A stretch of 64,000 nt of DNA from NCBI GenBank assembly GCA_030658975.1, contig JAUSBL010000055.1, positions 971 to 64,970 of the forward strand, read 5' to 3'. This stretch comes from Candidatus Latescibacterota bacterium. GTDB taxonomy: Bacteria; Krumholzibacteriota; Krumholzibacteriia; LZORAL124-64-63. The notes beneath the pieces are model-generated. The model was not told where the DNA came from, did no database searches, and was given only the letters and a program-made list of their open reading frames with translations. Both the position numbers and the translations under genes were made by a program. This document shows, piece after piece, positions 1 through 64,000 of the stretch. Every line of letters begins with the position of its first letter. The first letter of the stretch is position 1.

Positions 1-702
1 CAGACCCGCCAGCAGCCAGCGCTCCTGGTCGGCCGCCGTGGAGCGCGGCAGCACCGGCGTCAGCAGGTCGGCGGCGTTGTCGACGAGCACGCCGGTCGGC
101 TCGCCCTGCGCGTCGCGCAGGATGCGGCCGCCCTCGGGGTCCGGCGTCGCGGCCGTGATGCCCGCGAGGTCCAGCATGGCCCGGTTGACCCACGAGGCGT
201 GGCCGTCGACGCGGCGCAGCACCATCGGCCGCGCGCCGGCGCCCTCGAGGTCGCGCCAGGTCGGGAACGCGCCGCCGGGCCAGCGGCTCTGGTCCCAGCC
301 GCGGCCGCGGACCACCGCGACGTCGGGGTTCGCCGCGGCCCAGGCCGCGACCAGGTCGCGCGCTTCGAGGGCCGAGCGCGCCTCTTCCAGCGCCGCCTGC
401 TCGCAGCGCTTGCCGATGCCCGAGACGTGCAGGTGCGCGTCGTGCAGGCCCGGCAGGGCCAGCGCTCCCGGCAGCTCCACGATCTCCCAGGGCGTGTCGC
501 GCGGCACGACGCCGTAGGTCTCCAGGATGCGGCCGTCGGCGCCCACGGCCACGGCCGCGGCCTCGGGCAGCGCGGGGTCGCCGGTCCAGAAGACCGGGCC
601 GGTGTAGATGCGGACCATGGTGTCGGTCTCCTCGTTGATGGCGGCGGCGCCGGCAGCTACGACAACCAGCGATACAGTCACGAGCAAGGCGAAGCGCTTC
701 AT
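1..702 (-). CDS. Amidohydrolase-family (YtcJ/amidohydrolase_3-like) secreted protein, N-terminal part only; the C-terminus lies beyond the window edge
   Basis: Own reverse-strand translation (not in ORF track because it is open at the edge): MKRFALLVTVSLVVVAAGAAA signal-like N-term, then ELPGALALPGLHDAHLHVSGIG (HxH metal motif of amidohydrolases). GGGGAGA SD lies 4 nt upstream of the ATG at 702. Confidence 0.7.
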   Translation of the reverse strand, partial: MKRFALLVTVSLVVVAAGAAAINEETDTMVRIYTGPVFWTGDPALPEAAAVAVGADGRILETYGVVPRDTPWEIVELPGALALPGLHDAHLHVSGIGKRCEQAALEEARSALEARDLVAAWAAANPDVAVVRGRGWDQSRWPGGAFPTWRDLEGAGARPMVLRRVDGHASWVNRAMLDLAGITAATPDPEGGRILRDAQGEPTGVLVDNAADLLTPVLPRSTAADQERWLLAGL

Positions 703-713
703 CACGTCTCCCC

Positions 714-2339
714 CTAGTATGGCAACGCCGTCGCCAGCGAATCCGCCGCCGCCCGCGGCAGCCTGAACTGCTCCGGCCGCAGCTCCAGCACCGCGTCGCG
801 CCACGCCTGCGGGTAGCCGACCTCGCGCTCGCGCCCGTTCTCGATGACGTAGCCGTCGTTGTACTTCGCGATCAGCGCGCCGGCCAGGACCTGCCAGCGC
901 GCGGCGACGCGTTCGGCCTCCCCCACGCTGTAGGTCGTCAGGTAGCGCGCGCAGAGCGCGGGGTCCTGCGCGTGCAGGCGCGCCGCCGTCGCCTCGACCG
1001 CGGGCTGCATCGCGATCAGCCCGCCCTCGAGCTCGCGCTGGGCGGCGCGGATGTCCTCGATCATGTACGAGTACTTCAGGCCGGCGTAGTTGGCCACGAG
1101 GTTGAACACCCACCAGCCGGAGTCCCAGGAGAACTCCTCGAGCGCGCCCCGCGCGAAGGACGGCGGCACGTCGGTGATCCCGGCGTAGAGCGGGAACCAG
1201 ACCGTCGTGTCGGTGTCGTCGACGCCGTACCACAGGCAGCCGCCGACGGGGTCGGGCAGCCCGCGCCGGCTCTGCGCGATGTGGGAGAAACCGGTCTGCT
1301 GCGTCGAGATGGGCCGCTCCCAGGAGTAGGTTTCGCCATCCTGTTCCCAGGCCATCGGCCGCCAGCGGTCGGGGCAGCCGAAGGGCCCGGCGTCCACGCC
1401 CTGCGTCATGTCGTAGTCGGTGCCCTCGTAGTGGTCGCGCATCAGGGACATGACGTCGGCCAGGGCCAGCTTGCGGTCGGGCTTCACGAACAGCGGGTAG
1501 TCCTCGGCGCCGGCGACGCCGCGGTGGAAGTCGGGGCTCAGCTCCAGCGACGGCGCCGCCCGGCGCAGCAGGCTCCAGACGCGCGTCGCGGTGTAGCGCT
1601 TCTTCTGCGCGGTGGCCGGGCAGTAGACCTCGCTGAAGTTGAACGGGACGCCGGCGCGCGGGTCGTACCAGCCGCGTGCCTCGGCCACGCTGAACACATT
1701 GCGCGAGAAGAGGCAGTTCTGCGGGTCGTCGGTGGGGAAGGTGCCGATGCGGGCCAGGTTGGCGTGGGCCGAGACGGTGCCGTCGGGCAGCCGCCGCGCC
1801 ACCCAGACCGCGCCGCCGCTGCCCGCCCCGGCGCCGATCATCTCCAGCAGCCAGCACTCGCGCGGATCGCTGAGGGAAAACGACTCGCCGGTGCTGCGGT
1901 AGCCGTGGGTCTCGATCAGCGAGGTGATCACCTCGACCGCCTCGCGCGCGGTGCGCGCGCGCTGCAGGGCGAGGGTCATGAGGTTCCAGTAGTGCAGGCC
2001 GCCCGTCTCGTCCAGCAGTTCGGGCCGGCCGTCGAAGGTGGTCTCGCCGACCGCCACCTGGTGCTCGTTCATCAGGCCGACGACCGCGTAGGTGTGCGCC
2101 GGCCAGGGGATGCTCGCCGTCACGGTGCCGTCCCAGTAGCGCACCTCCTGCATCTCGCCGGGCGCGTGGTCGGCCGCCGGGATGCGCCGCAGGATGGGGT
2201 GGAACTCCCCGTCGCAGGTGTAGGTGATGAAGGCCGACCCGTCCGCCGAGGCGCCGGGGGTGACCAGCAGGTTGGTGCACGCCGCGGCGGGAGCGGCGGC
2301 CAGAGCCAGCAGCAGCGCGAAGGCGAGGTACGGGCGCAT
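714..2339 (-). CDS. Peptidase family C69 dipeptidase (Ntn-Cys hydrolase), secreted
   Basis: 541-aa ORF. Signal peptide MRPYLAFALLLALAAAPAAA is followed directly by CTNLLV (N-terminal nucleophile Cys typical of C69). Blocks HYWNLMTLALQR and ECWLLEMIGAG are present. Confidence 0.8.
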   Translation of the reverse strand: MRPYLAFALLLALAAAPAAACTNLLVTPGASADGSAFITYTCDGEFHPILRRIPAADHAPGEMQEVRYWDGTVTASIPWPAHTYAVVGLMNEHQVAVGETTFDGRPELLDETGGLHYWNLMTLALQRARTAREAVEVITSLIETHGYRSTGESFSLSDPRECWLLEMIGAGAGSGGAVWVARRLPDGTVSAHANLARIGTFPTDDPQNCLFSRNVFSVAEARGWYDPRAGVPFNFSEVYCPATAQKKRYTATRVWSLLRRAAPSLELSPDFHRGVAGAEDYPLFVKPDRKLALADVMSLMRDHYEGTDYDMTQGVDAGPFGCPDRWRPMAWEQDGETYSWERPISTQQTGFSHIAQSRRGLPDPVGGCLWYGVDDTDTTVWFPLYAGITDVPPSFARGALEEFSWDSGWWVFNLVANYAGLKYSYMIEDIRAAQRELEGGLIAMQPAVEATAARLHAQDPALCARYLTTYSVGEAERVAARWQVLAGALIAKYNDGYVIENGREREVGYPQAWRDAVLELRPEQFRLPRAAADSLATALPY

Positions 2340-2404
2340 GGCGATCCTCCGGGTGTGGGGCCGCCGGGATCATACCGCCGCGCGGCCGGTGGGGAAACCT
2401 CGGA

Positions 2405-2444
2405 TGAAGGGCGAGAAGAAGGCCCCGGCCGTGGCCGGGGCCTT
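2405..2444 (-). terminator. Intrinsic terminator-like hairpin downstream of the cytochrome gene
   Basis: AAGGCCCCGGCC / GGCCGGGGCCTT stem (2419-2444), followed on the minus strand by CUUCUCGCCCUUC. It lies 25 nt after the stop at 2469. Confidence 0.5.
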
Positions 2445-2468
2445 CCCGCTATCCGGGGAACGGTCGCG

Positions 2469-5114
2469 TCACTTCAACAGGGTCATCTTGCGCAGCTCGC
2501 GCGCGTCGCTCGTGCGCAGCTCCGCCACGTAGACGCCCGAAGCCGCCGCGCGGCCGTCGCCGTCGCGGCCGTCCCAGGTCGCGACGTGCTCGCCCGCGGC
2601 CAGCGTCTCAGCGACCAGGCCGCGCACCAGGCGGCCCCGCTCGTCGAAGATCCGCAGGCTGACGCGGCCCTGCCGCGCCACGGTGAACCGCAGCTCCGTC
2701 GACGGGTTGAACGGGTTCGGCGCCGCCGGCGCCAGGGCGGTCCGCCAGTTCGGCACCTCGCCCGCCCCGGTCGAGGCCAGGACGAGCTGTTCGGAGCCCA
2801 TGATCACCGGCGCCGCGCGGCCCTGGGCGACCCAGGCGTCGTACAGTTCCTGGCCCAGGGTGTTGGTCGTGTTCGCATCGCGCAGGAACTCGACGTACTC
2901 CTTCGAGATGCTCTGGTAGTAGAGCGTCACCTCGACGATGCTCGCGCCGTCGGGCAGGTCGTAGAGCGTGTCATCCCAGAACTGCCCGTCCTGGTAGCCG
3001 CCGTAGCCGACCACCGGCGACTGCACGGCCTCCAGTTCGGCCAGCGAGGCGCCGCGCGGCGGGATGCGGTTGTCCATGAAGACCGTGTCGTTGAGCACGA
3101 AGTGGAACGAGGGACCCGCGTCGATGCCGAGGATCGCGCCGAGGCGGTGCGAGGTGCCGGGCTCGATGTGGAAGATCTTCGCTTGCGGGTCGTGGTTCAG
3201 CGTGCCGGTGGCCGGGTCGTAGGCGCCCGACTCGTAGATCAGGTTCGACTGGTCGTCGAAAGCCCGCACGTTGATCCAGATGCGCCGGCCTTCCGGGTAC
3301 CCGCTGGGCAGCTTGTGGGCCGTCTCGTTGGTGACGCGCACCGTCACGCCCGGTCCACCGCCGACGGGCGACTCGAAGACCTCGAGCGTGGCCGCCATCT
3401 GCAGCATCGCCGTGACCCGCGCCTTGCCCGCGTTGAGGGCCGTCTGGTCGAATTCGCCCGGGAACCAGGTGGGGATGAGGTCGGGCACGAAGTGGTTGCC
3501 GCCGGTGAGGTCGTGCACGCCGAGGTCGGTGCGGATCGGCCCCGTGGTGGCGCCGCGCCCGGTCGCGTCGGCCATGTGGCAGTCCTGGCAGGTGGAGACG
3601 ATGCCGCCCGGCTTCACGCCGGCGAACTGCGGCGCGTAGACGCCGCCCTCGGCGTAGGCGCTGACCGACCACTCGCTGAACGTGCGCTCGACCGGGAACA
3701 TGTTGCGCGTGTTCCCGTCGGGATGCGGCGCGTCGAGTTCCTGCACGACGTACTCGCCGGGCGCCGTACCGGCGACGAAGGCCGGGTTGCTCACGTCGTG
3801 GCAGGTGCCGCACAGGTTGGCGGTGCGGTGGAAGGCCGAGTCCAGGAACTGGTGCGAGGCCTGGGCGTCCGCGTAGGGCCCGCGGCGGATCGGATCGGGA
3901 TCGGACACGGACTGGCCGTTGCCGTAGCCGAGCACCGGCGCGTCGAGCCGGGCCAGGATGGCCTCGTCCACGGCGGGGCTGACCCCCGGCTGGTAGATCG
4001 GATCGACCGCGCGGTGGCAGTAGTCGCACTGCACGCCCTGGCGATCCTTCGCCGTGATCATGCCGCCGGAGGTGTCGGTGGAGCGGCCCTCCTGCCAGCC
4101 GCCCGGGGTGTGGCAGCGCAGGCAGAGGTCGCCCGAGGCGGGCGCGTCCTGCTCGGCGATGACCATCGTCGCGGCGAAGACGGGGTCGCGCATGGTGTTG
4201 CCCATCATGCTGCCGCGCCAGTTGGACCAGGGCTCCACGGCCGCGCTGTAGCCGCCGTGGCAGGTCGAACAGGTGCCGTCGGGATTGTCGTACACGCCCG
4301 CGCCGAAGGGCTGCGTGCCGGGCAGGCGGAAGTCGCGCAGCGTGGTGGGCGCGACGCCGCCGACGTGCGGTTCGATCGTGAAGTCGGAGGGGCTGTCGCC
4401 GTGACCGGCGTTGCCGGCCGCGTCGCGGGCGTGGACCCGGATCCGCGACGTCGCGCCCGGCAGGTTGGGCACGAACCAGGCGTAGCTGCTCGAGGCTGGC
4501 AGGTTGCGGGCCACGGTCTCCCAGTGGACGCCGCCGTCCTCGCTCAGGGAGATGTCGATCGCGGCGATGCCGCTCGGGTCGGTCGCGGCCCAGGTCAGCG
4601 TCTCGGTCGTGTTCGGTACGACGCTCTCGCCGCCCGCCGGCCAGGTCACCGTGACCAGCGGCGGATCGACGTCCAGCCCGCCGGACGGCGTCAGGTGGTC
4701 GATCAGGTCGGCCTGGTTCACGTTCAGCGCGGCGCCCACGTTGGAAGCCTTGAGCCCGGGGAAGGTGGGCGTGTTCGAGAAGTTCACCGTGTCGGTGATC
4801 TCGATCAGCGCAGAGAATCCGTCGTTGTCCGCGTCCTGCGGCTCGGCGGCGGCGACCGCCGCGGCGTTGGAGAGGCCGTTGTTCACGCCGACTTCCACGG
4901 CGAGCCCGTAGGGGTTGCGCGGACCGCCGCCGCTGAAATCGAAGTGGCACACGCCGCAGTGGTTGGCGCGGGACGGCAGATCGTCCAGCACGCTGTTCAC
5001 CGCGGCGGGGTACCGGTTGAAGAAGGCGTTGCGGATCGGGTTGCGGGCCTGGGCCGCGCCGGCAGCGACGAGGCACAGCGCGAGCAGACAGAACCAGAGG
5101 CGAGTGCAGCGCAT
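2469..5114 (-). CDS. Secreted hexaheme c-type cytochrome with BNR-like repeat region and C-terminal FlgD-Ig/T9SS-type sorting domain
   Basis: Six CxxCH motifs: CGVCH, CSTCH, CLRCH, CDYCH, CGTCH, CQDCH. Signal peptide MRCTRLWFCLLALCLVAAGAAQA. Start moved to ATG 5114 because AAGGAG lies 7 nt upstream (the track start 5147 adds 11 aa). The tail reads PNPFNPSTELRF...SGVYVAEL...KMTLLK. Confidence 0.85.
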   Translation of the reverse strand: MRCTRLWFCLLALCLVAAGAAQARNPIRNAFFNRYPAAVNSVLDDLPSRANHCGVCHFDFSGGGPRNPYGLAVEVGVNNGLSNAAAVAAAEPQDADNDGFSALIEITDTVNFSNTPTFPGLKASNVGAALNVNQADLIDHLTPSGGLDVDPPLVTVTWPAGGESVVPNTTETLTWAATDPSGIAAIDISLSEDGGVHWETVARNLPASSSYAWFVPNLPGATSRIRVHARDAAGNAGHGDSPSDFTIEPHVGGVAPTTLRDFRLPGTQPFGAGVYDNPDGTCSTCHGGYSAAVEPWSNWRGSMMGNTMRDPVFAATMVIAEQDAPASGDLCLRCHTPGGWQEGRSTDTSGGMITAKDRQGVQCDYCHRAVDPIYQPGVSPAVDEAILARLDAPVLGYGNGQSVSDPDPIRRGPYADAQASHQFLDSAFHRTANLCGTCHDVSNPAFVAGTAPGEYVVQELDAPHPDGNTRNMFPVERTFSEWSVSAYAEGGVYAPQFAGVKPGGIVSTCQDCHMADATGRGATTGPIRTDLGVHDLTGGNHFVPDLIPTWFPGEFDQTALNAGKARVTAMLQMAATLEVFESPVGGGPGVTVRVTNETAHKLPSGYPEGRRIWINVRAFDDQSNLIYESGAYDPATGTLNHDPQAKIFHIEPGTSHRLGAILGIDAGPSFHFVLNDTVFMDNRIPPRGASLAELEAVQSPVVGYGGYQDGQFWDDTLYDLPDGASIVEVTLYYQSISKEYVEFLRDANTTNTLGQELYDAWVAQGRAAPVIMGSEQLVLASTGAGEVPNWRTALAPAAPNPFNPSTELRFTVARQGRVSLRIFDERGRLVRGLVAETLAAGEHVATWDGRDGDGRAAASGVYVAELRTSDARELRKMTLLK

Positions 5115-5391
5115 GTCAGTCTCCTTCGGAGATTGGCTGCGGGACACTCCGGAGCGGCAGAGATCCCGGGCGAGAACGGATCATCAAGAACCAACCAAGG
5201 GGAAATTGTAACGGAAGTATCACGGAGATTCCAGATAATGATATGATGACATCAATATTCAGTATCTAAATGCAAGTCACCGCCGTGGACCGCAATGACG
5301 GTTGATCCGGCCAGGGCCCTGTGACAAATTCCGGCCGTGCGGGCCCAACGCGGCCCACCTCTGCCCTCCACAGCGAACCACGGAACCAGAC

Positions 5392-7065
5392 GTGACCAAC
5401 CTGTCGAATCTGGCCGACCGCCCCCGCACCGCCGCCGCCATCGTCGCTCTCGCGGCCGCGCTGGTCTACGCGGGCACGCTGGGCCACGCCCTGGTCTGGG
5501 ACGACGCCAACGTCCTGGCCGGCATGCGCGAGGCCGCCGCGCGCGGCCCGGGCGCCCTGCTCGGGGCGGAGTTCCTCGCCGACACCGGCTACCACCGTCC
5601 CGTCGTGCTGTTGAGCCTGCGGCTCGACGATCTGCTCGGCGGCGGCGCGGTCTTCGTGTTCCACCTGACCAACGTGCTGCTGCACCTCGCCGCGTCCGTG
5701 CTGACGCTCCTGCTGCTGCGCGCGTGGCTGCGCAACGACGCGGCCGCCCTGGCCGGCGCCCTGGTCTTCGCGGTCCACCCCGCGCACGTGGAGTCGGTGG
5801 CCTTCGTGTCGGGCCGCACCGACCTCTGGGTCACGGTGCTCGGACTCGCCGCGGCTCTGGCCTGGACGTGGTGGCGGCGCGGCGCGCGCCGTGCCGGGCC
5901 GGCGGCGCTGCTGCTGTTCCTGCTGTCGCTGTTCGCCAAAGAATCCGCCTACCTGCTGCCCGCGGCGCTGCTCGTGATCTCGGCCCTGCTCCCGCAGGAC
6001 GCGCGCGACCCGCGCCCCTGGTGGCGTCGCCAGGCCGGCTGGCTGGGCGTGGCCGTCGTGACGATGGCCGTCGCCGCGGCGCTGCGCGTCGGCGTTGCCG
6101 GGGTGGGCTTCGGCGAGGGCGCGGCGACGGCCGGCAGCCGCCTCGGCGCCGATCTCACCACGCGCCTGGGTCACCTGCCCGCGCTCGCGGCCTGGTACCT
6201 GCGGCTGCTGCTGGTCCCCTGGCCCCTGAACGCCTACTGGTCCGTGCAACACCTCGCTCCGGGCGTCCTGACCTGGGCGGCGGCGGTCACGGCGGTCGGC
6301 GTCGTGGCGCTCGCGCGCCGCGGCGGCGCGGCCGGCCTGGCCTGGACGTTCATCTTCCTGCTGCCGGTGCTGGGGTTCGCGCCCCTGCAGGGGGCGCCCT
6401 TCGCGGAGCGCTTCCTCTACCTGCCGTCGTTCGGCTGGTGCCTGGTCGCGGGCGCACTGTTCGCGAGGGCGGCGGACGCCGGCCGTCGCCGCGCCGCGAC
6501 GGTGACGGCGGCGGTCGTCGTGGCGCTTCTGACCACCGCGACGCTGACGCGCGTCCCGGTCTGGAAGGACAACGTCACGCTGTTCGACGACATGGCGCGC
6601 CGCTCCCCCGGCGAGTACGTCGTGCAGCACGACCTCGGCGCCGCCCTGCACCTCGCCGGCGACCGGGCCGGTTCGCTGGCCGCCTACCGCCGGGCGGTCG
6701 CCCTGGCGCCGACCCACGAACCGTCGCTGCGCGCGCTCGGCGTGGCCGAAGGCGCCGCCGGCAACCTCGACGCGTCGTACGACCTGCTGCGGCGCGCCGT
6801 GGCCGCCGATCCCCGGCGCCCCGAGGCCCACTGCAACTTCGCCGTGATCGCCGCACACCGCGGCGAGCTCGGGCTGGCCGAGACCCACTACCGACGCGCG
6901 CTCGAATTGCGCCCGGACTACGCCCTCGCGCTGGCTGGCCTCTGCGAGACACTCGCCGCCCGCGGCGACGCCGATGGCGCGCGCCGCCACCTCGCGGCGC
7001 TCCAGCGCCTGGACCCGCGTCTGGCCGCCGAGACGCAGCGCCGGCTCACGGGAACGTCGCCGTGA
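5392..7065 (+). CDS. Polytopic membrane protein with C-terminal TPR repeats (TMTC / GT39-like putative glycosyltransferase)
   Basis: ORF 5302-7065. Hydrophobic N-terminal two-thirds with FVFHLTNVLLHLAA, AVHPAHVESVAFVSGRTDL and FLYLPSFGW blocks, then TPR-like ALAP/ALELRPDYA repeats. GTG 5392 is preferred as start (VTNLSNLADR); the exact start is uncertain. Confidence 0.7.
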   Translation: MTNLSNLADRPRTAAAIVALAAALVYAGTLGHALVWDDANVLAGMREAAARGPGALLGAEFLADTGYHRPVVLLSLRLDDLLGGGAVFVFHLTNVLLHLAASVLTLLLLRAWLRNDAAALAGALVFAVHPAHVESVAFVSGRTDLWVTVLGLAAALAWTWWRRGARRAGPAALLLFLLSLFAKESAYLLPAALLVISALLPQDARDPRPWWRRQAGWLGVAVVTMAVAAALRVGVAGVGFGEGAATAGSRLGADLTTRLGHLPALAAWYLRLLLVPWPLNAYWSVQHLAPGVLTWAAAVTAVGVVALARRGGAAGLAWTFIFLLPVLGFAPLQGAPFAERFLYLPSFGWCLVAGALFARAADAGRRRAATVTAAVVVALLTTATLTRVPVWKDNVTLFDDMARRSPGEYVVQHDLGAALHLAGDRAGSLAAYRRAVALAPTHEPSLRALGVAEGAAGNLDASYDLLRRAVAADPRRPEAHCNFAVIAAHRGELGLAETHYRRALELRPDYALALAGLCETLAARGDADGARRHLAALQRLDPRLAAETQRRLTGTSP

Positions 7066-7496
7066 TCCGCATCCTGGCCGTCGGCAAGCTCAAGGACGCG
7101 CGGCTGGCCGGACTCGCGGCGGATTTCGCGCAGCGGATCCGTCCCTGGTCCGACCTCGAGATCGTCGAACTGAAGGACCAGGGTCCCGAACGCGAAGCCG
7201 CGGCCATGCTGGCGCGCCTCGGCCCCCCCTCGGGCCACGGCCTGACCATCGCCCTGGACGAACGCGGCGCGACCGCCACCTCGCACGAGCTGTCCGCCCT
7301 GCTCGGCGCGCACGGGTCGCTCACCTTCCTGATCGGCGGACCGGACGGCCTGGGCCCGGCGGCCCGTGCGCGCGCCGACCGCATCCTGTCCCTGTCACCG
7401 CTGACCTTCACCCACGAAACCGCCCGCTTCCTGCTCCTGGAGCAGATCTACCGCGGCCTGGCCATCCTGCGCGGCCATCCCTACCACCGCGACTGA
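7062..7496 (+). CDS. rlmH: 23S rRNA (pseudouridine1915-N3)-methyltransferase RlmH (SPOUT)
   Basis: In-frame tail of ORF 5337-7496: VIRILAVGKLKD...LTFLIGGPDGL...LSLSPLTFTHETARFLLLEQIYR. The GTG start overlaps the upstream stop (GTGA at 7062-7065). Confidence 0.85.
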   Translation: MIRILAVGKLKDARLAGLAADFAQRIRPWSDLEIVELKDQGPEREAAAMLARLGPPSGHGLTIALDERGATATSHELSALLGAHGSLTFLIGGPDGLGPAARARADRILSLSPLTFTHETARFLLLEQIYRGLAILRGHPYHRD

Positions 7497-7548
7497 CGGC
7501 AAATCATTGATCTCTTCGGAGGGCCGGGCTATGGTCGTGGCACGAACT

Positions 7549-7597
7549 GCCCCCGGGCGCGGACAAAGCCCTTTCCGCGCCCGGGGGCGTTCTCTAT
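7549..7597 (+). terminator. Intrinsic terminator after rlmH
   Basis: Perfect 15-bp stem GCCCCCGGGCGCGGA (7549-7563) / TCCGCGCCCGGGGGC (7574-7588), then GUUCUCUAU. Confidence 0.65.
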
Positions 7598-7689
7598 ACT
7601 GGGAACCCGTGACGCGGGCGGGACGTTGAGGTCCCTTTCCGCAGGCGATTCCCGGAGCCGTCGCGCACCACCGAAGGCGAGCGTCAGCC

Positions 7690-8421
7690 ATGATCCCAGT
7701 CCTTCGTCGTGTCCTCGCGCCGGCCGCGCTGGCGCTGCTGCTGGCCGGTCCGTCCGCCGGCGCCACCCTGCTGCTGACCGGCACTCCCGGCGCCGGGATC
7801 CTGCTCGACGGCCGCCCGCTCGGCGCGCTGCCGCTGGAGGCCCTGGAGCTGGCCCCGGGCACGCACACGCTTTCGGCGACGATGCGGGGGATGCTGCCCC
7901 TGGACGTCGAGGTGCGGATCGATGAGCAGGACGCGGTGGTCCGCCAGCACCTGCGCCTGCAGCCCATGAGCCGCCGCGACGCCGTTGCCTACAGCCTGGT
8001 GCTGGCCGGGCTGGGCCAGCGCTACGAGGGCCGGCCCGTGCTGGGCTGGGCCCTGACCGCCGCGGAAGTCGGCGGACTGCTGACGGCCCTGGCAGGGGAG
8101 CTGGCCGTGCAGAACCATCGCGACGATTACGAACTCGCCATGGCGAATTACCGCGACGCGCTGCTGCCCGGCGACATCGCGTTCTATCATGCCCAGGCCG
8201 ACGAGGCGTGGACCGCCGCCGACGACGCAGGCAAGCTGCGCGACACCGCCGCGGCCGTCGCCGTCGGGGCCGTCGTCATCAGCGTGCTCGACGCCTGGCT
8301 GCGCTTCCCGTCGCTCGAGGCCGGGGCCGGCCCGGCGCCCGCGCCGCCGCCGGAGTTCGCGACCGGCGCCGGGGCGGCATCCGCGACCGGATTCCACGTG
8401 GGTTGGAGCCTGCGGTGGTGA
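7690..8421 (+). CDS. PEGA-like domain membrane protein, function unknown
   Basis: 243-aa ORF. Signal peptide, then TLLLTGTPGAGILLDGRPLG...LAPGTHTL (PEGA-type beta motif), followed by two hydrophobic segments. Confidence 0.5.
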   Translation: MIPVLRRVLAPAALALLLAGPSAGATLLLTGTPGAGILLDGRPLGALPLEALELAPGTHTLSATMRGMLPLDVEVRIDEQDAVVRQHLRLQPMSRRDAVAYSLVLAGLGQRYEGRPVLGWALTAAEVGGLLTALAGELAVQNHRDDYELAMANYRDALLPGDIAFYHAQADEAWTAADDAGKLRDTAAAVAVGAVVISVLDAWLRFPSLEAGAGPAPAPPPEFATGAGAASATGFHVGWSLRW

Positions 8422-8435
8422 CGAAAGGACCGACG

Positions 8436-9926
8436 ATGACCGATCGCCTGCGCCCGCGCCTGCTGCTGATCGCCCTGCTGGCCGCGATCGCCCTGGCCCT
8501 GGGCTGCACCCAGGTCCCCGACCCGCCGGGCTTCGACAACCCGCTGGATCCCGACGGGACGCACGGCGACCCCTTCAACGTCACGGCGTTCTTCCTGGCC
8601 GGCGGCGTCACGCTGACCTGGACCGCGCTCGACCTGCCCGGCGTGGCGGGTTACGAGATCCTGCGCTCCGGCAGCGAAGGCGGGCCCTACGACGTCATCG
8701 GCTCCGTCGATCATCCGACGGTCTCGTACATCGACCGCGATTTCGCGCCCAACCTGCCCAACTTCTACAAGGTCCGCGCCACCGACGGCCTGGGCAACAG
8801 CACGCTGATCTCCGGCGTGGCGGCGGCCCGCGTCCTGGCCCCGCCCCGCCTGACGCTCGCCGACACGTCCACGTCCGCCACGCGCCACCTCGCCCTGACG
8901 CTCGAAGTCGCGCTCGGCGACAGCGCCGTCCTGGACTCCCTGCCGAGCTTCGCCACCGCCGTCACCGCCATCTTCGACGAAGAGGGGGCGGCCGCCCTGC
9001 CCTGGGACCTCGGACCGGCGCCCGCCTCCAACGTCGTGAAGCACGTCTACGTGCGCGTCTACGCGGCCGGCATCGCCGGGGCCGTGTTCCACGATTCGAT
9101 CAGGGTCCGCTTCGCGCCGGACCTCAAGCTCGAGGGCAACCCGGCCACGCTCGCCGACCGCACGCCCGCGCTGCGGATCATCGGTCCCGGCGTGACACAG
9201 ATGCGCTTCGCCCCCGACCGCGCCTCGCTGGCGGCGGCGACCTGGCTGCCGGGAGCCCACACGCACGAAGACCACCTTCTGGGCGAACAGCTCGACTCCC
9301 AGCTCATCTTTGGCGAGTTCGCCTGCGACTTCGGCTTCACGGTGATCGACAGCGTCGCGGCGGCGCCCGACGACCTGCAGCCCCTGACGCTGACGGTCAA
9401 CGGGGGCGCGGCGGCCACCAGCGCCCTGCTGGTCCCCCTCGCGTGCGACGCACGCGCGACCCACATGCGCTTCGCCGAGACGCTCCCCGCACTGGGGGCC
9501 GCGTCCTGGCAGCCCTACGCCGCGCAGACGACCTTCGCCCACAGCGCCTGCACGGGCGACCCGGCCAAGACCATTTTCGCCCAGTACCGCAACGACTGGA
9601 TCACCGCCGATCCCGTGAGCGGCTCGTTCCAGTGGCTGCCGCCCGAGGCGCTGGGCGTGACGATCGCCGCGCCGGACACCGTGACCGGCGGCGAGGCCGC
9701 GACGATCGCCGGCACGGCCGTCGCCGGCACCTGCGGCGCGCCGCTGGATCTGGTCGAGGTGGATGCGGGGACGGGCTGGCTGGCGGCGAGCGGGCTCGCG
9801 ACGTGGACGTTCGCCTGGACCGCGCCCGCGGTGGACGACACCACGACGATCACCGTCTCGGCGCGGGTTTCCGCCGGAACCGGCACGTCGACGGACTCGC
9901 ACGACATCGTCGTGCTGCCCGAATAG
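8436..9926 (+). CDS. Lipoprotein with Ig/FN3-like repeats, function unknown
   Basis: Tail of ORF 8208-9926. ATG 8436 gives MTDRLRPRLLLIALLAAIALALGC (lipobox LALGC). The upstream Arg-rich extension overlaps the previous gene. Confidence 0.6.
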   Translation: MTDRLRPRLLLIALLAAIALALGCTQVPDPPGFDNPLDPDGTHGDPFNVTAFFLAGGVTLTWTALDLPGVAGYEILRSGSEGGPYDVIGSVDHPTVSYIDRDFAPNLPNFYKVRATDGLGNSTLISGVAAARVLAPPRLTLADTSTSATRHLALTLEVALGDSAVLDSLPSFATAVTAIFDEEGAAALPWDLGPAPASNVVKHVYVRVYAAGIAGAVFHDSIRVRFAPDLKLEGNPATLADRTPALRIIGPGVTQMRFAPDRASLAAATWLPGAHTHEDHLLGEQLDSQLIFGEFACDFGFTVIDSVAAAPDDLQPLTLTVNGGAAATSALLVPLACDARATHMRFAETLPALGAASWQPYAAQTTFAHSACTGDPAKTIFAQYRNDWITADPVSGSFQWLPPEALGVTIAAPDTVTGGEAATIAGTAVAGTCGAPLDLVEVDAGTGWLAASGLATWTFAWTAPAVDDTTTITVSARVSAGTGTSTDSHDIVVLPE

Positions 9927-9939
9927 GCCGCGCGGACCG

Positions 9940-10281
9940 CTAGAGGCGGATCACCCGCGCGGCTTCATTCTGCACGCCGAGGATCTCGACCATGTTCGAG
10001 ACCCGGCCGACGTCGATCTTCTCCCTCAGTCCGAACCAGTCGAGGCAGGTGCCGCAGCAGAGCAACTCCGCGCCGGCGTCCCGGAGCGCCCGCAGCTCCG
10101 GCAGGCACCCCGACCCCTCGCAGCACAGCTTCACGCCGGCGTTCATGAACAGCAGGTGGGACGGCGGGCCGCCCGCGGCCTGCGGCAGGCTCCGCAACGC
10201 CGACAGCAGCAGAGCTTCGCCCAGCTCGTCGTCGCCGCTGCCGAGCGCTTCGCCGGCGATGAGGATCACGCTCCTGGACAT
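9940..10281 (-). CDS. DsrE/YedF C-terminal-like small protein (selenium/sulfur-relay associated family)
   Basis: ATG 10281 within ORF 9940-10419: MSRSVILIAGEALGSGDDELGEALLL...LLFMNAGVKL...CCGTCLDWFGL...MVEILG. From memory this resembles the DsrE-like half of YedF. Confidence 0.55.
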   Translation of the reverse strand: MSRSVILIAGEALGSGDDELGEALLLSALRSLPQAAGGPPSHLLFMNAGVKLCCEGSGCLPELRALRDAGAELLCCGTCLDWFGLREKIDVGRVSNMVEILGVQNEAARVIRL

Positions 10282-10306
10282 CGATGCCCCCGCATTGGGA
10301 AATTGT

Positions 10307-12682
10307 TCATTTGAGCAACGCCAGCTTCTCCACAAAGAACACCGAGTCCGCCGAATACCGCGCGAAATACACGCCGCTGGGCCGGGCGCGCCCCTCGTCG
10401 TCGCGCCCGTCCCAGACACTCTCGTGCCAGCCCGCCGCGGTCTGCGCGTCCAGGGTGCGCACCCGGCGCCCCCTCTGGTCGAACACGGCGAGGCGGACCT
10501 CGCGGGCTCCGGCCGGCACGCAGTACCTCAGCACGGTCGCGGGGTTGAACGGGTTCGGCGACGCCGGCAGCAGCTGCGCAAGACCGGCGCCCGGCGTCTC
10601 CCCGGCCCCGGTCGCGTACTCGCCGTCGAGGATCACTTCGTCCACCCACCAGCCGAAGCCGCAGAAGTTGCCGTCTTCGGCCGACCAGCCGCCGTCGGTG
10701 GCGAGGCGCAGCCGCAGGTCCAGCACCGCGAAGCCGTAGTCGTTGTCGCAGGCGCCGATCAGGGCCGGCGGGATCTCCCAGGTGTCGGTGACGCAGGAAC
10801 TCGCGCCGGTCAGGGCGGCGATCTGCATCCAGGGCGCGCCGGGATCGCCCGCGCAGCGGCCCTCGACGTAGGCGAAGTCGTAGTCGGGCTCGATGTCGTA
10901 GCGGTGCCGCAGCGTGATCGTGGTCTCTGCGGAGACGCCCGCCGTCGTCCAGGCGAAGTCGTACCAGTTGTTGCCGTAGCCGGGGCCGCACTCGAACTCG
11001 GGGTCGTCGATGCCGAACCAGAGACCGCCGTCCCCCGAGCAGGATCCCGCCATGGATTCGTCGCGATGGGCGAAGCTGTGGCAGAACAGCCAGCCGTCGG
11101 TGTCGCTTTCGAAGTCCCAGGTCAGCGACTTGCCGGCTTCGACCCGCGGCGCCCGCTTCGCCGACAGCACGAAGTCGAGCGTCACGTCCTGTCCCGACAG
11201 CGCGATGTTCTCCAGGGCGACGCCGGTCGGGTCGCAGTAGATGTCGGATGCCGGCGGGATCGTGTCGTCGGCGAAGCGGTTGCGGTCGCGCGGGCCGTTC
11301 CAGTCCGTCGTGTCGGCGTTCACGGCCGACCAGCCCGGCCAGGCGTCGCCGTTGTCGCCGCGGTTGAAGTTGTCCATCCGCAGCTGCTGGGCGTAGTCGC
11401 GGGGGCCGTCCAGGTGCTCGAACCAGTCGCCGGGCCCCCGGAACCAGGGGCTCGCCTCGACCACGTCCACCAGGCGGTGCTTCTCGTCGGCGTTGCCGGA
11501 GACCGCTTCGTTGACGTGGTAGACGACAAGTCCGGAGGCCGGGGGCAGGCCGAAGTCCACCTGCCGCCGGGTGAGCGCGGCGTCGAAGCCCAGGGGCTGG
11601 CGGTTCTCGACCAGGAAGTACTCGTCCCCGGTCTCGACGCCGTCGCGGAAGACGCGGTAGGCCGTCGGGGAGATCTCGGCCGGCGGCACGTTCACGCCGA
11701 ACGATCCGGCCGTGACCGCCACCGGGGACACCCAGCCCAGTTGGGCCTTGCACCAGGCGGACATGTGCGTGGGGCTGCTGCCGGCAGGATCGCCGGGGCG
11801 GCGCCCCCAGGAGCCGCTGCCCATCAGGCACCACTCGCCGACGCCGCTGCTGCTGTAGTCGCTGTCGTAGAGGTCGGGCAGCCCCAGCACGTGCCCGTAT
11901 TCGTGGGCGAAGACGCCCATGGTGATCTGCGCACCGTCCATCGTCTCTTCCGGCTCGACCGTGTAGCGCTTCAGCGCCACGCCGTCGGCCGTCGCCAGGG
12001 GCGTGTTGAAGGACCAGGCGTGCGACCAGATGTCGTCGTCGCTGCCGGTCTGTTCGCGGCCCGGTCCGGCGTGCACGAAGAAGAGGGCGTCGACGAGGCC
12101 GTCGTCGTCGTACGAGTGCGGCACGCCGTCGGGTCCGTCGTTGTCGAACTGCGAGTAGTCGATGACCGGGTCGAGCTGGGTCATCACCGCCGCGATCATC
12201 GAGCGCACCTGGAGGTAATTGGTGGGGTCGATGTTCGCGTAGGGATCCGCAGCGACGTGCCAGCCCGAGACCAGTCCCTGAACCTGGTAGAGGCCGTGGC
12301 TGTTCTCGAGGTAGAAGTCGTTCAGGCTACCGGTGGGATGGATCCCGACACTGAACAGCATCTGCTGGTAGGCCGCGTTCGGATGCGCCGTCACATCGGC
12401 GGGATGGTCGGTCCAGCCGACGAGCACCACCAGGCAGGAGCCGGTGCCGGTCGTCCGGACGTCGCGGCCCGATTTGCGGGCGTCACGGGATTCCCGGTAC
12501 AACTCGGCCTCCGGCAGGGCGGGGCCGGCCGACCGGGCGGTCGCCTCAGCGCCGAGGCGCAGCAGGAGCGCGGGATCGGCGGCCACGGCGCGAGGGGCGG
12601 GATCGGCAGCAGGAGCCGCGATCGCGGCGGCAGCGATCGGCAGGAAGGCCAGCCAACACGACAAAACCAGGGGCGATCTCAT
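10307..12682 (-). CDS. M6-family (immune inhibitor A-like) zinc metalloprotease with C-terminal FlgD-Ig/T9SS-type sorting domain
   Basis: 791-aa ORF. Signal peptide; HEYGHVLGLPDLYD (HExxH). C-terminal PNPFNPATVLRY...SGVYFARY...EKLALLK. Confidence 0.85.
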   Translation of the reverse strand: MRSPLVLSCWLAFLPIAAAAIAAPAADPAPRAVAADPALLLRLGAEATARSAGPALPEAELYRESRDARKSGRDVRTTGTGSCLVVLVGWTDHPADVTAHPNAAYQQMLFSVGIHPTGSLNDFYLENSHGLYQVQGLVSGWHVAADPYANIDPTNYLQVRSMIAAVMTQLDPVIDYSQFDNDGPDGVPHSYDDDGLVDALFFVHAGPGREQTGSDDDIWSHAWSFNTPLATADGVALKRYTVEPEETMDGAQITMGVFAHEYGHVLGLPDLYDSDYSSSGVGEWCLMGSGSWGRRPGDPAGSSPTHMSAWCKAQLGWVSPVAVTAGSFGVNVPPAEISPTAYRVFRDGVETGDEYFLVENRQPLGFDAALTRRQVDFGLPPASGLVVYHVNEAVSGNADEKHRLVDVVEASPWFRGPGDWFEHLDGPRDYAQQLRMDNFNRGDNGDAWPGWSAVNADTTDWNGPRDRNRFADDTIPPASDIYCDPTGVALENIALSGQDVTLDFVLSAKRAPRVEAGKSLTWDFESDTDGWLFCHSFAHRDESMAGSCSGDGGLWFGIDDPEFECGPGYGNNWYDFAWTTAGVSAETTITLRHRYDIEPDYDFAYVEGRCAGDPGAPWMQIAALTGASSCVTDTWEIPPALIGACDNDYGFAVLDLRLRLATDGGWSAEDGNFCGFGWWVDEVILDGEYATGAGETPGAGLAQLLPASPNPFNPATVLRYCVPAGAREVRLAVFDQRGRRVRTLDAQTAAGWHESVWDGRDDEGRARPSGVYFARYSADSVFFVEKLALLK

Positions 12683-12865
12683 CGGAGTCTCCTCGCACCG
12701 GGAGCGGCCGTTCCGGCCGGATCTGTTTGCACCGTCATGATAAGGTCATCCCCAGCCAACCGTCATCTCCTGTTCGGGGGCGGTGCCTCACCGGAACTTC
12801 CGCATTTCGTTTCCGGTCCCGGGGCCGGCGGGTTATCCTGCGCCGGTCACAGCCCGGGAGGCGCC

Positions 12866-13810
12866 ATGCCGGAACCGCAGGACCGGATCACGTCGGCGTC
12901 GCGGCGCGAGTATGCGCGGCGCATCAACGCGGTCCACGATCACATCGCCGCCCATCTCGACGAACGCCTCGACCTCGAGACGCTCGCCGCGGTGGCCTGC
13001 TTCTCGCCCTTCCACTTCCACCGGATCTTCACGGCCCTGACGGGCGAGACCCTCGGCGCCTGCGTGAAGCGAATGCGCCTGGAAGCGGCCGCCAACACCC
13101 TGACCCACAACCCGGACTCCTCCGTACTCGGCGTGGCGCTGGCCTGCGGCTTCTCCAGCCACGCCGTCTTCTCGCGGGAGTTCCGCCAACGGTTCGGCGA
13201 GACCCCGAGCGCCTGGCGCCGCCGGACCCGCGACGAGATGCGCAAGCACGGTCAAACCGACCGCAAGGACGGCCAAGCAACCTCGCCTGCGGTGGCGCAT
13301 CCTGGGTTCGTGTTCCCCGAACCCGAACCAAGGAGCCCGACGATGGACGTGACGATCAGGGACCTGCCCCGGCAGCGCGTGGCCTACATGAGGGCGACCG
13401 GCCGCTACGGCACCATGGAGCAGGCGCTGTGGGAGCGGATGTGCCGCTGGGCGGGACCGCGCGGCCTGCTGCGGCCGGACGAGCCCACGATCAGCATCTG
13501 CCACGACAGCCCCGAGGTGACGCCGCCCGACCGCTGCCGCTACGACGCCTGCGTCCCGCTGCCCGAGGGCCTCGAACCCGACGGCGGGGTCAACACGGCC
13601 GTACTGCCGGGCGGGCGCTACGCCGTCTCGCGGGTCGACGGCACCGTCGCCGACTTCGGTCCGGCCTGGACGGACATCTTCGCCCGCTGGCTGCCGGGCA
13701 GCGGCTGGCAGTGCGACGAGCGTCCCTGCCTCGAGCGCTGCTACGGCGAACCGGACCCCGCGACGGGCCGCCTCGTGTTCGAGGTCTGCATCCCGGTGAA
13801 ACCGCTCTGA
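12866..13810 (+). CDS. AraC-family transcriptional regulator with GyrI-like effector-binding domain
   Basis: Tail of ORF 9992-13810 from ATG 12866. It contains FSPFHFHRIFTALTGETL...GFSSHAVFSREFRQRFGETPSAWR (AraC HTH pair) and a C-terminal GyrI-like YEVCIPV-type ending FEVCIPVKPL. Confidence 0.85.
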   Translation: MPEPQDRITSASRREYARRINAVHDHIAAHLDERLDLETLAAVACFSPFHFHRIFTALTGETLGACVKRMRLEAAANTLTHNPDSSVLGVALACGFSSHAVFSREFRQRFGETPSAWRRRTRDEMRKHGQTDRKDGQATSPAVAHPGFVFPEPEPRSPTMDVTIRDLPRQRVAYMRATGRYGTMEQALWERMCRWAGPRGLLRPDEPTISICHDSPEVTPPDRCRYDACVPLPEGLEPDGGVNTAVLPGGRYAVSRVDGTVADFGPAWTDIFARWLPGSGWQCDERPCLERCYGEPDPATGRLVFEVCIPVKPL

Positions 13811-13839
13811 GCCCGGGCGGCCCCGCGGCGCGAACGAAC

Positions 13840-13867
13840 GGCGCCCCGTCCGGAAGGACGGGGCGCC
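13840..13867. terminator. Hairpin between convergent genes (possible bidirectional terminator)
   Basis: Perfect 12-bp stem GGCGCCCCGTCC / GGACGGGGCGCC with GGAA loop, between stops at 13810 (+) and 13893 (-). The U-tracts are weak. Confidence 0.45.
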
Positions 13868-13892
13868 GCCGTGCGTGGGCGCGGATCAGGGG

Positions 13893-16607
13893 TCAGTCGA
13901 CCTCCGCGTCCACCACCTCGATGTCGCCGAGGCCCAGTTCGCGCAGCCCCGGCTCGATCACCGCGCGGTCCCCCACGATCACCAGCCGCATCGCGTCGGG
14001 ATCGATGTGCTCGCGGGCCATGCGCGCGGCCTCCGCCGAGTCGACCGCCTCCACGCGAGCACGGTAGGTCGTCCAGTCGTCGAGCGGCAGGCCGTACAGC
14101 ACCAGCTCGCCCAGCTGGCCGGCGATCCCCTGGATCGTCTGGAAACGCTGGGGGAAGGACTTGATCAGCTGGTTCTTGCCGGCCGCCAGCTCGGCGTCGG
14201 CCAGCGGGCGCGCGCCGCGCACGTCCCGCAGCTCCTTCAGCAGCTCGACCACCGACTCCTTCGTGTACTGCGTCTGGACCGGGGCGTTGGCCAGGAACAC
14301 GCCCCCGCCGGCCATGGTCATGCTCGTGGTGCGGGCGCCGTAGGTGTAGCCCTTGTCCTCGCGCAGATTCATGTTGATGCGCGACATGAACTGGCCGCCG
14401 AGCGGCGTGTTGAGCACGTTCAGCGCCAGCACGTCGGGGTCGCGGCGGTCCAGGCCGGGCTGGCCGAGCAGGATCACGCTCTGCTGGGCGCCGGGACGGT
14501 CGACGAGGCAGACGCGCGCGCCGGTCCGCGGCCTGGCGGGAGGCACGACCACGGCGGGCGCCGGTTTCGACTCCCAGCCGCGCAGCGCGCGGGAGACGGA
14601 CGCCACGGCCTCGTCCAGCGTGATGTCGCCGACGACGACCACGGCGGCGTTCCCGGGGCGGTAGTACGTCTCGTGGATGCGCACGAGGTCCTCGCGCGTG
14701 ATCGCCGTCACCGACGCCTTGGTGCCCGTGCCGCTGAACGGCTGGGCGTAGGGGTGGCCCTCGCCGAACATCAGCTTCTGGAAGACGGTGTAGGCGGTCT
14801 GTTCGGGCTCGACGGATTCCTGGCGGATGCGCCCGAGGTACTGGCTGCGGATGCGCTCCAGCTCGGCCGCGGGGAACGAGGGGCGCATCACGACGTCGCC
14901 CATCAGCGCGAGCCCCGCGTCGAGGTTCCGCTTCAGGACGCCGAGGCTGACGTAGGAGCCGTCGAAGCTGCTGTACGAGCCGAGCTGGGCGCCGAGGTCG
15001 CGCGCGAGGTCCGAGATGGCCAGCGCGTCGCGGCCGCGCGTGCCCTCGTCGAGCATGTCGGCGGCCATCGCCGCCGTGCCCGGCCGTCCGGCCGGATCCG
15101 CGCCCCAGCCGCAGCGCACCACGAGGTTGACCTGCACCAGCGGCAGCTCGTGCTTCTCGACGAGGTAGAGCTTCAGCCCGTCCGGCAGGTCCGCCGTGAG
15201 GATCGGCGGCGGCGAGAAGACGCGCTCGCGCCCGGCCGCGGGCATCGTCGCGCGTTCGACCGCGAGGTCCGACGCCGCGGGCTTGCCGTGCGGCACGATG
15301 TGCAGCACGGCCCGCCGCCCGAGGTCCAGGTACCGGCGCGCGGCGTCCGTCACGCCCGCGGGCGTGGCGGCGCGGTAGCGGCCGAGGTCCTGCGCTAGGT
15401 ACCCGGGGTCGCCGGTGCGCACGTTGTAGCCGTTGAGCAGGTCGGCGCGCCCGCCGAAGCCGCCCACGCTCTCCAGGCGGCGGATGAAGCGGACTTCGTA
15501 GCCGGTCCGGGCGCGGGCCAGCTCCTCGGGCGCGACGCCCTTCTCGCACAGGCGCCGCAGCTCCGCGTCGACGGCCTCCTCCAGCCGCGCGAGGTCCACG
15601 CCCGGTTTGGCCGTGGCCTCCACCTCGAAGACGCTGCCGATCTCGCGGGAGCCCTGCCACGCCGAAACGTCCTGGGCGATCTGCTGCTCGTAGACCAGCG
15701 CCTGGTAGAGGCGCGAGGTCTTGCCGCCGGTCAGCACCGAGGCCAGCAGGCCCAGTTCGGCGTCGCCGGGCGCGTACAGGGCCGGCGTGTGCCACGCCAT
15801 GATCAGACGCGGGAGTTCGACGTCGTCCTCGGCCGTCGCCCGGCGCTCGCCCTCGAGCGCGGGCACCCACTGGCGGATCCGCTGCACGGGCCGCCCCGGG
15901 GGGATCGTGCCGAAGTACTTGGCGATGAGCGCCTTCGCCTCGGCCGGGTCGAAGTCGCCCGCCACGCACAGGCTGGCGTTGTTGGGCGTGTAGTAGAGCG
16001 CGAAGAAGTCCGCGACGTCCTGCTTCGTGGCCGCGGACAGGTCGTCCATGCTGCCGATGACGGTGTGGCTGTAGGGATGCTCGGGCGGGAAGAGCAGCTT
16101 GGCCATCAGCTCCTCGGCCACGGCGTAGGGCTCGTTCTCGCCCTCGCGCTTCTCGTTCTGGACGACGCCCTTCTGGTTGGCGAGGCGTTCCTCGGTCATG
16201 GCCGGCACCAGGAAGCCCATGCGGTCGGACTCGAGCCACAGGGCCAGCTCCAGCTGCTCGCTCGGCACGTTCTCCCAGTAGTTGGTGCGGTCGACGTTGG
16301 TCGAGCCGTTCACCTGGCCGCCGACGCGCTGCAGCGGCGCGAAGTAGTCGTCGTCGTGATGCTGGGACCCCTGGAACATCATGTGCTCGAAGAGGTGCGC
16401 GAAGCCGGTGCGGCCGGGCTTCTCGTTCTTCGAACCCACGTGGTACCAGACGTTGACCGACACCGAAGGGATCGTGTGGTCCTCGTGCAGGATCACCTCG
16501 AGCCCGTTGTCCAGGACGTACTTCTCGAAGGGGATCTCGGGCAGGTCCGCGTCGGCCGCGACCGCGGCGCTCGCCAGGACCAACAGCAGGGGCATGAGAA
16601 AGCGCAT
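13893..16607 (-). CDS. Double-length M16 (pitrilysin/insulinase) family zinc peptidase, secreted
   Basis: ATG 16607 inside ORF 13893-17711, with GAGGAG SD upstream. MRFLMPLLLVLASAAVAA signal; HLFEHMMFQGS (HxxEH); second M16 unit in the C-terminal half. Confidence 0.9.
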   Translation of the reverse strand: MRFLMPLLLVLASAAVAADADLPEIPFEKYVLDNGLEVILHEDHTIPSVSVNVWYHVGSKNEKPGRTGFAHLFEHMMFQGSQHHDDDYFAPLQRVGGQVNGSTNVDRTNYWENVPSEQLELALWLESDRMGFLVPAMTEERLANQKGVVQNEKREGENEPYAVAEELMAKLLFPPEHPYSHTVIGSMDDLSAATKQDVADFFALYYTPNNASLCVAGDFDPAEAKALIAKYFGTIPPGRPVQRIRQWVPALEGERRATAEDDVELPRLIMAWHTPALYAPGDAELGLLASVLTGGKTSRLYQALVYEQQIAQDVSAWQGSREIGSVFEVEATAKPGVDLARLEEAVDAELRRLCEKGVAPEELARARTGYEVRFIRRLESVGGFGGRADLLNGYNVRTGDPGYLAQDLGRYRAATPAGVTDAARRYLDLGRRAVLHIVPHGKPAASDLAVERATMPAAGRERVFSPPPILTADLPDGLKLYLVEKHELPLVQVNLVVRCGWGADPAGRPGTAAMAADMLDEGTRGRDALAISDLARDLGAQLGSYSSFDGSYVSLGVLKRNLDAGLALMGDVVMRPSFPAAELERIRSQYLGRIRQESVEPEQTAYTVFQKLMFGEGHPYAQPFSGTGTKASVTAITREDLVRIHETYYRPGNAAVVVVGDITLDEAVASVSRALRGWESKPAPAVVVPPARPRTGARVCLVDRPGAQQSVILLGQPGLDRRDPDVLALNVLNTPLGGQFMSRINMNLREDKGYTYGARTTSMTMAGGGVFLANAPVQTQYTKESVVELLKELRDVRGARPLADAELAAGKNQLIKSFPQRFQTIQGIAGQLGELVLYGLPLDDWTTYRARVEAVDSAEAARMAREHIDPDAMRLVIVGDRAVIEPGLRELGLGDIEVVDAEVD

Positions 16608-16690
16608 CGCGACAACTCCTCGCATCTCGGGTGAAGGCGGGTGAGTCCGTACGGAATATCGCTCACCCGGTTCCAACTGTCTGCCAGGCA

Positions 16691-16702
16691 TTTGTCGACA
16701 AA
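16691..16702. promoter_or_regulatory. Perfect 12-bp palindrome TTTGTCGACAAA in the M16 / CarH-like divergent intergenic region (candidate operator)
   Basis: Read directly from the sequence. It lies 41 nt upstream of the 16743 start. Confidence 0.35.
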
Positions 16703-16742
16703 GGCTGGACAAAATCGAGACACGCGCCCATCTTGATCCCGG

Positions 16743-17729
16743 ATGAGTCGGACCGATACAGGTGTCCAGTTCCAGGGAGCCGCAATGACCAGCACGAACA
16801 GCCAGCACGGGCCGGAAACCCCGCGCCACTCCATCGCCGTGGTCTCGCGCCGCACCGGGGTCAACCAGCTCCTGCTGCGCGCGTGGGAGCGGCGCTACGG
16901 GGTGATCACGCCGGGCCGGACCGCGACCGGACGCCGCCTGTACTCCGACGCCGACATCGAGAAATTGCTGCTGCTGCGCCAGCTGACCGACGCCGAACAC
17001 CGCATCGGTGACGTGGCGCACCTCCCGATCCCCGACCTGCGGGCCCTGGCCGCCGACGCTCCGGAACCGCCGCCGCGGCCGACGACGGGCCCCGCCGCGC
17101 TGGACGGCGCCGGCGATCTGCTCGACCGGGCGATCGACGCCGTCCGGACCCTGGACCACGCCGCGCTCGAGCACCTGCTCGAGCGGGCCGCGGTGGCGAT
17201 GAGCAAGCCGGCCCTGCGCCGCGACCTGATCGTGCCACTCATGGTGCGCATCGGCGAACTCTGGCGCTGCGGCGAGCTGCGCGTGGCCCACGAGCACATG
17301 GCCTCCGCCATCGTGCGCAGCTTCCTGACCACGATGAACGCCCGCCACCCGATCCCGGCCGCCGCCCCCACCCTGATCGTCGCCACGCCCGTCGGGCAGT
17401 GGCACGAACTGGGCGCCCTGATGGCCGCCTCCCACGCCCTGGAGGCCGGCTGGGACGTGCTCTATCTGGGGGCCAGCCTGCCGGCCGAGGAGATAGCCGG
17501 CGCCGCCGCCAGCCGCCGGGCGCGCGCCGTCCTGCTGAGCCTGGTCTACCCCGCCGCCGATCCGAACATCGAGACGGAACTCCGCCAGCTGCGACGGCTC
17601 CTGGAGCCGGACACGTTGCTGATGGTGAGCGGGCAGGCCGCAGCCAGCCACGGCCCACTCCTCGCGGAGCTGGGCGCGCAGTTGATCCGGGATCCGGCGT
17701 CCTTCGATCAAGCCATCAACTCCTTATAA
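16743..17729 (+). CDS. CarH/LitR-family regulator: MerR-type HTH fused to an adenosylcobalamin-binding photoreceptor-type domain
   Basis: 328-aa ORF. HSIAVVSRRTGVNQLLLRAWERRYG (MerR HTH). ELWRCGELRVAHEH matches Wx9EH. QWHELGA (xHxxG), LSL and VSG complete a B12-binding motif set. The start may be ATG 16785. Confidence 0.8.
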   Translation: MSRTDTGVQFQGAAMTSTNSQHGPETPRHSIAVVSRRTGVNQLLLRAWERRYGVITPGRTATGRRLYSDADIEKLLLLRQLTDAEHRIGDVAHLPIPDLRALAADAPEPPPRPTTGPAALDGAGDLLDRAIDAVRTLDHAALEHLLERAAVAMSKPALRRDLIVPLMVRIGELWRCGELRVAHEHMASAIVRSFLTTMNARHPIPAAAPTLIVATPVGQWHELGALMAASHALEAGWDVLYLGASLPAEEIAGAAASRRARAVLLSLVYPAADPNIETELRQLRRLLEPDTLLMVSGQAAASHGPLLAELGAQLIRDPASFDQAINSL

Positions 17730-17829
17730 AAAAGATAGTTAAGACAAGCGACCGGCGCTGGCGGGAGCCTCTTCCCCCGTCTCCGCCTCCCCCTGCGCAT
17801 ATTTGTATATATTTTGTGTAGAAATATAC

Positions 17830-17858
17830 TTGACAATTTCGATACACAATCCTACACT
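17830..17858 (+). promoter_or_regulatory. Sigma70-type promoter for the fasciclin / DUF4397 genes
   Basis: TTGACA (17830-17835), 17-nt spacer, TACACT (17853-17858), within a locally AT-rich island. It is flanked by the inverted repeat TTGTGTA (17814-17820) / TACACAA (17843-17849). Confidence 0.6.
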
Positions 17859-17924
17859 GTTCTCACGGGCGGGGAGCGCCGCCCGGATCGCGAACAACAA
17901 GTTCACCACAAGGGAGAGACCGAT

Positions 17925-18449
17925 ATGAAGCACCGCAACCTTCTGACGACCATCGCCCTGGGCACGATCATCGCCGCTTCGGCGACGCCGGTCCTGGCGG
18001 ATTCCTGCGGGAGCGGGGCCAAGGCGACCCACGCGTCCGCCACCGCGACCACGACGATCTTCAAGACCGCCGAGCAGGCCGGCTTCACCACGCTGGTCGC
18101 GGCCGTGAAGGCCGCCGACCTCGAGGACGTCCTGAACGGCAAGGGCCCGTTCACGGTCTTCGCGCCGACGGACGAGGCCTTCGCCAAGCTGCCGGCCGGC
18201 ACGGTCGAGTCGCTGCTGGCCGATCCCGCGGCCCTCAAGAGCATCCTGCTGTACCACGTCGTGTCCGGCGAGGTCATGGCCGCCGACGTGGTGAAGCTCA
18301 CCGAGGCCGCGACGGTCAACGGAGCGAAGGTGTCCGTCGACGCGACCGAGGGTGTCCGGATCAACGGCTCCCGCGTGGTCAAGGCCGATGTGAGGGCCAG
18401 CAACGGCGTCATCCACGTGATCGACACCGTCCTGCTGCCCAAGAACTAA
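17925..18449 (+). CDS. Fasciclin (FAS1) domain protein, secreted
   Basis: ATG 17925 (AGGGAGAG SD) within ORF 17814-18449. It contains [30 protein letters not shown] and [13 protein letters not shown]. Confidence 0.9.
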
Positions 18450-18495
18450 GAAACCAACCGGCGCCCGCGCGGCGCCCCATTCGAGGGAGAGAACC

Positions 18496-19923
18496 ATGAT
18501 GAACGACAAGAGCATCAAGACCCTGCTGGCGGTGATGGCCGCCCTGACGATGGGCCTGGGCCTGATCGGCTGCAGCGACGACGACAATCCGGCCGATCCC
18601 GGGCTGGGCGACGGCGCCAAGCTGCGGGTCGTGCACGCCTCGCCGGACGCCCCCGAGGTGGACGTCTACGCCGAGGGCATCGCGACGCCCCTGATCGCCG
18701 GCCTCGGCTACACCGAGACCAGCGCCTACCTGGACCTCGATCCGGGCACCTACAACATCCAACTGCGGGCCGCGGGCGCGGCGCCCACTTCCGAGCCCGC
18801 CTACGAGACGGGTGAACTGACGGTGCCCGCGGACGCGGTCATCACGGCCGTGGCCGTCGGGCTGCTGGGCAGCACTGCGGGGGCCGACGCCTTCCGCGTG
18901 CTGCCGCTCGTGGAGGACTTCACCGCGCCCGGCGCGGGGCAGGCGGCCGTGCGCATCGTGCACGGCGCAGCCGACGCTCCCGCCGTGGCGATCGACGTCG
19001 GCAACGACGGCACCCCCGAGATCACCGGTTTCGCGCGCTTCGCGGAGACTGGTCCGGCGGGTGTCGCGCTGCCGGCGGGATCGCCGCTCGCGGTCGGCAT
19101 CTGGGCGGGTTCCCCCCTGGCCCGCGTGACCGCCTTCACGACCCCGGCGCTGCCCCAGGCCGAGATCTTCCTGATCGCCACCGGCCTGCTCGGCTCTTCC
19201 CCCCGCGCCCAGGACGGGTTCGGCCTGCTGGCCGTCGGCCCGGCGGGCACGGTCGGCCTGATCCGCCAGAACCCGGTCGTGTTCGTGCTGCACGCCTCGC
19301 CGGACGCTCCGGCCGTCGACGTCTTCGTCGGGGGCACCGAAACCGAGCTGGTGGACGGTCTGTCCTTCGGCGAACTCTCTCCCCCGGTCCAGGTGCCCCC
19401 GGCGTCCTATTCCCTGGACGTCAAGGTCGCGGCCGGCGGCGCCCTGGCGGCCACCGTCGCGACGCCGACCCTCGTGGCCGGCGAGCGCTACCTGGCCGTC
19501 GCGTCGGGCTTCGTCGCCGCCGAGGGGCTCGAGTTCACCCTGCTGGCCTACGCCGACGCCTTCGGCAACGCAGCTGACCCGCTGGTCCGCGTGGTTCACG
19601 CCTCGCCCGACGCGCCGGCCGTCGACGTGGGCGTCTGGAACGGCGCGACGCTGACACCGGTCGGCGCCTATACCGACCTGGCGTTCGGCGAGGCCTCGGC
19701 GCCGGCGGGCACGGCCCTGCCGGCCGCGGCCTTCACCATCGGCGTCGCCGCCACGGGCACAGGCACGCCCGCGGCCACCTTCGGCCTCGCCCCGACGGCC
19801 GGCCTGCGCGCCTTCGCGGTGGCGGGCGGCTCGCTGGCCGGAACGGGCGAGTCCTTCCGTCTGCTGCTGGTGGTGGCCTCCAGCTACCCGTGGCAGGTCC
19901 TCGAGGTGCTGCCCAACCCGTAG
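18496..19923 (+). CDS. DUF4397 repeat lipoprotein
   Basis: 475-aa ORF. Lipobox GLIGC. Four repeats of the (L/V)R(V/I)VHASPDAPxVDV signature. Confidence 0.8.
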   Translation: MMNDKSIKTLLAVMAALTMGLGLIGCSDDDNPADPGLGDGAKLRVVHASPDAPEVDVYAEGIATPLIAGLGYTETSAYLDLDPGTYNIQLRAAGAAPTSEPAYETGELTVPADAVITAVAVGLLGSTAGADAFRVLPLVEDFTAPGAGQAAVRIVHGAADAPAVAIDVGNDGTPEITGFARFAETGPAGVALPAGSPLAVGIWAGSPLARVTAFTTPALPQAEIFLIATGLLGSSPRAQDGFGLLAVGPAGTVGLIRQNPVVFVLHASPDAPAVDVFVGGTETELVDGLSFGELSPPVQVPPASYSLDVKVAAGGALAATVATPTLVAGERYLAVASGFVAAEGLEFTLLAYADAFGNAADPLVRVVHASPDAPAVDVGVWNGATLTPVGAYTDLAFGEASAPAGTALPAAAFTIGVAATGTGTPAATFGLAPTAGLRAFAVAGGSLAGTGESFRLLLVVASSYPWQVLEVLPNP

Positions 19924-19942
19924 CACGTCGAATGTTCCACGA

Positions 19943-19980
19943 GAGGGCCGGACCCGTCGCGGGTCCGGCCCTCGCCGTTT
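19943..19980 (+). terminator. Intrinsic terminator after the DUF4397 gene
   Basis: Perfect 14-bp stem GAGGGCCGGACCCG / CGGGTCCGGCCCTC (19943-19973), then GCCGUUUCC. Confidence 0.55.
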
Positions 19981-20102
19981 CCCGCCCGCCCGCGGCGCCT
20001 CGCGTCTTGCGCGCTTGCCGGTAGCCGTCGCCGTGATAAGCTGACCCCGACCATGGACCATACGACGAGCGCGTCCCCGCGGACGCCGGCGAAAGGCATG
20101 CC

Positions 20103-21167
20103 ATGTCCCGTCTCACCCAGCGGCGCCTGACGAAGACCGCGCAGTCCCCCGGCACCGTCGAGTACGTCGGGAAGCACAAGGTCGAGAACGTCGAGATCTC
20201 GGTCTTCGACTACGGCCCCGGGAGCTGCCAGGAATCGACGCCCACCACCCTCGCCGAGCTGCTCCCCCACCGCGACAGCGATACCGTCACCTGGATCGAC
20301 ATCGACGGGCTGCACGACACCGCGCTGCTGCAGGGCCTCGGGGCCCACTTCGGCTTCCACCCGCTGGTCCTCGAGGACGTCGTCAACACCCACCAGCGGC
20401 CGAAGCTGGAGGACTACGGCGACTATCTCTACATCGTGGTGCGGATGCTGAGCTACGACGCCGAGCGGCGGGAGCTGGGCAGCGACCAGGTCAGCCTGCT
20501 GCTGGGCGAGCGCTACGTGTTCTCGCTCCAGGAAAGCTGGGGCGACGTCTTCGACCCCGTGCGCGAGCGGCTCCGCAGCGGCAAGGGACGCATCCGCGGT
20601 CACGGGCCGGACTACCTGGCCTACGCCCTGCTGGACGCGGTGGTCGACAACTACTTCGTGATCCTCGAGCAGCTGGGCGAGGAGATCGAGGAGCTGGAGA
20701 CCCAGCTCGTCGAGGACCCCCAGTCGGAGCAGCAGAGGGCCGTCCACGAACTGAAGCGCGAGATGATCCTGCTGCGCAAGAGCGTGTGGCCGCTGCGCGA
20801 GGTCCTCGCGGGCCTGGAACGCACGGAGTCGGGACTGCTGCGGACCGAGACCCGGGTCTTCATCCGCGACGTCTACGACCACGCGATCCAGGTCATCGAC
20901 GTGGTCGAGTCGTTCCGCGACATGCTGTCGGGCCTGCAGGACCTGTACCTCTCGAGCATCAGCAACAAGACGAACGAGGTCATGAAGGTGCTGACGATCA
21001 TCGGCACGATCTTCATCCCGGTCACCTTCCTGGCGGGCGTCTACGGCATGAACTTCCAGTATTTCCCGGAGCTGGCCTGGAAGTGGAGCTACCCGACGTT
21101 CTGGGCGATTTCGCTGATCGTCGGCGGCGTCATGCTCAACTTCTTCCGCCGGCGCAAATGGCTGTAA
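20103..21167 (+). CDS. corA: Magnesium/cobalt transporter CorA
   Basis: 354-aa ORF. YGMNF (GMN motif) lies before the last TM segment. N-terminal block: TWIDIDGLHD...FHPLVLEDV. Confidence 0.9.
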   Translation: MSRLTQRRLTKTAQSPGTVEYVGKHKVENVEISVFDYGPGSCQESTPTTLAELLPHRDSDTVTWIDIDGLHDTALLQGLGAHFGFHPLVLEDVVNTHQRPKLEDYGDYLYIVVRMLSYDAERRELGSDQVSLLLGERYVFSLQESWGDVFDPVRERLRSGKGRIRGHGPDYLAYALLDAVVDNYFVILEQLGEEIEELETQLVEDPQSEQQRAVHELKREMILLRKSVWPLREVLAGLERTESGLLRTETRVFIRDVYDHAIQVIDVVESFRDMLSGLQDLYLSSISNKTNEVMKVLTIIGTIFIPVTFLAGVYGMNFQYFPELAWKWSYPTFWAISLIVGGVMLNFFRRRKWL

Positions 21168-21259
21168 CGCCGGCCGGTGCAACCTCGGCTTGCCGGCTGC
21201 GTCGATAGCGCGCAACGTTCCCGCTCCGACGCCCCACAACCCGAGCTCTGGAGATCGAC

Positions 21260-21940
21260 ATGCGACCCCTTCTGCTGTTCCTGACACTGATCGCCATACC
21301 CTGTTGCGCCCTGGCCGGCCACGAGGCGGGCGCCCGCTTCGACGTGGGCGTCCCCAAGGGCGACTTCGCCGACAACCTGGAGGATCCCGGCTTCGGCCTG
21401 GTGGGCCACTACGCCTGGAGCCCCGCGCCGGCCTTCGCGGTGGGCGCCGGCCTGGGCTTCATGATCTACGGCAGCGAGACGCGCGTCATCGAGCTGCCCC
21501 TGGTCGAGGACGTCGACCTGACCACGACCAACAACCTGGCCGCCTTCCACCTGCTGATGCAGCTGCGGGCGCCGCGCGGCCCCGTGCGCCCCTACCTCGA
21601 GGGCCGCTTCGGCGGCCAGTACCTCTGGACGGAGTCGAAGCTCGAGGACCAGGACTTCTGGGACGACGACGAGGTCGGCAAGGAAGTGAACTACGACGAC
21701 TTCGCCCTGGTCTACGGCGGCGGCGCCGGCCTGCTGATCGGCCTGCGGTCGCCCCGGCCCGCCGACAAGCATCCGTGGGGGCTCGAGCTGGACCTCAAGG
21801 CCCTGTGGCTGTCCGGCGGCGAAGCCCGCTACCTGACAGAGGGCGGCATCGAAATCGTCGGCGACCGGCCGGTCTTCTCTCCTTCGGAGTCGGAGACCGA
21901 CCTGCTCCACGTCGAGGCCGGCGTGAACTTCCGCTTCTGA
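21260..21940 (+). CDS. Outer-membrane beta-barrel protein (OmpA-beta/OmpW-like), function unknown
   Basis: 226-aa ORF. Signal peptide, alternating beta-strand pattern, C-terminal ...EAGVNFRF. Confidence 0.55.
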   Translation: MRPLLLFLTLIAIPCCALAGHEAGARFDVGVPKGDFADNLEDPGFGLVGHYAWSPAPAFAVGAGLGFMIYGSETRVIELPLVEDVDLTTTNNLAAFHLLMQLRAPRGPVRPYLEGRFGGQYLWTESKLEDQDFWDDDEVGKEVNYDDFALVYGGGAGLLIGLRSPRPADKHPWGLELDLKALWLSGGEARYLTEGGIEIVGDRPVFSPSESETDLLHVEAGVNFRF

Positions 21941-21957
21941 ACCGAAACGAGACGGCG

Positions 21958-22875
21958 ATGTCGACCAAGACCGCACTGGCGGCGGCGATCCTGATATCGG
22001 CATCGGCGGCGGGAGGCTGCGGCCCGCACGAGGCGCCGGCCGATCCCGCGCACCTCGCCGAAGTCGAGGCCCGGCACGCCGCGCGCATCGAGCGCCTGCG
22101 TGACGAGACGGGCTGGCTGACCCTCGTCGGCCTGCACCCCCTGCGCGACGGCGCCAACACGGTGGGCTCGGCCGCGGACGCCGGCGCGCGGCTGCCCACG
22201 GCGGCGCCGGCGCGGCTCGGCGTCGTGACCGCGGATGCGACGGGGTACTCCTTCGAGGCCGCGGCCGGCGCCGACGTCCGGCGGATCGTCGGCGGCGACA
22301 CCCTCGCGGTGACGAGCGTCGCCATGGCGCCGGACATCCCGGGCCCGCCGACCGTGCTGCGCTCGGGCTCGCTGCTCTTCCACGTCATCGTGCGCGGCGG
22401 CCGCGGCTTCCTGAGGGTGAAGGATCGCGAGAGCGAGGTCCGGCGCGGCTTCACGGGCATCGAGCGCTTCCCGGTGGGCGGGCGCTGGCGGGTGACGGCC
22501 CGGCTCGAGCCCCACGTCCCCCCGCGCGGCGTGATGGTGCCGGACGTGCTGGGCAACCTCGAGGAGTCGCCGAGCCCGGGCACGCTGGTGTTCACCCTGG
22601 AGGGCCGCGAATGCCGGCTCACGCCGGTCGGAGGGCCGGGCGAGGAGCTGTTCATCGTCTTCGCCGACGCGACCAGCGGCGGGGAGACCTACGGCGGCGG
22701 CCGCTTCCTGTCGGCCGACCCGCCGCGCCCCGACGGGACCGTCGTGCTGGACTTCAACCTGGCCACCAACCCTCCCTGCGCGTTCACCCCGTACGCGACC
22801 TGCCCCCTGCCCCCGCAGGGCAACACGCTGCCGGTGGCGGTGCGCGCCGGCGAAAAGACCTGGGGGCGCCACTGA
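21958..22875 (+). CDS. DUF1684 family lipoprotein
   Basis: ATG 21958 in ORF 21190-22875. Lipobox SAAGGC. C-terminal FNLATNPPCAFTPYATCPLPPQGN matches my memory of the DUF1684 signature. Confidence 0.7.
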   Translation: MSTKTALAAAILISASAAGGCGPHEAPADPAHLAEVEARHAARIERLRDETGWLTLVGLHPLRDGANTVGSAADAGARLPTAAPARLGVVTADATGYSFEAAAGADVRRIVGGDTLAVTSVAMAPDIPGPPTVLRSGSLLFHVIVRGGRGFLRVKDRESEVRRGFTGIERFPVGGRWRVTARLEPHVPPRGVMVPDVLGNLEESPSPGTLVFTLEGRECRLTPVGGPGEELFIVFADATSGGETYGGGRFLSADPPRPDGTVVLDFNLATNPPCAFTPYATCPLPPQGNTLPVAVRAGEKTWGRH

Positions 22876-22984
22876 GCGGGTTGTCCCCTCGTCATTGCGC
22901 GGCGGTCGCCAGGCTGTATCTTGCCGGAAGGCTTCGACATCCGCGGCGCCCGCCGCGCCGCCACGCACAGCGAACGGACAACGC

Positions 22985-23704
22985 ATGATCATCGCGATCC
23001 TCAGCGACATCCACGCCAACCTCGAAGCGCTCGAAGCCGTCGTGGCCGACGCCCGCGGCGAAGGAGCCGGCCGCTTCGCCTGTCTCGGCGACGTCGTCGG
23101 CTACAACGCCGACCCCGTCGCCTGCATCGACCTCGTGCGCGCGTTGCCCTGCCTGCCCTGCATCCGCGGCAACCACGACGAGATGGCCGCCGGCGACCGG
23201 GCCCTGCTGGGCATCAACAACATGGCCTTCACCGCGATGACCTGGACCCGCCTCCAGCTCGACGGCGAGCGCCGGTCCTGGCTGGGCGGCCTGCCGCTGC
23301 TCCACGAGGAGCCCGACGCCGTCTACGTCCACGCCTCCCTCGACGACCCCGCCGGCTGGCACTACGTGCACGATGCCAGGGAGGCCGCGGCGAACTTCGC
23401 TCACCAGTCGCGACGCCTCTGCTTCATCGGCCACTCCCACCAGCCGGGCAGCTGGCGCGAAAACGGCAGCAACGTGAAGAGGGGGCAGGGGGAATCGTTC
23501 ACGATCGCCGACGACGACCGCTGGCTCGTGAACGTTGGCAGCGTCGGCCAACCCCGCGACCACGACCCCCGCGCCTCCTACGCCCTCTACGACATCGACG
23601 CCGGCACCGTGCGCCTGCGGCGCGTCACCTACGACGTGGGCGCCGCCCAGGCCAAGATTCTCGCAGCCGGCCTGCCCGAATCCCTCGCGAAGCGTCTGGA
23701 CTGA
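22985..23704 (+). CDS. Calcineurin-like metallophosphoesterase (YfcE/MPP family)
   Basis: ATG 22985 in ORF 22895-23704. It contains MIIAILSDIHAN, CLGDVVGY, GNHD, FIGHSH and NVGSVGQPRD. Confidence 0.85.
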   Translation: MIIAILSDIHANLEALEAVVADARGEGAGRFACLGDVVGYNADPVACIDLVRALPCLPCIRGNHDEMAAGDRALLGINNMAFTAMTWTRLQLDGERRSWLGGLPLLHEEPDAVYVHASLDDPAGWHYVHDAREAAANFAHQSRRLCFIGHSHQPGSWRENGSNVKRGQGESFTIADDDRWLVNVGSVGQPRDHDPRASYALYDIDAGTVRLRRVTYDVGAAQAKILAAGLPESLAKRLD

Positions 23705-23714
23705 CCGCCTCCAG

Positions 23715-23964
23715 CATTGAATCCGGTCCGCGGATGGTCCCCTGCTTATGCGCTCGATGTGTTGCGACTCGGATCTATGCATCCTCCCGTGACAGGGGAC
23801 GCGCGCCGGGCACCTCGTGTGCCCGGCGCGCTTGACTTCCAGCCCCCTGCGCCATCCTGGCTCCGGGGCCTTCCAGACACCCCTGTCACGGAAGGATGAA
23901 TAGATCCGAGTCGATCAGCATCGAGGCGATCGGCAGGGGACGATCCTCCGGACCGGACTCAATG
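23715..23964. repeat. 250-bp imperfect palindrome: ~84-nt inverted arms enclosing a perfect 13-bp-stem hairpin (MITE/REP-like or long dsRNA element)
   Basis: Left arm 23715-23798 versus the reverse complement of right arm 23880-23964 is roughly 85% identical by eye, with one indel. Central hairpin GCGCGCCGGGCAC (23801-23813) / GTGCCCGGCGCGC (23819-23831). The right arm overlaps the msrA stop codon. Confidence 0.8.
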
Positions 23965-24588
23965 CTTGAGACGATCTTTGTACTGTTCGCGGAACTTTTT
24001 CAGTTTCGGGTCGATGACGATGCGGCAGTAGGACTGCGACCTGTTGTTGGCGTAGTAGTCCTGGTGGCCTGCCTCGGCGGGGATGAAGGCGTCCAGCAAT
24101 CCGATGCGCGTCACGGGCGGGTGCGGGTAGAGCTTGGCCGCGGCGACTTCGGACTTCACTCGCTCGGCCGTGCTGAGCTGCGCGGCGTCGTGGGCGAAGA
24201 TCGCCGAGCGGTACTGGGGGCCCACGTCGGCGCCCTGGCGGTCGAGGGTCGTGGGGTCGTGGATCGTGAAGAAGGCGGCCAGCAGCTCGGCGTAGGAGAT
24301 GACCGCCGGGTCGAAGGTCACCTGCACGGCCTCGGCGTGGCCGGTGGTCCCGGTGCAGACCTCCTCGTAGGTCACGGAGCCGGGACCGCCGCCGGCGTAG
24401 CCGGACACGACGCGGGTCACGCCCGCCAGTTCCTGGAACACGGCTTCGAGGCACCAGAAGCAGCCGCCGGCGAGGGTGGCGGTCTCGGTGCGCGGCGGGG
24501 CAGCGGCGTCGGTCACGGCGGAACTCCTTGCGGGGATGAGGACCAGCGCGGCCGCGAGGGCGGCGGCAGCGGCGTTTCGAGCTAACAT
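23959..24588 (-). CDS. msrA: Peptide-methionine (S)-S-oxide reductase MsrA with signal peptide
   Basis: 209-aa ORF. It contains GGCFWCLEAVF, GHAEAVQVTFDP and GPQYRSAIF. Confidence 0.9.
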   Translation of the reverse strand: MLARNAAAAALAAALVLIPARSSAVTDAAAPPRTETATLAGGCFWCLEAVFQELAGVTRVVSGYAGGGPGSVTYEEVCTGTTGHAEAVQVTFDPAVISYAELLAAFFTIHDPTTLDRQGADVGPQYRSAIFAHDAAQLSTAERVKSEVAAAKLYPHPPVTRIGLLDAFIPAEAGHQDYYANNRSQSYCRIVIDPKLKKFREQYKDRLKH

Positions 24589-24706
24589 GACGACTCCTCG
24601 CGATGGGGGCGATGCACAGGATAATCACGGGTGCGCCGGAGCCGCGACTGGCCCGCCCCTTGCAAACCGGCGCGGTACCATCCACCCAAGCCCGGAGCGA
24701 CCGGAC

Positions 24707-26824
24707 ATGACGCTGGAGACCGGCGAGCCGACAACCGCCAGGGATCTGTTCCTGAACCGCGAACTGAGCCTTCTGGAGTTCCAGCAGCGGGTGCTCGAGG
24801 AGGCCCGTGACCCGTCCAATCCCCTGCTGGAGCGCGTCAAGTTCCTGGCCATCCTGGGGTCGAATCTCGACGAATTCTTCATGGTCCGCGCGGGCGGGCT
24901 GAGCATGCAGCAGCAGTCGGGGGTCGTGGACCTGTCGCTGGACGGGCTGACCCCGGCCACCCAGCTGGCGGCCATCCGCAAGCGGACCTTCCAGCTCATG
25001 AGCGAAGCCACCCGCCATCTGCACGAGGAACTGCTCCCCGAGCTGAAGCAGGCCGGCGTCCACATCCTCGACTACGCGGACCTCAACGAGAAGCAGCGCG
25101 GCCAGGTCGAGCGCTACTTCCAGCAGGTCGTCTTCCCGGTGCTCACGCCCCTGGCCCACGACCCCGGCCATCCCTTCCCCCACATCTCCAACCTCAGCCT
25201 GAACATGGCCGTCATGGTGCGCAACCTCGACGGCGAGGTGCGCTTCGCCCGCGTGAAGGTGCCGGCCACGCTGCCGCGGCTGGTGCCCGTCAAGCGGTCC
25301 TCGGGCGGCGTGAAGCGCGACTGGACCGTGCCCCGCAACCACTACTTCGTGTGGATCGAACAGGTGATCGCCGCCCACCTGGGCGAGCTCTTCCACGGCA
25401 TGGAGCTGCAGGAAGCCCACCCCTTCCGGGTGACCCGCAACGCAGACTTCGAGATCCAGGAACTGGAGGCCAGCGATCTGCTGGAGACGATGGCCGCCAG
25501 CGTCAAGGAGCGGCAGTTCGGCGATGCGGTGCGCCTGGACGTCTCGCCGGAGATGCCGGCGGAGATCCGCGGCATCCTGACGCGCAACCTCGGGCTCGTG
25601 GATCGCGACGTCTACGTCCTGCCGCGTCCCCTCGGCCTGGCCGGCCTTGCTCAGATCTGCGACGTGGACCGCTACGACCTCAAGTTCCCCGCCTACACGC
25701 CGAACGTGCCGGCGCCGCTGCGCGCCGAGACGCGCGAGGGCGACATCTTCGCCGCGATCCGCCAGGGCGACCTGATGGTGCACCACCCCTACGACTCGTT
25801 CGAGCCCGTGGTGGAGTTCCTGGAAGCGGCCGCCCGCGACCCCCAGGTCTTGGCCATCAAGCAGACGCTCTACCGCGTGGGGCGCGACTCGCCGGTGGTC
25901 AAGGCCCTGCTGCGGGCCCGCCGCGACCACCACAAGCAGGTGGCGGTGCTGGTGGAGCTGAAGGCCCGGTTCGACGAGGACAGCAACATCGGCTGGGCGC
26001 GGATGCTTGAGCACGAGGGCGTCCACGTGACTTACGGCCTGCTGGGCCTCAAGACGCACTGCAAGGTGCTGCTGGTCGTGCGGCAGGAGGGCGACGAGAT
26101 CCGTCGCTACGTCCATCTGGGCACAGGCAACTACAACCACGCGACGGCCCGCGCCTACGAGGACCTCGGGATGTTCACCTGCGATCCCGAGATCGGCGCC
26201 GACGCCACCGACCTCTTCAACTACCTGACCGGCTACTCGGCGCAGAAGGACTACCGCCGGCTGATCGTGGCGCCGGTCAACATGCGCGAGCGCCTCGAGG
26301 AACTGCTGCGTCGCGAGATCGCTCACGCCCGCGCCGGCGCGAAGGCGCGGCTGGTGCTGAAGATGAACTCGCTGGTTGACCGCCGGATCATCATGCTGCT
26401 CTACGAGGCTTCACGGGAGGGCGTGCAGACCGACCTGATCGTGCGCGGCGTCTGCAGCCTGCGGCCGGGCGTCGCCGGGCTGAGCGAGAACATCCGCGTC
26501 ACGAGCATCGTCGGGCGCTTCCTCGAACACAGCCGGATCTACTTCTTCCGCAACGGCGGCGACGAGGAGATCTACGCGGGCAGCGCCGACCTCATGACCC
26601 GCAACATCGACCGGCGCGTGGAGGTGCTGTTCCCGGTGACCAGCCCGGCGCTGCGGCGCTACCTGCGCGACGACGTGCTCGGCGTCTACCTCGCCGACGA
26701 CGTCTCCAGCCGCGCCATGCAGCCCGGGGGCGGCTACACCCGCAACCGTCCCGCCGAGGGCGAGGAGCCGGTGCAGGTCCAGCGCCGCCTGCTGGAGAGC
26801 CGCGGCGGCCTCTGGCGCCGCTGA
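24707..26824 (+). CDS. ppk: Polyphosphate kinase 1
   Basis: ATG 24707 in ORF 24476-26824. It contains FLNRELSLLEFQQRVLEEA, LKFLAILGSNLDEFFMVR, HLGTGNYN and FLEHSRIYFF. Confidence 0.9.
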   Translation: MTLETGEPTTARDLFLNRELSLLEFQQRVLEEARDPSNPLLERVKFLAILGSNLDEFFMVRAGGLSMQQQSGVVDLSLDGLTPATQLAAIRKRTFQLMSEATRHLHEELLPELKQAGVHILDYADLNEKQRGQVERYFQQVVFPVLTPLAHDPGHPFPHISNLSLNMAVMVRNLDGEVRFARVKVPATLPRLVPVKRSSGGVKRDWTVPRNHYFVWIEQVIAAHLGELFHGMELQEAHPFRVTRNADFEIQELEASDLLETMAASVKERQFGDAVRLDVSPEMPAEIRGILTRNLGLVDRDVYVLPRPLGLAGLAQICDVDRYDLKFPAYTPNVPAPLRAETREGDIFAAIRQGDLMVHHPYDSFEPVVEFLEAAARDPQVLAIKQTLYRVGRDSPVVKALLRARRDHHKQVAVLVELKARFDEDSNIGWARMLEHEGVHVTYGLLGLKTHCKVLLVVRQEGDEIRRYVHLGTGNYNHATARAYEDLGMFTCDPEIGADATDLFNYLTGYSAQKDYRRLIVAPVNMRERLEELLRREIAHARAGAKARLVLKMNSLVDRRIIMLLYEASREGVQTDLIVRGVCSLRPGVAGLSENIRVTSIVGRFLEHSRIYFFRNGGDEEIYAGSADLMTRNIDRRVEVLFPVTSPALRRYLRDDVLGVYLADDVSSRAMQPGGGYTRNRPAEGEEPVQVQRRLLESRGGLWRR

Positions 26825-26831
26825 TCGGGCT

Positions 26832-27992
26832 TCAGAACGGCAGGTCCCGGTCCGCCAGGCCCAGGCACGTCCCCACCGACCGCGCCGCGTGGAGCCAGGG
26901 ATGCCCGGGCGGCACGGTCTTCTTGCGGCCGGCGACCTGGTCCAGGGGCACCGGCACGATCTCGCTCCCCCGCACCGCCGTCATCACGTTGACGACCCCC
27001 TCGGCCAGCAGGTCGGCGGCCTTCACGCCCAACCGCGTGCACAGCAGGCGGTCGGTCGGGGTCGGCCCGCCGCCGCGCTGGACGTGGCCCAGGGCGGTGA
27101 CGCGCGCGTCGGTCCCGGTCAGCATCTGGAGCTGGCGCGCAAGGCTGGTGGCCAGGGACTCGTGCACCAGGCGGCGTCCGTGCAGGTCGTCGTCCGCCTC
27201 CGGCGCGGCCTCGACCTTCGGCGCCCCGTTCTTACGGTTCAGGCGGGCCGCAGCGGCCTGCTCGCGCGTGAGCGCCCCCTCGGCCACCACGATGATGGAG
27301 AAGCGCTTGCCGAAGCGGCGCTGGCGTTCCAGCAGGTAGTCCTTCACCACGTGCAGGTCGTAGGGGATCTCCGGGATGAGGATGACGTCGGCGCCGGCGG
27401 CCAGGCCCGCGCCGAGCGCCAGCCAGCCGGCGCTGTTGCCCATGACCTCCACGACGATGATGCGGTCGTGGCTCGTCGCCGTGGTGTGCAGGCGGTCGAT
27501 GGCCTCGGCGGCGATCGTCATGGCCGTGTCGAAGCCGAAGCTGACGTCGGTGCCGAACACGTCGTTGTCGATGGTCTTGGGCAGCGTCAGCACGTCCAGG
27601 CCGCCCGCGCGCTGCAACTGGTGGGCGTTCTTCTGGGTCCCGTTGCCGCCCAGACAGACCAGGCACTCGATGCCGTGGCTGCGGGCGTTGGCCACCGCGA
27701 CGGCGGTCATGTCCAGGACCTGGTCGCCCATCAGCATCTTGTTGGGCTTGTCGCGGCTGGTGCCGAGGATCGTGCCGCCGAGGGTCAGGACGTTGCTGAG
27801 GGACTGGGTGTCGAGGCGCTGCACGCGGTTCTCGACCAGCCCGCGGAAACCGTCGCGGATCCCGATCACCTGCATGCCGTGGCGCTGGATGGCGGCCTTG
27901 GCGATGCCGCGGATGGCGGCGTTGAGGCCGGGGCAGTCGCCGCCGGAGGTCAGGATGCCGATGCAGCGGATCTGCGGCGCGCGCTCGTTCAT
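26832..27992 (-). CDS. pfkA: 6-phosphofructokinase
   Basis: 386-aa ORF. It contains [48 protein letters not shown] and GHVQRGG. Confidence 0.85.
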
Positions 27993-28077
27993 GTCACGTC
28001 CCGTGGCGGAGGAGGCGATGGCGGCCGCCGCCGAGCGCGGCGGCCGCCGGCGACATCATAGGCGGGCGGGATGCGGA

Positions 28078-29463
28078 TCAGCAAGCGTCGCGCGTGCGGC
28101 GGGCCAGTTTCGACGCCAGGGCGAGTCCCTCCTCGACCGTCGCGATCGCGCCCTCGACCTGCGCCTCGTAACAGTCGTCGAGGATCGCCTTGAAGCCGGG
28201 ACCGGGTTCGAGTCCGAGCCCGAGCAGGTGGCGGCCGAGGATCAGCGGCTGCGGCGGCGAGACGCGGACGTCCAGCGCCGCGGCCCTTTCGAGCAGCCAG
28301 TCGCCGGCGGGGAAATCCGGCCCCGCGCCGTCGCCGCGGCCGAGCCGGTCGGCGCGGGCGACGCGCACCAGACGGTCGATCCGGCCCACCCGCTGCGCGA
28401 GGCGACGGATCGCGGCGTCGCCCGCCGCGGCGCGGTGCAGTTCCTGGGGCCGCGAGTGCTCGCGCACCAGCGGCACGACCTGCTCGACGAGGTCGCGCTG
28501 CGGCGTCAGCCGCGCCAGAAGTGCGCGGGTCGGCGCTTCGCCGGCCTCGAGGTGCCCGGGCGAGCGCAGCTGGCCCTTCTCCAGCCGGGTCGTGGCCGGC
28601 TTGCCCAGGTCGTGGCAGAGCACGGCCAGTCCGACGACCAGATCCTCGCGCTCGTCGCCCAGACGTCCGGCGGCGAACACGTCCAGGCAGAGGCCGGTGT
28701 GGATCCAGACGTCCCCCTCGGGATGCCAGGCGGGATCCTGCCCGCACCCGACGAGCGCCGCGAGTTCCGGGAAGAAGCGCAGCCAGCCGGTCTGCTGCAG
28801 GAACCCCAGACCGAGAGACGGGCGCACGCCCAGCAGCAGCAGCTTGCGCCATTCCTCGAAAATACGCTCGCGGGCGAGTCCCTCGAGGCCGAGAGAGCGG
28901 CAGGCCGCGACGGTCTGCGGGTCGGCGGCCAGTTCGAAGCGCGCGACCAGCTGCATGCCGCGCAGGACGCGCAGCGGGTCCTCGGCGAAGTGCTCCGAGA
29001 CGCGGCGCAGGACGCGCCGCTCCAGATCCCCGCGGCCGTTCACCGGATCGACGAGCTCGTCGGTGAGCGGGTCGAAGGCGATGGCGTTGACCGTGAAGTC
29101 GCGCCGCAGCGCGGCCTCCTGCGGCGTCAGGTCCGGGTCGGACTGCACGAGGAAGCCCCGGTGGCCGAGGCCGGCCTTCGACTCGCGACGCGGCAGCGAG
29201 ACGTCGACGGGCGCGCCGCGCAGCTTCAGCACGCCGAAGGCCCGACCCGTCCGGTCCAGGACGTGGCGCGCCGACAGCAGGGCTTCGAGACGATCCGGTC
29301 CGACCCCGTAGACCTCGAGGTCATGGTCCACGGGCGCGCGCCCCAGCAGCGAGTCGCGGACGCAGCCGCCCACCAGCAGGGCGCGGCCGCCCTGCCCGCG
29401 CACGGCGCGGCAGACGTCCAAGACGACGTCGCGCACACCCTGATCCACCGGCTGCCAGCGCAT
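28078..29463 (-). CDS. cca: CCA-adding tRNA nucleotidyltransferase with HD domain
   Basis: ATG 29463 in ORF 28078-29517. It contains LVGGCVRDSLLG, RRDFTVNAIA, LRVLRGMQLVARF and the HD motif VLCHDLGK. Confidence 0.8.
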   Translation of the reverse strand: MRWQPVDQGVRDVVLDVCRAVRGQGGRALLVGGCVRDSLLGRAPVDHDLEVYGVGPDRLEALLSARHVLDRTGRAFGVLKLRGAPVDVSLPRRESKAGLGHRGFLVQSDPDLTPQEAALRRDFTVNAIAFDPLTDELVDPVNGRGDLERRVLRRVSEHFAEDPLRVLRGMQLVARFELAADPQTVAACRSLGLEGLARERIFEEWRKLLLLGVRPSLGLGFLQQTGWLRFFPELAALVGCGQDPAWHPEGDVWIHTGLCLDVFAAGRLGDEREDLVVGLAVLCHDLGKPATTRLEKGQLRSPGHLEAGEAPTRALLARLTPQRDLVEQVVPLVREHSRPQELHRAAAGDAAIRRLAQRVGRIDRLVRVARADRLGRGDGAGPDFPAGDWLLERAAALDVRVSPPQPLILGRHLLGLGLEPGPGFKAILDDCYEAQVEGAIATVEEGLALASKLARRTRDAC

Positions 29464-29526
29464 GGACGTGTTCCTCCCTCGCGCCATCATCGCCGCAACG
29501 GCGGCGGCTGGCAACAACGCACGGCC

Positions 29527-29561
29527 GGAAAAGAGGAGGGGGCGGCCTCGCGACCGCCCCC
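29527..29561 (-). terminator. Intrinsic terminator after the 29588-30067 gene
   Basis: GGGGGCGG (29538-29545) / CCGCCCCC (29554-29561) stem. On the minus strand it is followed by UCCUCUUUUCC. Confidence 0.6.
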
Positions 29562-29587
29562 TGCCGGAAACTCCCGACGAATCGGGC

Positions 29588-30067
29588 CTAGTACATCGCT
29601 TTGACGCTGCCCCAGGCCGCGGTCGTCGTGGGCACGGCGCCGCAGCTCTGGATGATCGTCGCGGTGCCGCGCTCGGACGCGACGTACCAGTCGCCGTCGC
29701 CGGCGTACTGGTAGCGGTAGGTGTAGTGGTAGGCGCCCGCGGGCAGGTAGGTGGTCATCCACACCACGTACTCGTCGTTGTTGCCGGAGTCGATGTTGAA
29801 GACGGCGGGCAACCACAGCCAGCTGGCGTCCGGGGTCGAGCCGACGGGGCCGAAGCCCAGTTCGGCGGTGATGCCCGCGCCCTGGCCCGGGGAATCGGTC
29901 ACGCCGGACATCCACACCTGACCGAAGAACCCGGTGCCGGTGCAGGCCGGGTCGGTCGTCGTGAAGGGCCACTGCAGGTTGCCCCAGCCGATCGACGAGG
30001 CGGCGGCGCCGCCGGCCGCTGCGACGAGCGCCAGCGCCAGCAAGCTCAACGTTAACTTTTTGAACAT
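29588..30067 (-). CDS. Small secreted protein, function unknown (possibly carbohydrate-binding; weak)
   Basis: ATG 30067 gives MFKKLTLSLLALALVAAAGGAAA signal, then GWGNLQWPF... It is divergent from the GH31 gene across an AT-rich intergenic region. Confidence 0.5.
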   Translation of the reverse strand: MFKKLTLSLLALALVAAAGGAAASSIGWGNLQWPFTTTDPACTGTGFFGQVWMSGVTDSPGQGAGITAELGFGPVGSTPDASWLWLPAVFNIDSGNNDEYVVWMTTYLPAGAYHYTYRYQYAGDGDWYVASERGTATIIQSCGAVPTTTAAWGSVKAMY

Positions 30068-30285
30068 CGTGTCCCCCAATCGGAACGGGTGGTAGCGGGA
30101 GCAAGCGGGGCTCGTCTCGGAGCCCGTGATCCAATCTCTGGCTTCAATTACAGCATATTTTCATGAAACAGTCAAGAAATGTGTAAATTATGATATTATT
30201 TGCCATATAGAACACAAGGCCGCGGTTGGGACTGCTGGCTCCGGTAGCCTATACTGGCAACCACTTCTGCCCAGGGAGGAACCTC

Positions 30286-32463
30286 TTGCCAGCTCGTCGC
30301 CCCCCGTCGCACCCCCGGCTTTCGATCTCCCTCATCTTCGGCTGCCTGTGGTTGTTGCTGGCGCCGCTGCCGCTTCTCGCGCAGCAGGTCGCGGAACAGG
30401 TGGCCGAATCGCTCGGGCCCGGCATCGTCCGCTTCCACGCCGATGCGGCGGCCCGCGCCGCGGCCGCTCCCTCCCTGGCGATGATCGCGGCGCTGCCGGC
30501 GCCGGACGCCGCACCGACGGTGCGGCCCGAGTTCTACCGCGTCGAGGGTCGCGCGGCCGCGCGCATCGAGATCCCGGAGGGCACCGACCTCTACGGCACA
30601 GGCGAAGTCTTCGGTCCCCTGCGCCGCAACGGGACGCGCACGGTCTGCTGGAACCACGACGCCTACGCCTACGGCGCCGACACGCCGCACCTCTACCAGT
30701 CGCATCCCTGGGTGCTGGCGGTGCGGCCGGACGGCACCGCCTTCGGCGTGCTGGCCGACACGAGCTGGCGCACGCTCATCGACCTGACGTCGGGCATCCT
30801 GTTCGTGGCCAACGGTCCGCGCTTCCCGGTGGTGGTCGTCGACCGCGAGTCGCCGCAGGCGGTGCTGCGCGGGCTGGCCGAACTGTGCGGGACCATGGAC
30901 CTGCCGCCCCTGTGGTCCCTGGGCTACCACCAGTGCCGCTACTCCTACACGCCCGACGACCGCGTGCGCGAGATCGCCCGCGAGTTCCGCGCGCGCGACA
31001 TCCCCTGCGACGTCGTCTGGCTGGACATCGACTACATGGACGGCAACCGCTCCTTCACCTTCGACCCCGTCGCATTCCCCGACCCGGCCAGGCTCGACGC
31101 CGATCTCGACGCGCTGGGCTTCCACACCATCGCGATCATCGATCCGGGCATCAAGCGCGAGGAAGGCCACGCCGTCTTCGACTCGGGCGAAACCGTGGAC
31201 GCCTGGGTCCGCACCTACGACGGCGCGCCCTACGTCGGCCGCGTCTGGCCCGGCGACTGCGTCTGGCCCGACTTCACCAACCGCCGCGTGCGCTCCTGGT
31301 GGGGCGGCCTGTACGCGGACTTCCTCGCCACCGGGATCGACGGCGTCTGGAACGACATGAACGAGCCCGCGGTCTTCAACGTGGACAGCAAGACCATGCC
31401 CGAGGACAACATCCACCGCGCCGACGAGGAACTGGGCGGGACCGGGCCGCACGCCCGCTACCACAACGTCTACGGCATGCTCATGGCCCGCGCCACGCGC
31501 GAAGGGATGCTGGCCGCGCGCCCCGACCGGCGGCCCTTCGTGCTGACGCGCGCCAACTTCCTGGGCGGGCACCGCTACGCCGCGACCTGGACCGGCGACA
31601 ACGTGGCGTCGTGGCGGCACCTGGACGCCTCGCTCGCCATGGTCCTGAACCTCGGCCTGTCGGGTCAGCCCTTCTCCGGCCCGGACATCGGCGGCTTCGA
31701 GGGCAAGGGCAACGGCGCGCTGTTCGCCCGCTGGATGGGGTTCGGCGCGCTGCTGCCCTTCGCCCGCGGCCACACCGGCAAGGGCAACATCGACAAGGAA
31801 CCCTGGGCCTTCGGGCCGCAGGTCGAGGCCACCTGCCGCCGCGCCCTGCAGGGCCGGATGCGCCTGCTGCCGCATCTCTACACCCTGATGCGCGAGGCGG
31901 CGGTGACGGGACTGCCGGCGTGGCGGCCCCTGTTCTTCGCCGACCCCGCCGACCCCCGCCTGCGCGACGTCGACGACGCGGCCCTGATCGGCGACGACCT
32001 GATGATCGTCGTGAACACGTCCCCCGGCGCCGATGGCGCCGCCCCGGCGCTGCCCACGGGCGACTGGCGCGAAGTGACGCGGCACATTTTCGGCGAAGCC
32101 GACGATCCCGACCTGCCGCGCCTCTACCTGCGCGACGGCGCTGTCCTGGCGCTCGCCGCGCCGGCGCCGCACACCGGCGCCTCGGCGGGGCCGGTGACGC
32201 TGCTGGTCAACCCGGACCGCCAGGGCCGCGCCTCCTGCGTCGTGTACCGCGACGACGGCGAGGGCTTCGCCTACCGGGACGGCGGGTACGGGCTCTCCCG
32301 CATCACGGCCGTCGTGCGCGGCCCGCACGTCGACCTGTCGTGCCGCGCGCTGGAGGGATCGTGGCCGGCGTTGTCCGGCGCAGGGACGGTCGTCTTGCTC
32401 TCTGGCGGCGCGGAGGCTACCGTCGAGGCTGCCTGGCCGGGATCCTTCGACCTGCAGCCCTAG
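30286..32463 (+). CDS. Glycoside hydrolase family 31 alpha-glucosidase/xylosidase-like enzyme
   Basis: ORF 30226-32463. GIDGVWNDMNEP carries the GH31 nucleophile motif; DVVWLDIDYMD is also present. TTG 30286 with GGGAGGA SD 5 nt upstream is the likely start (LPARRPP... signal-like). Confidence 0.85.
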   Translation: MPARRPPSHPRLSISLIFGCLWLLLAPLPLLAQQVAEQVAESLGPGIVRFHADAAARAAAAPSLAMIAALPAPDAAPTVRPEFYRVEGRAAARIEIPEGTDLYGTGEVFGPLRRNGTRTVCWNHDAYAYGADTPHLYQSHPWVLAVRPDGTAFGVLADTSWRTLIDLTSGILFVANGPRFPVVVVDRESPQAVLRGLAELCGTMDLPPLWSLGYHQCRYSYTPDDRVREIAREFRARDIPCDVVWLDIDYMDGNRSFTFDPVAFPDPARLDADLDALGFHTIAIIDPGIKREEGHAVFDSGETVDAWVRTYDGAPYVGRVWPGDCVWPDFTNRRVRSWWGGLYADFLATGIDGVWNDMNEPAVFNVDSKTMPEDNIHRADEELGGTGPHARYHNVYGMLMARATREGMLAARPDRRPFVLTRANFLGGHRYAATWTGDNVASWRHLDASLAMVLNLGLSGQPFSGPDIGGFEGKGNGALFARWMGFGALLPFARGHTGKGNIDKEPWAFGPQVEATCRRALQGRMRLLPHLYTLMREAAVTGLPAWRPLFFADPADPRLRDVDDAALIGDDLMIVVNTSPGADGAAPALPTGDWREVTRHIFGEADDPDLPRLYLRDGAVLALAAPAPHTGASAGPVTLLVNPDRQGRASCVVYRDDGEGFAYRDGGYGLSRITAVVRGPHVDLSCRALEGSWPALSGAGTVVLLSGGAEATVEAAWPGSFDLQP

Positions 32464-32474
32464 GCGACGACGCC

Positions 32475-33398
32475 ATGACCGTCCTGAACATCGTCCTGCC
32501 CATCTTCCTGGTCATCGGCCTGGGCTATGCCCTGCGCCGGCTGCGTTTCGTCACGACGGCCGGCAACGCCGTCCTGACGCGGATGGTCTTCTACGTGGCC
32601 GCGCCGGTGCTGCTGGTGCGCGGCGCCGCCGGCACGGATCTGCGCAGCAGCCTCGACCCCCGCGTCCTGGGCGTCTTCATCGTCGTGAGCGTGCTGGTCG
32701 CGGCCGCGACGTACGCGCTCGCGTTCCGCTCCCGCGCTTCGCGGCGCGGCGTCTTCGCGCAGGGCGCGCACCGCAGCAACATGGTCTTCGTGGGCCTGCC
32801 GCTGGTCATGAACGCCTTCGGCAAGGAGGCCGTCGGCCAGGTCTCGGTGCTGGTGGGGGCGATGGTCGTGGTCTACAACGTGCTGTCGATCGTGGTGCTG
32901 ACCCTGCCCCACCACAGCGGCGGGCCGGGACGACACGTGGATCTGACGGGCATGCTGAAGCGCATCGCGGTCAACCCGCTGGCGCTGGGCAGCGCGACCG
33001 GGATCATCCTGTCGGCGACCGGCATCGGCATCCCGCACGCGCTCGGCGGCGCCATGGACCTCGTGGGCGCCACTGCCCTGCCCCTGGCTCTGGTGTCGGT
33101 CGGCGCGGGGCTGGACCTGGGCCGCCTGCGCCGCGAATTGCCGGGCGCCGCGACAACCAGCGCCCTGAAGCTCGGACTCTACCCCGCGCTCGTCTACGTC
33201 GGGCTGCGCGCCCTGGGTCTGGAGGGGATCGCCCTGCAGGCGCCGGTCCTGCTGGCCGCCACGCCCACCGCCGTGGTAAGCTACGTCATGGCCCAGGAGA
33301 TGCAGGGCGACGAACAGCTTGCAGGCGCCATGGTCATCGGCTCCACGCTGCTCTCGCTGCCGACGAGCATCCTGTGGCTGCTGTTGCTCGGCGTCTGA
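32475..33398 (+). CDS. AEC (auxin efflux carrier) family transporter
   Basis: ATG 32475 in ORF 30126-33398. MTVLNIVLPIFLVIGLGYALRR..., about 10 hydrophobic segments, 307 aa. Confidence 0.75.
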   Translation: MTVLNIVLPIFLVIGLGYALRRLRFVTTAGNAVLTRMVFYVAAPVLLVRGAAGTDLRSSLDPRVLGVFIVVSVLVAAATYALAFRSRASRRGVFAQGAHRSNMVFVGLPLVMNAFGKEAVGQVSVLVGAMVVVYNVLSIVVLTLPHHSGGPGRHVDLTGMLKRIAVNPLALGSATGIILSATGIGIPHALGGAMDLVGATALPLALVSVGAGLDLGRLRRELPGAATTSALKLGLYPALVYVGLRALGLEGIALQAPVLLAATPTAVVSYVMAQEMQGDEQLAGAMVIGSTLLSLPTSILWLLLLGV

Positions 33399-33435
33399 AC
33401 GCCGCCGCCGTGCGCGGCGGAGTGCAGGGGATGGC

Positions 33436-34839
33436 TTGGAGACCGGCCGCCGCGACTTCCTGAAGCTGATCGCCGCCGCGGCGGCCGCCGGCGCGCTGCC
33501 GGCGCGGGCCGGCTCTTCCACACCCGGCGCCGAGCCCACGCCCGCGCCGTCCCGCCCCGACATCCTGGTGATCCTGGCCGACGACCACCGCCACGACGCC
33601 CTCGGCTGCGCCGGCCACCCCTACGTGCGGACGCCCGCCCTGGACCGGGTCGCGGCCGGCGGCGTCCGCTTCACGAACGCCTGCGTGACGACGTCGCTGT
33701 GCAGCCCGTCGCGCGCCAGCTACCTGACCGGACGCTACCCCCACCAACACGGCATCTTCACGAACGCCGGCCGGCCGCTGAGATCCGGTATTCCCACCTA
33801 CCCCGAGCTGCTGCAGGCGGCGGGCTACGAGACGGCGTTCTGGGGCAAGTGGCACCTGGGCGCCTTTCCCCGCCCCCTCTCCCAGCCCGGGTTCGACCAC
33901 TGGACCGTGTTGCACGGTCAGGGCGCCTATGCGCCGAACGACATCGTCGTCGACGGGCAGGTCGTCCACGAGGACCGCTACGTCACCGATGCCCTGACCG
34001 CGCGGGCCCTGGAGTTCCTGGAGCGCCCCCATGAGAAGCCCCGGCTGATGGTGCTGAGCCACAAGGCGGCGCACGCGCCGTTCGTGCCGGCCGCTCGCCA
34101 CGCCGATCTCTACGCGGGCGAGAACCCCGATCTTTTCTGGGCCCCGGACGAGGACGTATCGCAGAAGCCGGTCGGCGCGGAACAGGCGCTTTACGGGTCT
34201 CATCGCGAAACGGTTCTGGACTACTACCGCTGCCTGGCGGCCGTCGACGAGAGCATGGCCGCCCTGGACGCCGCGCTGGAGAGGTCGGGGCGCTTCGACG
34301 ACACGCTGGTGATCTACACCAGCGACAACGGATTCCTGCTCGGCGAGCACGGCGGGCTCTGGGACAAGCGCCGCGCCTACGAGCCCGCCATCCGTGTGCC
34401 GCTGCTGGTACGGTGGCCGCGCGCGCTGCCGGGCGGCGGCCTCTGCAACGAGCTGGCCCTGAACATCGACCTTCTGCCGTCCCTGCTCGAGGCCGCCGGC
34501 GTGAAGTCGCCGCCCGGCGTGCAGGGACGTTCCTGGCTGCCGGTCGCCCGGGGCGCGCCCGGCCGCGACGCCTTCCTCTACGAGTACTTCCAGGACGAGG
34601 GACCGGTCGGTTCGCAGGTCGCCGTACGCACGAAGCGCTGGAAGTACATCGTGCCCCTCGACCGTCACGGCGGCCGCAACGCGCGCCGACCGGTGGAGCT
34701 CTACGATCTCGCCGCCGATCCCGGCGAACTGCGCAACCTCGCCGGCGACCCGGCGTTCGCGACGGCCCGGGACGAGATGGAGGCGGCTCTCGTGCGGCAG
34801 ATGGACGAGACGGGCTACGTCTTCAGCGGATCGCGATGA
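33436..34839 (+). CDS. Cys-type sulfatase with twin-arginine signal
   Basis: ORF 33319-34839. TTG 33436 gives LETGRRDFLKLIAAAAAAGALPARA (Tat motif). Also DILVILADDHRHD and CSPSRASYLTGRY (CxPxR formylglycine motif). Confidence 0.85.
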   Translation: METGRRDFLKLIAAAAAAGALPARAGSSTPGAEPTPAPSRPDILVILADDHRHDALGCAGHPYVRTPALDRVAAGGVRFTNACVTTSLCSPSRASYLTGRYPHQHGIFTNAGRPLRSGIPTYPELLQAAGYETAFWGKWHLGAFPRPLSQPGFDHWTVLHGQGAYAPNDIVVDGQVVHEDRYVTDALTARALEFLERPHEKPRLMVLSHKAAHAPFVPAARHADLYAGENPDLFWAPDEDVSQKPVGAEQALYGSHRETVLDYYRCLAAVDESMAALDAALERSGRFDDTLVIYTSDNGFLLGEHGGLWDKRRAYEPAIRVPLLVRWPRALPGGGLCNELALNIDLLPSLLEAAGVKSPPGVQGRSWLPVARGAPGRDAFLYEYFQDEGPVGSQVAVRTKRWKYIVPLDRHGGRNARRPVELYDLAADPGELRNLAGDPAFATARDEMEAALVRQMDETGYVFSGSR

Positions 34840-35963
34840 CGCCCGGCCCGCTCGCGCCGTCCCTGCTGCTCGTCAAGCCCGCCGGCGCCGACTGCAACTT
34901 CCGCTGCGACTACTGCTTCTACCTCGACGCCGACGCCCGTCGGGGCGCCTCCCGCCGGCGCATGAGCGACGAGGTCCTCGAGCGGATGATCGCCTCCTAC
35001 CTGGCGCTCGATCTGCCGGTCCACGCCTTCTGCTGGCAGGGCGGCGAGCCCACGCTGATGGGGCTCGACTTCTTCCGCCGCGTGACGGAACTGCAGGAGC
35101 GCCACGGACGGCCCGGCACGGTCATCGCCAACAGCCTGCAGACCAACGCCGCGCTCATCGACGACGCCTTCGCCGGCCACCTTGCCGACTACCGCTTCCT
35201 GGTGGGGTGCAGCCTCGACGGGCCGCCGCACCTGCACGACCGGCGGCGGCGGAGCGCGGGCGGCGGCGCGACCCACGACCTCGCCGTGGCCGGGTTGCGC
35301 CGTCTCCAGGCGCGCGGCGTGGCGGTCAACACCCTCTGCGTGGTCCACGACACGAACGTCGGCCACGCGCGCGAGGTCTTCGACCATCTCGTCGGCCTGG
35401 GCTTCGACCACCTGCAGTTCCTGCCCTGCGTCGAGTTCGGGCCCGACGGCGCGCCGCGGCCCTGGACGATCACGGGAACGCAGTGGGGGGAGTTCCTGAT
35501 CGGCATCTTCAAGGCGTGGCGCAACGCAGGGATGCCGGTCGCGGTGCGCAACCTCGACGCCGTGCTGCAGCGCCTGGTCGACGACCGGCCCGGTGACTGC
35601 ACGATGGACGACAGCTGCCGGCAGTACCTGGTCGTCGAGCATGACGGCGGCTACTATCCCTGCGACTTCCGTGCGACCCCGGCTTGGCGCCTGGGTGACG
35701 TGATGTCGATGAATCCGGCAGAGGCCATGGCTACGGCACGGATGCTGGAGTTCGGTGCGATCAAGACGCCGGCCTCGCCCGACTGCCCGCCATGCCGGCA
35801 CTTCGACGTCTGCCGCGGCGGCTGTCCCGCCCGGCGGAATCCGCGCGAAGCCGCGGGCAGGGAGTGGCTGTGCGCGGGGACGCTCGCCTTCCTCGACCAC
35901 GCGCGGGGATCCTTCGAGGAAATGGCGGACGGGATCCGCCGAGCGCATCGGGATCGCGCCTGA
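34836..35963 (+). CDS. Anaerobic sulfatase-maturating radical SAM enzyme (anSME, SPASM domain)
   Basis: ATG 34836 overlaps the sulfatase stop (ATGA). CNFRCDYC (CxxxCxxC); GGEPTL; C-terminal CPPCRHFDVCRGGCP. Confidence 0.85.
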   Translation: MTPGPLAPSLLLVKPAGADCNFRCDYCFYLDADARRGASRRRMSDEVLERMIASYLALDLPVHAFCWQGGEPTLMGLDFFRRVTELQERHGRPGTVIANSLQTNAALIDDAFAGHLADYRFLVGCSLDGPPHLHDRRRRSAGGGATHDLAVAGLRRLQARGVAVNTLCVVHDTNVGHAREVFDHLVGLGFDHLQFLPCVEFGPDGAPRPWTITGTQWGEFLIGIFKAWRNAGMPVAVRNLDAVLQRLVDDRPGDCTMDDSCRQYLVVEHDGGYYPCDFRATPAWRLGDVMSMNPAEAMATARMLEFGAIKTPASPDCPPCRHFDVCRGGCPARRNPREAAGREWLCAGTLAFLDHARGSFEEMADGIRRAHRDRA

Positions 35964-35965
35964 GG

Positions 35966-37048
35966 TCATGCCGCGCCCCCGTTCCACGGCAGCCCAGGAT
36001 CGAAGAAGTGCAACCCCTGCCCGAGCCGCGCCCCGATCGACGACGCCGGGTAGCGCGCCACCAGTTCCGGGTGGTCGAAGAACCCCGCCGGCCGCTTCTC
36101 CCCCCGCCCGACCATCTCGTAGCGGACATCCAGGGGCCGCTCCACGTTGGGAGCGTACGCCACACGCACCAGGCATTCCGACGCGCCCGACTGCACGGCC
36201 CTCACGGCCGCCTCGCGCGCCCCGTACGACCCGATCCGGTCGATGTGCGAGAGGTGCTTGCCGGACAGCGCCCCGCCGCCGATCGGGATGCGCGGGCCGT
36301 AGAAGTCCATGACGAGCTTGCGCCCGGTCTGGCCGTTGTCGCCGTTGCTGCCGGCCTGCACCAGCGGGCCGTTCGGGTTGATCATCAACTCGATCTCGTC
36401 CCAGCGGGCGCGCCAGCGCGGGTCGCGTTCCCTGGCCTCGCCGTAGGCCCGCGCGAGCACCTGCACGATCGCCTCGCAGACGTCCATGAACTTCGCGTCC
36501 GCACGCTGCTGCAGCGTGACCAGCAGGTGCTCCACGATCCAGCGCCCGCCCTCCTCGCGCAGGCGCAGCAGCAATTTGCCGTCGGGTCCCTGCCCGGCCA
36601 GCGGCCCGTCGGCGCAGGCCGCGGCCAATGCTTCGCGCAGCACGTGGCAGAGGTAGTGCTCGGGCGGCAGGTAACGCGTGTGCGCGTCGTAGCCGGCCCA
36701 ACCGAGCACCACGCTCTGGTCGTTGACCTTGCCCGTGAACCGCGCGGGGTCGTCGAGCACCTCGCACACGGCGCTGTGCACCGTGTAGCGGTTGGCGTCG
36801 ACGTGGTTGCCCGGCACGTAGCCGATCGCCAGGCCCGTTTCCACCACGATGTCCCGCAGCGGGCGCGCCAGGGGCCGGCGCGTGCAGACGCCGCCGGTGA
36901 GCCAGAGCTGGCAGGACCAGACGGCGACCTCGATCTGGGCGTAGGCGTCAGCATCGACGCCGACGCACTCGGCGACGATGGCGTCGGCGACCTGGTCGCA
37001 GTACTTGTCCGGGTGGCCGGGCAGGACGATCTCGCTGATGCGGATCAT
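35966..37048 (-). CDS. Divergent S-adenosylmethionine synthetase (MetK) paralogue, last gene of the MoxR cassette
   Basis: 360-aa ORF. It contains PGHPDKYCDQVADAI, NDQSVVLGWA, PDGKLLL, GDNGQTGRKLVMDFYG and GGGALSGKHLSHIDRIGSY, each paralleling a block of the canonical MetK at 40421-41578. AAGGAG SD; ATGA overlap with the upstream gene. Confidence 0.8.
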   Translation of the reverse strand: MIRISEIVLPGHPDKYCDQVADAIVAECVGVDADAYAQIEVAVWSCQLWLTGGVCTRRPLARPLRDIVVETGLAIGYVPGNHVDANRYTVHSAVCEVLDDPARFTGKVNDQSVVLGWAGYDAHTRYLPPEHYLCHVLREALAAACADGPLAGQGPDGKLLLRLREEGGRWIVEHLLVTLQQRADAKFMDVCEAIVQVLARAYGEARERDPRWRARWDEIELMINPNGPLVQAGSNGDNGQTGRKLVMDFYGPRIPIGGGALSGKHLSHIDRIGSYGAREAAVRAVQSGASECLVRVAYAPNVERPLDVRYEMVGRGEKRPAGFFDHPELVARYPASSIGARLGQGLHFFDPGLPWNGGAA

Positions 37049-38427
37049 GAGCGAACTCCTTTCAACGCGGGTAGCTGGGTGCAGGCGATTCCGGCGCGCT
37101 CCAGTGCGGCCGGGCTGCCGTCGCGGCTCACCAGCGCGTGCAACTGCGTGCCCGCCGTTTTCGCTACGAGCTGCCGGTCCAGCGCCTCGATGTAACCGTC
37201 GGTGACCACCACGGCCGCTGTCGGGCGCGTCCTGACCAGGTGTTCAAGCACGCAGGACATGCTGGTGCCGCCCGTGGTCTGCGCCTTCAGGGCGCCGCGC
37301 TCGATGACCGCGGGTGCGACAGTGTCGCTGAAGGCCCAGAACGGCCGGCGGATCAGGCCCGACAGTTGCCCGAGCAGGGCCACGAGGTGCGGCATCTCGG
37401 CGCTCATGGATCCCGACACATCCAGGTAGACCTGGGCCGTGCCGGTGTGGCGCGGCGCCGTCCCTCCCCAGCCTGCTTCCGGCAGGAAAGGCGCCCACTG
37501 CGATCGCAGGAAGGCGCGGCGATCCTGCGGCGACAGCACCGGCAGGCGGTACTCGTGCGGAGATTCGATACAACGTCGCGAAAGGCGGTCGGGCGTGAGG
37601 TGGCGCCGGAGGATCGCGAGCGTCGTCGCCCGCCACTGCCGCAATGGCGCCTCGGCTGACGCGACGAGCGCCTCGTAGGAATTGCAGCCGACGCCGCGGC
37701 CTCCGGGTGAGCGCCAGATCCCTCGCCCGTTCATTTCCCGCATCGACTTCTCGAGAGTCTCCTGAAGCGGGCCCGACAGCTCGCGGCCGAGCTCGTCGTG
37801 ATTGCCGAGCAGATCGCCGGCATCGTCGCCTCCGTCGTCACCGAACGTGAAGGGGCCCGCACCCGGCGTTCCCGAGACCATCCCCGCCAAGTGCGTGGCG
37901 AGCGCCTCTATGTCATCGACGATCAGGCGCCCCGCATATAGGCTCGACCAGGCGCGGATCCAATACGGCAACTGGGGGTACTCATCTCGGCCGCTGTGGG
38001 CGGACAGCCAGTCATGCTCTTCCCCGTTCATCGGGCGGAGGAGTTTCTGGCGGCCTGCGGCATCTGCATAGTAGCGCCCCATCATCCCGGAATACCCGGG
38101 GCCGTACTGGCGGTGAATGATGGCGTTGATCACGGCGTCGACCGCCAGATGACGGGCCGGAGTCAGCATCTGCCGCTGCTCCGTGTGGCGCAGGATCACG
38201 TGGAGAAATTCGTGGCAGATGACCGCCTTCACCTCGTCGTCGCTGGTGCAGTGTTCGCGGACGAATGCGAGGTTGACCAGCAACCGGGGCCGGTCGGCGC
38301 AGGTCACCGCCAGCGTCGGCACCGCGTTGGTGAATTCGACTTCGAGGATCCGCAACGCGGCCCGGATGGCGAACGGATTTTCGTCGACCAATTCCAGCAG
38401 GATCGAGCGGAAGCGCTTTTCGTTCAT
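37045..38427 (-). CDS. HExxH metallopeptidase-like N-domain fused to a vWA domain (DUF2201_N/DUF2201-type MoxR partner)
   Basis: ATG 38427 in ORF 37045-38877 (GGAGGGA SD). HEFLHVILRH; MIDAS-like YLDVSGSM...TTGGTS...VVVTDGY. ATGA overlaps at both ends. Confidence 0.75.
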   Translation of the reverse strand: MNEKRFRSILLELVDENPFAIRAALRILEVEFTNAVPTLAVTCADRPRLLVNLAFVREHCTSDDEVKAVICHEFLHVILRHTEQRQMLTPARHLAVDAVINAIIHRQYGPGYSGMMGRYYADAAGRQKLLRPMNGEEHDWLSAHSGRDEYPQLPYWIRAWSSLYAGRLIVDDIEALATHLAGMVSGTPGAGPFTFGDDGGDDAGDLLGNHDELGRELSGPLQETLEKSMREMNGRGIWRSPGGRGVGCNSYEALVASAEAPLRQWRATTLAILRRHLTPDRLSRRCIESPHEYRLPVLSPQDRRAFLRSQWAPFLPEAGWGGTAPRHTGTAQVYLDVSGSMSAEMPHLVALLGQLSGLIRRPFWAFSDTVAPAVIERGALKAQTTGGTSMSCVLEHLVRTRPTAAVVVTDGYIEALDRQLVAKTAGTQLHALVSRDGSPAALERAGIACTQLPALKGVRS

Positions 38428-38891
38428 GAGTAGAATCCCTCCAGGTCGAAGAGTTCGAGCCCGCGTCCGAGGCTTGATGCCGTCCACAACACCGGCCGCG
38501 CCGGGTCGTAGAGCTGGGCCGTGCAAAGGCCGAGCATCAAAGCCTGCCGCAGCACCGCGGCACGACTTCCCCGCTCCACCGAGAGCCGCCCGGCGTCCGG
38601 CGGCAATGGACGGCATACCAGCCGCTTCTCGGGGATCGAGAACACGCCGCGCAGACTCTCGGGGCCGGCATAGCCCGCTTCGACCAGCAGGCGCTCCAAT
38701 GTCTCTACGCAGTCCGCTGCGCCGAAAGTCAGCCCGAGCCTGATCACGCGTGGGCAGCGAATCGCACCTTCGTCCTTTCCCAGCAGCGTGGAAGCAAGGT
38801 GTTCGGTGCGGACGCGGCTCATGGGGCCGCCCATGTTCGCGTGCAGGGCGGGGCGGCATGCCCGCCGTGTGTTCCACCCGGATGGATTCAT
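38424..38891 (-). CDS. 155-aa protein of unknown function wedged between the MoxR and vWA genes
   Basis: C-terminal part of track ORF 38424-39662. ATG 38891 overlaps the MoxR stop (ATGA) and its own stop overlaps the next start (ATGA). I recognise no motif. Alternative starts: 38834 and 38822. Confidence 0.5.
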   Translation of the reverse strand: MNPSGWNTRRACRPALHANMGGPMSRVRTEHLASTLLGKDEGAIRCPRVIRLGLTFGAADCVETLERLLVEAGYAGPESLRGVFSIPEKRLVCRPLPPDAGRLSVERGSRAAVLRQALMLGLCTAQLYDPARPVLWTASSLGRGLELFDLEGFYS

Positions 38892-40288
38892 GAGCGCACC
38901 CGCTGGTTTAACAGCGCGACGCAGGCTTCGATCTCCGCCTCCAGTTCGGCCGGGGCATGGGGGTGGACGTTGGCGACCAGACACCAGTTGAAGAATTGAC
39001 TCGCCCTTTCGTAACGACCGTCTCGGGTACCCAGATCGGCGAGCACGCGCGCGAAGCTGGTGTAAAACGGACTGACCGAATCGCTCTCGCTCAGACGTTC
39101 GTACCAGGAGAACTCTCCCGATACGGACAGGATGGGTGCAGCCAGCTTGCCGAGATCGTTGACCCCCTCCGCTCCGATCGCGAGCGCGCCTCCGGCGGCG
39201 GCCGCGTAGGTGGCGAAGGCGAAGGCAGCGGCACGGGCCCTGGTTTCGGATGCCAGGAATTGGGCCACGGCCTGTGTTCCCTGATCCGGATCGGTGCAAC
39301 GGTCGATCAGGATGCCGAGCTTCTTCGCCAGCGTCTTCTCGGCCAGGAACTGATGGATCCAGTTGGCTTGGGTCGCGAATCCGCTTTCCCAGGCAAGGCG
39401 ATGGGCCGCCGTGAGGGCCGCCCTGTTGACCTCGACCCCCCAGGTGCGATGAGGCAGACTGGCCCGGAGCACGTCCGAAAAGAGGCTGTCGGTTTCTTTC
39501 CCGACCACGATCGCGGCCGCCAGCAGGCTGCGAGCCAGCAGGCGCGAACGGCGTGGTGATATCCGGATATTCGCGCTGTTGAGTGCCGTGGTCGCGCTGG
39601 TGACGTAGGTCAGGATGCGCGGCGGGCAGCCCTCGATCCGCTCGAGGAAGGTCCGCCGCCACGTCTCGACCAGCCCCTTAAGCCGCCCCCCGTCATCGGT
39701 GACTTTCCCCTCCCCGCTCGGATCTGCAACGAGGCTCCGCGCCTCGTCGTCCAGGCCGTCCCAGTCAGGCGCCTCCACGAACAGCGCGAACCGGTCGGCC
39801 AGCGCCTGGTCCAGCGGCTCCGAGCCCGCGTAGTCCTCGGCCCCGCCCTGGTCCGTCGAGCACGGGTTCATCGCCGCCCAGCGGTAGCGCAGCCTGGGCA
39901 GCGCGATCCCCTGGACCCGTCGTTCGTGCACGAGCGCGAACAGGCGGTTCTGGTGCTCGGGCTTGCAGCGGCTGATCTCGTCGACCAGCACCGACTCGGC
40001 GCCCCAGACCGTGGCCGGCGTCTCGAGGAACTTCACGCCGCCGTGTTCCTGGTCCGGGTAGGGGAAGCCGACCAGGTCGTCGAAGGAGATCAGGCTGGCG
40101 TTGTAGTGGCGGTGCTCGAGGCCCAGGGCCTCGGAGAGGGAGTTGAGCAGGTAGGTCTTGCCGGTGCCCGAAGACCCGATCAGCAGGAGCGGATCCTCGG
40201 TGACCAGCGCGGCCAGGATCACCGGCTCGAGCCGTTCGAATCCGTAGACGCCGAGAGCGGACAGACGGGAATGCGCACAGGTAGGCAC
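38888..40288 (-). CDS. MoxR-like AAA+ ATPase with ~250-aa C-terminal extension
   Basis: 466-aa ORF. GTG start preceded by AAAGGAGGA. Walker A LLIGSSGTGKTYL, Walker B SVLVDEISRCKPEHQN, and an AAA lid region. Confidence 0.8.
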   Translation of the reverse strand: MPTCAHSRLSALGVYGFERLEPVILAALVTEDPLLLIGSSGTGKTYLLNSLSEALGLEHRHYNASLISFDDLVGFPYPDQEHGGVKFLETPATVWGAESVLVDEISRCKPEHQNRLFALVHERRVQGIALPRLRYRWAAMNPCSTDQGGAEDYAGSEPLDQALADRFALFVEAPDWDGLDDEARSLVADPSGEGKVTDDGGRLKGLVETWRRTFLERIEGCPPRILTYVTSATTALNSANIRISPRRSRLLARSLLAAAIVVGKETDSLFSDVLRASLPHRTWGVEVNRAALTAAHRLAWESGFATQANWIHQFLAEKTLAKKLGILIDRCTDPDQGTQAVAQFLASETRARAAAFAFATYAAAAGGALAIGAEGVNDLGKLAAPILSVSGEFSWYERLSESDSVSPFYTSFARVLADLGTRDGRYERASQFFNWCLVANVHPHAPAELEAEIEACVALLNQRVRS

Positions 40289-40292
40289 GTGG

Positions 40293-40355
40293 TCCTCCTT
40301 TTAGCGGATTTGCCGGAATGGCGGGGCCGCAAGCTGGATTCAAATCCCCCGGCCC
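40293..40355 (-). promoter_or_regulatory. Structured leader element upstream of the MoxR gene, paralogous to the metK leader element; its 3' strand runs into the SD
   Basis: Minus-sense sequence: GGCCGGGG-GATTTGAATCCAGCTTGCGG-CCCCGCC-ATTCCGG-CAAATCC-GCTAAAAGGAGGA-CCAC-GTG. It shares GATTTGAnTnCAGCTTGCGG and AAATCC(A)GCTAAA with the metK leader. Confidence 0.55.
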
Positions 40356-40420
40356 GTCAGGTGGGCCAGCCCTTCGCGCGGCGCCGCCGCTCACGGGCGA
40401 CGCCGGCGTCCTTCACTCCT

Positions 40421-41578
40421 TCAATTGTCCGTCGTGACGTGTTCCCACAGGAAGTCGGGCTTCTCGCGCCCGAAGTGCCCATAGGCCGCCGTGTCGAAGT
40501 AGATGGGCCGCAGCAGCCGCAGCCGCTCGATGATCCCGGCCGGCGTGAGATCGAACTCCGCGCGCAGGGCCGCGGCGATCTCCGCATCACGCGTGCGCCC
40601 CGCCGCGGGCGTCATGACCAGGAAGCTGACCGGCTCGGCTTCGCCGATCGCGTAGGCCAGCTGGACGAGGCACTTGCCGGCCCAGCCGCGCGCCACGACG
40701 GTCTTGGCCAGGAAGCGCGTCATGTAGGCGGCCGAGCGGTCGACCTTCGAGGGATCCTTGCCCGAGAACGCGCCGCCGCCGTGGGGCGCCGCGCCGCCGT
40801 AGGTGTCGACGATGATCTTGCGTCCGGTCAGGCCGGTGTCGCCCTTCGGACCGCCGACGGTGAAGGAGCCGCTGGGGTTGATGTACTCGCGGTAGCCGGC
40901 GCTGCGTCTCGCCGCGGGAATGACCGGGTCGATGATGTGCTCGCGCACCTGCGCCTGCAGCTCAGCCAACCCGATGCCCGGATCGTGCTGGGTGGAGAGC
41001 ACCACCGCTTCGACCGCGACCGGGCGGCCATCCTCGTAGCGGTAGCTCACCTGCGACTTGGCGTCCGGGCTCAGCCAGGGCAGCGTGCCGCAGCGGCGGA
41101 CCTCGGCCTGCTTCTGCATCAGCCGGTGGGCGTCGACGATGGGCGCCGGCATCAGCACGCCGGTCTCGTCGCAGGCGTAGCCGAACATCAGACCCTGATC
41201 GCCCGCGCCCTGCGCACCCTGCGCGCCCTTCACGGCTGCGGTGATCTCGGAGGCCTGGCGGTTGAAGCGCACGTCGATGAAGCAATTGTCGGGATCGATG
41301 CCCGAATCCGCATCGGCGTAGCCGGTGTCGCGGATGACGGCGCGGGTCAGTTCCTTCGCGCGGGCGCTCACCGCGTCGAAATCCTCGTCCCGTTCGGTCC
41401 GGAACTCGCCCGCCACCACGACGTGCTGGTCGGCGAGCAGCGTCTCGCAGGCGACGCGCGCCGCGGGGTCCAGTTCCAGGAAGGCATCGACGAGCGCATC
41501 GGAGATGCGGTCGGCCAGCTTGTCGGGATGACCCTCGGAGACCGATTCGGAGGTGAAAACACCGTCGCGGATGAACAT
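40421..41578 (-). CDS. metK: S-adenosylmethionine synthetase (canonical)
   Basis: ATG 41578 in ORF 40421-41596. It contains ESVSEGHPDKLADRISDA, GAGDQGLMFGYA, GDTGLTGRKIIVDTYGG and GGGAFSGKDPSKVDRSAAY. Confidence 0.95.
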   Translation of the reverse strand: MFIRDGVFTSESVSEGHPDKLADRISDALVDAFLELDPAARVACETLLADQHVVVAGEFRTERDEDFDAVSARAKELTRAVIRDTGYADADSGIDPDNCFIDVRFNRQASEITAAVKGAQGAQGAGDQGLMFGYACDETGVLMPAPIVDAHRLMQKQAEVRRCGTLPWLSPDAKSQVSYRYEDGRPVAVEAVVLSTQHDPGIGLAELQAQVREHIIDPVIPAARRSAGYREYINPSGSFTVGGPKGDTGLTGRKIIVDTYGGAAPHGGGAFSGKDPSKVDRSAAYMTRFLAKTVVARGWAGKCLVQLAYAIGEAEPVSFLVMTPAAGRTRDAEIAAALRAEFDLTPAGIIERLRLLRPIYFDTAAYGHFGREKPDFLWEHVTTDN

Positions 41579-41588
41579 GAGTTCCCCC

Positions 41589-41684
41589 AAACACAACAGC
41601 CCGCTCAGCTTGACGCCAAAGCGGGCTTCCTCTCGCTTTAGCTGGATTTGTATAGCGCCCGCAAGCTGAACTCAAATCGGCGCT
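41589..41684 (-). promoter_or_regulatory. metK 5' leader: candidate H-type pseudoknot riboswitch (SAM-II/V-like layout) followed by an intrinsic terminator
   Basis: Minus-sense sequence: AGCGCC-GATTTGAGTTCAGCTTGCG-GGCGCT-ATA-CAAATC-CAGCTAAAGCGAGAGG (41684-41634). This is followed by stem AGCCCGCT (41627-41620) / AGCGGGCT (41605-41598) and GUUGUGUUU. Confidence 0.5.
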
Positions 41685-41694
41685 GCTCCGTACC

Positions 41695-41722
41695 ATGATA
41701 CGACTCCGGCGGACGATGTCAA
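41695..41722 (-). promoter_or_regulatory. Sigma70-type promoter of metK
   Basis: Minus strand: TTGACA (41722-41717), 16-nt spacer, TATCAT (41700-41695). Confidence 0.6.
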
Positions 41723-41946
41723 GGGGCGCGCGAACTCCGACTTGCGCGGCCGCGGGGGTCGGGATGCCACACTTCAGACATCCCCCCACGGGAAAGGACC
41801 GCGCAGGTGCAGGACGACAGCCTCCGCCACAGCCTCGGCGAACGCGTCAAGGAGTTCACGGCCCAGACGCGTTCGTCGACCACGGCGGCGTTCACGATGA
41901 CGTACAACTTCTAGGCCACGGCGCAGCGACGCCTCGCCACAGCAGA

Positions 41947-41978
41947 AGGGGGCGGATCCCGTCTGGGACCCGCCCCCT
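41947..41978. terminator. Hairpin terminator downstream of the qNOR gene (U-tracts on both strands)
   Basis: AGGGGGCGGATCCC / GGGACCCGCCCCCT with GTCT loop. The plus strand continues CCGUUUUAU and the minus strand continues UCUGCUGU. Confidence 0.5.
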
Positions 41979-42002
41979 CCGTTTTATCGCGGGCCCGGTC
42001 GA

Positions 42003-44294
42003 TCAACCGCGGCGCGGCGTCGCCGCCGCTTCGGGCGCCGGCAGGTCCGTCCCGACGCGCACCGACCACCCCGTCTTCAGCCCGATCACGAACCACGCCA
42101 GGGCCAGCGTCCCGACCGCGAAGATCGTGTCGCCGATCACCCGCAGCCAGCGCAGGGTCTGCAGGTAGTCCTGCTGCAGGAACTCGGCCGAGCGGGCGTA
42201 CCACAGCCCGTCGCGCACGCTGGCCATCGTCTGGGCCAGGCCCACCGGCAGCACGCTGATCAGCACCATGGCCGCCAGGCCGATGTTGATGGCCCAGAAG
42301 GCGAAGCGGATGACCCCGTCCTTCCAGATCCGGCGCGCGGCCAGGCCCTTGAGCACGAAGAGCATCAGCCCGATGCCCAGCATGCCGTAGACCCCGAACA
42401 GCGCCGTGTGGCCGTGCACCGGCGTGGTGTTCAGGCCCTGCATGTAGTAGAGCGCGATGGGCGGGTTGATGAGGAAGCCGAAGATGCCCGCGCCCACCAG
42501 GTTCCAGAACGCCACCGCGATGAAGCAGTAGATCGGCCACTTGTAGGCCTCGAGCCACGGCTTGGCGCGGCTGAGCGTGAGGTTGTGGTAGGCCTCGAAG
42601 CCCATCAGCACCAGCGGCACCACTTCCAGGGCGCTGAAGGTGGCGCCCAGCGCCAGCACCGCCGTCGGGGTGCCAGTGAAGTAGAGGTGGTGGAAGGTGC
42701 CGATGATGCCGCCGGCCAGAAAGACGTTCGTGGAGAAGAGCGTGGCGGCGGTCGCCGTCTTCACCCTCAGCAGCCCCAGGCGCACGAAGAGGAAGGCGAT
42801 CACCACGGTGGCGAAGACCTCGAAGAACCCTTCCACCCACAGGTGCACCACCCACCAGCGCCAGTACTCGGCGATGGCCAGGTTGGTCTGCCGCCCCCAC
42901 ATCAGCCCCGCGCCGTAGAACCCGGCGATGGCTACGCACGAGATCACCAGCATCACCAGCAGCGGGCGGTTCTGGTCGGCCCGCCGCAGGGCCGGCCGCA
43001 GAGAGGCGACCATCAGCCCGAGCCACAGCAGCAGCCCGACCAGCAGCAGGATCTGCCACAGCCGGCCAAGGTCGACGTACTCGTAGCCCTGGTGCCCGAA
43101 CCAGAAGTTCCCGACCAGGCCCAGCCGCTGCATGATGCCGAACCACTGGCCGGCCAGCGAGCCGACGACCACGATCAGCAGGGCGCCGAACAGCACGTTC
43201 ACGCCCAGACGCTGGAATCGCGGCTCGTGCCCCGACACCGCCGGCCCGATGAACAGCCCGGTCGCAAGCCACGAGGTGGCGATCCAGAAGATGGCCAACT
43301 GGACGTGCCAGGTGCGCGACAGCGAATACGGCAGCACGGCGCTCAGGTCCAGGCCGTAGAAGCCGCTCCCCTCCACGCCGTAGTGGGCGGTGACGGCGCC
43401 CAGGACGACCTGCACCACGATCAGGGCGGTGACCACCCAGAAATATTTCAAAGTCGCCTGCATGGAGGCCGTCGGGGACAGCGCGAGCAGGGGGTCCTGC
43501 TCGGGCAGGATGCCGGGATCGAACCCCTCCTCGCGATTGGCCGCGTAGTACCAGGCGAGCAGCGCGATGCCGGCGATCAGCAGGATCACCGAGAAGCCCG
43601 TCCAGAGGATGAGGCTGCCGGTGGGCCGGTTGCCGACCAGGTTGTCCGGCGGCCAGTTGTTGGTGTAGGTGATGTCGGCGCCCGGGCGCTCGGTGACGCA
43701 GACCCAGGAGGCCCAGAAGAAGAACGCCGTCAGGTCGTCCAGCCGGTCGGGATCGCCGACCGTCACCTCGCGCATGGCGTAGGCCTCGCGCAGGTCGGCC
43801 TGCGACGGATCGCCGCCGAACAGCCCGCGAAAATGTTCCGCCACGGTGCGCACCGCCGCGACCCGCGCCGCCGACAGGCGCAGGTCGCCGGACCCCGCGT
43901 CGTAGGTGTTGGACCGCAGCTCGGCCTGCAGCCGCGCCTCGAGGGCGGCGCGCGTCTCGACGTCCAGGCGGTCCGCATCGACGCCGTGCTCCGCGTGCGA
44001 CCAGGCGTTCAGCATGACCTCGGCCTCGCGGTGCAACCAGTCGGCCGACCAGTCCGGCGCCAGGTAGGCGCCGTGCCCCCAGACCGAGCCCAGTTCCTGC
44101 CCGCCCGTGGACTGCCAGACGTTCTGCCCGTCCTTGATGTCCTGCCCGGTGAAGAGCAGCGCGCCGTCCTCGCCGACCACGCGCTGCGGCACCGGCGGCG
44201 CCTGGCGGTAGATCTCCCGCCCGAAGTAGCCGAGCACGGCGAAGGAGAGCCCCACCACCAGCCCGAAGACGATCCAGAGTCTCTTGTAGCTCAT
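42003..44294 (-). CDS. norZ: Quinol-dependent nitric oxide reductase (qNOR, single-subunit NorZ/NorB type)
   Basis: 763-aa ORF. N-terminal TM plus periplasmic domain (DIKDGQNVWQSTGGQELGSVWGHGAY), then a 12-TM heme-copper-oxidase-like core with conserved His (HLWVEGFFE, FHHLYF, HGHTALFG). Confidence 0.85.
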   Translation of the reverse strand: MSYKRLWIVFGLVVGLSFAVLGYFGREIYRQAPPVPQRVVGEDGALLFTGQDIKDGQNVWQSTGGQELGSVWGHGAYLAPDWSADWLHREAEVMLNAWSHAEHGVDADRLDVETRAALEARLQAELRSNTYDAGSGDLRLSAARVAAVRTVAEHFRGLFGGDPSQADLREAYAMREVTVGDPDRLDDLTAFFFWASWVCVTERPGADITYTNNWPPDNLVGNRPTGSLILWTGFSVILLIAGIALLAWYYAANREEGFDPGILPEQDPLLALSPTASMQATLKYFWVVTALIVVQVVLGAVTAHYGVEGSGFYGLDLSAVLPYSLSRTWHVQLAIFWIATSWLATGLFIGPAVSGHEPRFQRLGVNVLFGALLIVVVGSLAGQWFGIMQRLGLVGNFWFGHQGYEYVDLGRLWQILLLVGLLLWLGLMVASLRPALRRADQNRPLLVMLVISCVAIAGFYGAGLMWGRQTNLAIAEYWRWWVVHLWVEGFFEVFATVVIAFLFVRLGLLRVKTATAATLFSTNVFLAGGIIGTFHHLYFTGTPTAVLALGATFSALEVVPLVLMGFEAYHNLTLSRAKPWLEAYKWPIYCFIAVAFWNLVGAGIFGFLINPPIALYYMQGLNTTPVHGHTALFGVYGMLGIGLMLFVLKGLAARRIWKDGVIRFAFWAINIGLAAMVLISVLPVGLAQTMASVRDGLWYARSAEFLQQDYLQTLRWLRVIGDTIFAVGTLALAWFVIGLKTGWSVRVGTDLPAPEAAATPRRG

Positions 44295-44339
44295 CGCACC
44301 ATCCTTTCCGTCGCGTTCACCTTGCTTCGAACTCAGAAT

Positions 44340-44365
44340 CTCAACGCATCCATATATCCATTAAG
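44340..44365. promoter_or_regulatory. Rrf2/NsrR-type operator candidate upstream of the qNOR gene
   Basis: CTCAACGCATCCATATATCCATTAAG matches the palindrome at 44795-44820 at 18 of 26 positions by my alignment (shared CTCAAC..AT...T.TATCC.TT.AG). Confidence 0.45.
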
Positions 44366-44387
44366 GAGGCAAAAGGGGGGGCGACCT

Positions 44388-44786
44388 TCACTGGGCCAGG
44401 TCGGCCACCCGGGTCGTCGTGATCATGCGGGTGAAGCCGTCGCGGACTCCCGCCCACTCCGCGTGCATGGCGCAGGGGTGCCCGGCGTCGCAGGCCGGCC
44501 GCCCCAGGGCGCAGTCGGTGCGCTCGGCGCTGCCGAGCCCGTCGAACACGACCAGCACATCGCGGATGGGCCGGGTCTCCGCCCCCTCGCGCAGGCGGAA
44601 ACCGCCGCCCCAGCCCTTCTGGGACTCCACCAACCCCGCCTTGCGCAACTGGTTGAGGATCTTGGCCAGATAGTTGGCGGGGATGCCGGTCGCCGCGGCG
44701 ATCTCCTCGCCGCGCAGCTGCTGGGCGGGGCGGGCGGCCAGATAGCCGAGGATTTGGAAGGCGTAGCGGGCTGTGCGGCTGATCAT
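44388..44786 (-). CDS. nsrR: Rrf2-family transcriptional regulator, NsrR-like (three C-terminal Cys)
   Basis: 132-aa ORF. It contains MISRTARYAFQILGYLA and IPANYLAKILNQLRKAGLVES, plus the Cys triad CALGRPACDAGHPC. It lies immediately upstream of qNOR. Confidence 0.7.
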   Translation of the reverse strand: MISRTARYAFQILGYLAARPAQQLRGEEIAAATGIPANYLAKILNQLRKAGLVESQKGWGGGFRLREGAETRPIRDVLVVFDGLGSAERTDCALGRPACDAGHPCAMHAEWAGVRDGFTRMITTTRVADLAQ

Positions 44787-44794
44787 TTTGTCAC

Positions 44795-44833
44795 CTCAAC
44801 AGATAAGTTTATCCGTTGAGTTGCCGCTGTCAA
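44795..44833 (-). promoter_or_regulatory. nsrR promoter overlapped by a 26-bp near-perfect palindrome (autoregulatory operator candidate)
   Basis: Palindrome CTCAACAGATAAGTTTATCCGTTGAG (44795-44820). Minus-strand TTGACA (44833-44828), 16-nt spacer, TAAACT (44811-44806). GAGGTGA SD precedes ATG 44786. Confidence 0.55.
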
Positions 44834-44888
44834 CTCCGAAATCGCAGAACGAGCCCACCGCACGCCGGCGATGGGCTCGTTCACGAAC

Positions 44889-45890
44889 TCACTCCCCCTC
44901 GACCAACCGCGTCGGCCGCCAGCTGAACTGGAAGACCACCGCGACGTCGCGCTCGTCATCGGCGAACTCGTTGTCGTAGTCGGTCATCACCGGCACGCGC
45001 AGCCCCAGGAAGGGGCTCAGCGAACCCAGCGCGTAGCCGACGCCGGGGTACAGGTCGACCAGGGTGCCGCCCATCCCGAGGTCGGACTCCGTGCTCGGCG
45101 TGCCGTCGCTCCAGGTGGTCTTGGACTTGCCGTCGCCCAGCAGCGTGGCGCCCAGGCCCAGGTTCAGCCACCACTTCGCGCCCACGAGCTTGCGCCCGAA
45201 GACCGTGGCGACGATCTGGTCGGCGCCGGTCACCTCGAAGGTGCGCGTGTCGCCGCCGCCCAGGTCGGTGATCGTCTCGTTCGGCGTGTTCTTGCGGTAC
45301 AGCAGCGAGGCCAGCAGCCCGTGCGTCGGCGTCGAGCGCGCGTACTGCGCGCGCCCGATCAGGTCCAACGTGCCGGTGCCCAGGGGCACGGCATAGATGC
45401 CGTCCATCTTCTCCTCGTCGCCGGTCGGCAGCTTCGCGCTCAGCTGCAGGCGCACGATCGACCCCGGCGCGGACAGCGGCCGCGCGTACTCGGCGTCCAG
45501 GACCACGTCGCCCAGCCCGCCGGCCGAGGCCTCCGTGCCCCAGTAGTGCAGCGTGCGCTCGAAGATCAGCGGCACCCGCGCCTTCAGCACGAACGCGGGC
45601 GAGAACCGGTAGGACGGCGTGAGCAGCCCGGCCTTCTGGTCCCCCGTGACCTCGAAGTACCCGCCGACCCCAACGCCCATCATCGACTTGTCGGCGCCCA
45701 CGGCCGCGTCCGGCGCCGGCGCCGGCGGGAACTCGTCCGCCGTCGGCACGATCAGCGGCGCCATCGTCGGATCCATGTACGGATCGCCGCCCTCACCCTC
45801 CTCCTGCTGCCCCCACGCCGCGCCCGCCGTCATCAAGATCACCAGCGCGAGCCCCCAGACCCACGCCCTGCTCCCCATCGTCCTCTGCAT
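44889..45890 (-). CDS. Outer-membrane beta-barrel transporter-like protein (MetA-pathway/phenol-degradation-like family; tentative)
   Basis: ATG 45890 in ORF 44889-46163. Signal MQRTMGSRAWVWGLALVILMTAGAAWG; beta-strand periodicity; KLPTGDEE motif. Confidence 0.55.
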   Translation of the reverse strand: MQRTMGSRAWVWGLALVILMTAGAAWGQQEEGEGGDPYMDPTMAPLIVPTADEFPPAPAPDAAVGADKSMMGVGVGGYFEVTGDQKAGLLTPSYRFSPAFVLKARVPLIFERTLHYWGTEASAGGLGDVVLDAEYARPLSAPGSIVRLQLSAKLPTGDEEKMDGIYAVPLGTGTLDLIGRAQYARSTPTHGLLASLLYRKNTPNETITDLGGGDTRTFEVTGADQIVATVFGRKLVGAKWWLNLGLGATLLGDGKSKTTWSDGTPSTESDLGMGGTLVDLYPGVGYALGSLSPFLGLRVPVMTDYDNEFADDERDVAVVFQFSWRPTRLVEGE

Positions 45891-45991
45891 GTCCGCCCCT
45901 TTCGGTGGAATTCCCATCCGCAAGGGTAGCACACGCTTGCCCCCATTCAACCAAATTGAAAGCCGACAATCATGTCGCCCTCTCCCCTTTC

Positions 45992-46159
45992 GTAGATCCA
46001 TCTCGTACAGATCATACAGACCCGCTTCGTCGGGGGTGTGATGAAGGCCCCCGGCGCCAGGACGGCGCCGGGGGCCGAAATCCAAGCGCGCCGGACACAC
46101 GCGGTGTCCGGCGCGCGCCCCCCGACGAAGCGGGTCTGTATGATCTGTACGAAGACGGA

Positions 46160-46163
<4 letters not shown>
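45992..46163. repeat. Nested palindromic intergenic element: ~45-nt inverted arms (33 nt perfect) enclosing two perfect 13-bp-stem hairpins
   Basis: Perfect arms 46004-46036 and 46119-46151 (CGTACAGATCATACAGACCCGCTTCGTCGGGGG). Hairpins at 46046-46076 and 46086-46116. The right arm overlaps the typA stop codon. Confidence 0.8.
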
Positions 46164-47974
<1,811 letters not shown>

Positions 47975-48166
47975 CGTTCTTCTCCTGCATCTGCGTTCGC
48001 GGGAGGGGCTATCCCCGAATGCGGTCAAATCGGCCGATTCTCCCTTCTGACGGGCGGATCAGCGCGCATGGGACTTCTGGTCCCGATAGAGACATTCATG
48101 GACAATGATCGGTGTTTGTCCTATCCTTGGCAAGGCGATCGTCCACTTCGGCCCCGGAGCAGGTCC

Positions 48167-48856
48167 GTGCAGCTGAACGTCCGCGAAGTCGCAAGACTCC
48201 TGAGCGTCTCCGAGAAGACGATCTACCGCTGGATCCGCGACGGGCACATCCCCGCCTACCGCTTCCAGGACCAGTACCGGTTCAGCCGCACCGAGCTGCT
48301 GGAGTGGGCCACGGCCCGCCGGATCGGGATCAGGCCCGACATCATCCACGATAACGCCGAAGAGTCGGTTTCCCCACTGCGCCTCGCCGATGCGCTCCTG
48401 GAGGGCGGGATCCACTACCGCATTTCCGGGCGCACGCGCGAGGAGGTTCTGCGCGCGGCCGTGGACGTGATGAAGTTCCCCGAGGGAGCCGATCGCGCGA
48501 CCGTCCTGAGCCTTTTCATGGCCCGGGAGGAACTCGCCTCGACCGCCATCGGCGACGGCATCGCCGTCCCGCACGTGCGCAGCCCGATCGTGCTGCAGGT
48601 CGAACGACCGCTCGTCTACCTCTGCCTGCTCGAAGCCCCGGTCGAATTCGGCGCCCTCGACGGTCTGCCGGTCCACGCCCTGTTCTTCCTGGTCTGCCCA
48701 ACGGTGCGCTCGCACCTGCGCCTGCTGTCGCGTCTGGCCTTCTGCCTGCGCGATCCCGCCTTCCGCGAGGTGGTGCGCCGGCCGGACGTGCGCGAGGAGA
48801 TCCTCGCGCAGATGCGGCGCGTGGAGGACAGCCTCGCGGAAGCGCCCGCGTCATGA
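48167..48856 (+). CDS. Excisionase/MerR-type HTH fused to a PTS EIIA(Ntr)-like domain (putative regulator)
   Basis: Tail of ORF 45905-48856. LNVREVARLLSVSEKTIYRWIRDGHIPAY (HTH). GDGIAVPHVRSP is an EIIA-2 type His motif. GTG 48167 is favoured; ATG 48098 and 48068 are possible. The stop overlaps the next start (ATGA). Confidence 0.65.
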   Translation: MQLNVREVARLLSVSEKTIYRWIRDGHIPAYRFQDQYRFSRTELLEWATARRIGIRPDIIHDNAEESVSPLRLADALLEGGIHYRISGRTREEVLRAAVDVMKFPEGADRATVLSLFMAREELASTAIGDGIAVPHVRSPIVLQVERPLVYLCLLEAPVEFGALDGLPVHALFFLVCPTVRSHLRLLSRLAFCLRDPAFREVVRRPDVREEILAQMRRVEDSLAEAPAS

Positions 48857-50787
48857 CGCTCCTGCTGGTCGCGCTGGGCCTGCTCGTCGCCAGCGGGACT
48901 GCTGCGTTGCTGTGCCGGCGATCGCCCCGCGCCGCCAACCTGATCGGCGCCGGCGGCGCGGCCGCGGCCTGCGCGCTGGGGCTGATCCCGGCCGTCGTCG
49001 GCCTCGGTGGCGGCGAGGCAAAATTCGATCTGGCGTGGCCCGTCCCCGGCGGCTCCCTCTCGCTCGCGATCGACCCGCTCACCGCATTCTTCCTGCTGCC
49101 GCTGTTCGCCCTCTGCGGACTGGCCGCCGTCTACGGCGCCGGCTACCTCGGCGGCCGGCCCGGCCGGCGGTCCCCCGGTGCCCCCTGGTTCTTCTTCAAC
49201 TGGCTCGTCGCCGGCATGGTCGTCGTGGTCACGGCGCGCAACGCGGTCCTGTTCCTGTTGGCGTGGGAAGTCATGTCGCTCGCGTCGTACTTCCTGGTCA
49301 CGCACGAGGACGAGCGGCCGGAAGTGCGGGAAGCGGGCTGGACCTACCTGGTCGCGACCCATTTCGGCAACGCCTGCCTGATCGCCCTGTTCGCCCTGCT
49401 GGGACCGCGCTCCCTCGACTTCGCCGACTTCGCCCCCGCCGCCCCGGCGGGCCTGCTGTTCGTGCTGGCCCTGATCGGGTTCGGCACGAAGGCCGGCTTC
49501 GTGCCCCTGCACGTCTGGCTGCCGGAAGCGCACCCGGCGGCGCCGAGCCACGTCTCGGCCGTCATGTCGGGCGTCATGATCAAGATGGGGATCTACGGGC
49601 TGCTGCGCACGCTGACCTGGCTCGGTCCGCCGCCGCTCTGGTGGGGGGGGCTCCTGATCGGCATCGGCGCGGCTTCGGGCCTCTTCGCCGTGCTGTTCGC
49701 CCTGGCCCAGGGCGACCTCAAGCGCCTGCTGGCCTACAGCAGCGTGGAGAACACTTCGATCATCGCCCTGGGCCTCGGGGTCGGGCTGGTCGGCCTGCAC
49801 ACCGGGACGCCGGGCGTGGCCATCCTCGGTTTCGCGGGCGCGCTGCTGCACGTCTGGACGCACGCACTCGGCAAGGGCCTGCTGTTCCTGGGCGCGGGCG
49901 CGGTGCTGCACGCGACCGGCACCCGGGAGATGGACCGGCTCGGCGGACTGTCGCGCAGCATGCCGCTGACCTCGGCGACCTTCCTGGTCGGCGCCGCGGC
50001 GGTCGCCGGCCTGCCGCCGCTGAGCGGCTTCTTCAGCGAGTTCCTGATCCTGTACGGCGCGGTCCAGCACGCCGGATTGCACAGCCTGGCCGCCATGGTC
50101 GCCCTGGCGCTCATGAGCGGTCTGGCGGCCGCCGTCTTCGTGCGCGCATTCGGGAGCGTCTTCCTGGGCGCCGCGCGCGACGGCACCGTGCGCGGCGCCC
50201 ACGATCCGGGAGCGGCCATGCGGGCCCCGCTGGCGATCCTGGCCCCGGCGCTGCTCGTGCTCGGCCTGGCGACGCCGGTGCTGGTGCCCGCACTGGCGCC
50301 GGTGGTGGAGCAGCTCGTCAGCCTGCCGGCGCAACGGGACCTCGACGCCGCTTCGGCGCCGCTGGCGGTCGTCGTGCTGGGTTCGGTCGTCTTGATGGCG
50401 CTCGTCGCGCTGATCGCCGGTGGGCGCCGGCTGCTGCTGGCGGGGCGGACGGTGGGATCGGCCGTGACCTGGGACTGCGGCTACGCGCACCCCACGGCGC
50501 GCATGCAGTACACCGCCTCGTCGTTTGCGCAGCCGCTCACCGCGCTCTTCGGCCCCGTCCTGCGGACGCGGGAAACCGCCGACGCGCCGCGCGGCCTCTT
50601 CCCCGATGCCGTCTCCTTCGCCACCCGGACGCCGGACGCCGTCCGCGAGCGCGTCTGGCGGCCGCTCTTTGCGCACGTGTCCGGCGCGTTGCACGCCATG
50701 CACCGCCTGCAGCACGGCCGGCTGCACCTCTACGTCATCTCCATCGCGCTGACGCTGGTGGTCCTGCTGCTCTGGAGGCTGTCGTGA
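48853..50787 (+). CDS. HyfB/HycC/NuoL-like antiporter-type membrane subunit
   Basis: 644-aa ORF. It contains LLAWEVMSLASYFLV, GFGTKAGFVPLHVWLPEAHPAAPSHVSAVMSG and RLLAYSSVEN. Confidence 0.85.
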   Translation: MTLLLVALGLLVASGTAALLCRRSPRAANLIGAGGAAAACALGLIPAVVGLGGGEAKFDLAWPVPGGSLSLAIDPLTAFFLLPLFALCGLAAVYGAGYLGGRPGRRSPGAPWFFFNWLVAGMVVVVTARNAVLFLLAWEVMSLASYFLVTHEDERPEVREAGWTYLVATHFGNACLIALFALLGPRSLDFADFAPAAPAGLLFVLALIGFGTKAGFVPLHVWLPEAHPAAPSHVSAVMSGVMIKMGIYGLLRTLTWLGPPPLWWGGLLIGIGAASGLFAVLFALAQGDLKRLLAYSSVENTSIIALGLGVGLVGLHTGTPGVAILGFAGALLHVWTHALGKGLLFLGAGAVLHATGTREMDRLGGLSRSMPLTSATFLVGAAAVAGLPPLSGFFSEFLILYGAVQHAGLHSLAAMVALALMSGLAAAVFVRAFGSVFLGAARDGTVRGAHDPGAAMRAPLAILAPALLVLGLATPVLVPALAPVVEQLVSLPAQRDLDAASAPLAVVVLGSVVLMALVALIAGGRRLLLAGRTVGSAVTWDCGYAHPTARMQYTASSFAQPLTALFGPVLRTRETADAPRGLFPDAVSFATRTPDAVRERVWRPLFAHVSGALHAMHRLQHGRLHLYVISIALTLVVLLLWRLS

Positions 50788-51689
50788 GCGGCTACGCCGG
50801 ACTCTTCGCGGCGCTGGTCCTGGCGCCCCTGCTGCCCGGGGTGATCAACCGGACGAAGTCGTTCTTCGCCGGCCGCCGCGGCCCGCCGCTGCTGCAGCCC
50901 TACTTCGACCTGGCCAAGCTCCTGCGCAAGGGTGCGGTCTACAGCACGACGACGACCTGGCTGTTCCGGGCCGGTCCGGTCGTCGGGCTCGCGGCCATGA
51001 TCGTGGCCTCGGCGCTCGCGCCGTTCGGGGGCGTCAGCGCGCCGCTGGCCTTCGCCGGGGACTTCCTGTTCTTCGCCGGACTGCTCGGCGTGACCCGCTT
51101 CGTGACGATGCTGGCGGCGCTCGACACCGGGTCGAGCTTCGAGGGGATGGGGGCCAGCCGCGAGGCGCAGTTCGCCGCGCTGGCGGAGCCGGCGTTCCTG
51201 CTCGGGCTGACGGCCGTCGCCTGGAAGACCGGCGGGCTCTCGCTGTCGGGCATGCTCGGGACCAACTCGTTCGCGACCTGGAGCGGCGCCACGGCGCCGC
51301 TGGCGCTGGTCTGCGTGTCCCTGCTGGTCGTCTTCCTGGCGGAGAATGCGCGCATCCCCGTGGACGACCCCAACACCCACCTCGAGCTGACGATGTTCCA
51401 CGAGGTCATGGTCCTCGACCACGGCGGCCCCGACCTCGCCCTGATCCAGTACGCGGCCGCGCTGAAGATGTGGGTGCTCGGTTCGCTCGTCGTCGGCATC
51501 GCGCTGCCGGTCCGCAGCCTCGCTCACGGCTGGGCGTTCGCCGCCTCGGTGGCCGGCATGCTCGTGCTCTGCGTGATCGTGGGCGTCGTCGAGTCGTGCC
51601 TCGCGCGGCTGCGGCTGACGCGGGTGCCCCAACTGCTGCTGGGAGCGGGCGTGCTGTCGCTCCTGGCGCTCTTCATCGGATTGAAATGA
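50784..51689 (+). CDS. HyfC/HycD/NuoH-like membrane subunit
   Basis: GTG 50784 (GTGA overlap) in ORF 48912-51689. It contains GRRGPPLLQPYFDLAKLLRK and FLAENARIPVDDPNTHLELTM. Confidence 0.8.
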   Translation: MSGYAGLFAALVLAPLLPGVINRTKSFFAGRRGPPLLQPYFDLAKLLRKGAVYSTTTTWLFRAGPVVGLAAMIVASALAPFGGVSAPLAFAGDFLFFAGLLGVTRFVTMLAALDTGSSFEGMGASREAQFAALAEPAFLLGLTAVAWKTGGLSLSGMLGTNSFATWSGATAPLALVCVSLLVVFLAENARIPVDDPNTHLELTMFHEVMVLDHGGPDLALIQYAAALKMWVLGSLVVGIALPVRSLAHGWAFAASVAGMLVLCVIVGVVESCLARLRLTRVPQLLLGAGVLSLLALFIGLK

Positions 51690-52351
51690 ACAGCTGGATC
51701 GACGCAGTCCTGGTGCTGATCACCCTGACGAGCCTGGTGCTGCTGGGCGCGAGCCGGCTGGGCACGAGCATCCGCATGGTGGCCCTGCAGGGAGTCCTGC
51801 TGAGCCCGTTGCCGCTGCTCCTCGCGGGGCCATCCGGCTTCGGGCCGCGCGCCGCCATGCTGGCGGTCGCGACCGTGCTGATCAAGGGCCTCGGCTTCCC
51901 GTGGCTGATGGCGCGGGCCGTGCGCGGCGGCTCGCAGCGGCGGGAGATGGACCCGCGCGTCGGCTACAACGCCTCGCTGCTGGCGGGGGTGCTGCTGATG
52001 GTCGTCGCGTTCCTGCTCAGCAGCCGGCTGCCGCTGCCGCCCGGGGAAGGGACCCCGCTCGTCTTGCCCGTGGCCCTGTTCAACATCCTGGCCGGGATGT
52101 TCGTCATCGCCAGCCGCCGCCAGGCGATCACGCAGGTGCTCGGCTACCTCGTGATGGAGAACGGCATCTACGTGTTCGGCGTGGGGATCGCCAGCCACCA
52201 GCCGCTGCTGGTCGAGCTGGGCATCCTGCTCGACGTCTTCGCCGCCGTGTTCGTCATGGGCATCGTCATCTTCCACATGGGCCGCGAGCTCGACCACACC
52301 GACACCGACCGCCTGACCCTGCTCAACGACTGGCAGAAGGAGAAGGAGTGA
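51686..52351 (+). CDS. HyfE-like small membrane subunit
   Basis: ATG 51686 (ATGA overlap) in ORF 51470-52351. 221 aa, about 6 TM segments. Contains LGYLVMENGIYVFG. Confidence 0.7.
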   Translation: MNSWIDAVLVLITLTSLVLLGASRLGTSIRMVALQGVLLSPLPLLLAGPSGFGPRAAMLAVATVLIKGLGFPWLMARAVRGGSQRREMDPRVGYNASLLAGVLLMVVAFLLSSRLPLPPGEGTPLVLPVALFNILAGMFVIASRRQAITQVLGYLVMENGIYVFGVGIASHQPLLVELGILLDVFAAVFVMGIVIFHMGRELDHTDTDRLTLLNDWQKEKE

Positions 52352-52358
52352 AGGCCTC

Positions 52359-53822
52359 GTGATCGGCGCCCTGATCATCGTCCCCGCGCTCGCCGGCGCG
52401 CTCTGCTTCGGGCTGCGGTCCACGCGCGCCCGCCGCGAGCTGCTGGTCGCGACGGCCGCGGCGCACACGGCGCTCACCGTCGCCGCCTGGCGCGGCTCGC
52501 CCGAGCCGACCCTGTACGACTGGCTGGCGCTGGACGACCTGGGGCGGCTCTTCCTCGGCATCACCAGCCTGCTGTTCCTGGTCGCCGCCGTGTACGCCGT
52601 CGGCTACCTGGCCCGCGAGAAGGTCCGGGCCGCCGGCGACCCCGGCGAGGATTTCCTGTTCCGGAACATCCCCGAGGCGGCGTTCACGGGCTGCCTGCTG
52701 CTGTTCCTGTCGGCGATGACGCTCGTCATCACGAGCCGCCACCTCGGGCTGCTCTGGGCGGGCGTGGAGGCGACGACCCTGGCGAGCGCGCCGCTCATCT
52801 TCTTCCACCGCCACCAGCGCTCGCTGGAGGCGACCTGGAAGTACCTGGTCCTCTGCTCGCTCGGCATCGCGGTGGCGCTGCTGGGGAGCTTCTTCCTCTC
52901 GGTCGCGTTGCGGGAAACGTCCACCTCTTCTTCGCTCGTGCTCGACGATTTGCTGCGCCGGGCGCCGGGGGCCGACGTGCCGTGGCTGCGCGCCGCGTTC
53001 ATCTGCCTGCTCGTCGGCTACGGCACCAAGATGGGCCTCGCCCCGCTGCACAACTGGCTGCCGGACGCCCACAGCGAGGCCCCGTCGGTCGTCTCCGCGC
53101 TGCTCTCGGGCGCGCTGCTGAACTGCGCCTTCCTGGCCATCCTGCGCGTGCTGCAGGTCTGCGAGGCGGCCGGACAGGGCGGGTTCGCGCGCGATCTGCT
53201 GCTCGGCTTCGGCCTGTTCTCGATGGCGACGGCGGCCGTGTTCCTGGTGCGCCAGCCCGACTTCAAGCGCCTGCTCGCCTATTCGAGCGTCGAGCACATG
53301 GGCATCCTGGCCGTCGGCGTCGGGCTCGGCGGACTCGGCAGCTACGGCGCGCTGCTGCACGCCGTCAGCCATTCGCTCACCAAGGGGATGCTGTTCCTCG
53401 TCGCGGGGAACATCATGTCCGCCTACCAGACCAAGGCGGCCGCCGGGGTGCGGGGCCTGCTGCGCGGGCTGCCGGCCTCCGGCATCCTCTGGACGGCCGG
53501 CTTCTTCGCCATCGCGGGTTCGCCGCCGTTCGGCACCTTCCTGAGCGAATTGACGATCGTCCGCGCGGCGCTGGGCCTGGGCCGGCCGCTCGTGGCCGTC
53601 GCGATGCTCCTGCTGCTCGGGGTGATCTTCGCCGGCATGTCGCGCACGATGCTGGCGATGGCGCACGGCGAAGCGCCGACGAAGCATCCCGCGGAGCCGT
53701 TCCTGGCCGTGGCCCCCCCCGTCGTGCTGGCGGTGCTGGTCCTGCTGCTCGGGCTCTACATCCCGCCGCCGCTCGAGGCGACGCTGCGTCTGGCCGCCCG
53801 CGCCTTAGGTGTGCCGTCATGA
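52359..53822 (+). CDS. HyfF/NuoM/N-like antiporter-type membrane subunit
   Basis: 487-aa ORF (GTG start). It contains GYGTKMGLAPLHNWLPDAHSEAPSVVSALLSG and RLLAYSSVEHMG. Confidence 0.85.
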   Translation: MIGALIIVPALAGALCFGLRSTRARRELLVATAAAHTALTVAAWRGSPEPTLYDWLALDDLGRLFLGITSLLFLVAAVYAVGYLAREKVRAAGDPGEDFLFRNIPEAAFTGCLLLFLSAMTLVITSRHLGLLWAGVEATTLASAPLIFFHRHQRSLEATWKYLVLCSLGIAVALLGSFFLSVALRETSTSSSLVLDDLLRRAPGADVPWLRAAFICLLVGYGTKMGLAPLHNWLPDAHSEAPSVVSALLSGALLNCAFLAILRVLQVCEAAGQGGFARDLLLGFGLFSMATAAVFLVRQPDFKRLLAYSSVEHMGILAVGVGLGGLGSYGALLHAVSHSLTKGMLFLVAGNIMSAYQTKAAAGVRGLLRGLPASGILWTAGFFAIAGSPPFGTFLSELTIVRAALGLGRPLVAVAMLLLLGVIFAGMSRTMLAMAHGEAPTKHPAEPFLAVAPPVVLAVLVLLLGLYIPPPLEATLRLAARALGVPS

Positions 53823-53835
53823 TGGGGGTGCCGTC

Positions 53836-55293
53836 ATGATGCCGATCGCCAACGGCGGACGGGTGGCCCTGCGCGAGGTGCCGCGGCTCCCGATCGAGCG
53901 CTTCCGGGAGGAGATCATCGCGGCGGTCGGCCGCGGCGGTCGCCTCTCCGCGTTCTTCGGTCGGCCCGACGGCGACGGGACGCTGCTGCTGGCGCTGCTC
54001 TCCTCGGGCGAGACGAGCGGTCTGGCCGCCGTGTCGATGCGGGTCGGCGACGCCTATCCGGCCCTGACGCCGGACTGCCCGCAGGCGCACTGGTTCGAGC
54101 GGGAGATCCACGAAAGCTGCGGCGTGACGCCCCTGGGGCACCCGTGGCTCAAGCCGGTGCGCTTCCCGCGCGGCGACGTCGGCAAGGCCGACTTCTACCG
54201 CGTGGAAGGCCGGGAAATCCACGAGGTCGCCGTGGGGCCGGTGCACGCCGGCATCATCGAGCCCGGCCACTTCCGCTTCCAGTGCCACGGCGAGCGCGTG
54301 CTGCACCTCGAGATCTCGCTCGGCTACCAGCACCGCGGCGTGGAGCGGGCCCTGGTCGGCGGCCCGGACCGGCGCACCATGCCCTACCTCGAGACGCTGG
54401 CGGGAGACACCAGCATCGGCCACGCGTACGCCGGCGCTCTGGTGATCGAGGCGCTGGCCGGAGTCCCCGCGCCGCCGCGGGCCGACGCGCTGCGCGGCAT
54501 CGCGCTGGAACTGGAGCGCTTGGCCAACCACACCGGCGACCTCGGCGCGCTCTCCGGCGACATCGGCTTCCTGCCGACCGCCTCCTTCTGCGGGCGCCTG
54601 CGCGGCGACTTCCTCAATCTGACTGCGGCTCTCTGCGGCAACCGCTTCGGCCGCGGCCTGGTCCGCCCCGGCGGCGTGCTCTTCGACCTCGACCGCGCGC
54701 GGGCGGAAGGCATGAAGGCCCGCCTGGCCGACACCCTGCGCGACGTGACCGCGGCCACGGACCTGCTCTGGGAGACCGCCACCGTGCTGTCGCGGTTCGA
54801 GGATACGGGGACCGTCGCGCCCGCAGCGTGCGCGGAACTGGGGCTGGTGGGACCGCCGGCGCGCGCCTGCGGCCTGGAGCGCGACGTGCGCTACGAGCAG
54901 CCGTGCGGGATCTACCGCTTCCGGCAGATCCCGGTCTCGACCTGGTCGACCGGGGACGTGCTGGCCCGGGCGAACGTGCGCGCGCTGGAGATCCAGAGGT
55001 CGGCGGAGTTCGTCGACGCGCTGATCGGGGCGCTGCCGGAGGGGCCGCTGCGGACCCCGACGGGCGCGCCGGCCCCGGATTCGCTGGCGGTCTCGCTGAT
55101 CGAGGGGTGGCGCGGGGAGATCTGCCACGCGGCGGTGACCGACGACCGGGGGCGCTTCGCGACCTACCGGATCGTCGACCCGTCGTGCCACAACTGGACC
55201 GCCCTGGCCCTCGCGATGCGCGGCCAGGAGATCTCCGACTTCCCGCTCTGCAACAAGAGCTTCAACCTTTCCTACTGCGGGCACGACCTATGA
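53836..55293 (+). CDS. HycE/HyfG/NuoCD-like large subunit lacking all four [NiFe]-ligand cysteines
   Basis: ORF 53809-55293. It contains GPVHAGIIEPGHFRF and GYQHRGVE. ETLAGDTSIGHAY stands where E. coli HycE (recalled) has DRVCGICGFAH. SFNLSYCGHDL stands where HycE has SLDPCYSCTDR. Confidence 0.8.
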   Translation: MMPIANGGRVALREVPRLPIERFREEIIAAVGRGGRLSAFFGRPDGDGTLLLALLSSGETSGLAAVSMRVGDAYPALTPDCPQAHWFEREIHESCGVTPLGHPWLKPVRFPRGDVGKADFYRVEGREIHEVAVGPVHAGIIEPGHFRFQCHGERVLHLEISLGYQHRGVERALVGGPDRRTMPYLETLAGDTSIGHAYAGALVIEALAGVPAPPRADALRGIALELERLANHTGDLGALSGDIGFLPTASFCGRLRGDFLNLTAALCGNRFGRGLVRPGGVLFDLDRARAEGMKARLADTLRDVTAATDLLWETATVLSRFEDTGTVAPAACAELGLVGPPARACGLERDVRYEQPCGIYRFRQIPVSTWSTGDVLARANVRALEIQRSAEFVDALIGALPEGPLRTPTGAPAPDSLAVSLIEGWRGEICHAAVTDDRGRFATYRIVDPSCHNWTALALAMRGQEISDFPLCNKSFNLSYCGHDL

Positions 55294-56051
55294 TCAGAGC
55301 ACTCGTCGCCAGACTCCGCCAGAAGCACCGCACGATCGCCTACCCGGCGGTCGTGCCCGAGTTGCCGGACCGCTGGCGCTGCCGCCCCGTCATCGCGGCC
55401 GACCTCTGCGTGGACGGCTGCCGGGCCTGCGCCGAAGTGTGCCCCACCGGGGCGATCCTGACCGCAAGCACCCCGCCCCTGATCGACCTCGGCCGCTGCC
55501 TCTTCTGCCCCGAGTGCGCCGCCGCCTGCCCGACCGGGGCGATCACCTACAGCCGGGACCACCGCATGGCGACCCGCGGGCGCGACGACCTCATCGTCGG
55601 CGACGAGCTGCGGCTGGCGCGCGCGCTCGACGACGCCGCGCTGCGCGTGTTCGGCCGCTCGCTCCAACTGCGCCAGGTCAGCGCCGGCGGCTGCAACGGC
55701 TGCGAGGCGGACGTCAACGTGCTGAGCACGATCGTCTTCGACCTGTCGCGTTTCGGCATCCAGTTCGTGGCCTCGCCCCGCCACGCCGACGGCCTGCTGA
55801 TCACCGGCCCGGTGACCCGCAACATGGAAGCCGCCCTGCGCAAGACCTGGGAAGCCGTCCCGACGCCCCGCCTGGTGATCGCGGTCGGCGCCTGCGCCAT
55901 CTCGGGCGGCCCTTACATCGGCCACCCCGAGACGCTCGACGGCGCCGCCGCCGTGGTGCCGGTGGATCTTCACGTGCCCGGCTGTCCGCCGCACCCCCTG
56001 ACCATCCTGGACGGCATCCTGCGCCTGCTGGACCGGCTGCCCCCCACATGA
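55290..56051 (+). CDS. Fused 2x[4Fe-4S] ferredoxin (HycF/NuoI-like) and NuoB/HycG-like small subunit
   Basis: ATG 55290 (ATGA overlap) in ORF 54144-56051. Ferredoxin motifs CVDGCRACAEVCP and CLFCPECAAACP, then GGCNGCE, GACAISGG and PGCPP (NuoB-type cluster ligands). Confidence 0.8.
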   Translation: MIRALVARLRQKHRTIAYPAVVPELPDRWRCRPVIAADLCVDGCRACAEVCPTGAILTASTPPLIDLGRCLFCPECAAACPTGAITYSRDHRMATRGRDDLIVGDELRLARALDDAALRVFGRSLQLRQVSAGGCNGCEADVNVLSTIVFDLSRFGIQFVASPRHADGLLITGPVTRNMEAALRKTWEAVPTPRLVIAVGACAISGGPYIGHPETLDGAAAVVPVDLHVPGCPPHPLTILDGILRLLDRLPPT

Positions 56052-56057
56052 CAGCGA

Positions 56058-56081
56058 CCCCGCCCTCCGAAGAGGGCGGGG
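56058..56081 (+). terminator. Hairpin after the hyf-like operon
   Basis: Perfect 10-bp stem CCCCGCCCTC / GAGGGCGGGG with CGAA loop, 7 nt after the stop. The U-tract is weak (CCGUUGCGU). Confidence 0.45.
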
Positions 56082-56154
56082 CCGTTGCGTCTCGATTCAG
56101 CGCTTTGCTGGTCGATCCGGTCGGCGCGGCGCGAGGCCGCGGCCGGTCTCCGTC

Positions 56155-56439
56155 TTACCAGCGGGGCCGATCGTTCGAGCGCGGCTCGCGAGGACGAGCC
56201 TCGTTGACGTTCAGCGGGCGGCCGTCGACGTCCATGCCGTTGGTTTTCTCGATGGCGGTCGTGGCCGCGACGTCATCGGACATCTCCACGAAGCCGAAGC
56301 CGCGGGAGCGGCCGGTGTCGCGGTCCATGATGACGGTGGCGCTGCTGACCTCGCCGAACTGCGAGTAGACCTTCATGAGGTCCTGATCGGTGAGGTTGAA
56401 ACTGAGGTTTCCGACGTAGATCTTCTTCAAACTGGTCAC
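56155..56439 (-). CDS. RRM-type (RNP-1/RNP-2) RNA-binding protein
   Basis: 94-aa ORF. KIYVGNLSF (RNP-2) and RGFGFVEM (RNP-1). TTG 56430 (MKKIYVGNL) is an alternative start, with AGGGAAG 7 nt upstream. Confidence 0.85.
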   Translation of the reverse strand: MTSLKKIYVGNLSFNLTDQDLMKVYSQFGEVSSATVIMDRDTGRSRGFGFVEMSDDVAATTAIEKTNGMDVDGRPLNVNEARPREPRSNDRPRW

Positions 56440-56502
56440 TTCCCTTGAACCTGCTGGACCCTCGGGCTCCCACGACTATTCGGGGAGTCCCTGGTCCCTG
56501 CT

Positions 56503-56529
56503 AAAAAAGACTGGCCGAGATGGCCAGTC
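56503..56529 (-). terminator. Terminator-like hairpin plus U6 inside the leader of the RRM gene (candidate attenuator)
   Basis: Minus strand: GACTGGCC-AUCUC-GGCCAGTC followed by UUUUUU (plus-strand A6 at 56503-56508). It lies about 65 nt upstream of the CDS. Confidence 0.5.
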
Positions 56530-56539
56530 CCTGCGGCTG

Positions 56540-56568
56540 ACAATAGCAGGAAACATGCCGGAAGGCAA
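56540..56568 (-). promoter_or_regulatory. Sigma70-type promoter candidate for the RRM gene
   Basis: Minus strand: TTGCCT (56568-56563), 17-nt spacer, TATTGT (56545-56540). Confidence 0.45.
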
Positions 56569-56744
56569 GGACCCCCCGCCAAATCGGCAGCACCCGGCCC
56601 GGAACCCGTTGACGTGATGGAGTCTGCGGTGGTACGCTTCTCGGCAATCGGGGGCCTTCCACGCCCCCCTGCCGGACTGCCGACCGCCGGATTGGCGGCT
56701 CCCCCCTGGGCAGCCCGAAGCGTCCATCACCGAAACGAGGCGCG

Positions 56745-57443
56745 ATGACCTCGCACTGCGCACCGCTCCGCCGCCGCTGCTGCCTGCTCGCGCTGGCGCT
56801 GATCGTCGGCGGGACCGCCGTCGCCCACAGCCAGGTGGAGATCGGCGGCAGCGCCGAACCGCCCGTCTCTTACCGCAACAGCAGCGCCCCGCCGCCGGAG
56901 TCGAGGTTCGGCCCCACCTTCGGCTGGCTGTTCCTGAACGAGCAGGTCATGTCCGAGACCTACGGATCGGTGGCGATCCCCGGGCTGATGTTCACTGCGG
57001 ACCTCTCGCAAGACACCCGCTTCGTGATGGGCGCCGGCCGCGGCTTCGCGCGGGGCAACCCCTTCCATGACGTCACGGGCTTCGAGGGCGTCGACGCGGC
57101 CGAACTGACGATGATCCCGCTGCAGATCGGCCTGCAGAGCGACCTCGCGCCCCACCCCCGCCTGCACATCCTCTGCGGCCTGTCCGCGGAACTGGTGTGG
57201 ATGCAGGAGCGCCTGGCCGCCGCCGCCGTCGCCGGCTCCGCGGACCACGTGGACTACGACGGCTGGGGCGAGGGCCTGAGGGTCAGCTTCGGACCCGAGT
57301 GGCGCTCGGCGGACGCCCGTCGCGTCATCGGCTTCGCGATGAACTGGGGCGCTTCCGGCGGCGAAGTCCACGGAGGCAGGCGCCGTCACGAGGTGAACCT
57401 GACGGGCACGGGCCTGCAGTTCCATATCCTGTGGCGGCTGTGA
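56745..57443 (+). CDS. Secreted/outer-membrane beta-rich protein, function unknown
   Basis: 232-aa ORF. Signal peptide CCLLALALIVGGTAVAHS; alternating hydrophobic pattern; C-terminal LQFHILWRL. Confidence 0.5.
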   Translation: MTSHCAPLRRRCCLLALALIVGGTAVAHSQVEIGGSAEPPVSYRNSSAPPPESRFGPTFGWLFLNEQVMSETYGSVAIPGLMFTADLSQDTRFVMGAGRGFARGNPFHDVTGFEGVDAAELTMIPLQIGLQSDLAPHPRLHILCGLSAELVWMQERLAAAAVAGSADHVDYDGWGEGLRVSFGPEWRSADARRVIGFAMNWGASGGEVHGGRRRHEVNLTGTGLQFHILWRL

Positions 57444-57477
57444 CCGTGAGGTCACGGGCGAGAAAGCGAGGCGTCCC

Positions 57478-58509
57478 ATGGTGAACCGGATCCCCGTCGC
57501 GGCGATGATCATCCTGGTCCCGGCGCTCGCCCTGCTGACCCCCGGCGCGACCCGGGCCGACGGCGCGCTGCTGGCCCCCTGGAGCTACGAGCTGTACGAG
57601 ACCAACCAGATCGCCATCGTGATCCACGACGCGACGTCGGGCACCGAGATTTTGCACGTGCTGCCCGGCTTCCGCAGCGACACCACCGACTTCGCCTGGA
57701 TCGTGCCCGTGCCCGCCCTGCCGCAGGTCGACGTCTCGGACCTCGACCTGTTCCGCGAGGCCATCTACCTGACGGCCCCCGTGTGGCGGTCGCGCGACTC
57801 GGCCTGGGGCTGCTCCGAGTTCTCGCCCGACTACGGCGGCGTCGGGCCCGCCGACAACGGCGTGGACATCATCGACGACCGGATCGTCGGGGTGTACCGC
57901 ACGCTGGTGCTCGGCGCCGACGACGCCTCGGCGCTGGCCGACTCCCTGACCGCCTGGGGCTTCCTGCACGCGGGCAACCAGGAAGCGACCCTGGCCGTGC
58001 TCGATTCCTACATCGCGCGGTCCTGGTACTTCGTGGCCATGAAGATCGATCCGGAGGCCTTCGAGGATTGGCAGACGCAGGGAGACTACTGGTACGGGCG
58101 GCTGGACCCGGTCCGCCTGGAGTTCGCCGCGGCCGAACCGGTCTACCCCCTGGAGATCTCCTCGCTCAGCGCCGCGCAAGCGACCGAGGTGAGCCTCTAC
58201 ACCGTCGCGAACACGCGCCTGACCTTCCCCGACGCCACGACGCTCTACGCCAACCGGGTGACGGAAGGCGAACTGCAGGAGATCAGGAGCGCCTACCCCA
58301 ACTTCGGCGCCCTGCTGCACGCGGGCGACTTCGTCACCAAGCTGCGCCGCAACTTCGCGCCCGACGAGATGACGGAAGACCTGGTGCTCACGTCCGACGG
58401 CGACGACGAGTTCCACCAGGTCTTCTATTCCGGCATCCCATGGACGATCGTTCTGCTGCTGGGCACGGGCGCGTGGCTGCGGCTGCGGCCGCGGTCGCGG
58501 CGCGCCTGA
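57478..58509 (+). CDS. DUF2330-like exported protein with C-terminal TM anchor (family call tentative)
   Basis: 343-aa ORF. Signal peptide; FAWIVPVPALP; WYFVAMKI; FVTKLRRNFAPDEMTEDLVL; C-terminal TM plus RLRPRSRRA. Confidence 0.55.
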   Translation: MVNRIPVAAMIILVPALALLTPGATRADGALLAPWSYELYETNQIAIVIHDATSGTEILHVLPGFRSDTTDFAWIVPVPALPQVDVSDLDLFREAIYLTAPVWRSRDSAWGCSEFSPDYGGVGPADNGVDIIDDRIVGVYRTLVLGADDASALADSLTAWGFLHAGNQEATLAVLDSYIARSWYFVAMKIDPEAFEDWQTQGDYWYGRLDPVRLEFAAAEPVYPLEISSLSAAQATEVSLYTVANTRLTFPDATTLYANRVTEGELQEIRSAYPNFGALLHAGDFVTKLRRNFAPDEMTEDLVLTSDGDDEFHQVFYSGIPWTIVLLLGTGAWLRLRPRSRRA

Positions 58510-58539
58510 CGGCTATCTCAGGAGCTTATTTTAGGGAGC

Positions 58540-59712
58540 TTACTTCAGAAGCTGTAGCTTGCGGGTGTCGACGCCGCCGGCGCCCGTCGCCCGCAGGAAA
58601 TACGTGCCGCTGGGCAGAGTCCGCCCCTGGTCCCCCTTGCCGTCCCAGTCCACCATGAAGTCGCCCGCCTCGCGCGTGCCCTGCCACAGGGCCCGCACCA
58701 GGCGGCCGTCGAGGCCGTAGACGTCCAGCCGCAGCGCGGCGGCCGCCGGCAGGGACACGTCGATGGTGGTGGAGGGGTTGAAGGGGTTCGGGTAGGCCCC
58801 CGTGATGCGGGGGAAGGCGACGAGCAGGTCGCCGGCGCCGGTGGGCAGGCCGTCGGCGTAGATGTCGTCGACCCACTCGGGGTGGTCGATGAAGGGGTTG
58901 CGGTTGCCCTGGTAGGCGAAGACCACGTCGTTGCGGTCCCGCTCCTTGGCGTCGACGGGATCCTGCTCGTGCCAGGCGAGCAGGATCGTCAGCAGTCCCA
59001 TGTAGGCGACGCTCTCGTTGTTGCCGGTCGCGGAGGCCGTGATCAGCGCGACGTTGTCGGTGAGGCGCAGGTCGGGCTCCCCGACGGCCCCCTCGTAGCG
59101 CACGTCCATGTAGAACATCGCGCGCGCCACGTCGCCCTTGCGCCCGTCCCAGGTCTCCCAGATGCCGGCGGGCGCCGCGTTGTTGTAGTAGTTGACGCCG
59201 CTCGCGCCGTCGTAGTCGTCGGCCGGATTGCTCGAGCAGCCCGACACGCACTCGCCGAAGGGCTTGTTGCCGCGGTTGTTGTTGTACTCGACGTCGCAGA
59301 GGAACAGGTGGTGGCAGTCGGTGTACGGCTTGTTGCCCGAGCCGTCGTCGGGGAAGCCGTAGCTGTTGGGCCAGCTGTGCTCGCGGTTGTAGGGCCCGTT
59401 GCCGCCGCCGAACTTGGCGAAGACGCGGTTCTGGTAGAGGTCGAGGATGCGCGTCGCGTTGTAGGGATCCTCGTCCGCCAGCTCCAGCACGTCCCAGGTG
59501 TCGGTCGAGGCGGACGTGTAGGGGATCTTCACGTGGCCGTCGATGACGGCGTTCACCGAGGCGCGCATCGCCTCGACGCTGGTGAAGACCACGGTGTCGT
59601 AGTAGCCGGCCGGCGGGGCGGCGAAGGCGGCCGCCGCGGCCAGCGCGATCAGGGCGCAGGCCGCCGGGCTCAGGCGCGCGGCGAAGGATGGGTTGCGGTC
59701 GGAATGCAGCAC
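58540..59712 (-). CDS. Endonuclease I family extracellular nuclease with C-terminal FlgD-Ig/T9SS-type sorting domain
   Basis: 390-aa ORF. It contains YNREHSWPNSYG, HHLFLCD, KGDVARAMFYMDVRY and GNRNPFIDHPEW. The tail reads PNPFNPSTTIDV...SGTYFLRA...RKLQLLK. Confidence 0.8.
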   Translation of the reverse strand: MLHSDRNPSFAARLSPAACALIALAAAAAFAAPPAGYYDTVVFTSVEAMRASVNAVIDGHVKIPYTSASTDTWDVLELADEDPYNATRILDLYQNRVFAKFGGGNGPYNREHSWPNSYGFPDDGSGNKPYTDCHHLFLCDVEYNNNRGNKPFGECVSGCSSNPADDYDGASGVNYYNNAAPAGIWETWDGRKGDVARAMFYMDVRYEGAVGEPDLRLTDNVALITASATGNNESVAYMGLLTILLAWHEQDPVDAKERDRNDVVFAYQGNRNPFIDHPEWVDDIYADGLPTGAGDLLVAFPRITGAYPNPFNPSTTIDVSLPAAAALRLDVYGLDGRLVRALWQGTREAGDFMVDWDGKGDQGRTLPSGTYFLRATGAGGVDTRKLQLLK

Positions 59713-59819
59713 GTCGGCTCCCTGCTCGGGTGTCGGACACGGTGTCGGCTACGGCGTCGCGGCGAGGGGCGGCACGCGTAAGTATACCACGCCGGGCCGG
59801 TGCGGCGCCAATCGGCCCC

Positions 59820-60683
59820 CTAGCTCCAGCGGAAGGGCTCCGGGCGGTCGAAGTCGGGCCGGCCCTCGGCGGGGGCTGAGCCGGGATCCTGCGTGAACAG
59901 CCGGTACAGCCCCGCGTCCTCCACGTCCTGCAGGGCCTGATCGTACTCGGCGGTCGCGATCGGCCGCGTCAGCTCGGGGTGCAGGTGCGCCAGCGCGCGG
60001 CCGGCTTCGGTCTGGGCGAGGGCGTCGGGGTGGTACTGCGCCATCAGCGAGAGCCACAGGCCGTCGCCGACGGCGCCCACGAGCTCCCGCGCGACGCGCG
60101 CGGTACCGGCCAGCCCCCCGGGCAACACCAGGTGCCGCACGATCAGACCCCGGCGCGCCTCCCCCTCGGCCTGGTCGTCGGGCAGGTGGCCGACCTGCGC
60201 GTGCATGATCGTCACGGCCCGGCGCGCGCGCGCGACGTAGCCGCTCACCCGCGACAGGTCCTGCGCGATCGCGTCGGAGCCGTACTTGAAATCCGGCAGG
60301 TACAGGTCGATCAGACCGTCGAACCGCGCCAGCACGGTCGGCCCGTCGGTGCCGTTGGAGTTGTAGATCACCGGCAGGACGAGCCCCTGCAGCCGCGCCA
60401 GTTCCAGGGCGCGGGCCACCGCGGCGCCCTGGTGCGTGGGCGTGACCAGCCCGATCGCGCCGGCGCCGGCCGCGGCCAGCTCCAGCATCCGCTGCGCGCA
60501 CAGCTCCGGCGAGATCGACGCGCCCGCTTCCGGGTGGTGGCTGATCTGGTGGTTCTGGCAGAAACCGCAGCGCAGGTTGCAGCCGGCGAAGAAGAGGTTG
60601 CCGACCGGACGGCCGCCGCCCAGCGGCGGTTCTTCCCCGCGGTGCAGGCAGGCGGCGGCGAGGCGGATGAGCTGGTCGGTCAC
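59820..60683 (-). CDS. Radical SAM protein, PflX-like (pyruvate formate-lyase activase-related)
   Basis: ORF 59820-60764. It contains LHRGEEPPLGG, NLFFAGCNLRCGFCQNHQIS (CxxxCxxC), YLPDFKY and LIVRHLVLPG. GTG 60683 (AGGA SD) is preferred; GTG 60764 is possible. Confidence 0.75.
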   Translation of the reverse strand: MTDQLIRLAAACLHRGEEPPLGGGRPVGNLFFAGCNLRCGFCQNHQISHHPEAGASISPELCAQRMLELAAAGAGAIGLVTPTHQGAAVARALELARLQGLVLPVIYNSNGTDGPTVLARFDGLIDLYLPDFKYGSDAIAQDLSRVSGYVARARRAVTIMHAQVGHLPDDQAEGEARRGLIVRHLVLPGGLAGTARVARELVGAVGDGLWLSLMAQYHPDALAQTEAGRALAHLHPELTRPIATAEYDQALQDVEDAGLYRLFTQDPGSAPAEGRPDFDRPEPFRWS

Positions 60684-60776
60684 GACGATCCTGCGGCTCG
60701 GGACGTTCGGGCGCGCTCCCCTCCACCACGATGGCCACGGAGACGGGGGCGCGCAACCCCGCACCCCACAGGGGGC

Positions 60777-60805
60777 TTGCCGAATCGCCGGAGTTCCCGT
60801 AGAAT
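60777..60805 (+). promoter_or_regulatory. Sigma70-type promoter of an orphan plus-strand transcription unit
   Basis: TTGCCG (60777-60782), 17-nt spacer, TAGAAT (60800-60805). Confidence 0.5.
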
Positions 60806-60811
60806 CAAGCC

Positions 60812-61074
60812 ATGAACTCCGCGCATGGACGCGGCGGTTCCCGAGGCCAGGGCGGCCGGGGGGACCGGGCGAGTTGGGACTCGCCGCCGGTGGTTCGCCC
60901 GAGTAGGAGGTGATCCAGTGAGTTCTGAAAGATGCGGCTCAGCGGAGGTGGCGCCCCAGCGTTGAGGGGACACTCCCGGACGTGGTCCGCGGGCTCGCCC
61001 CGAGCGGGGGAACCCAGCGCCACTGAAGCTGATCCATACGGAGCGCCGTCACACGGGTGGCGGCGCTTCTCTTT
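60812..61074 (+). ncRNA. Candidate ~260-nt structured RNA / micro-ORF transcript of unknown family
   Basis: Bounded by the promoter above and by an 11-bp-stem terminator (61042-61067) followed by UCUCUUUG. It contains TAGGAGGTGATCCAG (60904-60918), a 15-codon ORF (60918-60965), and duplicated GGTTC(G)CCCGAG boxes able to pair alternatively with GGGGGAACC (61006-61014). Confidence 0.4.
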
Positions 61075-62227
61075 GAGCGGACTTCGCACGCCCTGCCACC
61101 ACGGCACGCAACAGGTCGGCATAATCGCCGGCGATCGTGTCCCAGCTGTGGGGCTCGGCGAGGCGGCGGCGCAGGTGGGGGCGACGGGTATCGTCGGTCA
61201 GGGCACAGAGGACGGCGGCAGCGAAGTCCCGGGGACCCGAAGCCAGGAACACGTCTTCGCAGCGGGAGGCGACCTCCGGCGAGAAGGGCGTGGCCACGAT
61301 GTTCAGGCCCATCGCGGCGTAGATGTAGAGCTTGTTGGGGTTGATCGCACCGGTGCGGGGGGAAGCGACGAAGGGCAGCAGGCCGACGCGGGACAGCGCC
61401 AGCCAGGACGGCAGTTCCGCGTAGGGGACGCGGCCGGCGAACAGGACCCGGCCGGGAAAGCGCAGTTCCAGGCGACGCTTCAGCGGTTCGGCCTCGTGGT
61501 GGACCCCGCCGACGCAGAGCAGGCCGAACTCCTGCCCGCTGCGTTCGAGCACAGCCTCGAGCAGCGTCTCGTCCAGGCGCGTGTCCACCGATCCCATGTA
61601 CACGGCCAGGTCGCGCCGGTCCGCCAGGGCCGAACGGACGAACACGCCCGGCGGCGGACCCGCGCGCTGCGGCTGGAAGGTGTCGAGGTCGACACCGTTG
61701 CCCAGCACGACGCCGCGAGCGGCGATGTCGGCGAGGCGCCGCGACGAGGCGACGACCTCGTCCGCCTCGCGCAGCAACCGCGCGAACGCCGCGTTCGCCC
61801 GCTGTGGACAGGACGGGAAGAAGTCGCAGTGCAGGTCGTTGAGATCGTACACCACCGGCAGGCCGCGCGCGCGCAGCCGCGGCAGCATGGCCGCCGCCCA
61901 GATGTAGGAGCAGACCACGACGTCGGGCTGGAACCGCCTCACGGCCTCGTCGACGCACAGCCCACCCGCCGCGGCGAGGGCGCCGCTCAGTCCGCGCACG
62001 ATCGCGAAACGCGAGTCGGGCTTCGGTAGAGGCAGGGAAACGTGGCTCACGTGCGGGAAGTCCGGATCGGTGCGAAGGCGCGGGCTGTTCTCCTGGCGGC
62101 GGGCGTTGAACGGCGAGACGAACAGGACGCGCCAATCAGGCGGGAACCGCCGTGCGAGCTGGTGCTTGCGCGAGACCTGCGCCCGCCACTGGACCTCCGA
62201 GAGGAACAGGACGCGCAACGGTTTCAT
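61049..62227 (-). CDS. GT-B fold glycosyltransferase (GT4-like)
   Basis: ATG 62227 in ORF 61049-62476. Starts MKPLRVLFLSEV... Also GNGVDLDTF, FAGRVPYAELPSWL and NPNKLYIYAAMG. ATGA overlap with the upstream TPR membrane gene. Confidence 0.7.
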   Translation of the reverse strand: MKPLRVLFLSEVQWRAQVSRKHQLARRFPPDWRVLFVSPFNARRQENSPRLRTDPDFPHVSHVSLPLPKPDSRFAIVRGLSGALAAAGGLCVDEAVRRFQPDVVVCSYIWAAAMLPRLRARGLPVVYDLNDLHCDFFPSCPQRANAAFARLLREADEVVASSRRLADIAARGVVLGNGVDLDTFQPQRAGPPPGVFVRSALADRRDLAVYMGSVDTRLDETLLEAVLERSGQEFGLLCVGGVHHEAEPLKRRLELRFPGRVLFAGRVPYAELPSWLALSRVGLLPFVASPRTGAINPNKLYIYAAMGLNIVATPFSPEVASRCEDVFLASGPRDFAAAVLCALTDDTRRPHLRRRLAEPHSWDTIAGDYADLLRAVVAGRAKSAQREAPPPV

Positions 62228-64000
62228 CGCAATCCCGCTTCTGCGGCAGCGGCGGCGACGGCCTCGGCCAGCGACGCAGGGATCGCGACGCCGGCGTCGC
62301 GCGCGGCGGCCAGTTCGGCGGCCGCCTCCCGGCCGCGGCCGGTGCGCAGCAGCACCACCGCGAGATTGCGGTGCGCCTGCCCCCCGGCCTGAGGCAGGGC
62401 CAGGGCCCGGCGCAGGGCCGTCTCGGCGTCCTCGTGACGCTGCAGCGCGATGAGCGCGGCGCCCAGGTTCGTCCACGTGCCGGCGACATCCGGGCGCTCC
62501 GCGGCCGCCGTTTCCAGGGCCGCGACGGCTCCGGGCGCGTCGCCAGTCAGCAGGCGCGCCGCACCCAGATCGGACCGCCAGGCGTCGTCCGGCAGGTCGC
62601 CCCTGTCGTCAGCGCCGACCAGGCGCTCGAGCAGCGCGCGCGCAGCGTCCGGCCGGCCGGCCGCCAACAGCACCCGGCCCTGCAGGGAGAGCAGCAGTTT
62701 GTTGGCCGGCGCCTTCGCGAGGGCCGCCTCGCCGAGCCGCGCCGCCGCATCGAAACGGCCGTGGGCGTGGTCGATCGCCATCAGGTTGGCCGTGATCCGC
62801 GGCTCGCCGGGCTCCAGGGCCAGGGCCCGCCGCAGTGCGGCCTCGCCGCCGACACTGTCGCCGGCGGCCAGCCTGATCAAAGCGACGTTGTTCCAGCCGC
62901 GGTTCCCGGAGCGGTTGGATTCCACGACCGAAGTCCACAACCTCTCGGGCGACGCCCAAACGGCGCTGCGTCCGCGGGCCGCGACCGCCAGGGCCAGCGG
63001 CAACACGACGACGACGGCGAGCCGGACCCGCCGCATCCTCAAGGAGCGGGCGGCCCCGGGGTCCAGCCATACGGCCAGCGCGACGGCCCAACCCGCCAGC
63101 GGCAGGTACAGGTAGTGTTCGGCGACCGGTTCGTTCAGCTTCACGAGGTTGAGCACCGGCAGCAGTGCGATCAGGAAAAAGGCCACGCCGGCCGCGGCCG
63201 CGCCGCGCGCTCGCGGCGGCGCGAGCCTCGTCGCGAGCAGCCATCCTCCCAGCATCGCCAGCCCTGCCAGCGTCACGGCGACACCACCACCATTCCAGAG
63301 CTCGGACCAGGAAGCCGGCCCGGGCGTGCCGTCCGCCAGCACGACCCGATCCGGGAACAGGCCGCGCAGATCGGCCGCCTGGGGCCAGGGCAGCCAGATC
63401 TTGCGCACGTGCCAGGCCAGGGTGCGCAGGACCAGGGGCAGGTTGGCCGTGAGGTCCACCGCCTCGCGCAGCGGGATCTGCGTCCCGGGACGCAGGACGA
63501 GTTTTTCCACGAGACCCAGCAGGCCGCCCGTCGCCAGGATCCCGTAGAACCACGCGCGGCGGCGCAGGAGTGACGCCCAGCCACGCCACGACGACGATGC
63601 GTCCACGGACCCGGCACGGTCGCAGAGCAGCGCCGCCAGCGGCAGCGTCAGGGCTATCTCTTTCGACAGGAACGACAGCCCCGCGCACAGCAGGAACGCG
63701 CCCGCGAACAGGATGCGCGCGGGGCGGCCGGTGCGCCGCGACGCCGTGACGTTCGCGTGCAAGGCGGCGAGATAGAAGACGGCGGCCAGGAGGTCCTTGC
63801 GGCCCGAGATGAAGGACACCGCGGCGGTCTGCAGCGGATGGACGACGAACAACACGGCGGCCAGCAGAGGCCACGCCGAGCCCGGGCGCAGACGGCGCAG
63901 CAGCGACCAGAGCAGCAACCCGCAAGCGGCGTGCAGGGCGAGGTTGGTCGCGTGGAAGGCCGCCGGCGAGCCGCCGCCGCGGCGCCAATCGAGGATCAGC
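62224..64000 (-). CDS. Second TMTC/GT39-like polytopic membrane protein with C-terminal TPR repeats; N-terminus beyond the window end
   Basis: ORF 62224-63918 continues in frame to the window edge (own translation: LILDWRRGGGSPAAFHATNLALHAACGLLLWSLL). Blocks FVVHPLQTAAVSFISGRKDL and HYLYLPLAGW parallel the 5392-7065 protein. Confidence 0.7.
   Translation of the reverse strand, partial: LILDWRRGGGSPAAFHATNLALHAACGLLLWSLLRRLRPGSAWPLLAAVLFVVHPLQTAAVSFISGRKDLLAAVFYLAALHANVTASRRTGRPARILFAGAFLLCAGLSFLSKEIALTLPLAALLCDRAGSVDASSSWRGWASLLRRRAWFYGILATGGLLGLVEKLVLRPGTQIPLREAVDLTANLPLVLRTLAWHVRKIWLPWPQAADLRGLFPDRVVLADGTPGPASWSELWNGGGVAVTLAGLAMLGGWLLATRLAPPRARGAAAAGVAFFLIALLPVLNLVKLNEPVAEHYLYLPLAGWAVALAVWLDPGAARSLRMRRVRLAVVVVLPLALAVAARGRSAVWASPERLWTSVVESNRSGNRGWNNVALIRLAAGDSVGGEAALRRALALEPGEPRITANLMAIDHAHGRFDAAARLGEAALAKAPANKLLLSLQGRVLLAAGRPDAARALLERLVGADDRGDLPDDAWRSDLGAARLLTGDAPGAVAALETAAAERPDVAGTWTNLGAALIALQRHEDAETALRRALALPQAGGQAHRNLAVVLLRTGRGREAAAELAAARDAGVAIPASLAEAVAAAAAEAGLR

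Follow-up and report, generated by a model that had tools for sequence, protein, structure and literature searches.

A four-gene cassette that lies behind canonical metK in a 64,000-nucleotide stretch of DNA from a Candidatus Latescibacterota bacterium (the window) joins a MoxR-class AAA+ ATPase to a divergent methionine-adenosyltransferase (MAT)-fold enzyme, MetKp, and is preceded by a putative SAM-II-type riboswitch. We propose, with a probability of roughly 0.4, that MetKp is induced by SAM depletion, depends on a dedicated MoxR/vWA-peptidase machine for gating or maturation, and acts as insurance of the SAM supply. The cassette may thus be a missing piece in the bacterial protection of that supply. 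The SAM riboswitch in front of the cassette, which an earlier sequence-only reading of this DNA overlooked, is the strongest clue to function.

The four ORFs (Table 1) and their 4-nt ATGA start/stop overlaps (38888-38891, 38424-38427 and 37045-37048) were re-found as that reading had described them, and the operonic joining that it proposed is borne out as translational coupling by these overlaps. The sequence AAAGGAGGA lies 6 nt 5' of the MoxR-like start codon. Canonical metK does end 132 nt upstream on the same strand, at 40421, but the statement that no obvious terminator separates it from the cassette needs correcting: a GC-rich hairpin and the putative SAM-II-type riboswitch lie in this spacer. 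From the cassette we predict an ATPase of the remodelling kind and a small protein, followed by a protease-adaptor protein and an enzyme that resembles a rebuilt SAM synthetase.

Table 1. Features of the metK-cassette region of the window, and gene contexts of related cassettes on long contigs.
Feature	Position	Strand	Basis or remark
SAM-II riboswitch aptamer, type A, metK leader	41621..41693	-	Rfam SAM_alpha and custom model R1
Canonical metK	40421..41596	-	ORF as listed, TTG start
SAM-II-type pseudoknot variant, type B	40294..40355	-	Overlaps MoxR-gene Shine-Dalgarno sequence
Type B, P1	40350-40346 with 40326-40323		Paired
Type B, P2a	40330-40327 with 40307-40304		Paired
Type B, extra L3 hairpin	40322-40320 with 40314-40312		Paired
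MoxR-gene Shine-Dalgarno sequence	40300-40294		Inside type B element
MoxR-class AAA+ ATPase, 466 aa	38888..40288	-	GTG start
Family-specific protein, 155 aa	38424..38891	-	No named-family match
HExxH metallopeptidase-like and vWA protein, 460 aa	37045..38427	-	DUF2201-like architecture
MetKp, divergent MAT-fold enzyme, 360 aa	35966..37048	-	MAT N, M and C domain matches
L056 context			DruA and IS element
L057 context			McrBC
L058 context			ScoMcrA-HNH, SIR2, RelE
L060 context			WYL and 2137-aa helicase
L182 context			AbiEii, Fic, AEP-helicase, IS element
L183 context			AIPR and DNA methylase
L184 context			PIN-FitA and MTase-HNH
L185 context			Integrase and transposases

The element in front of the cassette (type B) is assigned on motif, structure and family context, because it stays below the Rfam and R1 thresholds (14.2 bits against SAM_V, and a partial match of 11.7 bits to R1). 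It has GAUUUGA, AGCUUGCGG and GCUAAA in common with the metK leader, a pattern that matches twice in the window (0.00 expected). The core motifs GAUUUGA, AGCUUGC and GCUAAAG, the H-type pseudoknot, the Shine-Dalgarno sequence in the 3' strand and the association with metK are all shared with SAM-II and SAM-V riboswitches (RF00521, RF01826). The cassette variant differs from these in its scores below the Rfam thresholds and in its extra L3 hairpin, which covaries, as does the pseudoknot, among 60 related elements (observed score reached by 0 of 500 shuffles).

SAM riboswitches also precede the cassette elsewhere. SAM-I/IV elements at the Rfam gathering level lie directly 5' of the MoxR gene in L014, L015, L016, L020, L022, L023, L025, L054 and L060, and SAM-II elements at that level lie 5' of it in eight Gemmatimonadota loci, where model R1 detected a second, tandem copy. 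SAM-II variants adjoin the MoxR Shine-Dalgarno sequence in the window, in L001-L003 and in L056. In L005, L013, L028, L057 and L059 the region 5' of moxR showed no riboswitch. Because SAM-II or SAM-I/IV elements occupy the same position across lineages, often in tandem, the cassette probably belongs to the SAM regulon and would be made at low SAM. Riboswitch variants can switch ligand, and SAM-I variants that sense spermidine are known (PMC10853860). Among 122 variant elements in metagenomes, the next gene was metK in 15 and a cassette MoxR gene in 10. Additional cassettes were seen slightly 3' of some of these elements.

Wherever a related locus has a full-length MetKp and upstream sequence, all four genes are present in unchanged order. 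These loci, all of them in MAGs or metagenome contigs, span about ten phyla, over which gene order, gene content and the 4-nt overlaps are conserved; of the first six contigs with gene calls to be examined, five had the overlaps. Since MoxR and vWA genes accompany the MetK paralogue in other genomes too, the four-gene set goes beyond a chance juxtaposition, the outcome that would have refuted the earlier reading. Judged from sequence, it is conserved, self-contained and horizontally mobile. The earlier view that no such system had been described also held, as no description was found in PADLOC, the literature searched, or phage and plasmid collections. metK was the most recurrent family among 98 flanking ORFs of MAG loci (seven members, with at most three for any other family) and adjoins the cassette in at least four phyla, in either gene order; many cassettes have no metK nearby.

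Membership of the SAM regulon via two unrelated riboswitch classes and this adjacency to metK would also suit a purely metabolic accessory of the methionine/SAM cycle, free of any conflict role, which we consider unlikely. MetKp would then adenosylate some methionine-related thioether, not free L-methionine but, for example, a salvage intermediate without an alpha-amino or carboxylate group, or would form 'prozyme'-like oligomers with MetK that alter MetK kinetics at low substrate, with MoxR/vWA as its assembly or metal-insertion chaperone. However, the cassette is confined to MAGs and metagenome contigs, in an island-like and variable context, no other methionine-cycle or salvage genes recur among the 98 flanking ORFs, and this reading explains neither the peptidase domain nor the fast-evolving partner block.

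MetKp matches all three MAT domains and has the three-domain MAT fold, yet it reaches only 136 bits against TIGR01034, for which the equivalog cutoff is 309, and is 27-31% identical to canonical MATs. Its catalytic His and its ATP, triphosphate (PPPi), Mg and K ligands are identical to those of canonical MetK, with H14, D16, K17, E42, D118, D163, K165, D238, R244, K245, K265, D271 and R272 kept in 120-121 of 121 members. The claim that the MetK catalytic blocks are retained is thus right for the ATP and triphosphate blocks, but not for the parts that hold methionine: Glu55, Gln98 and most of the gating loop are lost family-wide. The loop is 7-9 residues shorter than in canonical MATs, and the last ~60 C-terminal residues are unlike theirs. 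Five changes are fixed in the family (L241Q, H257I, F262L, K269H/R and I302P); Q241, L262 and P302 are new invariant residues, as is H269 outside the Gemmatimonadota-type clade, which has R or K. We rejected a new two-His metal site, because D266H is confined to a subclade and position 269 is R/K in the Gemmatimonadota-type clade; the failure of this idea weakens the metabolic reading.

MetKp is not a simple duplicate of MetK, since it lacks the methionine-gripping residues and the active-site gate. Glu70, Gln113 and Asp258 of human MAT2A (equivalent to E55, Q98 and D238) are the residues bonded by the main chain of methionine, and gating-loop mutants, in which SAM formation falls >200-fold and triphosphatase activity is kept, are rescued by binding of the MATbeta partner (PMC6850014). 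On its own, MetKp should be a poor SAM synthetase that needs a partner or another second substrate. The residue losses argue against the ordinary conversion of L-Met and ATP to SAM, and, as E55, Q98 and the gate are lost in every cassette-linked MAT, SAM supply may be the wrong product. The losses fall on the subunit by which the main chain of methionine is gripped, and D238, K265 and D271, which act in trans, are kept, so that a MetK:MetKp heterodimer could have one complete site, as the metabolic reading would have it. That reading also gains from the strong purifying selection on MetKp, whose dN/dS is 0.10-0.15, compared to 0.31-0.33 for metK in the same genome pairs. A pure decoy, one form of the sensor-effector hypothesis put forward earlier, is a poor fit to an invariant catalytic site at a dN/dS of ~0.1.

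The residue pattern is also that expected of an ATP-cleaving, methionine-independent enzyme and, together with the triphosphatase activity that survives in gating-loop mutants, it favours a doubtful but substantial alternative, in which the cassette is an anti-phage or abortive-infection system and MetKp is its effector, not a SAM maker. Depletion of SAM by a phage SAM lyase or MetK inhibitor would derepress the riboswitch as a first signal. The MoxR/vWA-peptidase/ORFan set would act as in NTP-dependent ternary systems, with a second checkpoint that frees MetKp activity. MetKp would then cleave ATP at C5' without methionine, or adenosylate another nucleophile, and the outcome would be ATP depletion or a toxic or signalling adenosyl compound. 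However, it would be costly to produce a toxin whenever SAM or methionine runs short, and the tight linkage to metK, the only strongly recurrent family among the flanking ORFs, is more natural for a role in SAM supply.

The other three proteins are consistent with a remodelling machine. The earlier call of a MoxR AAA+ ATPase with Walker motifs was confirmed, as the protein passes the Pfam cutoffs for AAA_5 (30.1 bits; cutoff 22) and AAA_3 (29.4 bits; cutoff 27), and the Walker A Lys and Walker B Asp-Glu are kept in 37-38 of 40 homologues. Its best PDB sequence matches are midasin AAA modules and the MoxR structure 2r44. Its N-terminal ATPase module is conserved (92-94% nucleotide identity to close relatives), and its C-terminal half of ~300 aa evolves fast (57-75%). 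In the HExxH/vWA protein, HEFLH..HTE and the MIDAS motifs DVSGS, TTGGT and TDG (DxSxS, T, D) are invariant among 35 homologues. Like DUF2201_N/DUF2201 proteins (PF13203/PF09967), to which it had been assigned, it has an HExxH domain followed by a vWA-like domain and is encoded beside a MoxR ATPase. A distant cassette homologue passes the DUF2201_N cutoff (32.7 bits), but the window protein scores just below both cutoffs (24.2 bits for DUF2201 and 20.3 bits for DUF2201_N), and so probably represents a divergent DUF2201 branch. No characterised DUF2201-type member was found from which function could be transferred. Foldseek searches with its AF2 model returned vWA folds, including NorD of NorQD, and a weak BlaR1 match for the N-terminal domain. 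The 155-aa protein had zero matches in Pfam, NCBIfam, PADLOC and PHROG; it has 277 homologues (315 clusters at 50% identity), all small among those listed, the clusters being given by coordinates only, without domains. Its N-terminus is predicted to be disordered, yet holds the conserved motif AN-x-GGPMSRTR-x-E. This is accompanied by a compact alpha/beta core (pLDDT >90 in the AF2 model), for which no PDB fold match was found, and an invariant C-terminal GFY[AS].

MoxR/vWA pairs are established as client-specific remodellers in NorQD, CbbQO and RavA-ViaA, and the characterised pairs are mostly enzyme-maturation factors, a point in favour of the metabolic reading as well. As in CbbQ-CbbO, NorQ-NorD, CoxD-CoxE and RavA-ViaA, a MoxR-class ATPase gene lies beside a gene for a vWA protein with an intact MIDAS, and a specific enzyme, the presumed client, is encoded adjacent. 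In contrast to these pairs, the presumed client of the cassette has a MAT fold and no evident metal cofactor requirement, the vWA protein bears an N-terminal HExxH peptidase-like domain, the 155-aa protein is an obligatory fourth, family-specific component, the MoxR protein has the extra variable C-terminal half, and the whole cassette is under SAM riboswitches. By analogy with CbbQ-CbbO/Rubisco and NorQ-NorD/NO reductase, we infer that the likely client of the ATPase is MetKp, although it may instead be MetK or a foreign protein.

In the SAM-insurance reading that we prefer, the SAM-II-type pseudoknot (elsewhere SAM-II or SAM-I/IV) would hide the ribosome-binding site of the first gene, or terminate transcription, at high SAM, and a drop in SAM would lead to joint production of the four coupled proteins. 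A MoxR AAA+ hexamer, the vWA protein and the 155-aa partner would form a dedicated ATP-driven remodelling, gating or maturation machine, in which the vWA protein docks via its MIDAS site and also brings the peptidase. The substrate of this machine would be MetKp, the output enzyme, or MetKp/MetK hetero-oligomers, and the net role would be to insure the adenosyl-sulfonium (SAM) supply during depletion. Given the genomic location of the module, such depletion would most plausibly include that caused by phage SAM lyases and MetK inhibitors. Two hypotheses of the sequence-only reading, a MoxR/vWA-gated alternative synthetase and a sensor-effector set against attack on the SAM supply, are compatible with the findings.

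Apart from metK, the flanks of the cassettes are variable, and most long contigs carry defence, toxin-antitoxin or mobile-element genes (Table 1). PADLOC matches among the flanking ORFs of MAG loci comprised type I RM, PD-T4-6, PDC-S01/S05/S11 and MADS. These defence-island flanks, together with the rarity and patchy, MAG-restricted distribution of the cassette and its decayed copies (L035, L050, L102, L173 and L185), fit a conflict effector no less well than a metabolic back-up. Moreover, vWA-peptidase fusions that act with MoxR have been described as counter-invader systems (PMC7159879; PMC12839542). The 'ternary' vWA-MoxR conflict systems (Kaur, Burroughs, Iyer, Aravind 2020, PMC7159879; MoxR-vWA-iSTAND, PMC12839542) resemble the cassette in their MoxR, peptidase-fused vWA protein, rapidly diverging third component and island-like context. 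The Pfam model bpMoxR, which represents the MoxR of these systems, is matched above its cutoff by some cassette MoxRs (33.1 bits; three members in the metagenome-element set), whereas the window MoxR stays below it (17.3 bits; cutoff 27). The cassette also differs in that no VMAP, iSTAND or beta-propeller third component, by which the described ternary systems are defined, was found and in that an N-terminal peptidase precedes a C-terminal vWA domain (DUF2201 type). No described version of these systems has a MAT-like enzyme or SAM riboswitches, and SAM synthetase goes unmentioned in the ternary-systems paper (PMC7159879). Further points against an effector role are that the vWA protein, the ORFan and MetKp all lack a PADLOC match, and that in the window itself the cassette is flanked by a sulfatase/anSME pair and by an ORF for a large membrane protein.

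Divergence is shared by the C-terminal half of MoxR, the 155-aa ORFan and the middle part of the vWA protein (dS 0.6-0.75), while the ATPase core and MetKp are near-identical. This pattern of a block that co-evolves would suit the SAM-insurance reading. Such a mosaic, deeply diverged central block is also in line with conflict, but no dN/dS >1 was found anywhere.

In a further, highly improbable reading, the cassette would turn over or disaggregate MetK that is damaged, inhibited or phage-polymerised: MoxR and the vWA-HExxH protein would extract and cleave it, with MetKp as bait or adaptor. The adjacent metK and the invariant catalytic Glu of HExxH would fit such a role, and the T3 SAM lyase, according to a preprint, reportedly inhibits SAM synthesis besides cleaving SAM. 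However, a bait needs no invariant catalytic centre under a dN/dS of ~0.1, metK is not near many cassettes, and neither direct evidence for this role nor specific support for protease-controlled MetK turnover, as hypothesized earlier, emerged.

Canonical metK itself scores 482.5 bits against TIGR01034, and its active-site residues are all identical to those of E. coli MetK. Its true start is likely the ATG at 41578, giving MFIRDGVFTSESVSEGHPDK. The aptamer in its leader (type A) scores 72.6 bits against model R1, among whose seeds it is itself included, and 29.9 bits (E 2e-4) against Rfam SAM_alpha, short of the gathering threshold (36). At ~41589-41627, 3' of this aptamer, lies a terminator-like hairpin with a U-rich tail and a folding energy of -19.9 kcal/mol (z -1.7).

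The sequence-only reading had described four minus-strand ORFs joined end to end, and both their positions and all three junctions in the window, each an ATGA overlap, were found again in our analysis. Its domain calls also held in Pfam, where AAA_5 and AAA_3 were matched above their cutoffs (30.1 bits, cutoff 22, and 29.4 bits, cutoff 27, respectively) by the first protein, and all three MAT domains were matched by the last, the MetK paralogue MetKp. The Walker A lysine (K44) and the Walker B pair (D103-E104) of the first protein are invariant across its family, and its best PDB matches in a sequence search were midasin and 2r44. It is a MoxR-class AAA+ ATPase with intact Walker motifs.

The third protein scored below the Pfam cutoffs for DUF2201 (PF09967; 24.2 bits, cutoff 26.4) and DUF2201_N (PF13203; 20.3 bits, cutoff 23.2). 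DUF2201_N reached 32.7 bits (cutoff 23.2) in L037, a distant cassette homologue, and many members of the family carry precomputed matches to PF09967 or PF13203. Its HEFLH motif and MIDAS residues (DxSxS, T, D) are invariant among 35 homologues, and the fold of its AF2 model (pLDDT 75) resembles vWA domains, including that of NorD of the NorQD complex. Sequence searches with this protein gave zero matches in the PDB, in 50,697 phage records and in 72,556 plasmid records. We assign it as the putative MoxR partner, encoded adjacently and with a complete MIDAS motif.

Features of the cassette and its leaders in the window, with variant riboswitches from two related loci
Feature	Sequence	Positions	Strand	Remarks
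MoxR-like ATPase gene	window	38888-40288	-	GTG start at 40288, AAAGGAGGA immediately upstream
155-aa ORF	window	38424-38891	-	second cassette gene
HExxH/vWA gene	window	37045-38427	-	third cassette gene
MetKp gene	window	35966-37048	-	last cassette gene
SAM-II aptamer in metK leader	window	41621-41693	-	Rfam SAM_alpha 29.9 bits, E 2e-4 (gathering 36); terminator-like hairpin downstream
Variant riboswitch	window	40294-40355	-
Variant riboswitch	L056	6656-6740
Variant riboswitch	L011	2526-2610
Mosaic-divergence region	window	38900-39650		compared with L001-L003
Mosaic-divergence region	window	37860-38010		compared with L001-L003

A scan for MetKp over one genome per GTDB species returned 53 loci, all of them (53/53) in MAGs, from Proteobacteria, Riflebacteria, Elusimicrobia, Lentisphaerae, Bacteroidota, Ignavibacteria and Verrucomicrobiota, and at about 35% identity also from Gemmatimonadota, Planctomycetota and Lysobacterales. 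With the window proteins as tblastn queries, the order moxR, small ORF, vWA gene, MetKp was seen at every locus in which sequence extends upstream of a full-length MetKp. In ten more metagenome contigs this four-gene set recurs, and its genes almost always overlap by 4 nt. The sequence-only reading had allowed for a chance juxtaposition; the paralogue does lie next to MoxR/vWA genes in other genomes, in a recurring four-gene order, and we reject chance because gene order and content are kept in every informative locus. No fifth conserved gene except metK was found upstream of moxR. The family was seen only in uncultured organisms, which may be why no description of it was found.

Against PADLOC-DB v2, only MoxR gave matches, and these were weak (mad8, 1.4e-5; PDC-M26A, 0.0028); the other three proteins gave none. 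A full-text literature search found no account of a MoxR/vWA set tied to a MAT paralogue or to SAM riboswitches, and comparative-genomics papers on vWA-MoxR conflict systems (PMC7159879, PMC12839542) mention no such set. Of known systems, MoxR/vWA enzyme activases and vWA-MoxR ternary conflict systems (Kaur et al. 2020) come closest; the cassette resembles both, yet falls outside the membership criteria of either. The ternary systems have a VMAP, iSTAND or beta-propeller third component, whereas the 155-aa protein of the cassette matches none of these. Scores for bpMoxR (PF20030, cutoff 27) were 17.3 bits for the window MoxR and 17.5, 24.1 and 33.1 bits for the related loci L037, L098 and L070. 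The cassette is real and conserved, and as far as database and literature searches reach it is undescribed.

MetKp is below the level of a MetK equivalog, scoring 136.3 bits on TIGR01034 (equivalog cutoff 309.4), and the neighbouring metK scores 482.5 bits. In an alignment of 121 family members with E. coli MetK, whose numbering we use, the catalytic His and the ATP, triphosphate and metal ligands (H14, D16, K17, E42, D118, K165, D238, R244, K245, K265 and D271), together with D163 and R272, were invariant or nearly so (120-121 of 121). The same ligand set is kept in the distant Gemmatimonadota-type clade, except for R244K in one locus (L041). Other positions have changed: E55 is lost, becoming G, A, R or F; position 98 (Gln) is variable; L241Q, H257I, F262L, K269H and I302P are newly fixed in the family; and the gating loop is 7-9 residues shorter in every cassette-linked MAT. 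As the Gemmatimonadota-type clade has the same substitutions, but with R or K at position 269, the rebuilt pocket goes back to the common ancestor of all cassette-linked MATs.

In human MAT2A, the equivalents of E55, Q98 and D238 (Glu70, Gln113 and Asp258) hold the methionine main chain. In gating-loop mutants SAM formation falls more than 200-fold while triphosphatase activity persists, and these mutants are restored by MATbeta binding (PMC6850014). The dN/dS of MetKp was 0.10-0.15, compared to 0.31-0.33 for metK in the same genome pairs. With its catalytic residues kept and dN/dS lower than that of metK, MetKp is therefore not a decayed copy. We infer that MetKp is not an ordinary SAM synthetase, and that it either needs a partner to complete its active site or takes another nucleophile. 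A partner-completed active site or a non-methionine nucleophile, if MetKp reveals either, would be new MAT chemistry or regulation.

Two further ideas about MetKp were discarded. A two-His transition-metal site (H266/H269), which would have explained a metal-inserting MoxR/vWA pair, was rejected because D266H occurs only in a subclade, and because the Gemmatimonadota-type clade has R or K at residue 269. Kinship with Streptococcus prophage 'SAM synthetases', raised by a match to phrog_1569, was rejected because the Javan3 protein is itself a canonical MAT, sharing 48% identity with E. coli MetK and retaining E55, Q98, K269 and I302. The phage 'SAM synthetases' that MetKp matched are canonical MATs, and a search of plasmid records with MetKp gave nothing at E <=1e-30.

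The 155-aa protein forms a family of its own. It has 277 homologues, with 315 clusters at 50% identity, and among the matches listed all are small (about 50-280 aa); the search reports sizes and carries no domain information. It had zero matches in Pfam, and a fold search against the PDB gave nothing at E <=0.001. Its N-terminus is predicted to be disordered, yet contains the conserved motif AN-x-GGPMSRTR-x-E. The alpha/beta core is modelled with confidence, and the C-terminal GFY[AS] is invariant. The corresponding small ORF of the distant clade encodes a 227-aa protein, also without a Pfam match.

SAM riboswitches in front of metK and of the cassette were absent from the sequence-only reading. 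Rfam at gathering level gave zero hits over the whole window, and the riboswitches surface only at relaxed thresholds. Canonical metK ends at 40421, and the 132-nt spacer between it and moxR contains the same core (GAUUUGA / AGCUUGCGG / GCUAAA) as the metK leader, with a Shine-Dalgarno sequence in the 3' strand; two instances of this core pattern were found in the window, where 0.00 were expected. The element before moxR gave a partial match to SAM_alpha (11.5 bits) and a match to SAM_V (14.2 bits), both below the Rfam thresholds. A custom SAM-II model (R1), built from metK-type leaders without the variants, detected the variant in the related locus L056 (E 0.005) and no more than a fragment of the window copy (E 0.68). 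MFE folds of the leaders did not differ significantly from those of shuffles, pseudoknots being outside the folding model. As a separate observation, the strand opposite the metK SAM-II riboswitch (41593-41680, +) has a sub-threshold Rfam match (26 bits) to the Burkholderia sRNA candidate Bp2_287; we conjecture that this may reflect complementarity to the SAM-II leader and not a separate RNA.

As the moxR-leader element is too divergent for Rfam and for R1, it was tested as a class. A metagenome scan for the variant found 122 elements, and covariation was analysed on 60 distinct ones including the window copy. The pseudoknot helix P2a covaries (pair 32-59: GC22/CG21/UA2/AU1), as does an extra hairpin in L3 (pair 40-50: GC26/AU16/CG16). 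The helices are paired in 90% of cells compared to 82% in shuffles, and the observed score was reached by 0 of 500 shuffles. The predicted moxR-leader element thereby has the structural features of SAM-II, namely covarying helices, a conserved core and a Shine-Dalgarno sequence in the 3' strand. The variant is best described as a widespread, putative SAM-II-like riboswitch, sub-threshold for Rfam SAM_alpha and SAM_V, with instances also in loci L061-L180. The next gene was metK after 15 of the 122 elements and a cassette MoxR after 10, with further cassettes slightly downstream. SAM binding and repression by the variant are suggested by the metK association (15/122). Among 72 ORFs downstream of the variant, about 45 have no Pfam domain, two are Hist_deacetyl genes and two are SNF2 helicase genes; the usual methionine-biosynthesis genes are mostly absent, with only 2 Abhydrolase_1 matches.

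In related loci, curated models independently show riboswitches at gathering score in the same place. SAM-I/IV was found immediately before moxR in L014, L015, L016, L020, L022, L023, L025, L054 and L060, and SAM-II before moxR in eight Gemmatimonadota loci (36.9-46.6 bits), each with a tandem second copy. L060 has both SAM-I/IV and SAM-II, in series. Four loci have no riboswitch directly before moxR but a riboswitch-controlled metK upstream, at 77-115 nt (L018, L030) or 1-1.4 kb (L008, L011), and no riboswitch upstream of moxR was found in L005, L013, L028, L057 and L059. Two unrelated aptamer classes at the same place would mean, if the predicted riboswitches act as such, that the cassette is expressed when SAM is low, and would add it to the SAM regulon as a member not characterised so far. 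Variants of a riboswitch can come to bind another ligand, as for spermidine-sensing SAM-I variants; these belong to another riboswitch class and gene context and are a caveat for the ligand identity of the cassette leaders (PMC10853860).

Tandem arrangements were seen as two SAM-II copies in every Gemmatimonadota locus searched (L033-L047, e.g. L037, 3995-4053 and 4127-4209), as a SAM-I/IV pair in L016 (979-1073 and 1230-1329), as a mixed SAM-I/IV and SAM-II pair in L060 (6101-6202 and 6320-6379) and in L030 (2977-3037 and 3091-3153). They precede either the cassette or metK. Tandem aptamers usually give a sharper switch.

What might such a cassette do? SAM is the universal methyl donor. In the reading we prefer, to which we give a probability of about 0.4, SAM depletion would induce a MAT-like enzyme gated by the MoxR/vWA-peptidase pair, and this enzyme would secure the supply of SAM (adenosyl-sulfonium). 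MetKp is a candidate client of the pair, as suggested by conserved adjacency and translational coupling. At the centre of the cassette stands a MAT-fold enzyme whose substrate pocket has been rebuilt and which has an AAA+ machine of its own. The cassette would add a new client class for MoxR/vWA remodellers and may offer a way into the DUF2201 architecture, which is uncharacterised.

Across 30 loci with 98 flanking ORFs, canonical metK was the Pfam family that recurred most (7 members), and a few others had 2-3. The window cassette is flanked by a sulfatase/anSME pair and by a large ORF for a multi-pass membrane protein. PADLOC-marked flanking genes included type I RM, PD-T4-6 and PDC candidates, and 8 of 10 long metagenome contigs had defence, toxin-antitoxin or mobile-element neighbours: DruA and an IS element (L056), McrBC (L057), ScoMcrA, SIR2 and RelE (L058), WYL and a giant helicase (L060), AbiEii, Fic and an IS element (L182), AIPR (L183), PIN-FitA (L184), and an integrase with transposases (L185).

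Phage SAM lyases and MetK inhibitors have SAM depletion as their signature, and SAM is reported to be a target of phages, which attack it to defeat SAM-dependent defences such as BREX and type I restriction-modification. The main rival to a SAM-supply role casts MetKp as an effector in conflict, armed when SAM is depleted; we hold this to be rather unlikely. Here a mobile conflict module would use the riboswitch to sense infection or stress, and the gated, SAM-synthetase-derived enzyme would not use free methionine but would form a novel adenosylated compound, with a peptide or protein as a possible nucleophile, or destroy ATP; this fuller version is similarly doubtful. If true, it would be the first effector derived from a MAT and the first system of a defence type under the control of a metabolite riboswitch, and the cassette may in that case link riboswitch sensing of SAM depletion to phage defence. 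A purely metabolic role for the cassette is, in our estimate, improbable.

The MAGs nearest to the window include JADJIV01 and JADJYS01, which come from Danish wastewater. The cassette has diverged unevenly from its closest relatives, L001, L002 and L003. Nucleotide identity to these was 88-99% in the end of metK (of which the L003 contig has only the last 92 nt), the riboswitch (89-99%), the MoxR ATPase core and MetKp (these last two about 88-97%), and 57-75% in the C-terminal half of MoxR, the 155-aa ORF and the central part of the vWA protein. No positive selection was found in this fast-evolving central block (dN/dS 0.26-0.50). Its dS was 0.6-0.75, compared to 0.13-0.37 elsewhere; because dS is thus also raised 3-4-fold, allele exchange or deep coalescence is indicated. 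The block looks like a co-evolving interaction module that has been exchanged or kept as divergent alleles. GC content dips to 0.665 at 38001-40000, compared to 0.70-0.73 nearby.

The closest public MAG is L001 (JADJIV010000010, a long-read assembly), in which two in-frame stops interrupt moxR, and the vWA gene too is split (4765-6147 and 7669). These look like assembly frameshifts. The 59% MoxR identity between L001 and the window is therefore an artefact, L002 and L003 giving 72-73%, and selection values for the L001 moxR are unusable.

Several arrangements were noted in passing. In the window, two ORFs (34413-35963 and 33319-34839, both +), one sulfatase-like and one maturase-like, converge on the cassette. 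Both were assigned by eye from translations, the maturase-like one by a CxxxCxxC motif and its resemblance to a radical-SAM sulfatase-maturase; it ends 2 nt from the MetKp stop codon, leaving no room for a terminator. Decayed cassettes were found in L102 (5825-6423, -) and L173 (6790-8544), where a riboswitch precedes a MoxR fragment of about 140 aa, behind which lies a canonical-type metK, in L035 (8001-8583) and L050, which have isolated MetKp fragments, and in L185 (4731-9128), where the cassette genes are split or shortened beside transposases and an integrase. L094 (1616-7800) has the reverse order, with a riboswitch and a Gemmatimonadota-type cassette first and, after its MAT-like gene, a canonical-type metK 48% identical to that of the window. 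On two unrelated contigs, L058 (11421-16458, -) and L059 (2680-6099, -), a second SAM-riboswitch-headed operon lies beside the cassette and carries genes for a protein of the Hist_deacetyl family and for an HTH_11 protein, together with several ORFs without a Pfam match; two further Hist_deacetyl genes sit after the variant riboswitch in metagenomes. In L056, four SAM-II-type elements, two per strand, lie within 1.1 kb (5639-6740) and flank small ORFs without a Pfam match, with the cassette and DruA on one side and a Pkinase / VWA / PP2C set on the other.

Follow-up and report, generated by a model that had tools for sequence, protein, structure and literature searches.

A SAM-II/SAM-V-Type Riboswitch Variant Predicted to Control Translation of a MoxR-Like Gene Cassette Downstream of metK

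Results

A Candidate Riboswitch in Front of the MoxR-Like Gene

The 64,000 nt stretch of DNA analysed here (the window) harbors, between metK and a gene for a MoxR-like AAA+ ATPase, an element that we consider on the basis of its sequence to be very probably (probability about 0.85) a SAM-sensing riboswitch of the SAM-II/SAM-V superfamily, acting as translational OFF switch for the MoxR-like gene. Binding of SAM by the element is what we infer from this assignment. Since stop and start codons overlap (ATGA) at all three junctions of the four-gene cassette, control by the element probably extends to the three genes that follow the MoxR-like gene. It is a new variant of the SAM-II/SAM-V riboswitch, and its association with the cassette genes is absent from the literature that was searched.

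The original prediction had described the minus-strand letters at 40293-40355 as a second copy of the RNA element in the metK leader, and these letters were found at that position. As it had noted, GATTTGAATCCAGCTTGCGG (40346-40327) and GATTTGAGTTCAGCTTGCGG of the metK leader (41678-41659) are identical at 18 of 20 positions, the tail CAAATCC(A)GCTAAA is common to both, and the 3' strand leads straight into the Shine-Dalgarno sequence GGAGGA with the GTG start 4 nt downstream. The pattern GATTTGANTNCAGCTTGCGG had 2 matches in the window as compared to 0.00 expected from 100 shuffles, so that the repeat in the element and the metK leader is not due to chance. All features are listed in Table 1.

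Table 1. Positions of the operon features, the candidate riboswitch and its parts in the window.
Feature	Position	Strand	Evidence or remark
Sigma-70-like promoter, TTGACA-16-TATCAT	41695..41722	minus	11/12 positions; directly 5' of the metK leader
metK leader aptamer ("type A"), assigned to SAM-II	41621..41693	minus	RF00521 29.9 bits, E 3.5e-4, full length 1-79
Putative expression platform of the metK leader	41589..41642	minus	Read from sequence
metK (SAM synthetase)	40421..41578	minus	TIGR01034 482.6 bits (cut-off 309.4); all three Pfam MAT domains
Whole candidate "type-B" riboswitch: aptamer, ribosome-binding site and start codon, SAM-II/SAM-V fold	40283..40358	minus	Covariance model R1 82.6 bits (one of the seed sequences of R1; non-seed copies up to 89 bits)
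P1: GGGG 40350-40347 / CCCC 40326-40323	40323..40350	minus	95.2% of cells paired
Third strand GAUUUG (L1), predicted in the P2 major groove	40341..40346	minus	A and three U 98-100% conserved (partly by ascertainment)
P2 pseudoknot: UUGCGG 40332-40327 / CCGC 40307-40304 and AA 40302-40301	40301..40332	minus	97.7% of cells paired
P3 hairpin: GCC-AUUCC-GGC	40312..40322	minus	99.3% of cells paired (columns 51/53/54 with 69-71)
P2a: linker UCC 40338-40336 / GGA 40298-40296	40296..40338	minus	95.8% of cells paired
GTG start codon of the MoxR-like gene	40286..40288	minus	4 nt after GGAGGA
MoxR-like AAA+ ATPase, 466 aa, first cassette gene	38888..40288	minus	Pfam AAA_5, AAA_3
Conserved 155-aa protein, no known family	38424..38891	minus	Start overlaps MoxR-like stop (ATGA)
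DUF2201-like protein, 460 aa	37045..38427	minus	Start overlaps stop of the 155-aa gene (ATGA)
Divergent MetK paralogue (MetK2), 360 aa	35966..37048	minus	Start overlaps DUF2201-like stop (ATGA)

Conserved Structure and Covariation of the Element

A covariance model built from 8 copies identified 21 copies in cassette loci, and the model together with a pattern scan of metagenomes yielded at least 101 copies, at least 96 of them distinct. The loci of the copies belong to records labelled as MAGs of beta- or gammaproteobacteria or Gemmatimonadetes and also to assorted metagenomes. When a structure of the SAM-II/V type was applied to 96 distinct copies, 97.0% of the pairs were standard pairs. Double changes were present in 159 cells and affected 10 of 16 pairs, and all four helices showed compensatory changes. 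None of 500 shuffles reached the observed covariation, and slid controls were paired to 40-64%. P2 and P2a were absent from the model that built the alignment. A covariation analysis, as suggested along with the original prediction, was positive for all four helices.

The 3' part of the P1 loop pairs with the 3' tail (P2), as in the H-type pseudoknot of the SAM-II/SAM-V superfamily. The U-rich third strand (A-U-U-U-G) immediately 3' of P1 and the single bulged U in the P2 3' strand, followed by AAA, are further characters of this superfamily that were found in the element. P1 encloses the third strand, the linker and the P2 5' strand; its compensatory variants include A-U, C-G and U-A, and the metK leader has GCGCC/GGCGC at the equivalent place. 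GAUUUG is read in 17 of the 20 full-length copies from the protein-homology search. The U residues of the third strand correspond to U10-U12 of SAM-II and U8-U10 of SAM-V, for which structural roles are described (PMC3303485, PMC6061858). Pair types in P2 were CG 74 and UA 18 for columns 35-83, GC 56, CG 25, UA 3, UG 3 and AU 2 for columns 36-80, and GC 64, CG 14, AU 4 and GU 3 for columns 37-77. The bulged U of P2, U 40303, is predicted to pair with the SAM adenine, and A 40300 is the equivalent of A50 in SAM-V.

The middle pair of P3 varied strongly (AU 43, CG 24, GC 23, UA 2). P3 is directly followed by the A-rich joiner AAAU (40311-40308), the first A of which is 92% conserved. A hairpin at the equivalent place is present in SAM-V and absent from SAM-II (PMC6061858). 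In P2a, the GGA strand is the first half of the Shine-Dalgarno sequence GGAGGA (40298-40293). The middle pair was CG 73, UA 10 and UG 9, with the subtype of the window placed one column off at P2a in alignment A5; a marine subtype has CUUC/GAGG instead. Across the copies the start codon follows about 5-13 nt, mostly 6-7 nt, past the purine-rich site. Minimum-free-energy folding of the element and flanks gave no signal (z +0.83 and -0.37), as expected for a pseudoknot.

The pattern used for most of the metagenome copies had fixed GATTTG, TTGY, CTAAA and a purine-rich site, so that the invariance of these bases, including that of C-U-A-A-A in 96/96 copies, is in part ascertainment; C-U-A-A-A was also invariant in 21/21 unbiased copies, and the unbiased set is limited to the 21 copies obtained via protein homology plus those second copies that the model identified. 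The conserved positions comprise the equivalents of ligand contacts of SAM-II (U10-12, U21, G22, U44, A45, A46) and of SAM-V (U8-10, U19-20, G21, U47-A50). In the solved structures, the C-U-A-A-A segment pairs with the SAM adenine, contributes to the U:A.U triples and contains the A that contacts the amino acid end (PMC6061858, PMC3303485).

Relation to Known SAM Riboswitches

Rfam produced no match in the whole window at gathering scores. A permissive scan of the element gave only weak matches to SAM_V (14.2 bits, E 5.1; gathering score 41) and to SAM_alpha (11.5 bits, partial), and no type-B copy passed when 32 copy-bearing loci were scanned at gathering scores (SAM-II 36 bits, SAM-V 41 bits). 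In the Rfam scan suggested with the original prediction, the element stayed below the gathering scores. Counterparts of the metK leader passed as SAM-II.

The element shares with SAM-II (RF00521, SAM_alpha; metX structure 2QWY) the H-type pseudoknot, the GAUUUG third strand, the core GCUUGC / GC-U-AAA with the bulged U and a long, G+C-rich P1. It differs from SAM-II by the covarying P3 hairpin in the joiner from P1 to P2, by a P2 of 6 bp instead of 4 bp, by a ribosome-binding site that is integral to the fold and by the low RF00521 score given above. Classical SAM-II riboswitches are mostly transcriptional.

To SAM-V (RF01826; metY structure 6FZ0) the likeness holds part for part: P1, an AUUUGAA third strand, a 6-bp P2 with bulged U, a P3 hairpin between P1 and the P2 3' strand followed by conserved A residues, and a Shine-Dalgarno sequence directly 3' of P2, which pairs with the linker behind the third strand as a short P2a. 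SAM-V is likewise a translational OFF switch and typically lies downstream of a transcriptional SAM-II. Differences are the core, which in the element is GC-UUGC as in SAM-II and in SAM-V is UA-UUGUGC, the G+C-rich P1 of the element and a score far below the SAM-V gathering score. A marine subtype with UUGUGC/GCAC-U-AA forms a bridge between the two families. Known SAM-V riboswitches come from Pelagibacter and marine Bacteroidetes.

SAM/SAH (RF01727) and SAM-II long loops (RF01726) are also SAM binders with an H-type pseudoknot, associated with metK or with a SAM-II-like core. The element had no match to either model at E <= 10; its conserved core has another sequence, and the taxa differ from those known for RF01727 (Rhodobacterales) and RF01726 (Bacteroidetes/marine).

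SAM Riboswitches at Other Loci and the Nature of the Ligand

In the genome collection, 209 relatives of the MoxR-like protein were found, of which the best 80 were kept as loci. Orthologous cassettes in many phyla were preceded by SAM-I/IV, SAM-I, SAM-II or the present variant, about 49 of the 69 scannable loci having a SAM riboswitch before the cassette. SAM-I/IV was found at 22 loci, SAM-I at L050 (78 bits) and SAM-II at others. Where MetK2 occurs apart from the cassette (L023, L026), it has its own SAM-I/IV riboswitch. The presence of other SAM riboswitch classes in front of orthologous cassettes ties the cassette to SAM independently of the variant, and the functional link to SAM status that had been proposed was supported by this result. 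The searched literature contained no link of a SAM riboswitch to MoxR, DUF2201 or VWA proteins, and the accessible part of the 2010 description of SAM-I/IV is silent on gene context.

An RNA of the same fold may sense another ligand, namely SAH, SAM together with SAH, or another SAM-related metabolite. Such a change is known for close variants of SAM aptamers, since SAM-I variants sense spermidine (PMC10853860). The Rfam models of SAM-II and SAM-V fail to recognise the variant, and many genes behind it have no evident link to SAM, among them genes for an SNF2/SWIM helicase, DUF3293 and HDAC-like proteins and many small unknown proteins; the recurrent uncharacterised proteins behind other copies matched almost nothing in Pfam and NCBIfam. 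We nevertheless regard a different ligand as unlikely. Conservation extends to the U:A.U triple, which recognises the sulfonium charge, and to the bulged U, which recognises the adenine; the variant also precedes canonical metK genes (L005, L028, L037, L111, L112, L175). It is interchangeable with SAM-I, SAM-I/IV and SAM-II before the same cassette and is often found in tandem behind a first SAM riboswitch of these classes (e.g., L010, L013, L037, L039, L082, L124, L129). This arrangement resembles the published tandems with two mechanisms (PMC9481103).

Evaluation of the Proposed Pairing Scheme

The original prediction had assumed a pseudoknot between GAUUUG and CAAAUC inside a long enclosing helix GGC(C)GGGG/CCCCGCC. 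Both complementarities do occur in the window, also in the metK leader, and two parts of the scheme were retained: the inner GGGG/CCCC helix is conserved, and the H-type geometry of the pseudoknot holds. In contrast, GAUUUG/CAAAUC is not conserved as knot helix. Over 96 copies, 71.9% of its cells are paired and its A-U pair is kept in only 9/94 copies. Compensatory changes are lacking except for 4 cells at the outermost pair (columns 14-77), the 3' column of which doubles as P2 partner. The outer GGC/GCC pairs of the long helix are likewise not conserved: their middle pair (columns 6-53) is unpaired in 71/93 copies; this GCC pairs instead with the downstream GGC to form P3. The competing P2 and P3 have many compensatory changes and the pairing frequencies given in Table 1, and they agree with the crystal structures of SAM-II and SAM-V. 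We consider it very unlikely that the proposed scheme is the functional fold and rejected it as contradicted by covariation. The actual knot helix is formed by UUGCGG and CCGC-U-AA; GAUUUG is assigned to the third strand of a triplex.

The metK Leader and the Organization of the Operon

Counterparts of the metK leader in L004, L010, L003 and L028 scored 37.3-41.6 bits against RF00521 (gathering score 36). The leader lacks P3 and has a 4-bp P2b abutting P1, which is a feature of SAM-II. As judged by its letters, the metK leader is a SAM-II riboswitch, a member or near-member of RF00521. In its putative expression platform, the antiterminator is formed by GCUAAAGCG (41642-41634) and CGCUUUGGC (41622-41614), a pairing that occurs in the minimum-free-energy fold. 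The terminator consists of GCCCGCU (41626-41620) and AGCGGGC (41605-41599), followed by UGUUGUGUUU (41598-41589). It was missed by a simple terminator scan because its loop is longer than 8 nt.

The promoter at 41722-41695 is the only promoter-like site within 35800-42000, and neither a promoter-like nor a terminator-like site was present in the scanned interval from metK to the MoxR-like gene. Judged solely by this absence of predicted signals, metK and the cassette appear to be co-transcribed from this promoter. Both platforms, the terminator upstream and the ribosome-binding site downstream, are readable in the unit, and metK (about 1.2 kb) separates the two sensors.

The element lies 63 nt past the metK stop codon, and small RNAs can arise from SAM-II riboswitches, as reported in PMC9373788. 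Both facts would fit a feature of the metK 3'-UTR without a regulatory role for the MoxR-like gene. Such a feature could stabilise the transcript, mark a processing site or be a small RNA derived from a riboswitch. At most loci, however, the element precedes the MoxR-like gene without metK upstream (L003, L010, L012, L019, L077). Its 3' end always meets a Shine-Dalgarno sequence, with a start codon 5-9 nt further on, and it has no U-tract, which makes a 3'-UTR function highly improbable. A non-functional, decaying duplicate of the metK leader, as the near-identical 20-mer in two copies 1.3 kb apart could suggest, deserves hardly any credit, since P1 pairs in spite of a wholly different sequence, the element comes with a separate P3 and a separate expression platform, and 96 distinct copies from many lineages have kept all helices through compensatory changes; a simple local duplication is refuted by this conservation and covariation.

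The Four-Gene Cassette

Of the 80 cassette loci, at least 60 have the 155-aa gene between the MoxR-like and the DUF2201-like gene, as found by tblastn. Its product had no sequence match in Pfam, NCBIfam or PDB, and every named protein among its 277 relatives is annotated as "hypothetical". The AlphaFold model has pLDDT values >90 over residues ~50-150, and comparison to PDB by Foldseek gave no match at E <= 0.001. The DUF2201-like protein is composed of a putative metallopeptidase N-domain with a HEFLH motif and a VWA-like C-domain; its Pfam matches (DUF2201_N, Peptidase_M48, DUF2201) are weak and each under the curated cut-off. A single ORF of 610 aa for DUF2201 was rejected, as its first 150 codons overlap the conserved 155-aa gene in another frame. 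MetK2 is ~30% identical to canonical MetK (tblastn) and scored 136 bits with TIGR01034, under the cut-off of 309. It has the three MAT Pfam domains, matches solved MATs with E about 1e-29 and keeps the motifs GHPDK, PDGK, GxTGRK and GGGAxSGK..DR.

Two other readings of the cassette were dropped. PADLOC gave only a weak mad8 match at the P-loop region of the ATPase, which did not support a defence system. A search of IMG/VR gave no relatives of the MoxR-like protein, and among 72 matches of the pattern to viral contigs only 2 were real copies of the element, which argued against a phage-borne cassette.

MoxR/VWA activase pairs are encoded beside their client enzyme, as for CbbQ/CbbO with Rubisco and for NorQ/NorD. 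In the cassette, a MoxR-type AAA+ protein and a VWA partner likewise adjoin a single enzyme gene, that of the MetK paralogue. Unlike in these pairs, the VWA partner also bears a putative metallopeptidase domain and the 155-aa protein is added as a fourth component. The resemblance to the activase pairs is a lead, not a test.

Discussion

A translational switch that responds to the ligand of the metK leader, most plausibly SAM, had been proposed, and the fold, the covariation, the position of the Shine-Dalgarno sequence and the SAM-II assignment of the metK leader all support this proposal. As shown by sequence and covariation, P1 closes a loop, the 3' part of which (UUGCGG) pairs with the tail CCGC-U-AA to form the H-type pseudoknot P2, with P3 and the A-rich joiner located between P1 and the tail. 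In our model of the switch, upon binding of SAM, the GAUUUG strand would occupy the P2 major groove as part of a triplex, the adenine of SAM would pair with the bulged U 40303, and the O4 atoms of the U:A.U triple would flank the sulfonium. P2a (UCC with GGA of the Shine-Dalgarno sequence) would then form, and ribosome binding would be blocked as a consequence. At low SAM, the third strand and P2a would be freed and the cassette would be translated. The Shine-Dalgarno sequence would belong to the ligand-stabilised fold, as in SAM-V.

For the entire unit, a single promoter would drive transcription, the SAM-II leader would exert a transcriptional choice through terminator and antiterminator, and the second element would add a separate translational choice for the cassette behind metK. 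Tandems with two mechanisms are described for SAM-II/SAM-V, SAM-II/SAM-II and SAM-I/IV/SAM-II (first/second; Sherlock et al. 2022, PMC9481103). As in those tandems, the first sensor acts with a terminator, the second over the ribosome-binding site, and both are predicted to use one ligand. Unlike in those tandems, the two sensors of the window are separated by an entire metK gene, so that the second sensor would give the cassette its own translational decision within one operon.

The variant represents a common riboswitch type that is missed by Rfam 15, with at least 96 distinct copies, and a model made from these copies would recover it. The cassette occurs in MAGs with records labelled as at least 10 phyla. 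Four classes of SAM riboswitches in front of one uncharacterised cassette provide strong genetic evidence for a role of the cassette in SAM homeostasis. As a tentative idea, which we hold to be somewhat less probable than even, the variant may mark an as yet unrecognised regulon for SAM starvation. Its centre may be a horizontally spread four-gene module, with a possible back-up SAM synthetase and an ATP-driven activase or remodelling machinery that is on only at low SAM, and at least 15 further protein families, all of unknown function, may be under the same control. The genetic evidence for a role in SAM homeostasis also suggests SAM limitation as the condition under which to study the MoxR-like AAA+ protein, the DUF2201-like protein, the MetK paralogue and a 155-aa protein without match to a solved structure. 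The position of the riboswitch between cistrons would allow the housekeeping gene metK and an accessory cassette to share one promoter and to be subject to separate decisions taken from the same metabolite.

The second leader element and its relatives

The repeat on which the original prediction was built holds, as judged from a shared 20-mer, a pattern count and a shared tail. The quoted sequence is present on the minus strand, in the gap that separates the metK stop codon (40421) from the GTG start codon of the MoxR-like gene (40288). Its 20-mer GATTTGAATCCAGCTTGCGG (40346-40327) differs from GATTTGAGTTCAGCTTGCGG (41678-41659) of the metK leader by two mismatches, the tail CAAATCC(A)GCTAAA is common to both copies, and the pattern GATTTGANTNCAGCTTGCGG matched twice in the window versus 0.00 times expected from 100 dinucleotide-preserving shuffles. 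As predicted, the tail of the second copy continues directly into the Shine-Dalgarno sequence and the start codon (GGAGGA-CCAC-GTG).

Known SAM riboswitch families had been named as candidates; across the whole window, none of the Rfam families scored as high as its gathering threshold. When the 151-nt intergenic region was scanned alone, SAM_V (14.2 bits) and a partial SAM_alpha (11.5 bits) were obtained and nothing else. A search with the MoxR-like protein gave 80 cassette loci from many phyla (the best 80 of 209 relatives). Scanning with a simple pattern first and then with a covariance model (R1) made from eight copies (alignment A2) brought the number of second-element copies to 21, spread over the window and 17 loci. 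No copy in the window and the loci scanned scored high enough to pass the Rfam gathering cut-off of SAM-II or SAM-V. A degenerate pattern matched at least 120 stretches of metagenome contigs, and about 65 of the 120 listed parse as true copies. The resulting model alignment (A5) comprises 101 copies, 96 of them distinct, with the metagenome part taken from the matches listed.

Fold of the second element

The fold listed in the table was derived by comparing the alignment with a published structure of SAM-V (PMC6061858) and a description of SAM-II (PMC3303485). Covariation in A5 supported this fold: 97.0% of the pairs were standard, 159 cells were changed on both sides, covering 10 of the 16 pairs, and the observed covariation was reached by none of 500 shuffles. 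In a control with partners slid by 1-3 columns, 40-64% were paired. Exchanges were seen in P2 at columns 35-83 (CG 74, UA 18), 36-80 (GC 56, CG 25, UA 3, UG 3, AU 2) and 37-77 (GC 64, CG 14, AU 4, GU 3), in the middle pair of P3 (AU 43, CG 24, GC 23, UA 2) and in the middle pair of P2a (CG 73, UA 10, UG 9). Since P2 and P2a were absent from the model used to build the alignment, their support is independent of it. The helices stand, and the Shine-Dalgarno sequence is placed within the fold.

The pairings originally proposed were only partly retained. A GAUUUG/CAAAUC helix was not supported, with 71.9% paired and an A-U pair in only 9 of 94 copies; the H-type pseudoknot geometry was correct, with GAUUUG as a triplex strand and not as a Watson-Crick partner. 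The inner GGGG/CCCC part of the enclosing helix corresponds to P1. Its outer GGC/GCC part was lost (middle pair unpaired in 71 of 93 copies), and the GCC of this part is the 5' strand of P3.

Coordinates of RNA features and cassette genes in the window
Feature	Position	Strand	Sequence or remark
P1	40350-40347 with 40326-40323	minus	GGGG / CCCC
Third strand	40346-40341	minus	GAUUUG
Linker, 5' strand of P2a	40338-40336	minus	UCC
P2	40332-40327 with 40307-40304 and 40302-40301	minus	UUGCGG / CCGC + AA
P3 hairpin	40322-40312	minus	GCC-AUUCC-GGC
A-rich joiner	40311-40308	minus	AAAU
Bulged U	40303	minus	U
P2a 3' strand	40298-40296	minus	GGA, first half of Shine-Dalgarno
Sigma-70-like promoter	41722-41695	minus	TTGACA-16-TATCAT, 11/12 positions; directly 5' of metK leader
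Antiterminator-type hairpin	41642-41634 with 41622-41614	minus	GCUAAAGCG with CGCUUUGGC; possible pairing
Competing stem	41626-41620 / 41605-41599	minus	GCCCGCU / AGCGGGC, then UGUUGUGUUU
MoxR-like AAA+ protein	38888-40288	minus
Conserved 155-aa protein	38424-38891	minus	ATGA overlaps with MoxR-like and DUF2201-like genes
DUF2201-like protein	37045-38427	minus	HEFLH metallopeptidase motif, VWA-like C-terminus
Divergent MetK (MetK2)	35966-37048	minus

Relation to SAM-II and SAM-V

On the basis of the aligned sequences, we assign the second element to the SAM-II/SAM-V structural superfamily. It resembles SAM-II in its core sequence GC-UUGC and SAM-V in architecture and expression platform (6-bp P2, P3, Shine-Dalgarno sequence in P2a); a marine subtype, UUGUGC/GCAC-U-AA, bridges both families. 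The third-strand U residues are the equivalents of SAM-II U10-12 and SAM-V U8-10, U-U-G at the top of P2 is equivalent to SAM-II U21/G22, the bulged U to SAM-II U44 and SAM-V U47, and the following AAA to SAM-II A45/A46 and SAM-V A48-A50. These SAM-contact equivalents were 98-100% conserved in the 96 copies (metagenome copies from the matches listed), a value partly due to construction, because the metagenome pattern had fixed GATTTG, TTGY and CTAAA. In the unbiased set of 21 copies reached via protein homology, UUG and C-U-A-A-A were invariant, and the third strand of the 20 full-length copies read GAUUUG (17 copies), GAUUUA (one) or GAGUUG (two). Second copies found by the model alone (UAUUUG, CAUUUG) also kept the tail.

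The second-element type was probably glimpsed before, since a 2022 survey of tandem riboswitches mentioned second SAM-II aptamers over ribosome-binding sites, together with two instances in which SAM-II came after SAM-I/IV (PMC9481103). In complete proteobacterial genomes, the published SAM_alpha regulon occurs solely in Rhizobiales and Rhodobacterales and comprises only metY, metA and metX (PMC4239095). Our literature search found no SAM riboswitch linked to a MoxR/DUF2201/MetK2 cassette.

Among the matches listed, the variant also precedes many genes without evident SAM link in the metagenome loci L081-L200 and elsewhere (e.g., L125:784-1017, L098:76-360, L095:1869-2735, L089:2368-2997, L181:4191-4919, L104:958-2622, L077:5085-5906). 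Recurrent unknown families behind it were a 75-aa protein (MRKLIQATPAYELSAD..), a 95-aa protein (MSIAETLATTE..), MRKLNCRPGDLA.., ..RPASYFW.., ..RGLVRCxVCHEYRG.. and TAT-signal proteins; an SNF2+SWIM helicase, a DUF3293 protein and an HDAC-like protein were seen as well. Several metagenome contigs harbor two or three variant copies before successive genes.

The metK leader

A permissive Rfam scan matched 41693-41621 to the full length of SAM-II (RF00521), with 29.9 bits (E 3.5e-4) against a gathering score of 36. The same leader type exceeded this threshold in the related loci L004 (41.6 bits), L010 (39.3), L003 (38.1) and L028 (37.3). The competing hairpins, UGUUGUGUUU and the double role of GCUAAAG, which also forms the pseudoknot's 3' strand in the aptamer, point to an ordinary terminator/antiterminator platform. 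On the plus strand, 41593-41680 matched RF02424 (Burkholderia sRNA candidate Bp2_Cand287; 26.1 bits, E 0.003). The matching strand is antisense to the SAM-II leader with its platform, and RF02424 may represent a SAM-II riboswitch entered in the wrong orientation.

SAM riboswitches upstream of orthologous cassettes

The proposed tie between the cassette and SAM was independently supported by SAM-I/IV, SAM-I and SAM-II riboswitches before orthologous cassettes. Rfam scans at gathering scores were run on 55 of the 80 loci. SAM-I/IV (RF01725) immediately precedes the MoxR-like gene in 22 loci from MAG records labelled with many phyla (L015, L020, L021, L023, L026, L027, L030, L033-L036, L040, L044-L046, L049, L053, L055, L059, L067, L078, L079), some loci having two or three copies. 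SAM-I (RF00162, 78.3 bits) took this position in an Acidimicrobiia MAG (L050) and SAM-II in several other loci. Where MetK2 is located away from the other cassette genes, it is directly preceded by its own SAM-I/IV (L023:10684-10791, L026:11209-11316). By our tally of Rfam and model matches, about 49 of the 69 loci with enough upstream sequence have a recognisable SAM riboswitch.

The second-element type followed SAM-II in L010, L082 and L129 and SAM-I/IV in L013, L037, L039 and L124, each within about 100 nt, which is the published "bi-mechanism" arrangement (PMC9481103). In two Elusimicrobia MAGs (L017:5800-5915, L009:3780-3865), the metK-to-ATPase spacer contains a SAM-I-like stretch, AUCAUAGAGAG .. 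GGCCCGUCUGAAACCC .. GCCAACCUGC .. GGUAAGGUG, which scored below every Rfam gathering score. Some loci scored as lacking a riboswitch probably carry divergent ones.

Genes of the cassette

The cassette comprises four genes, not three; a mechanically called 610-aa ORF (37045-38877), which hides the 155-aa gene, was rejected, its first ~150 codons being spurious. MetK2 matched solved methionine adenosyltransferases (E about 1e-29) and is about 30% identical to canonical MetK (tblastn). GHPDK, PDGK, GxTGRK and GGGAxSGK..DR are all kept; GAGDQG, which we take to be the canonical motif, reads NDQS by eye, the printed alignment showing the DQ pair only. The 155-aa protein has 277 relatives, without any Pfam domain among them and with all named ones "hypothetical"; its own sequence matched nothing in Pfam, NCBIfam or PDB. 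Its AlphaFold model has a confident core (pLDDT >90 for residues ~50-150), for which Foldseek found no match in PDB at E <= 0.001. PADLOC gave no meaningful match for the cassette, and IMG/VR contained no relatives of the MoxR-like ATPase. MoxR/VWA pairs are known to adjoin the gene of a client enzyme; by analogy, the cassette may represent an alternative SAM synthetase accompanied by a dedicated activase.

Cassette proteins of different phyla share 52-73% identity, and in several loci tRNA genes are found a few kb or less from the cassette (L077:4337-4409, L011:5344-5416, L023:3205-3277, L009:9565-9636, L017:13144-13215, L059:11473-11545), which suggests that the cassette spread horizontally, perhaps within genomic islands. 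Downstream of the cassette in the window (33319-35963, plus strand), the translations resemble a sulfatase and a radical-SAM/SPASM maturase.

Proposed regulation of metK and the cassette

Simple scans found no promoter-like or terminator-like sites between metK and the MoxR-like gene, and the simplest reading is that metK and the cassette form a single operon starting at the 41722 promoter. At locus L003, the SAM-II leader is separated from the second element not by metK but by a 148-aa ORF (4999-5445), taken from its translation to be a GxxExxY-type protein; the intervening gene thus varies. ORFs of 47-84 aa sharing ..ILxITAxHF.. lie between riboswitch and MoxR-like gene in L039:1744-1884, L048:5846-5989 and L148:3676-3927 and may encode leader peptides or represent small coupled genes.

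Apart from the helices and the placement of the Shine-Dalgarno sequence, we infer the SAM mechanism by homology. SAM would stabilise the triplex and P2a and thereby mask the GGA in GGAGGA, a mechanism previously suggested for SAM-V and the translational metX SAM-II. The SAM-II leader would gate transcription of the whole operon, and the second element would separately gate translation of the cassette. Since ATGA stop/start overlaps join the cassette genes, control at the first start should propagate downstream: translational coupling would carry it to the later genes of the cassette.
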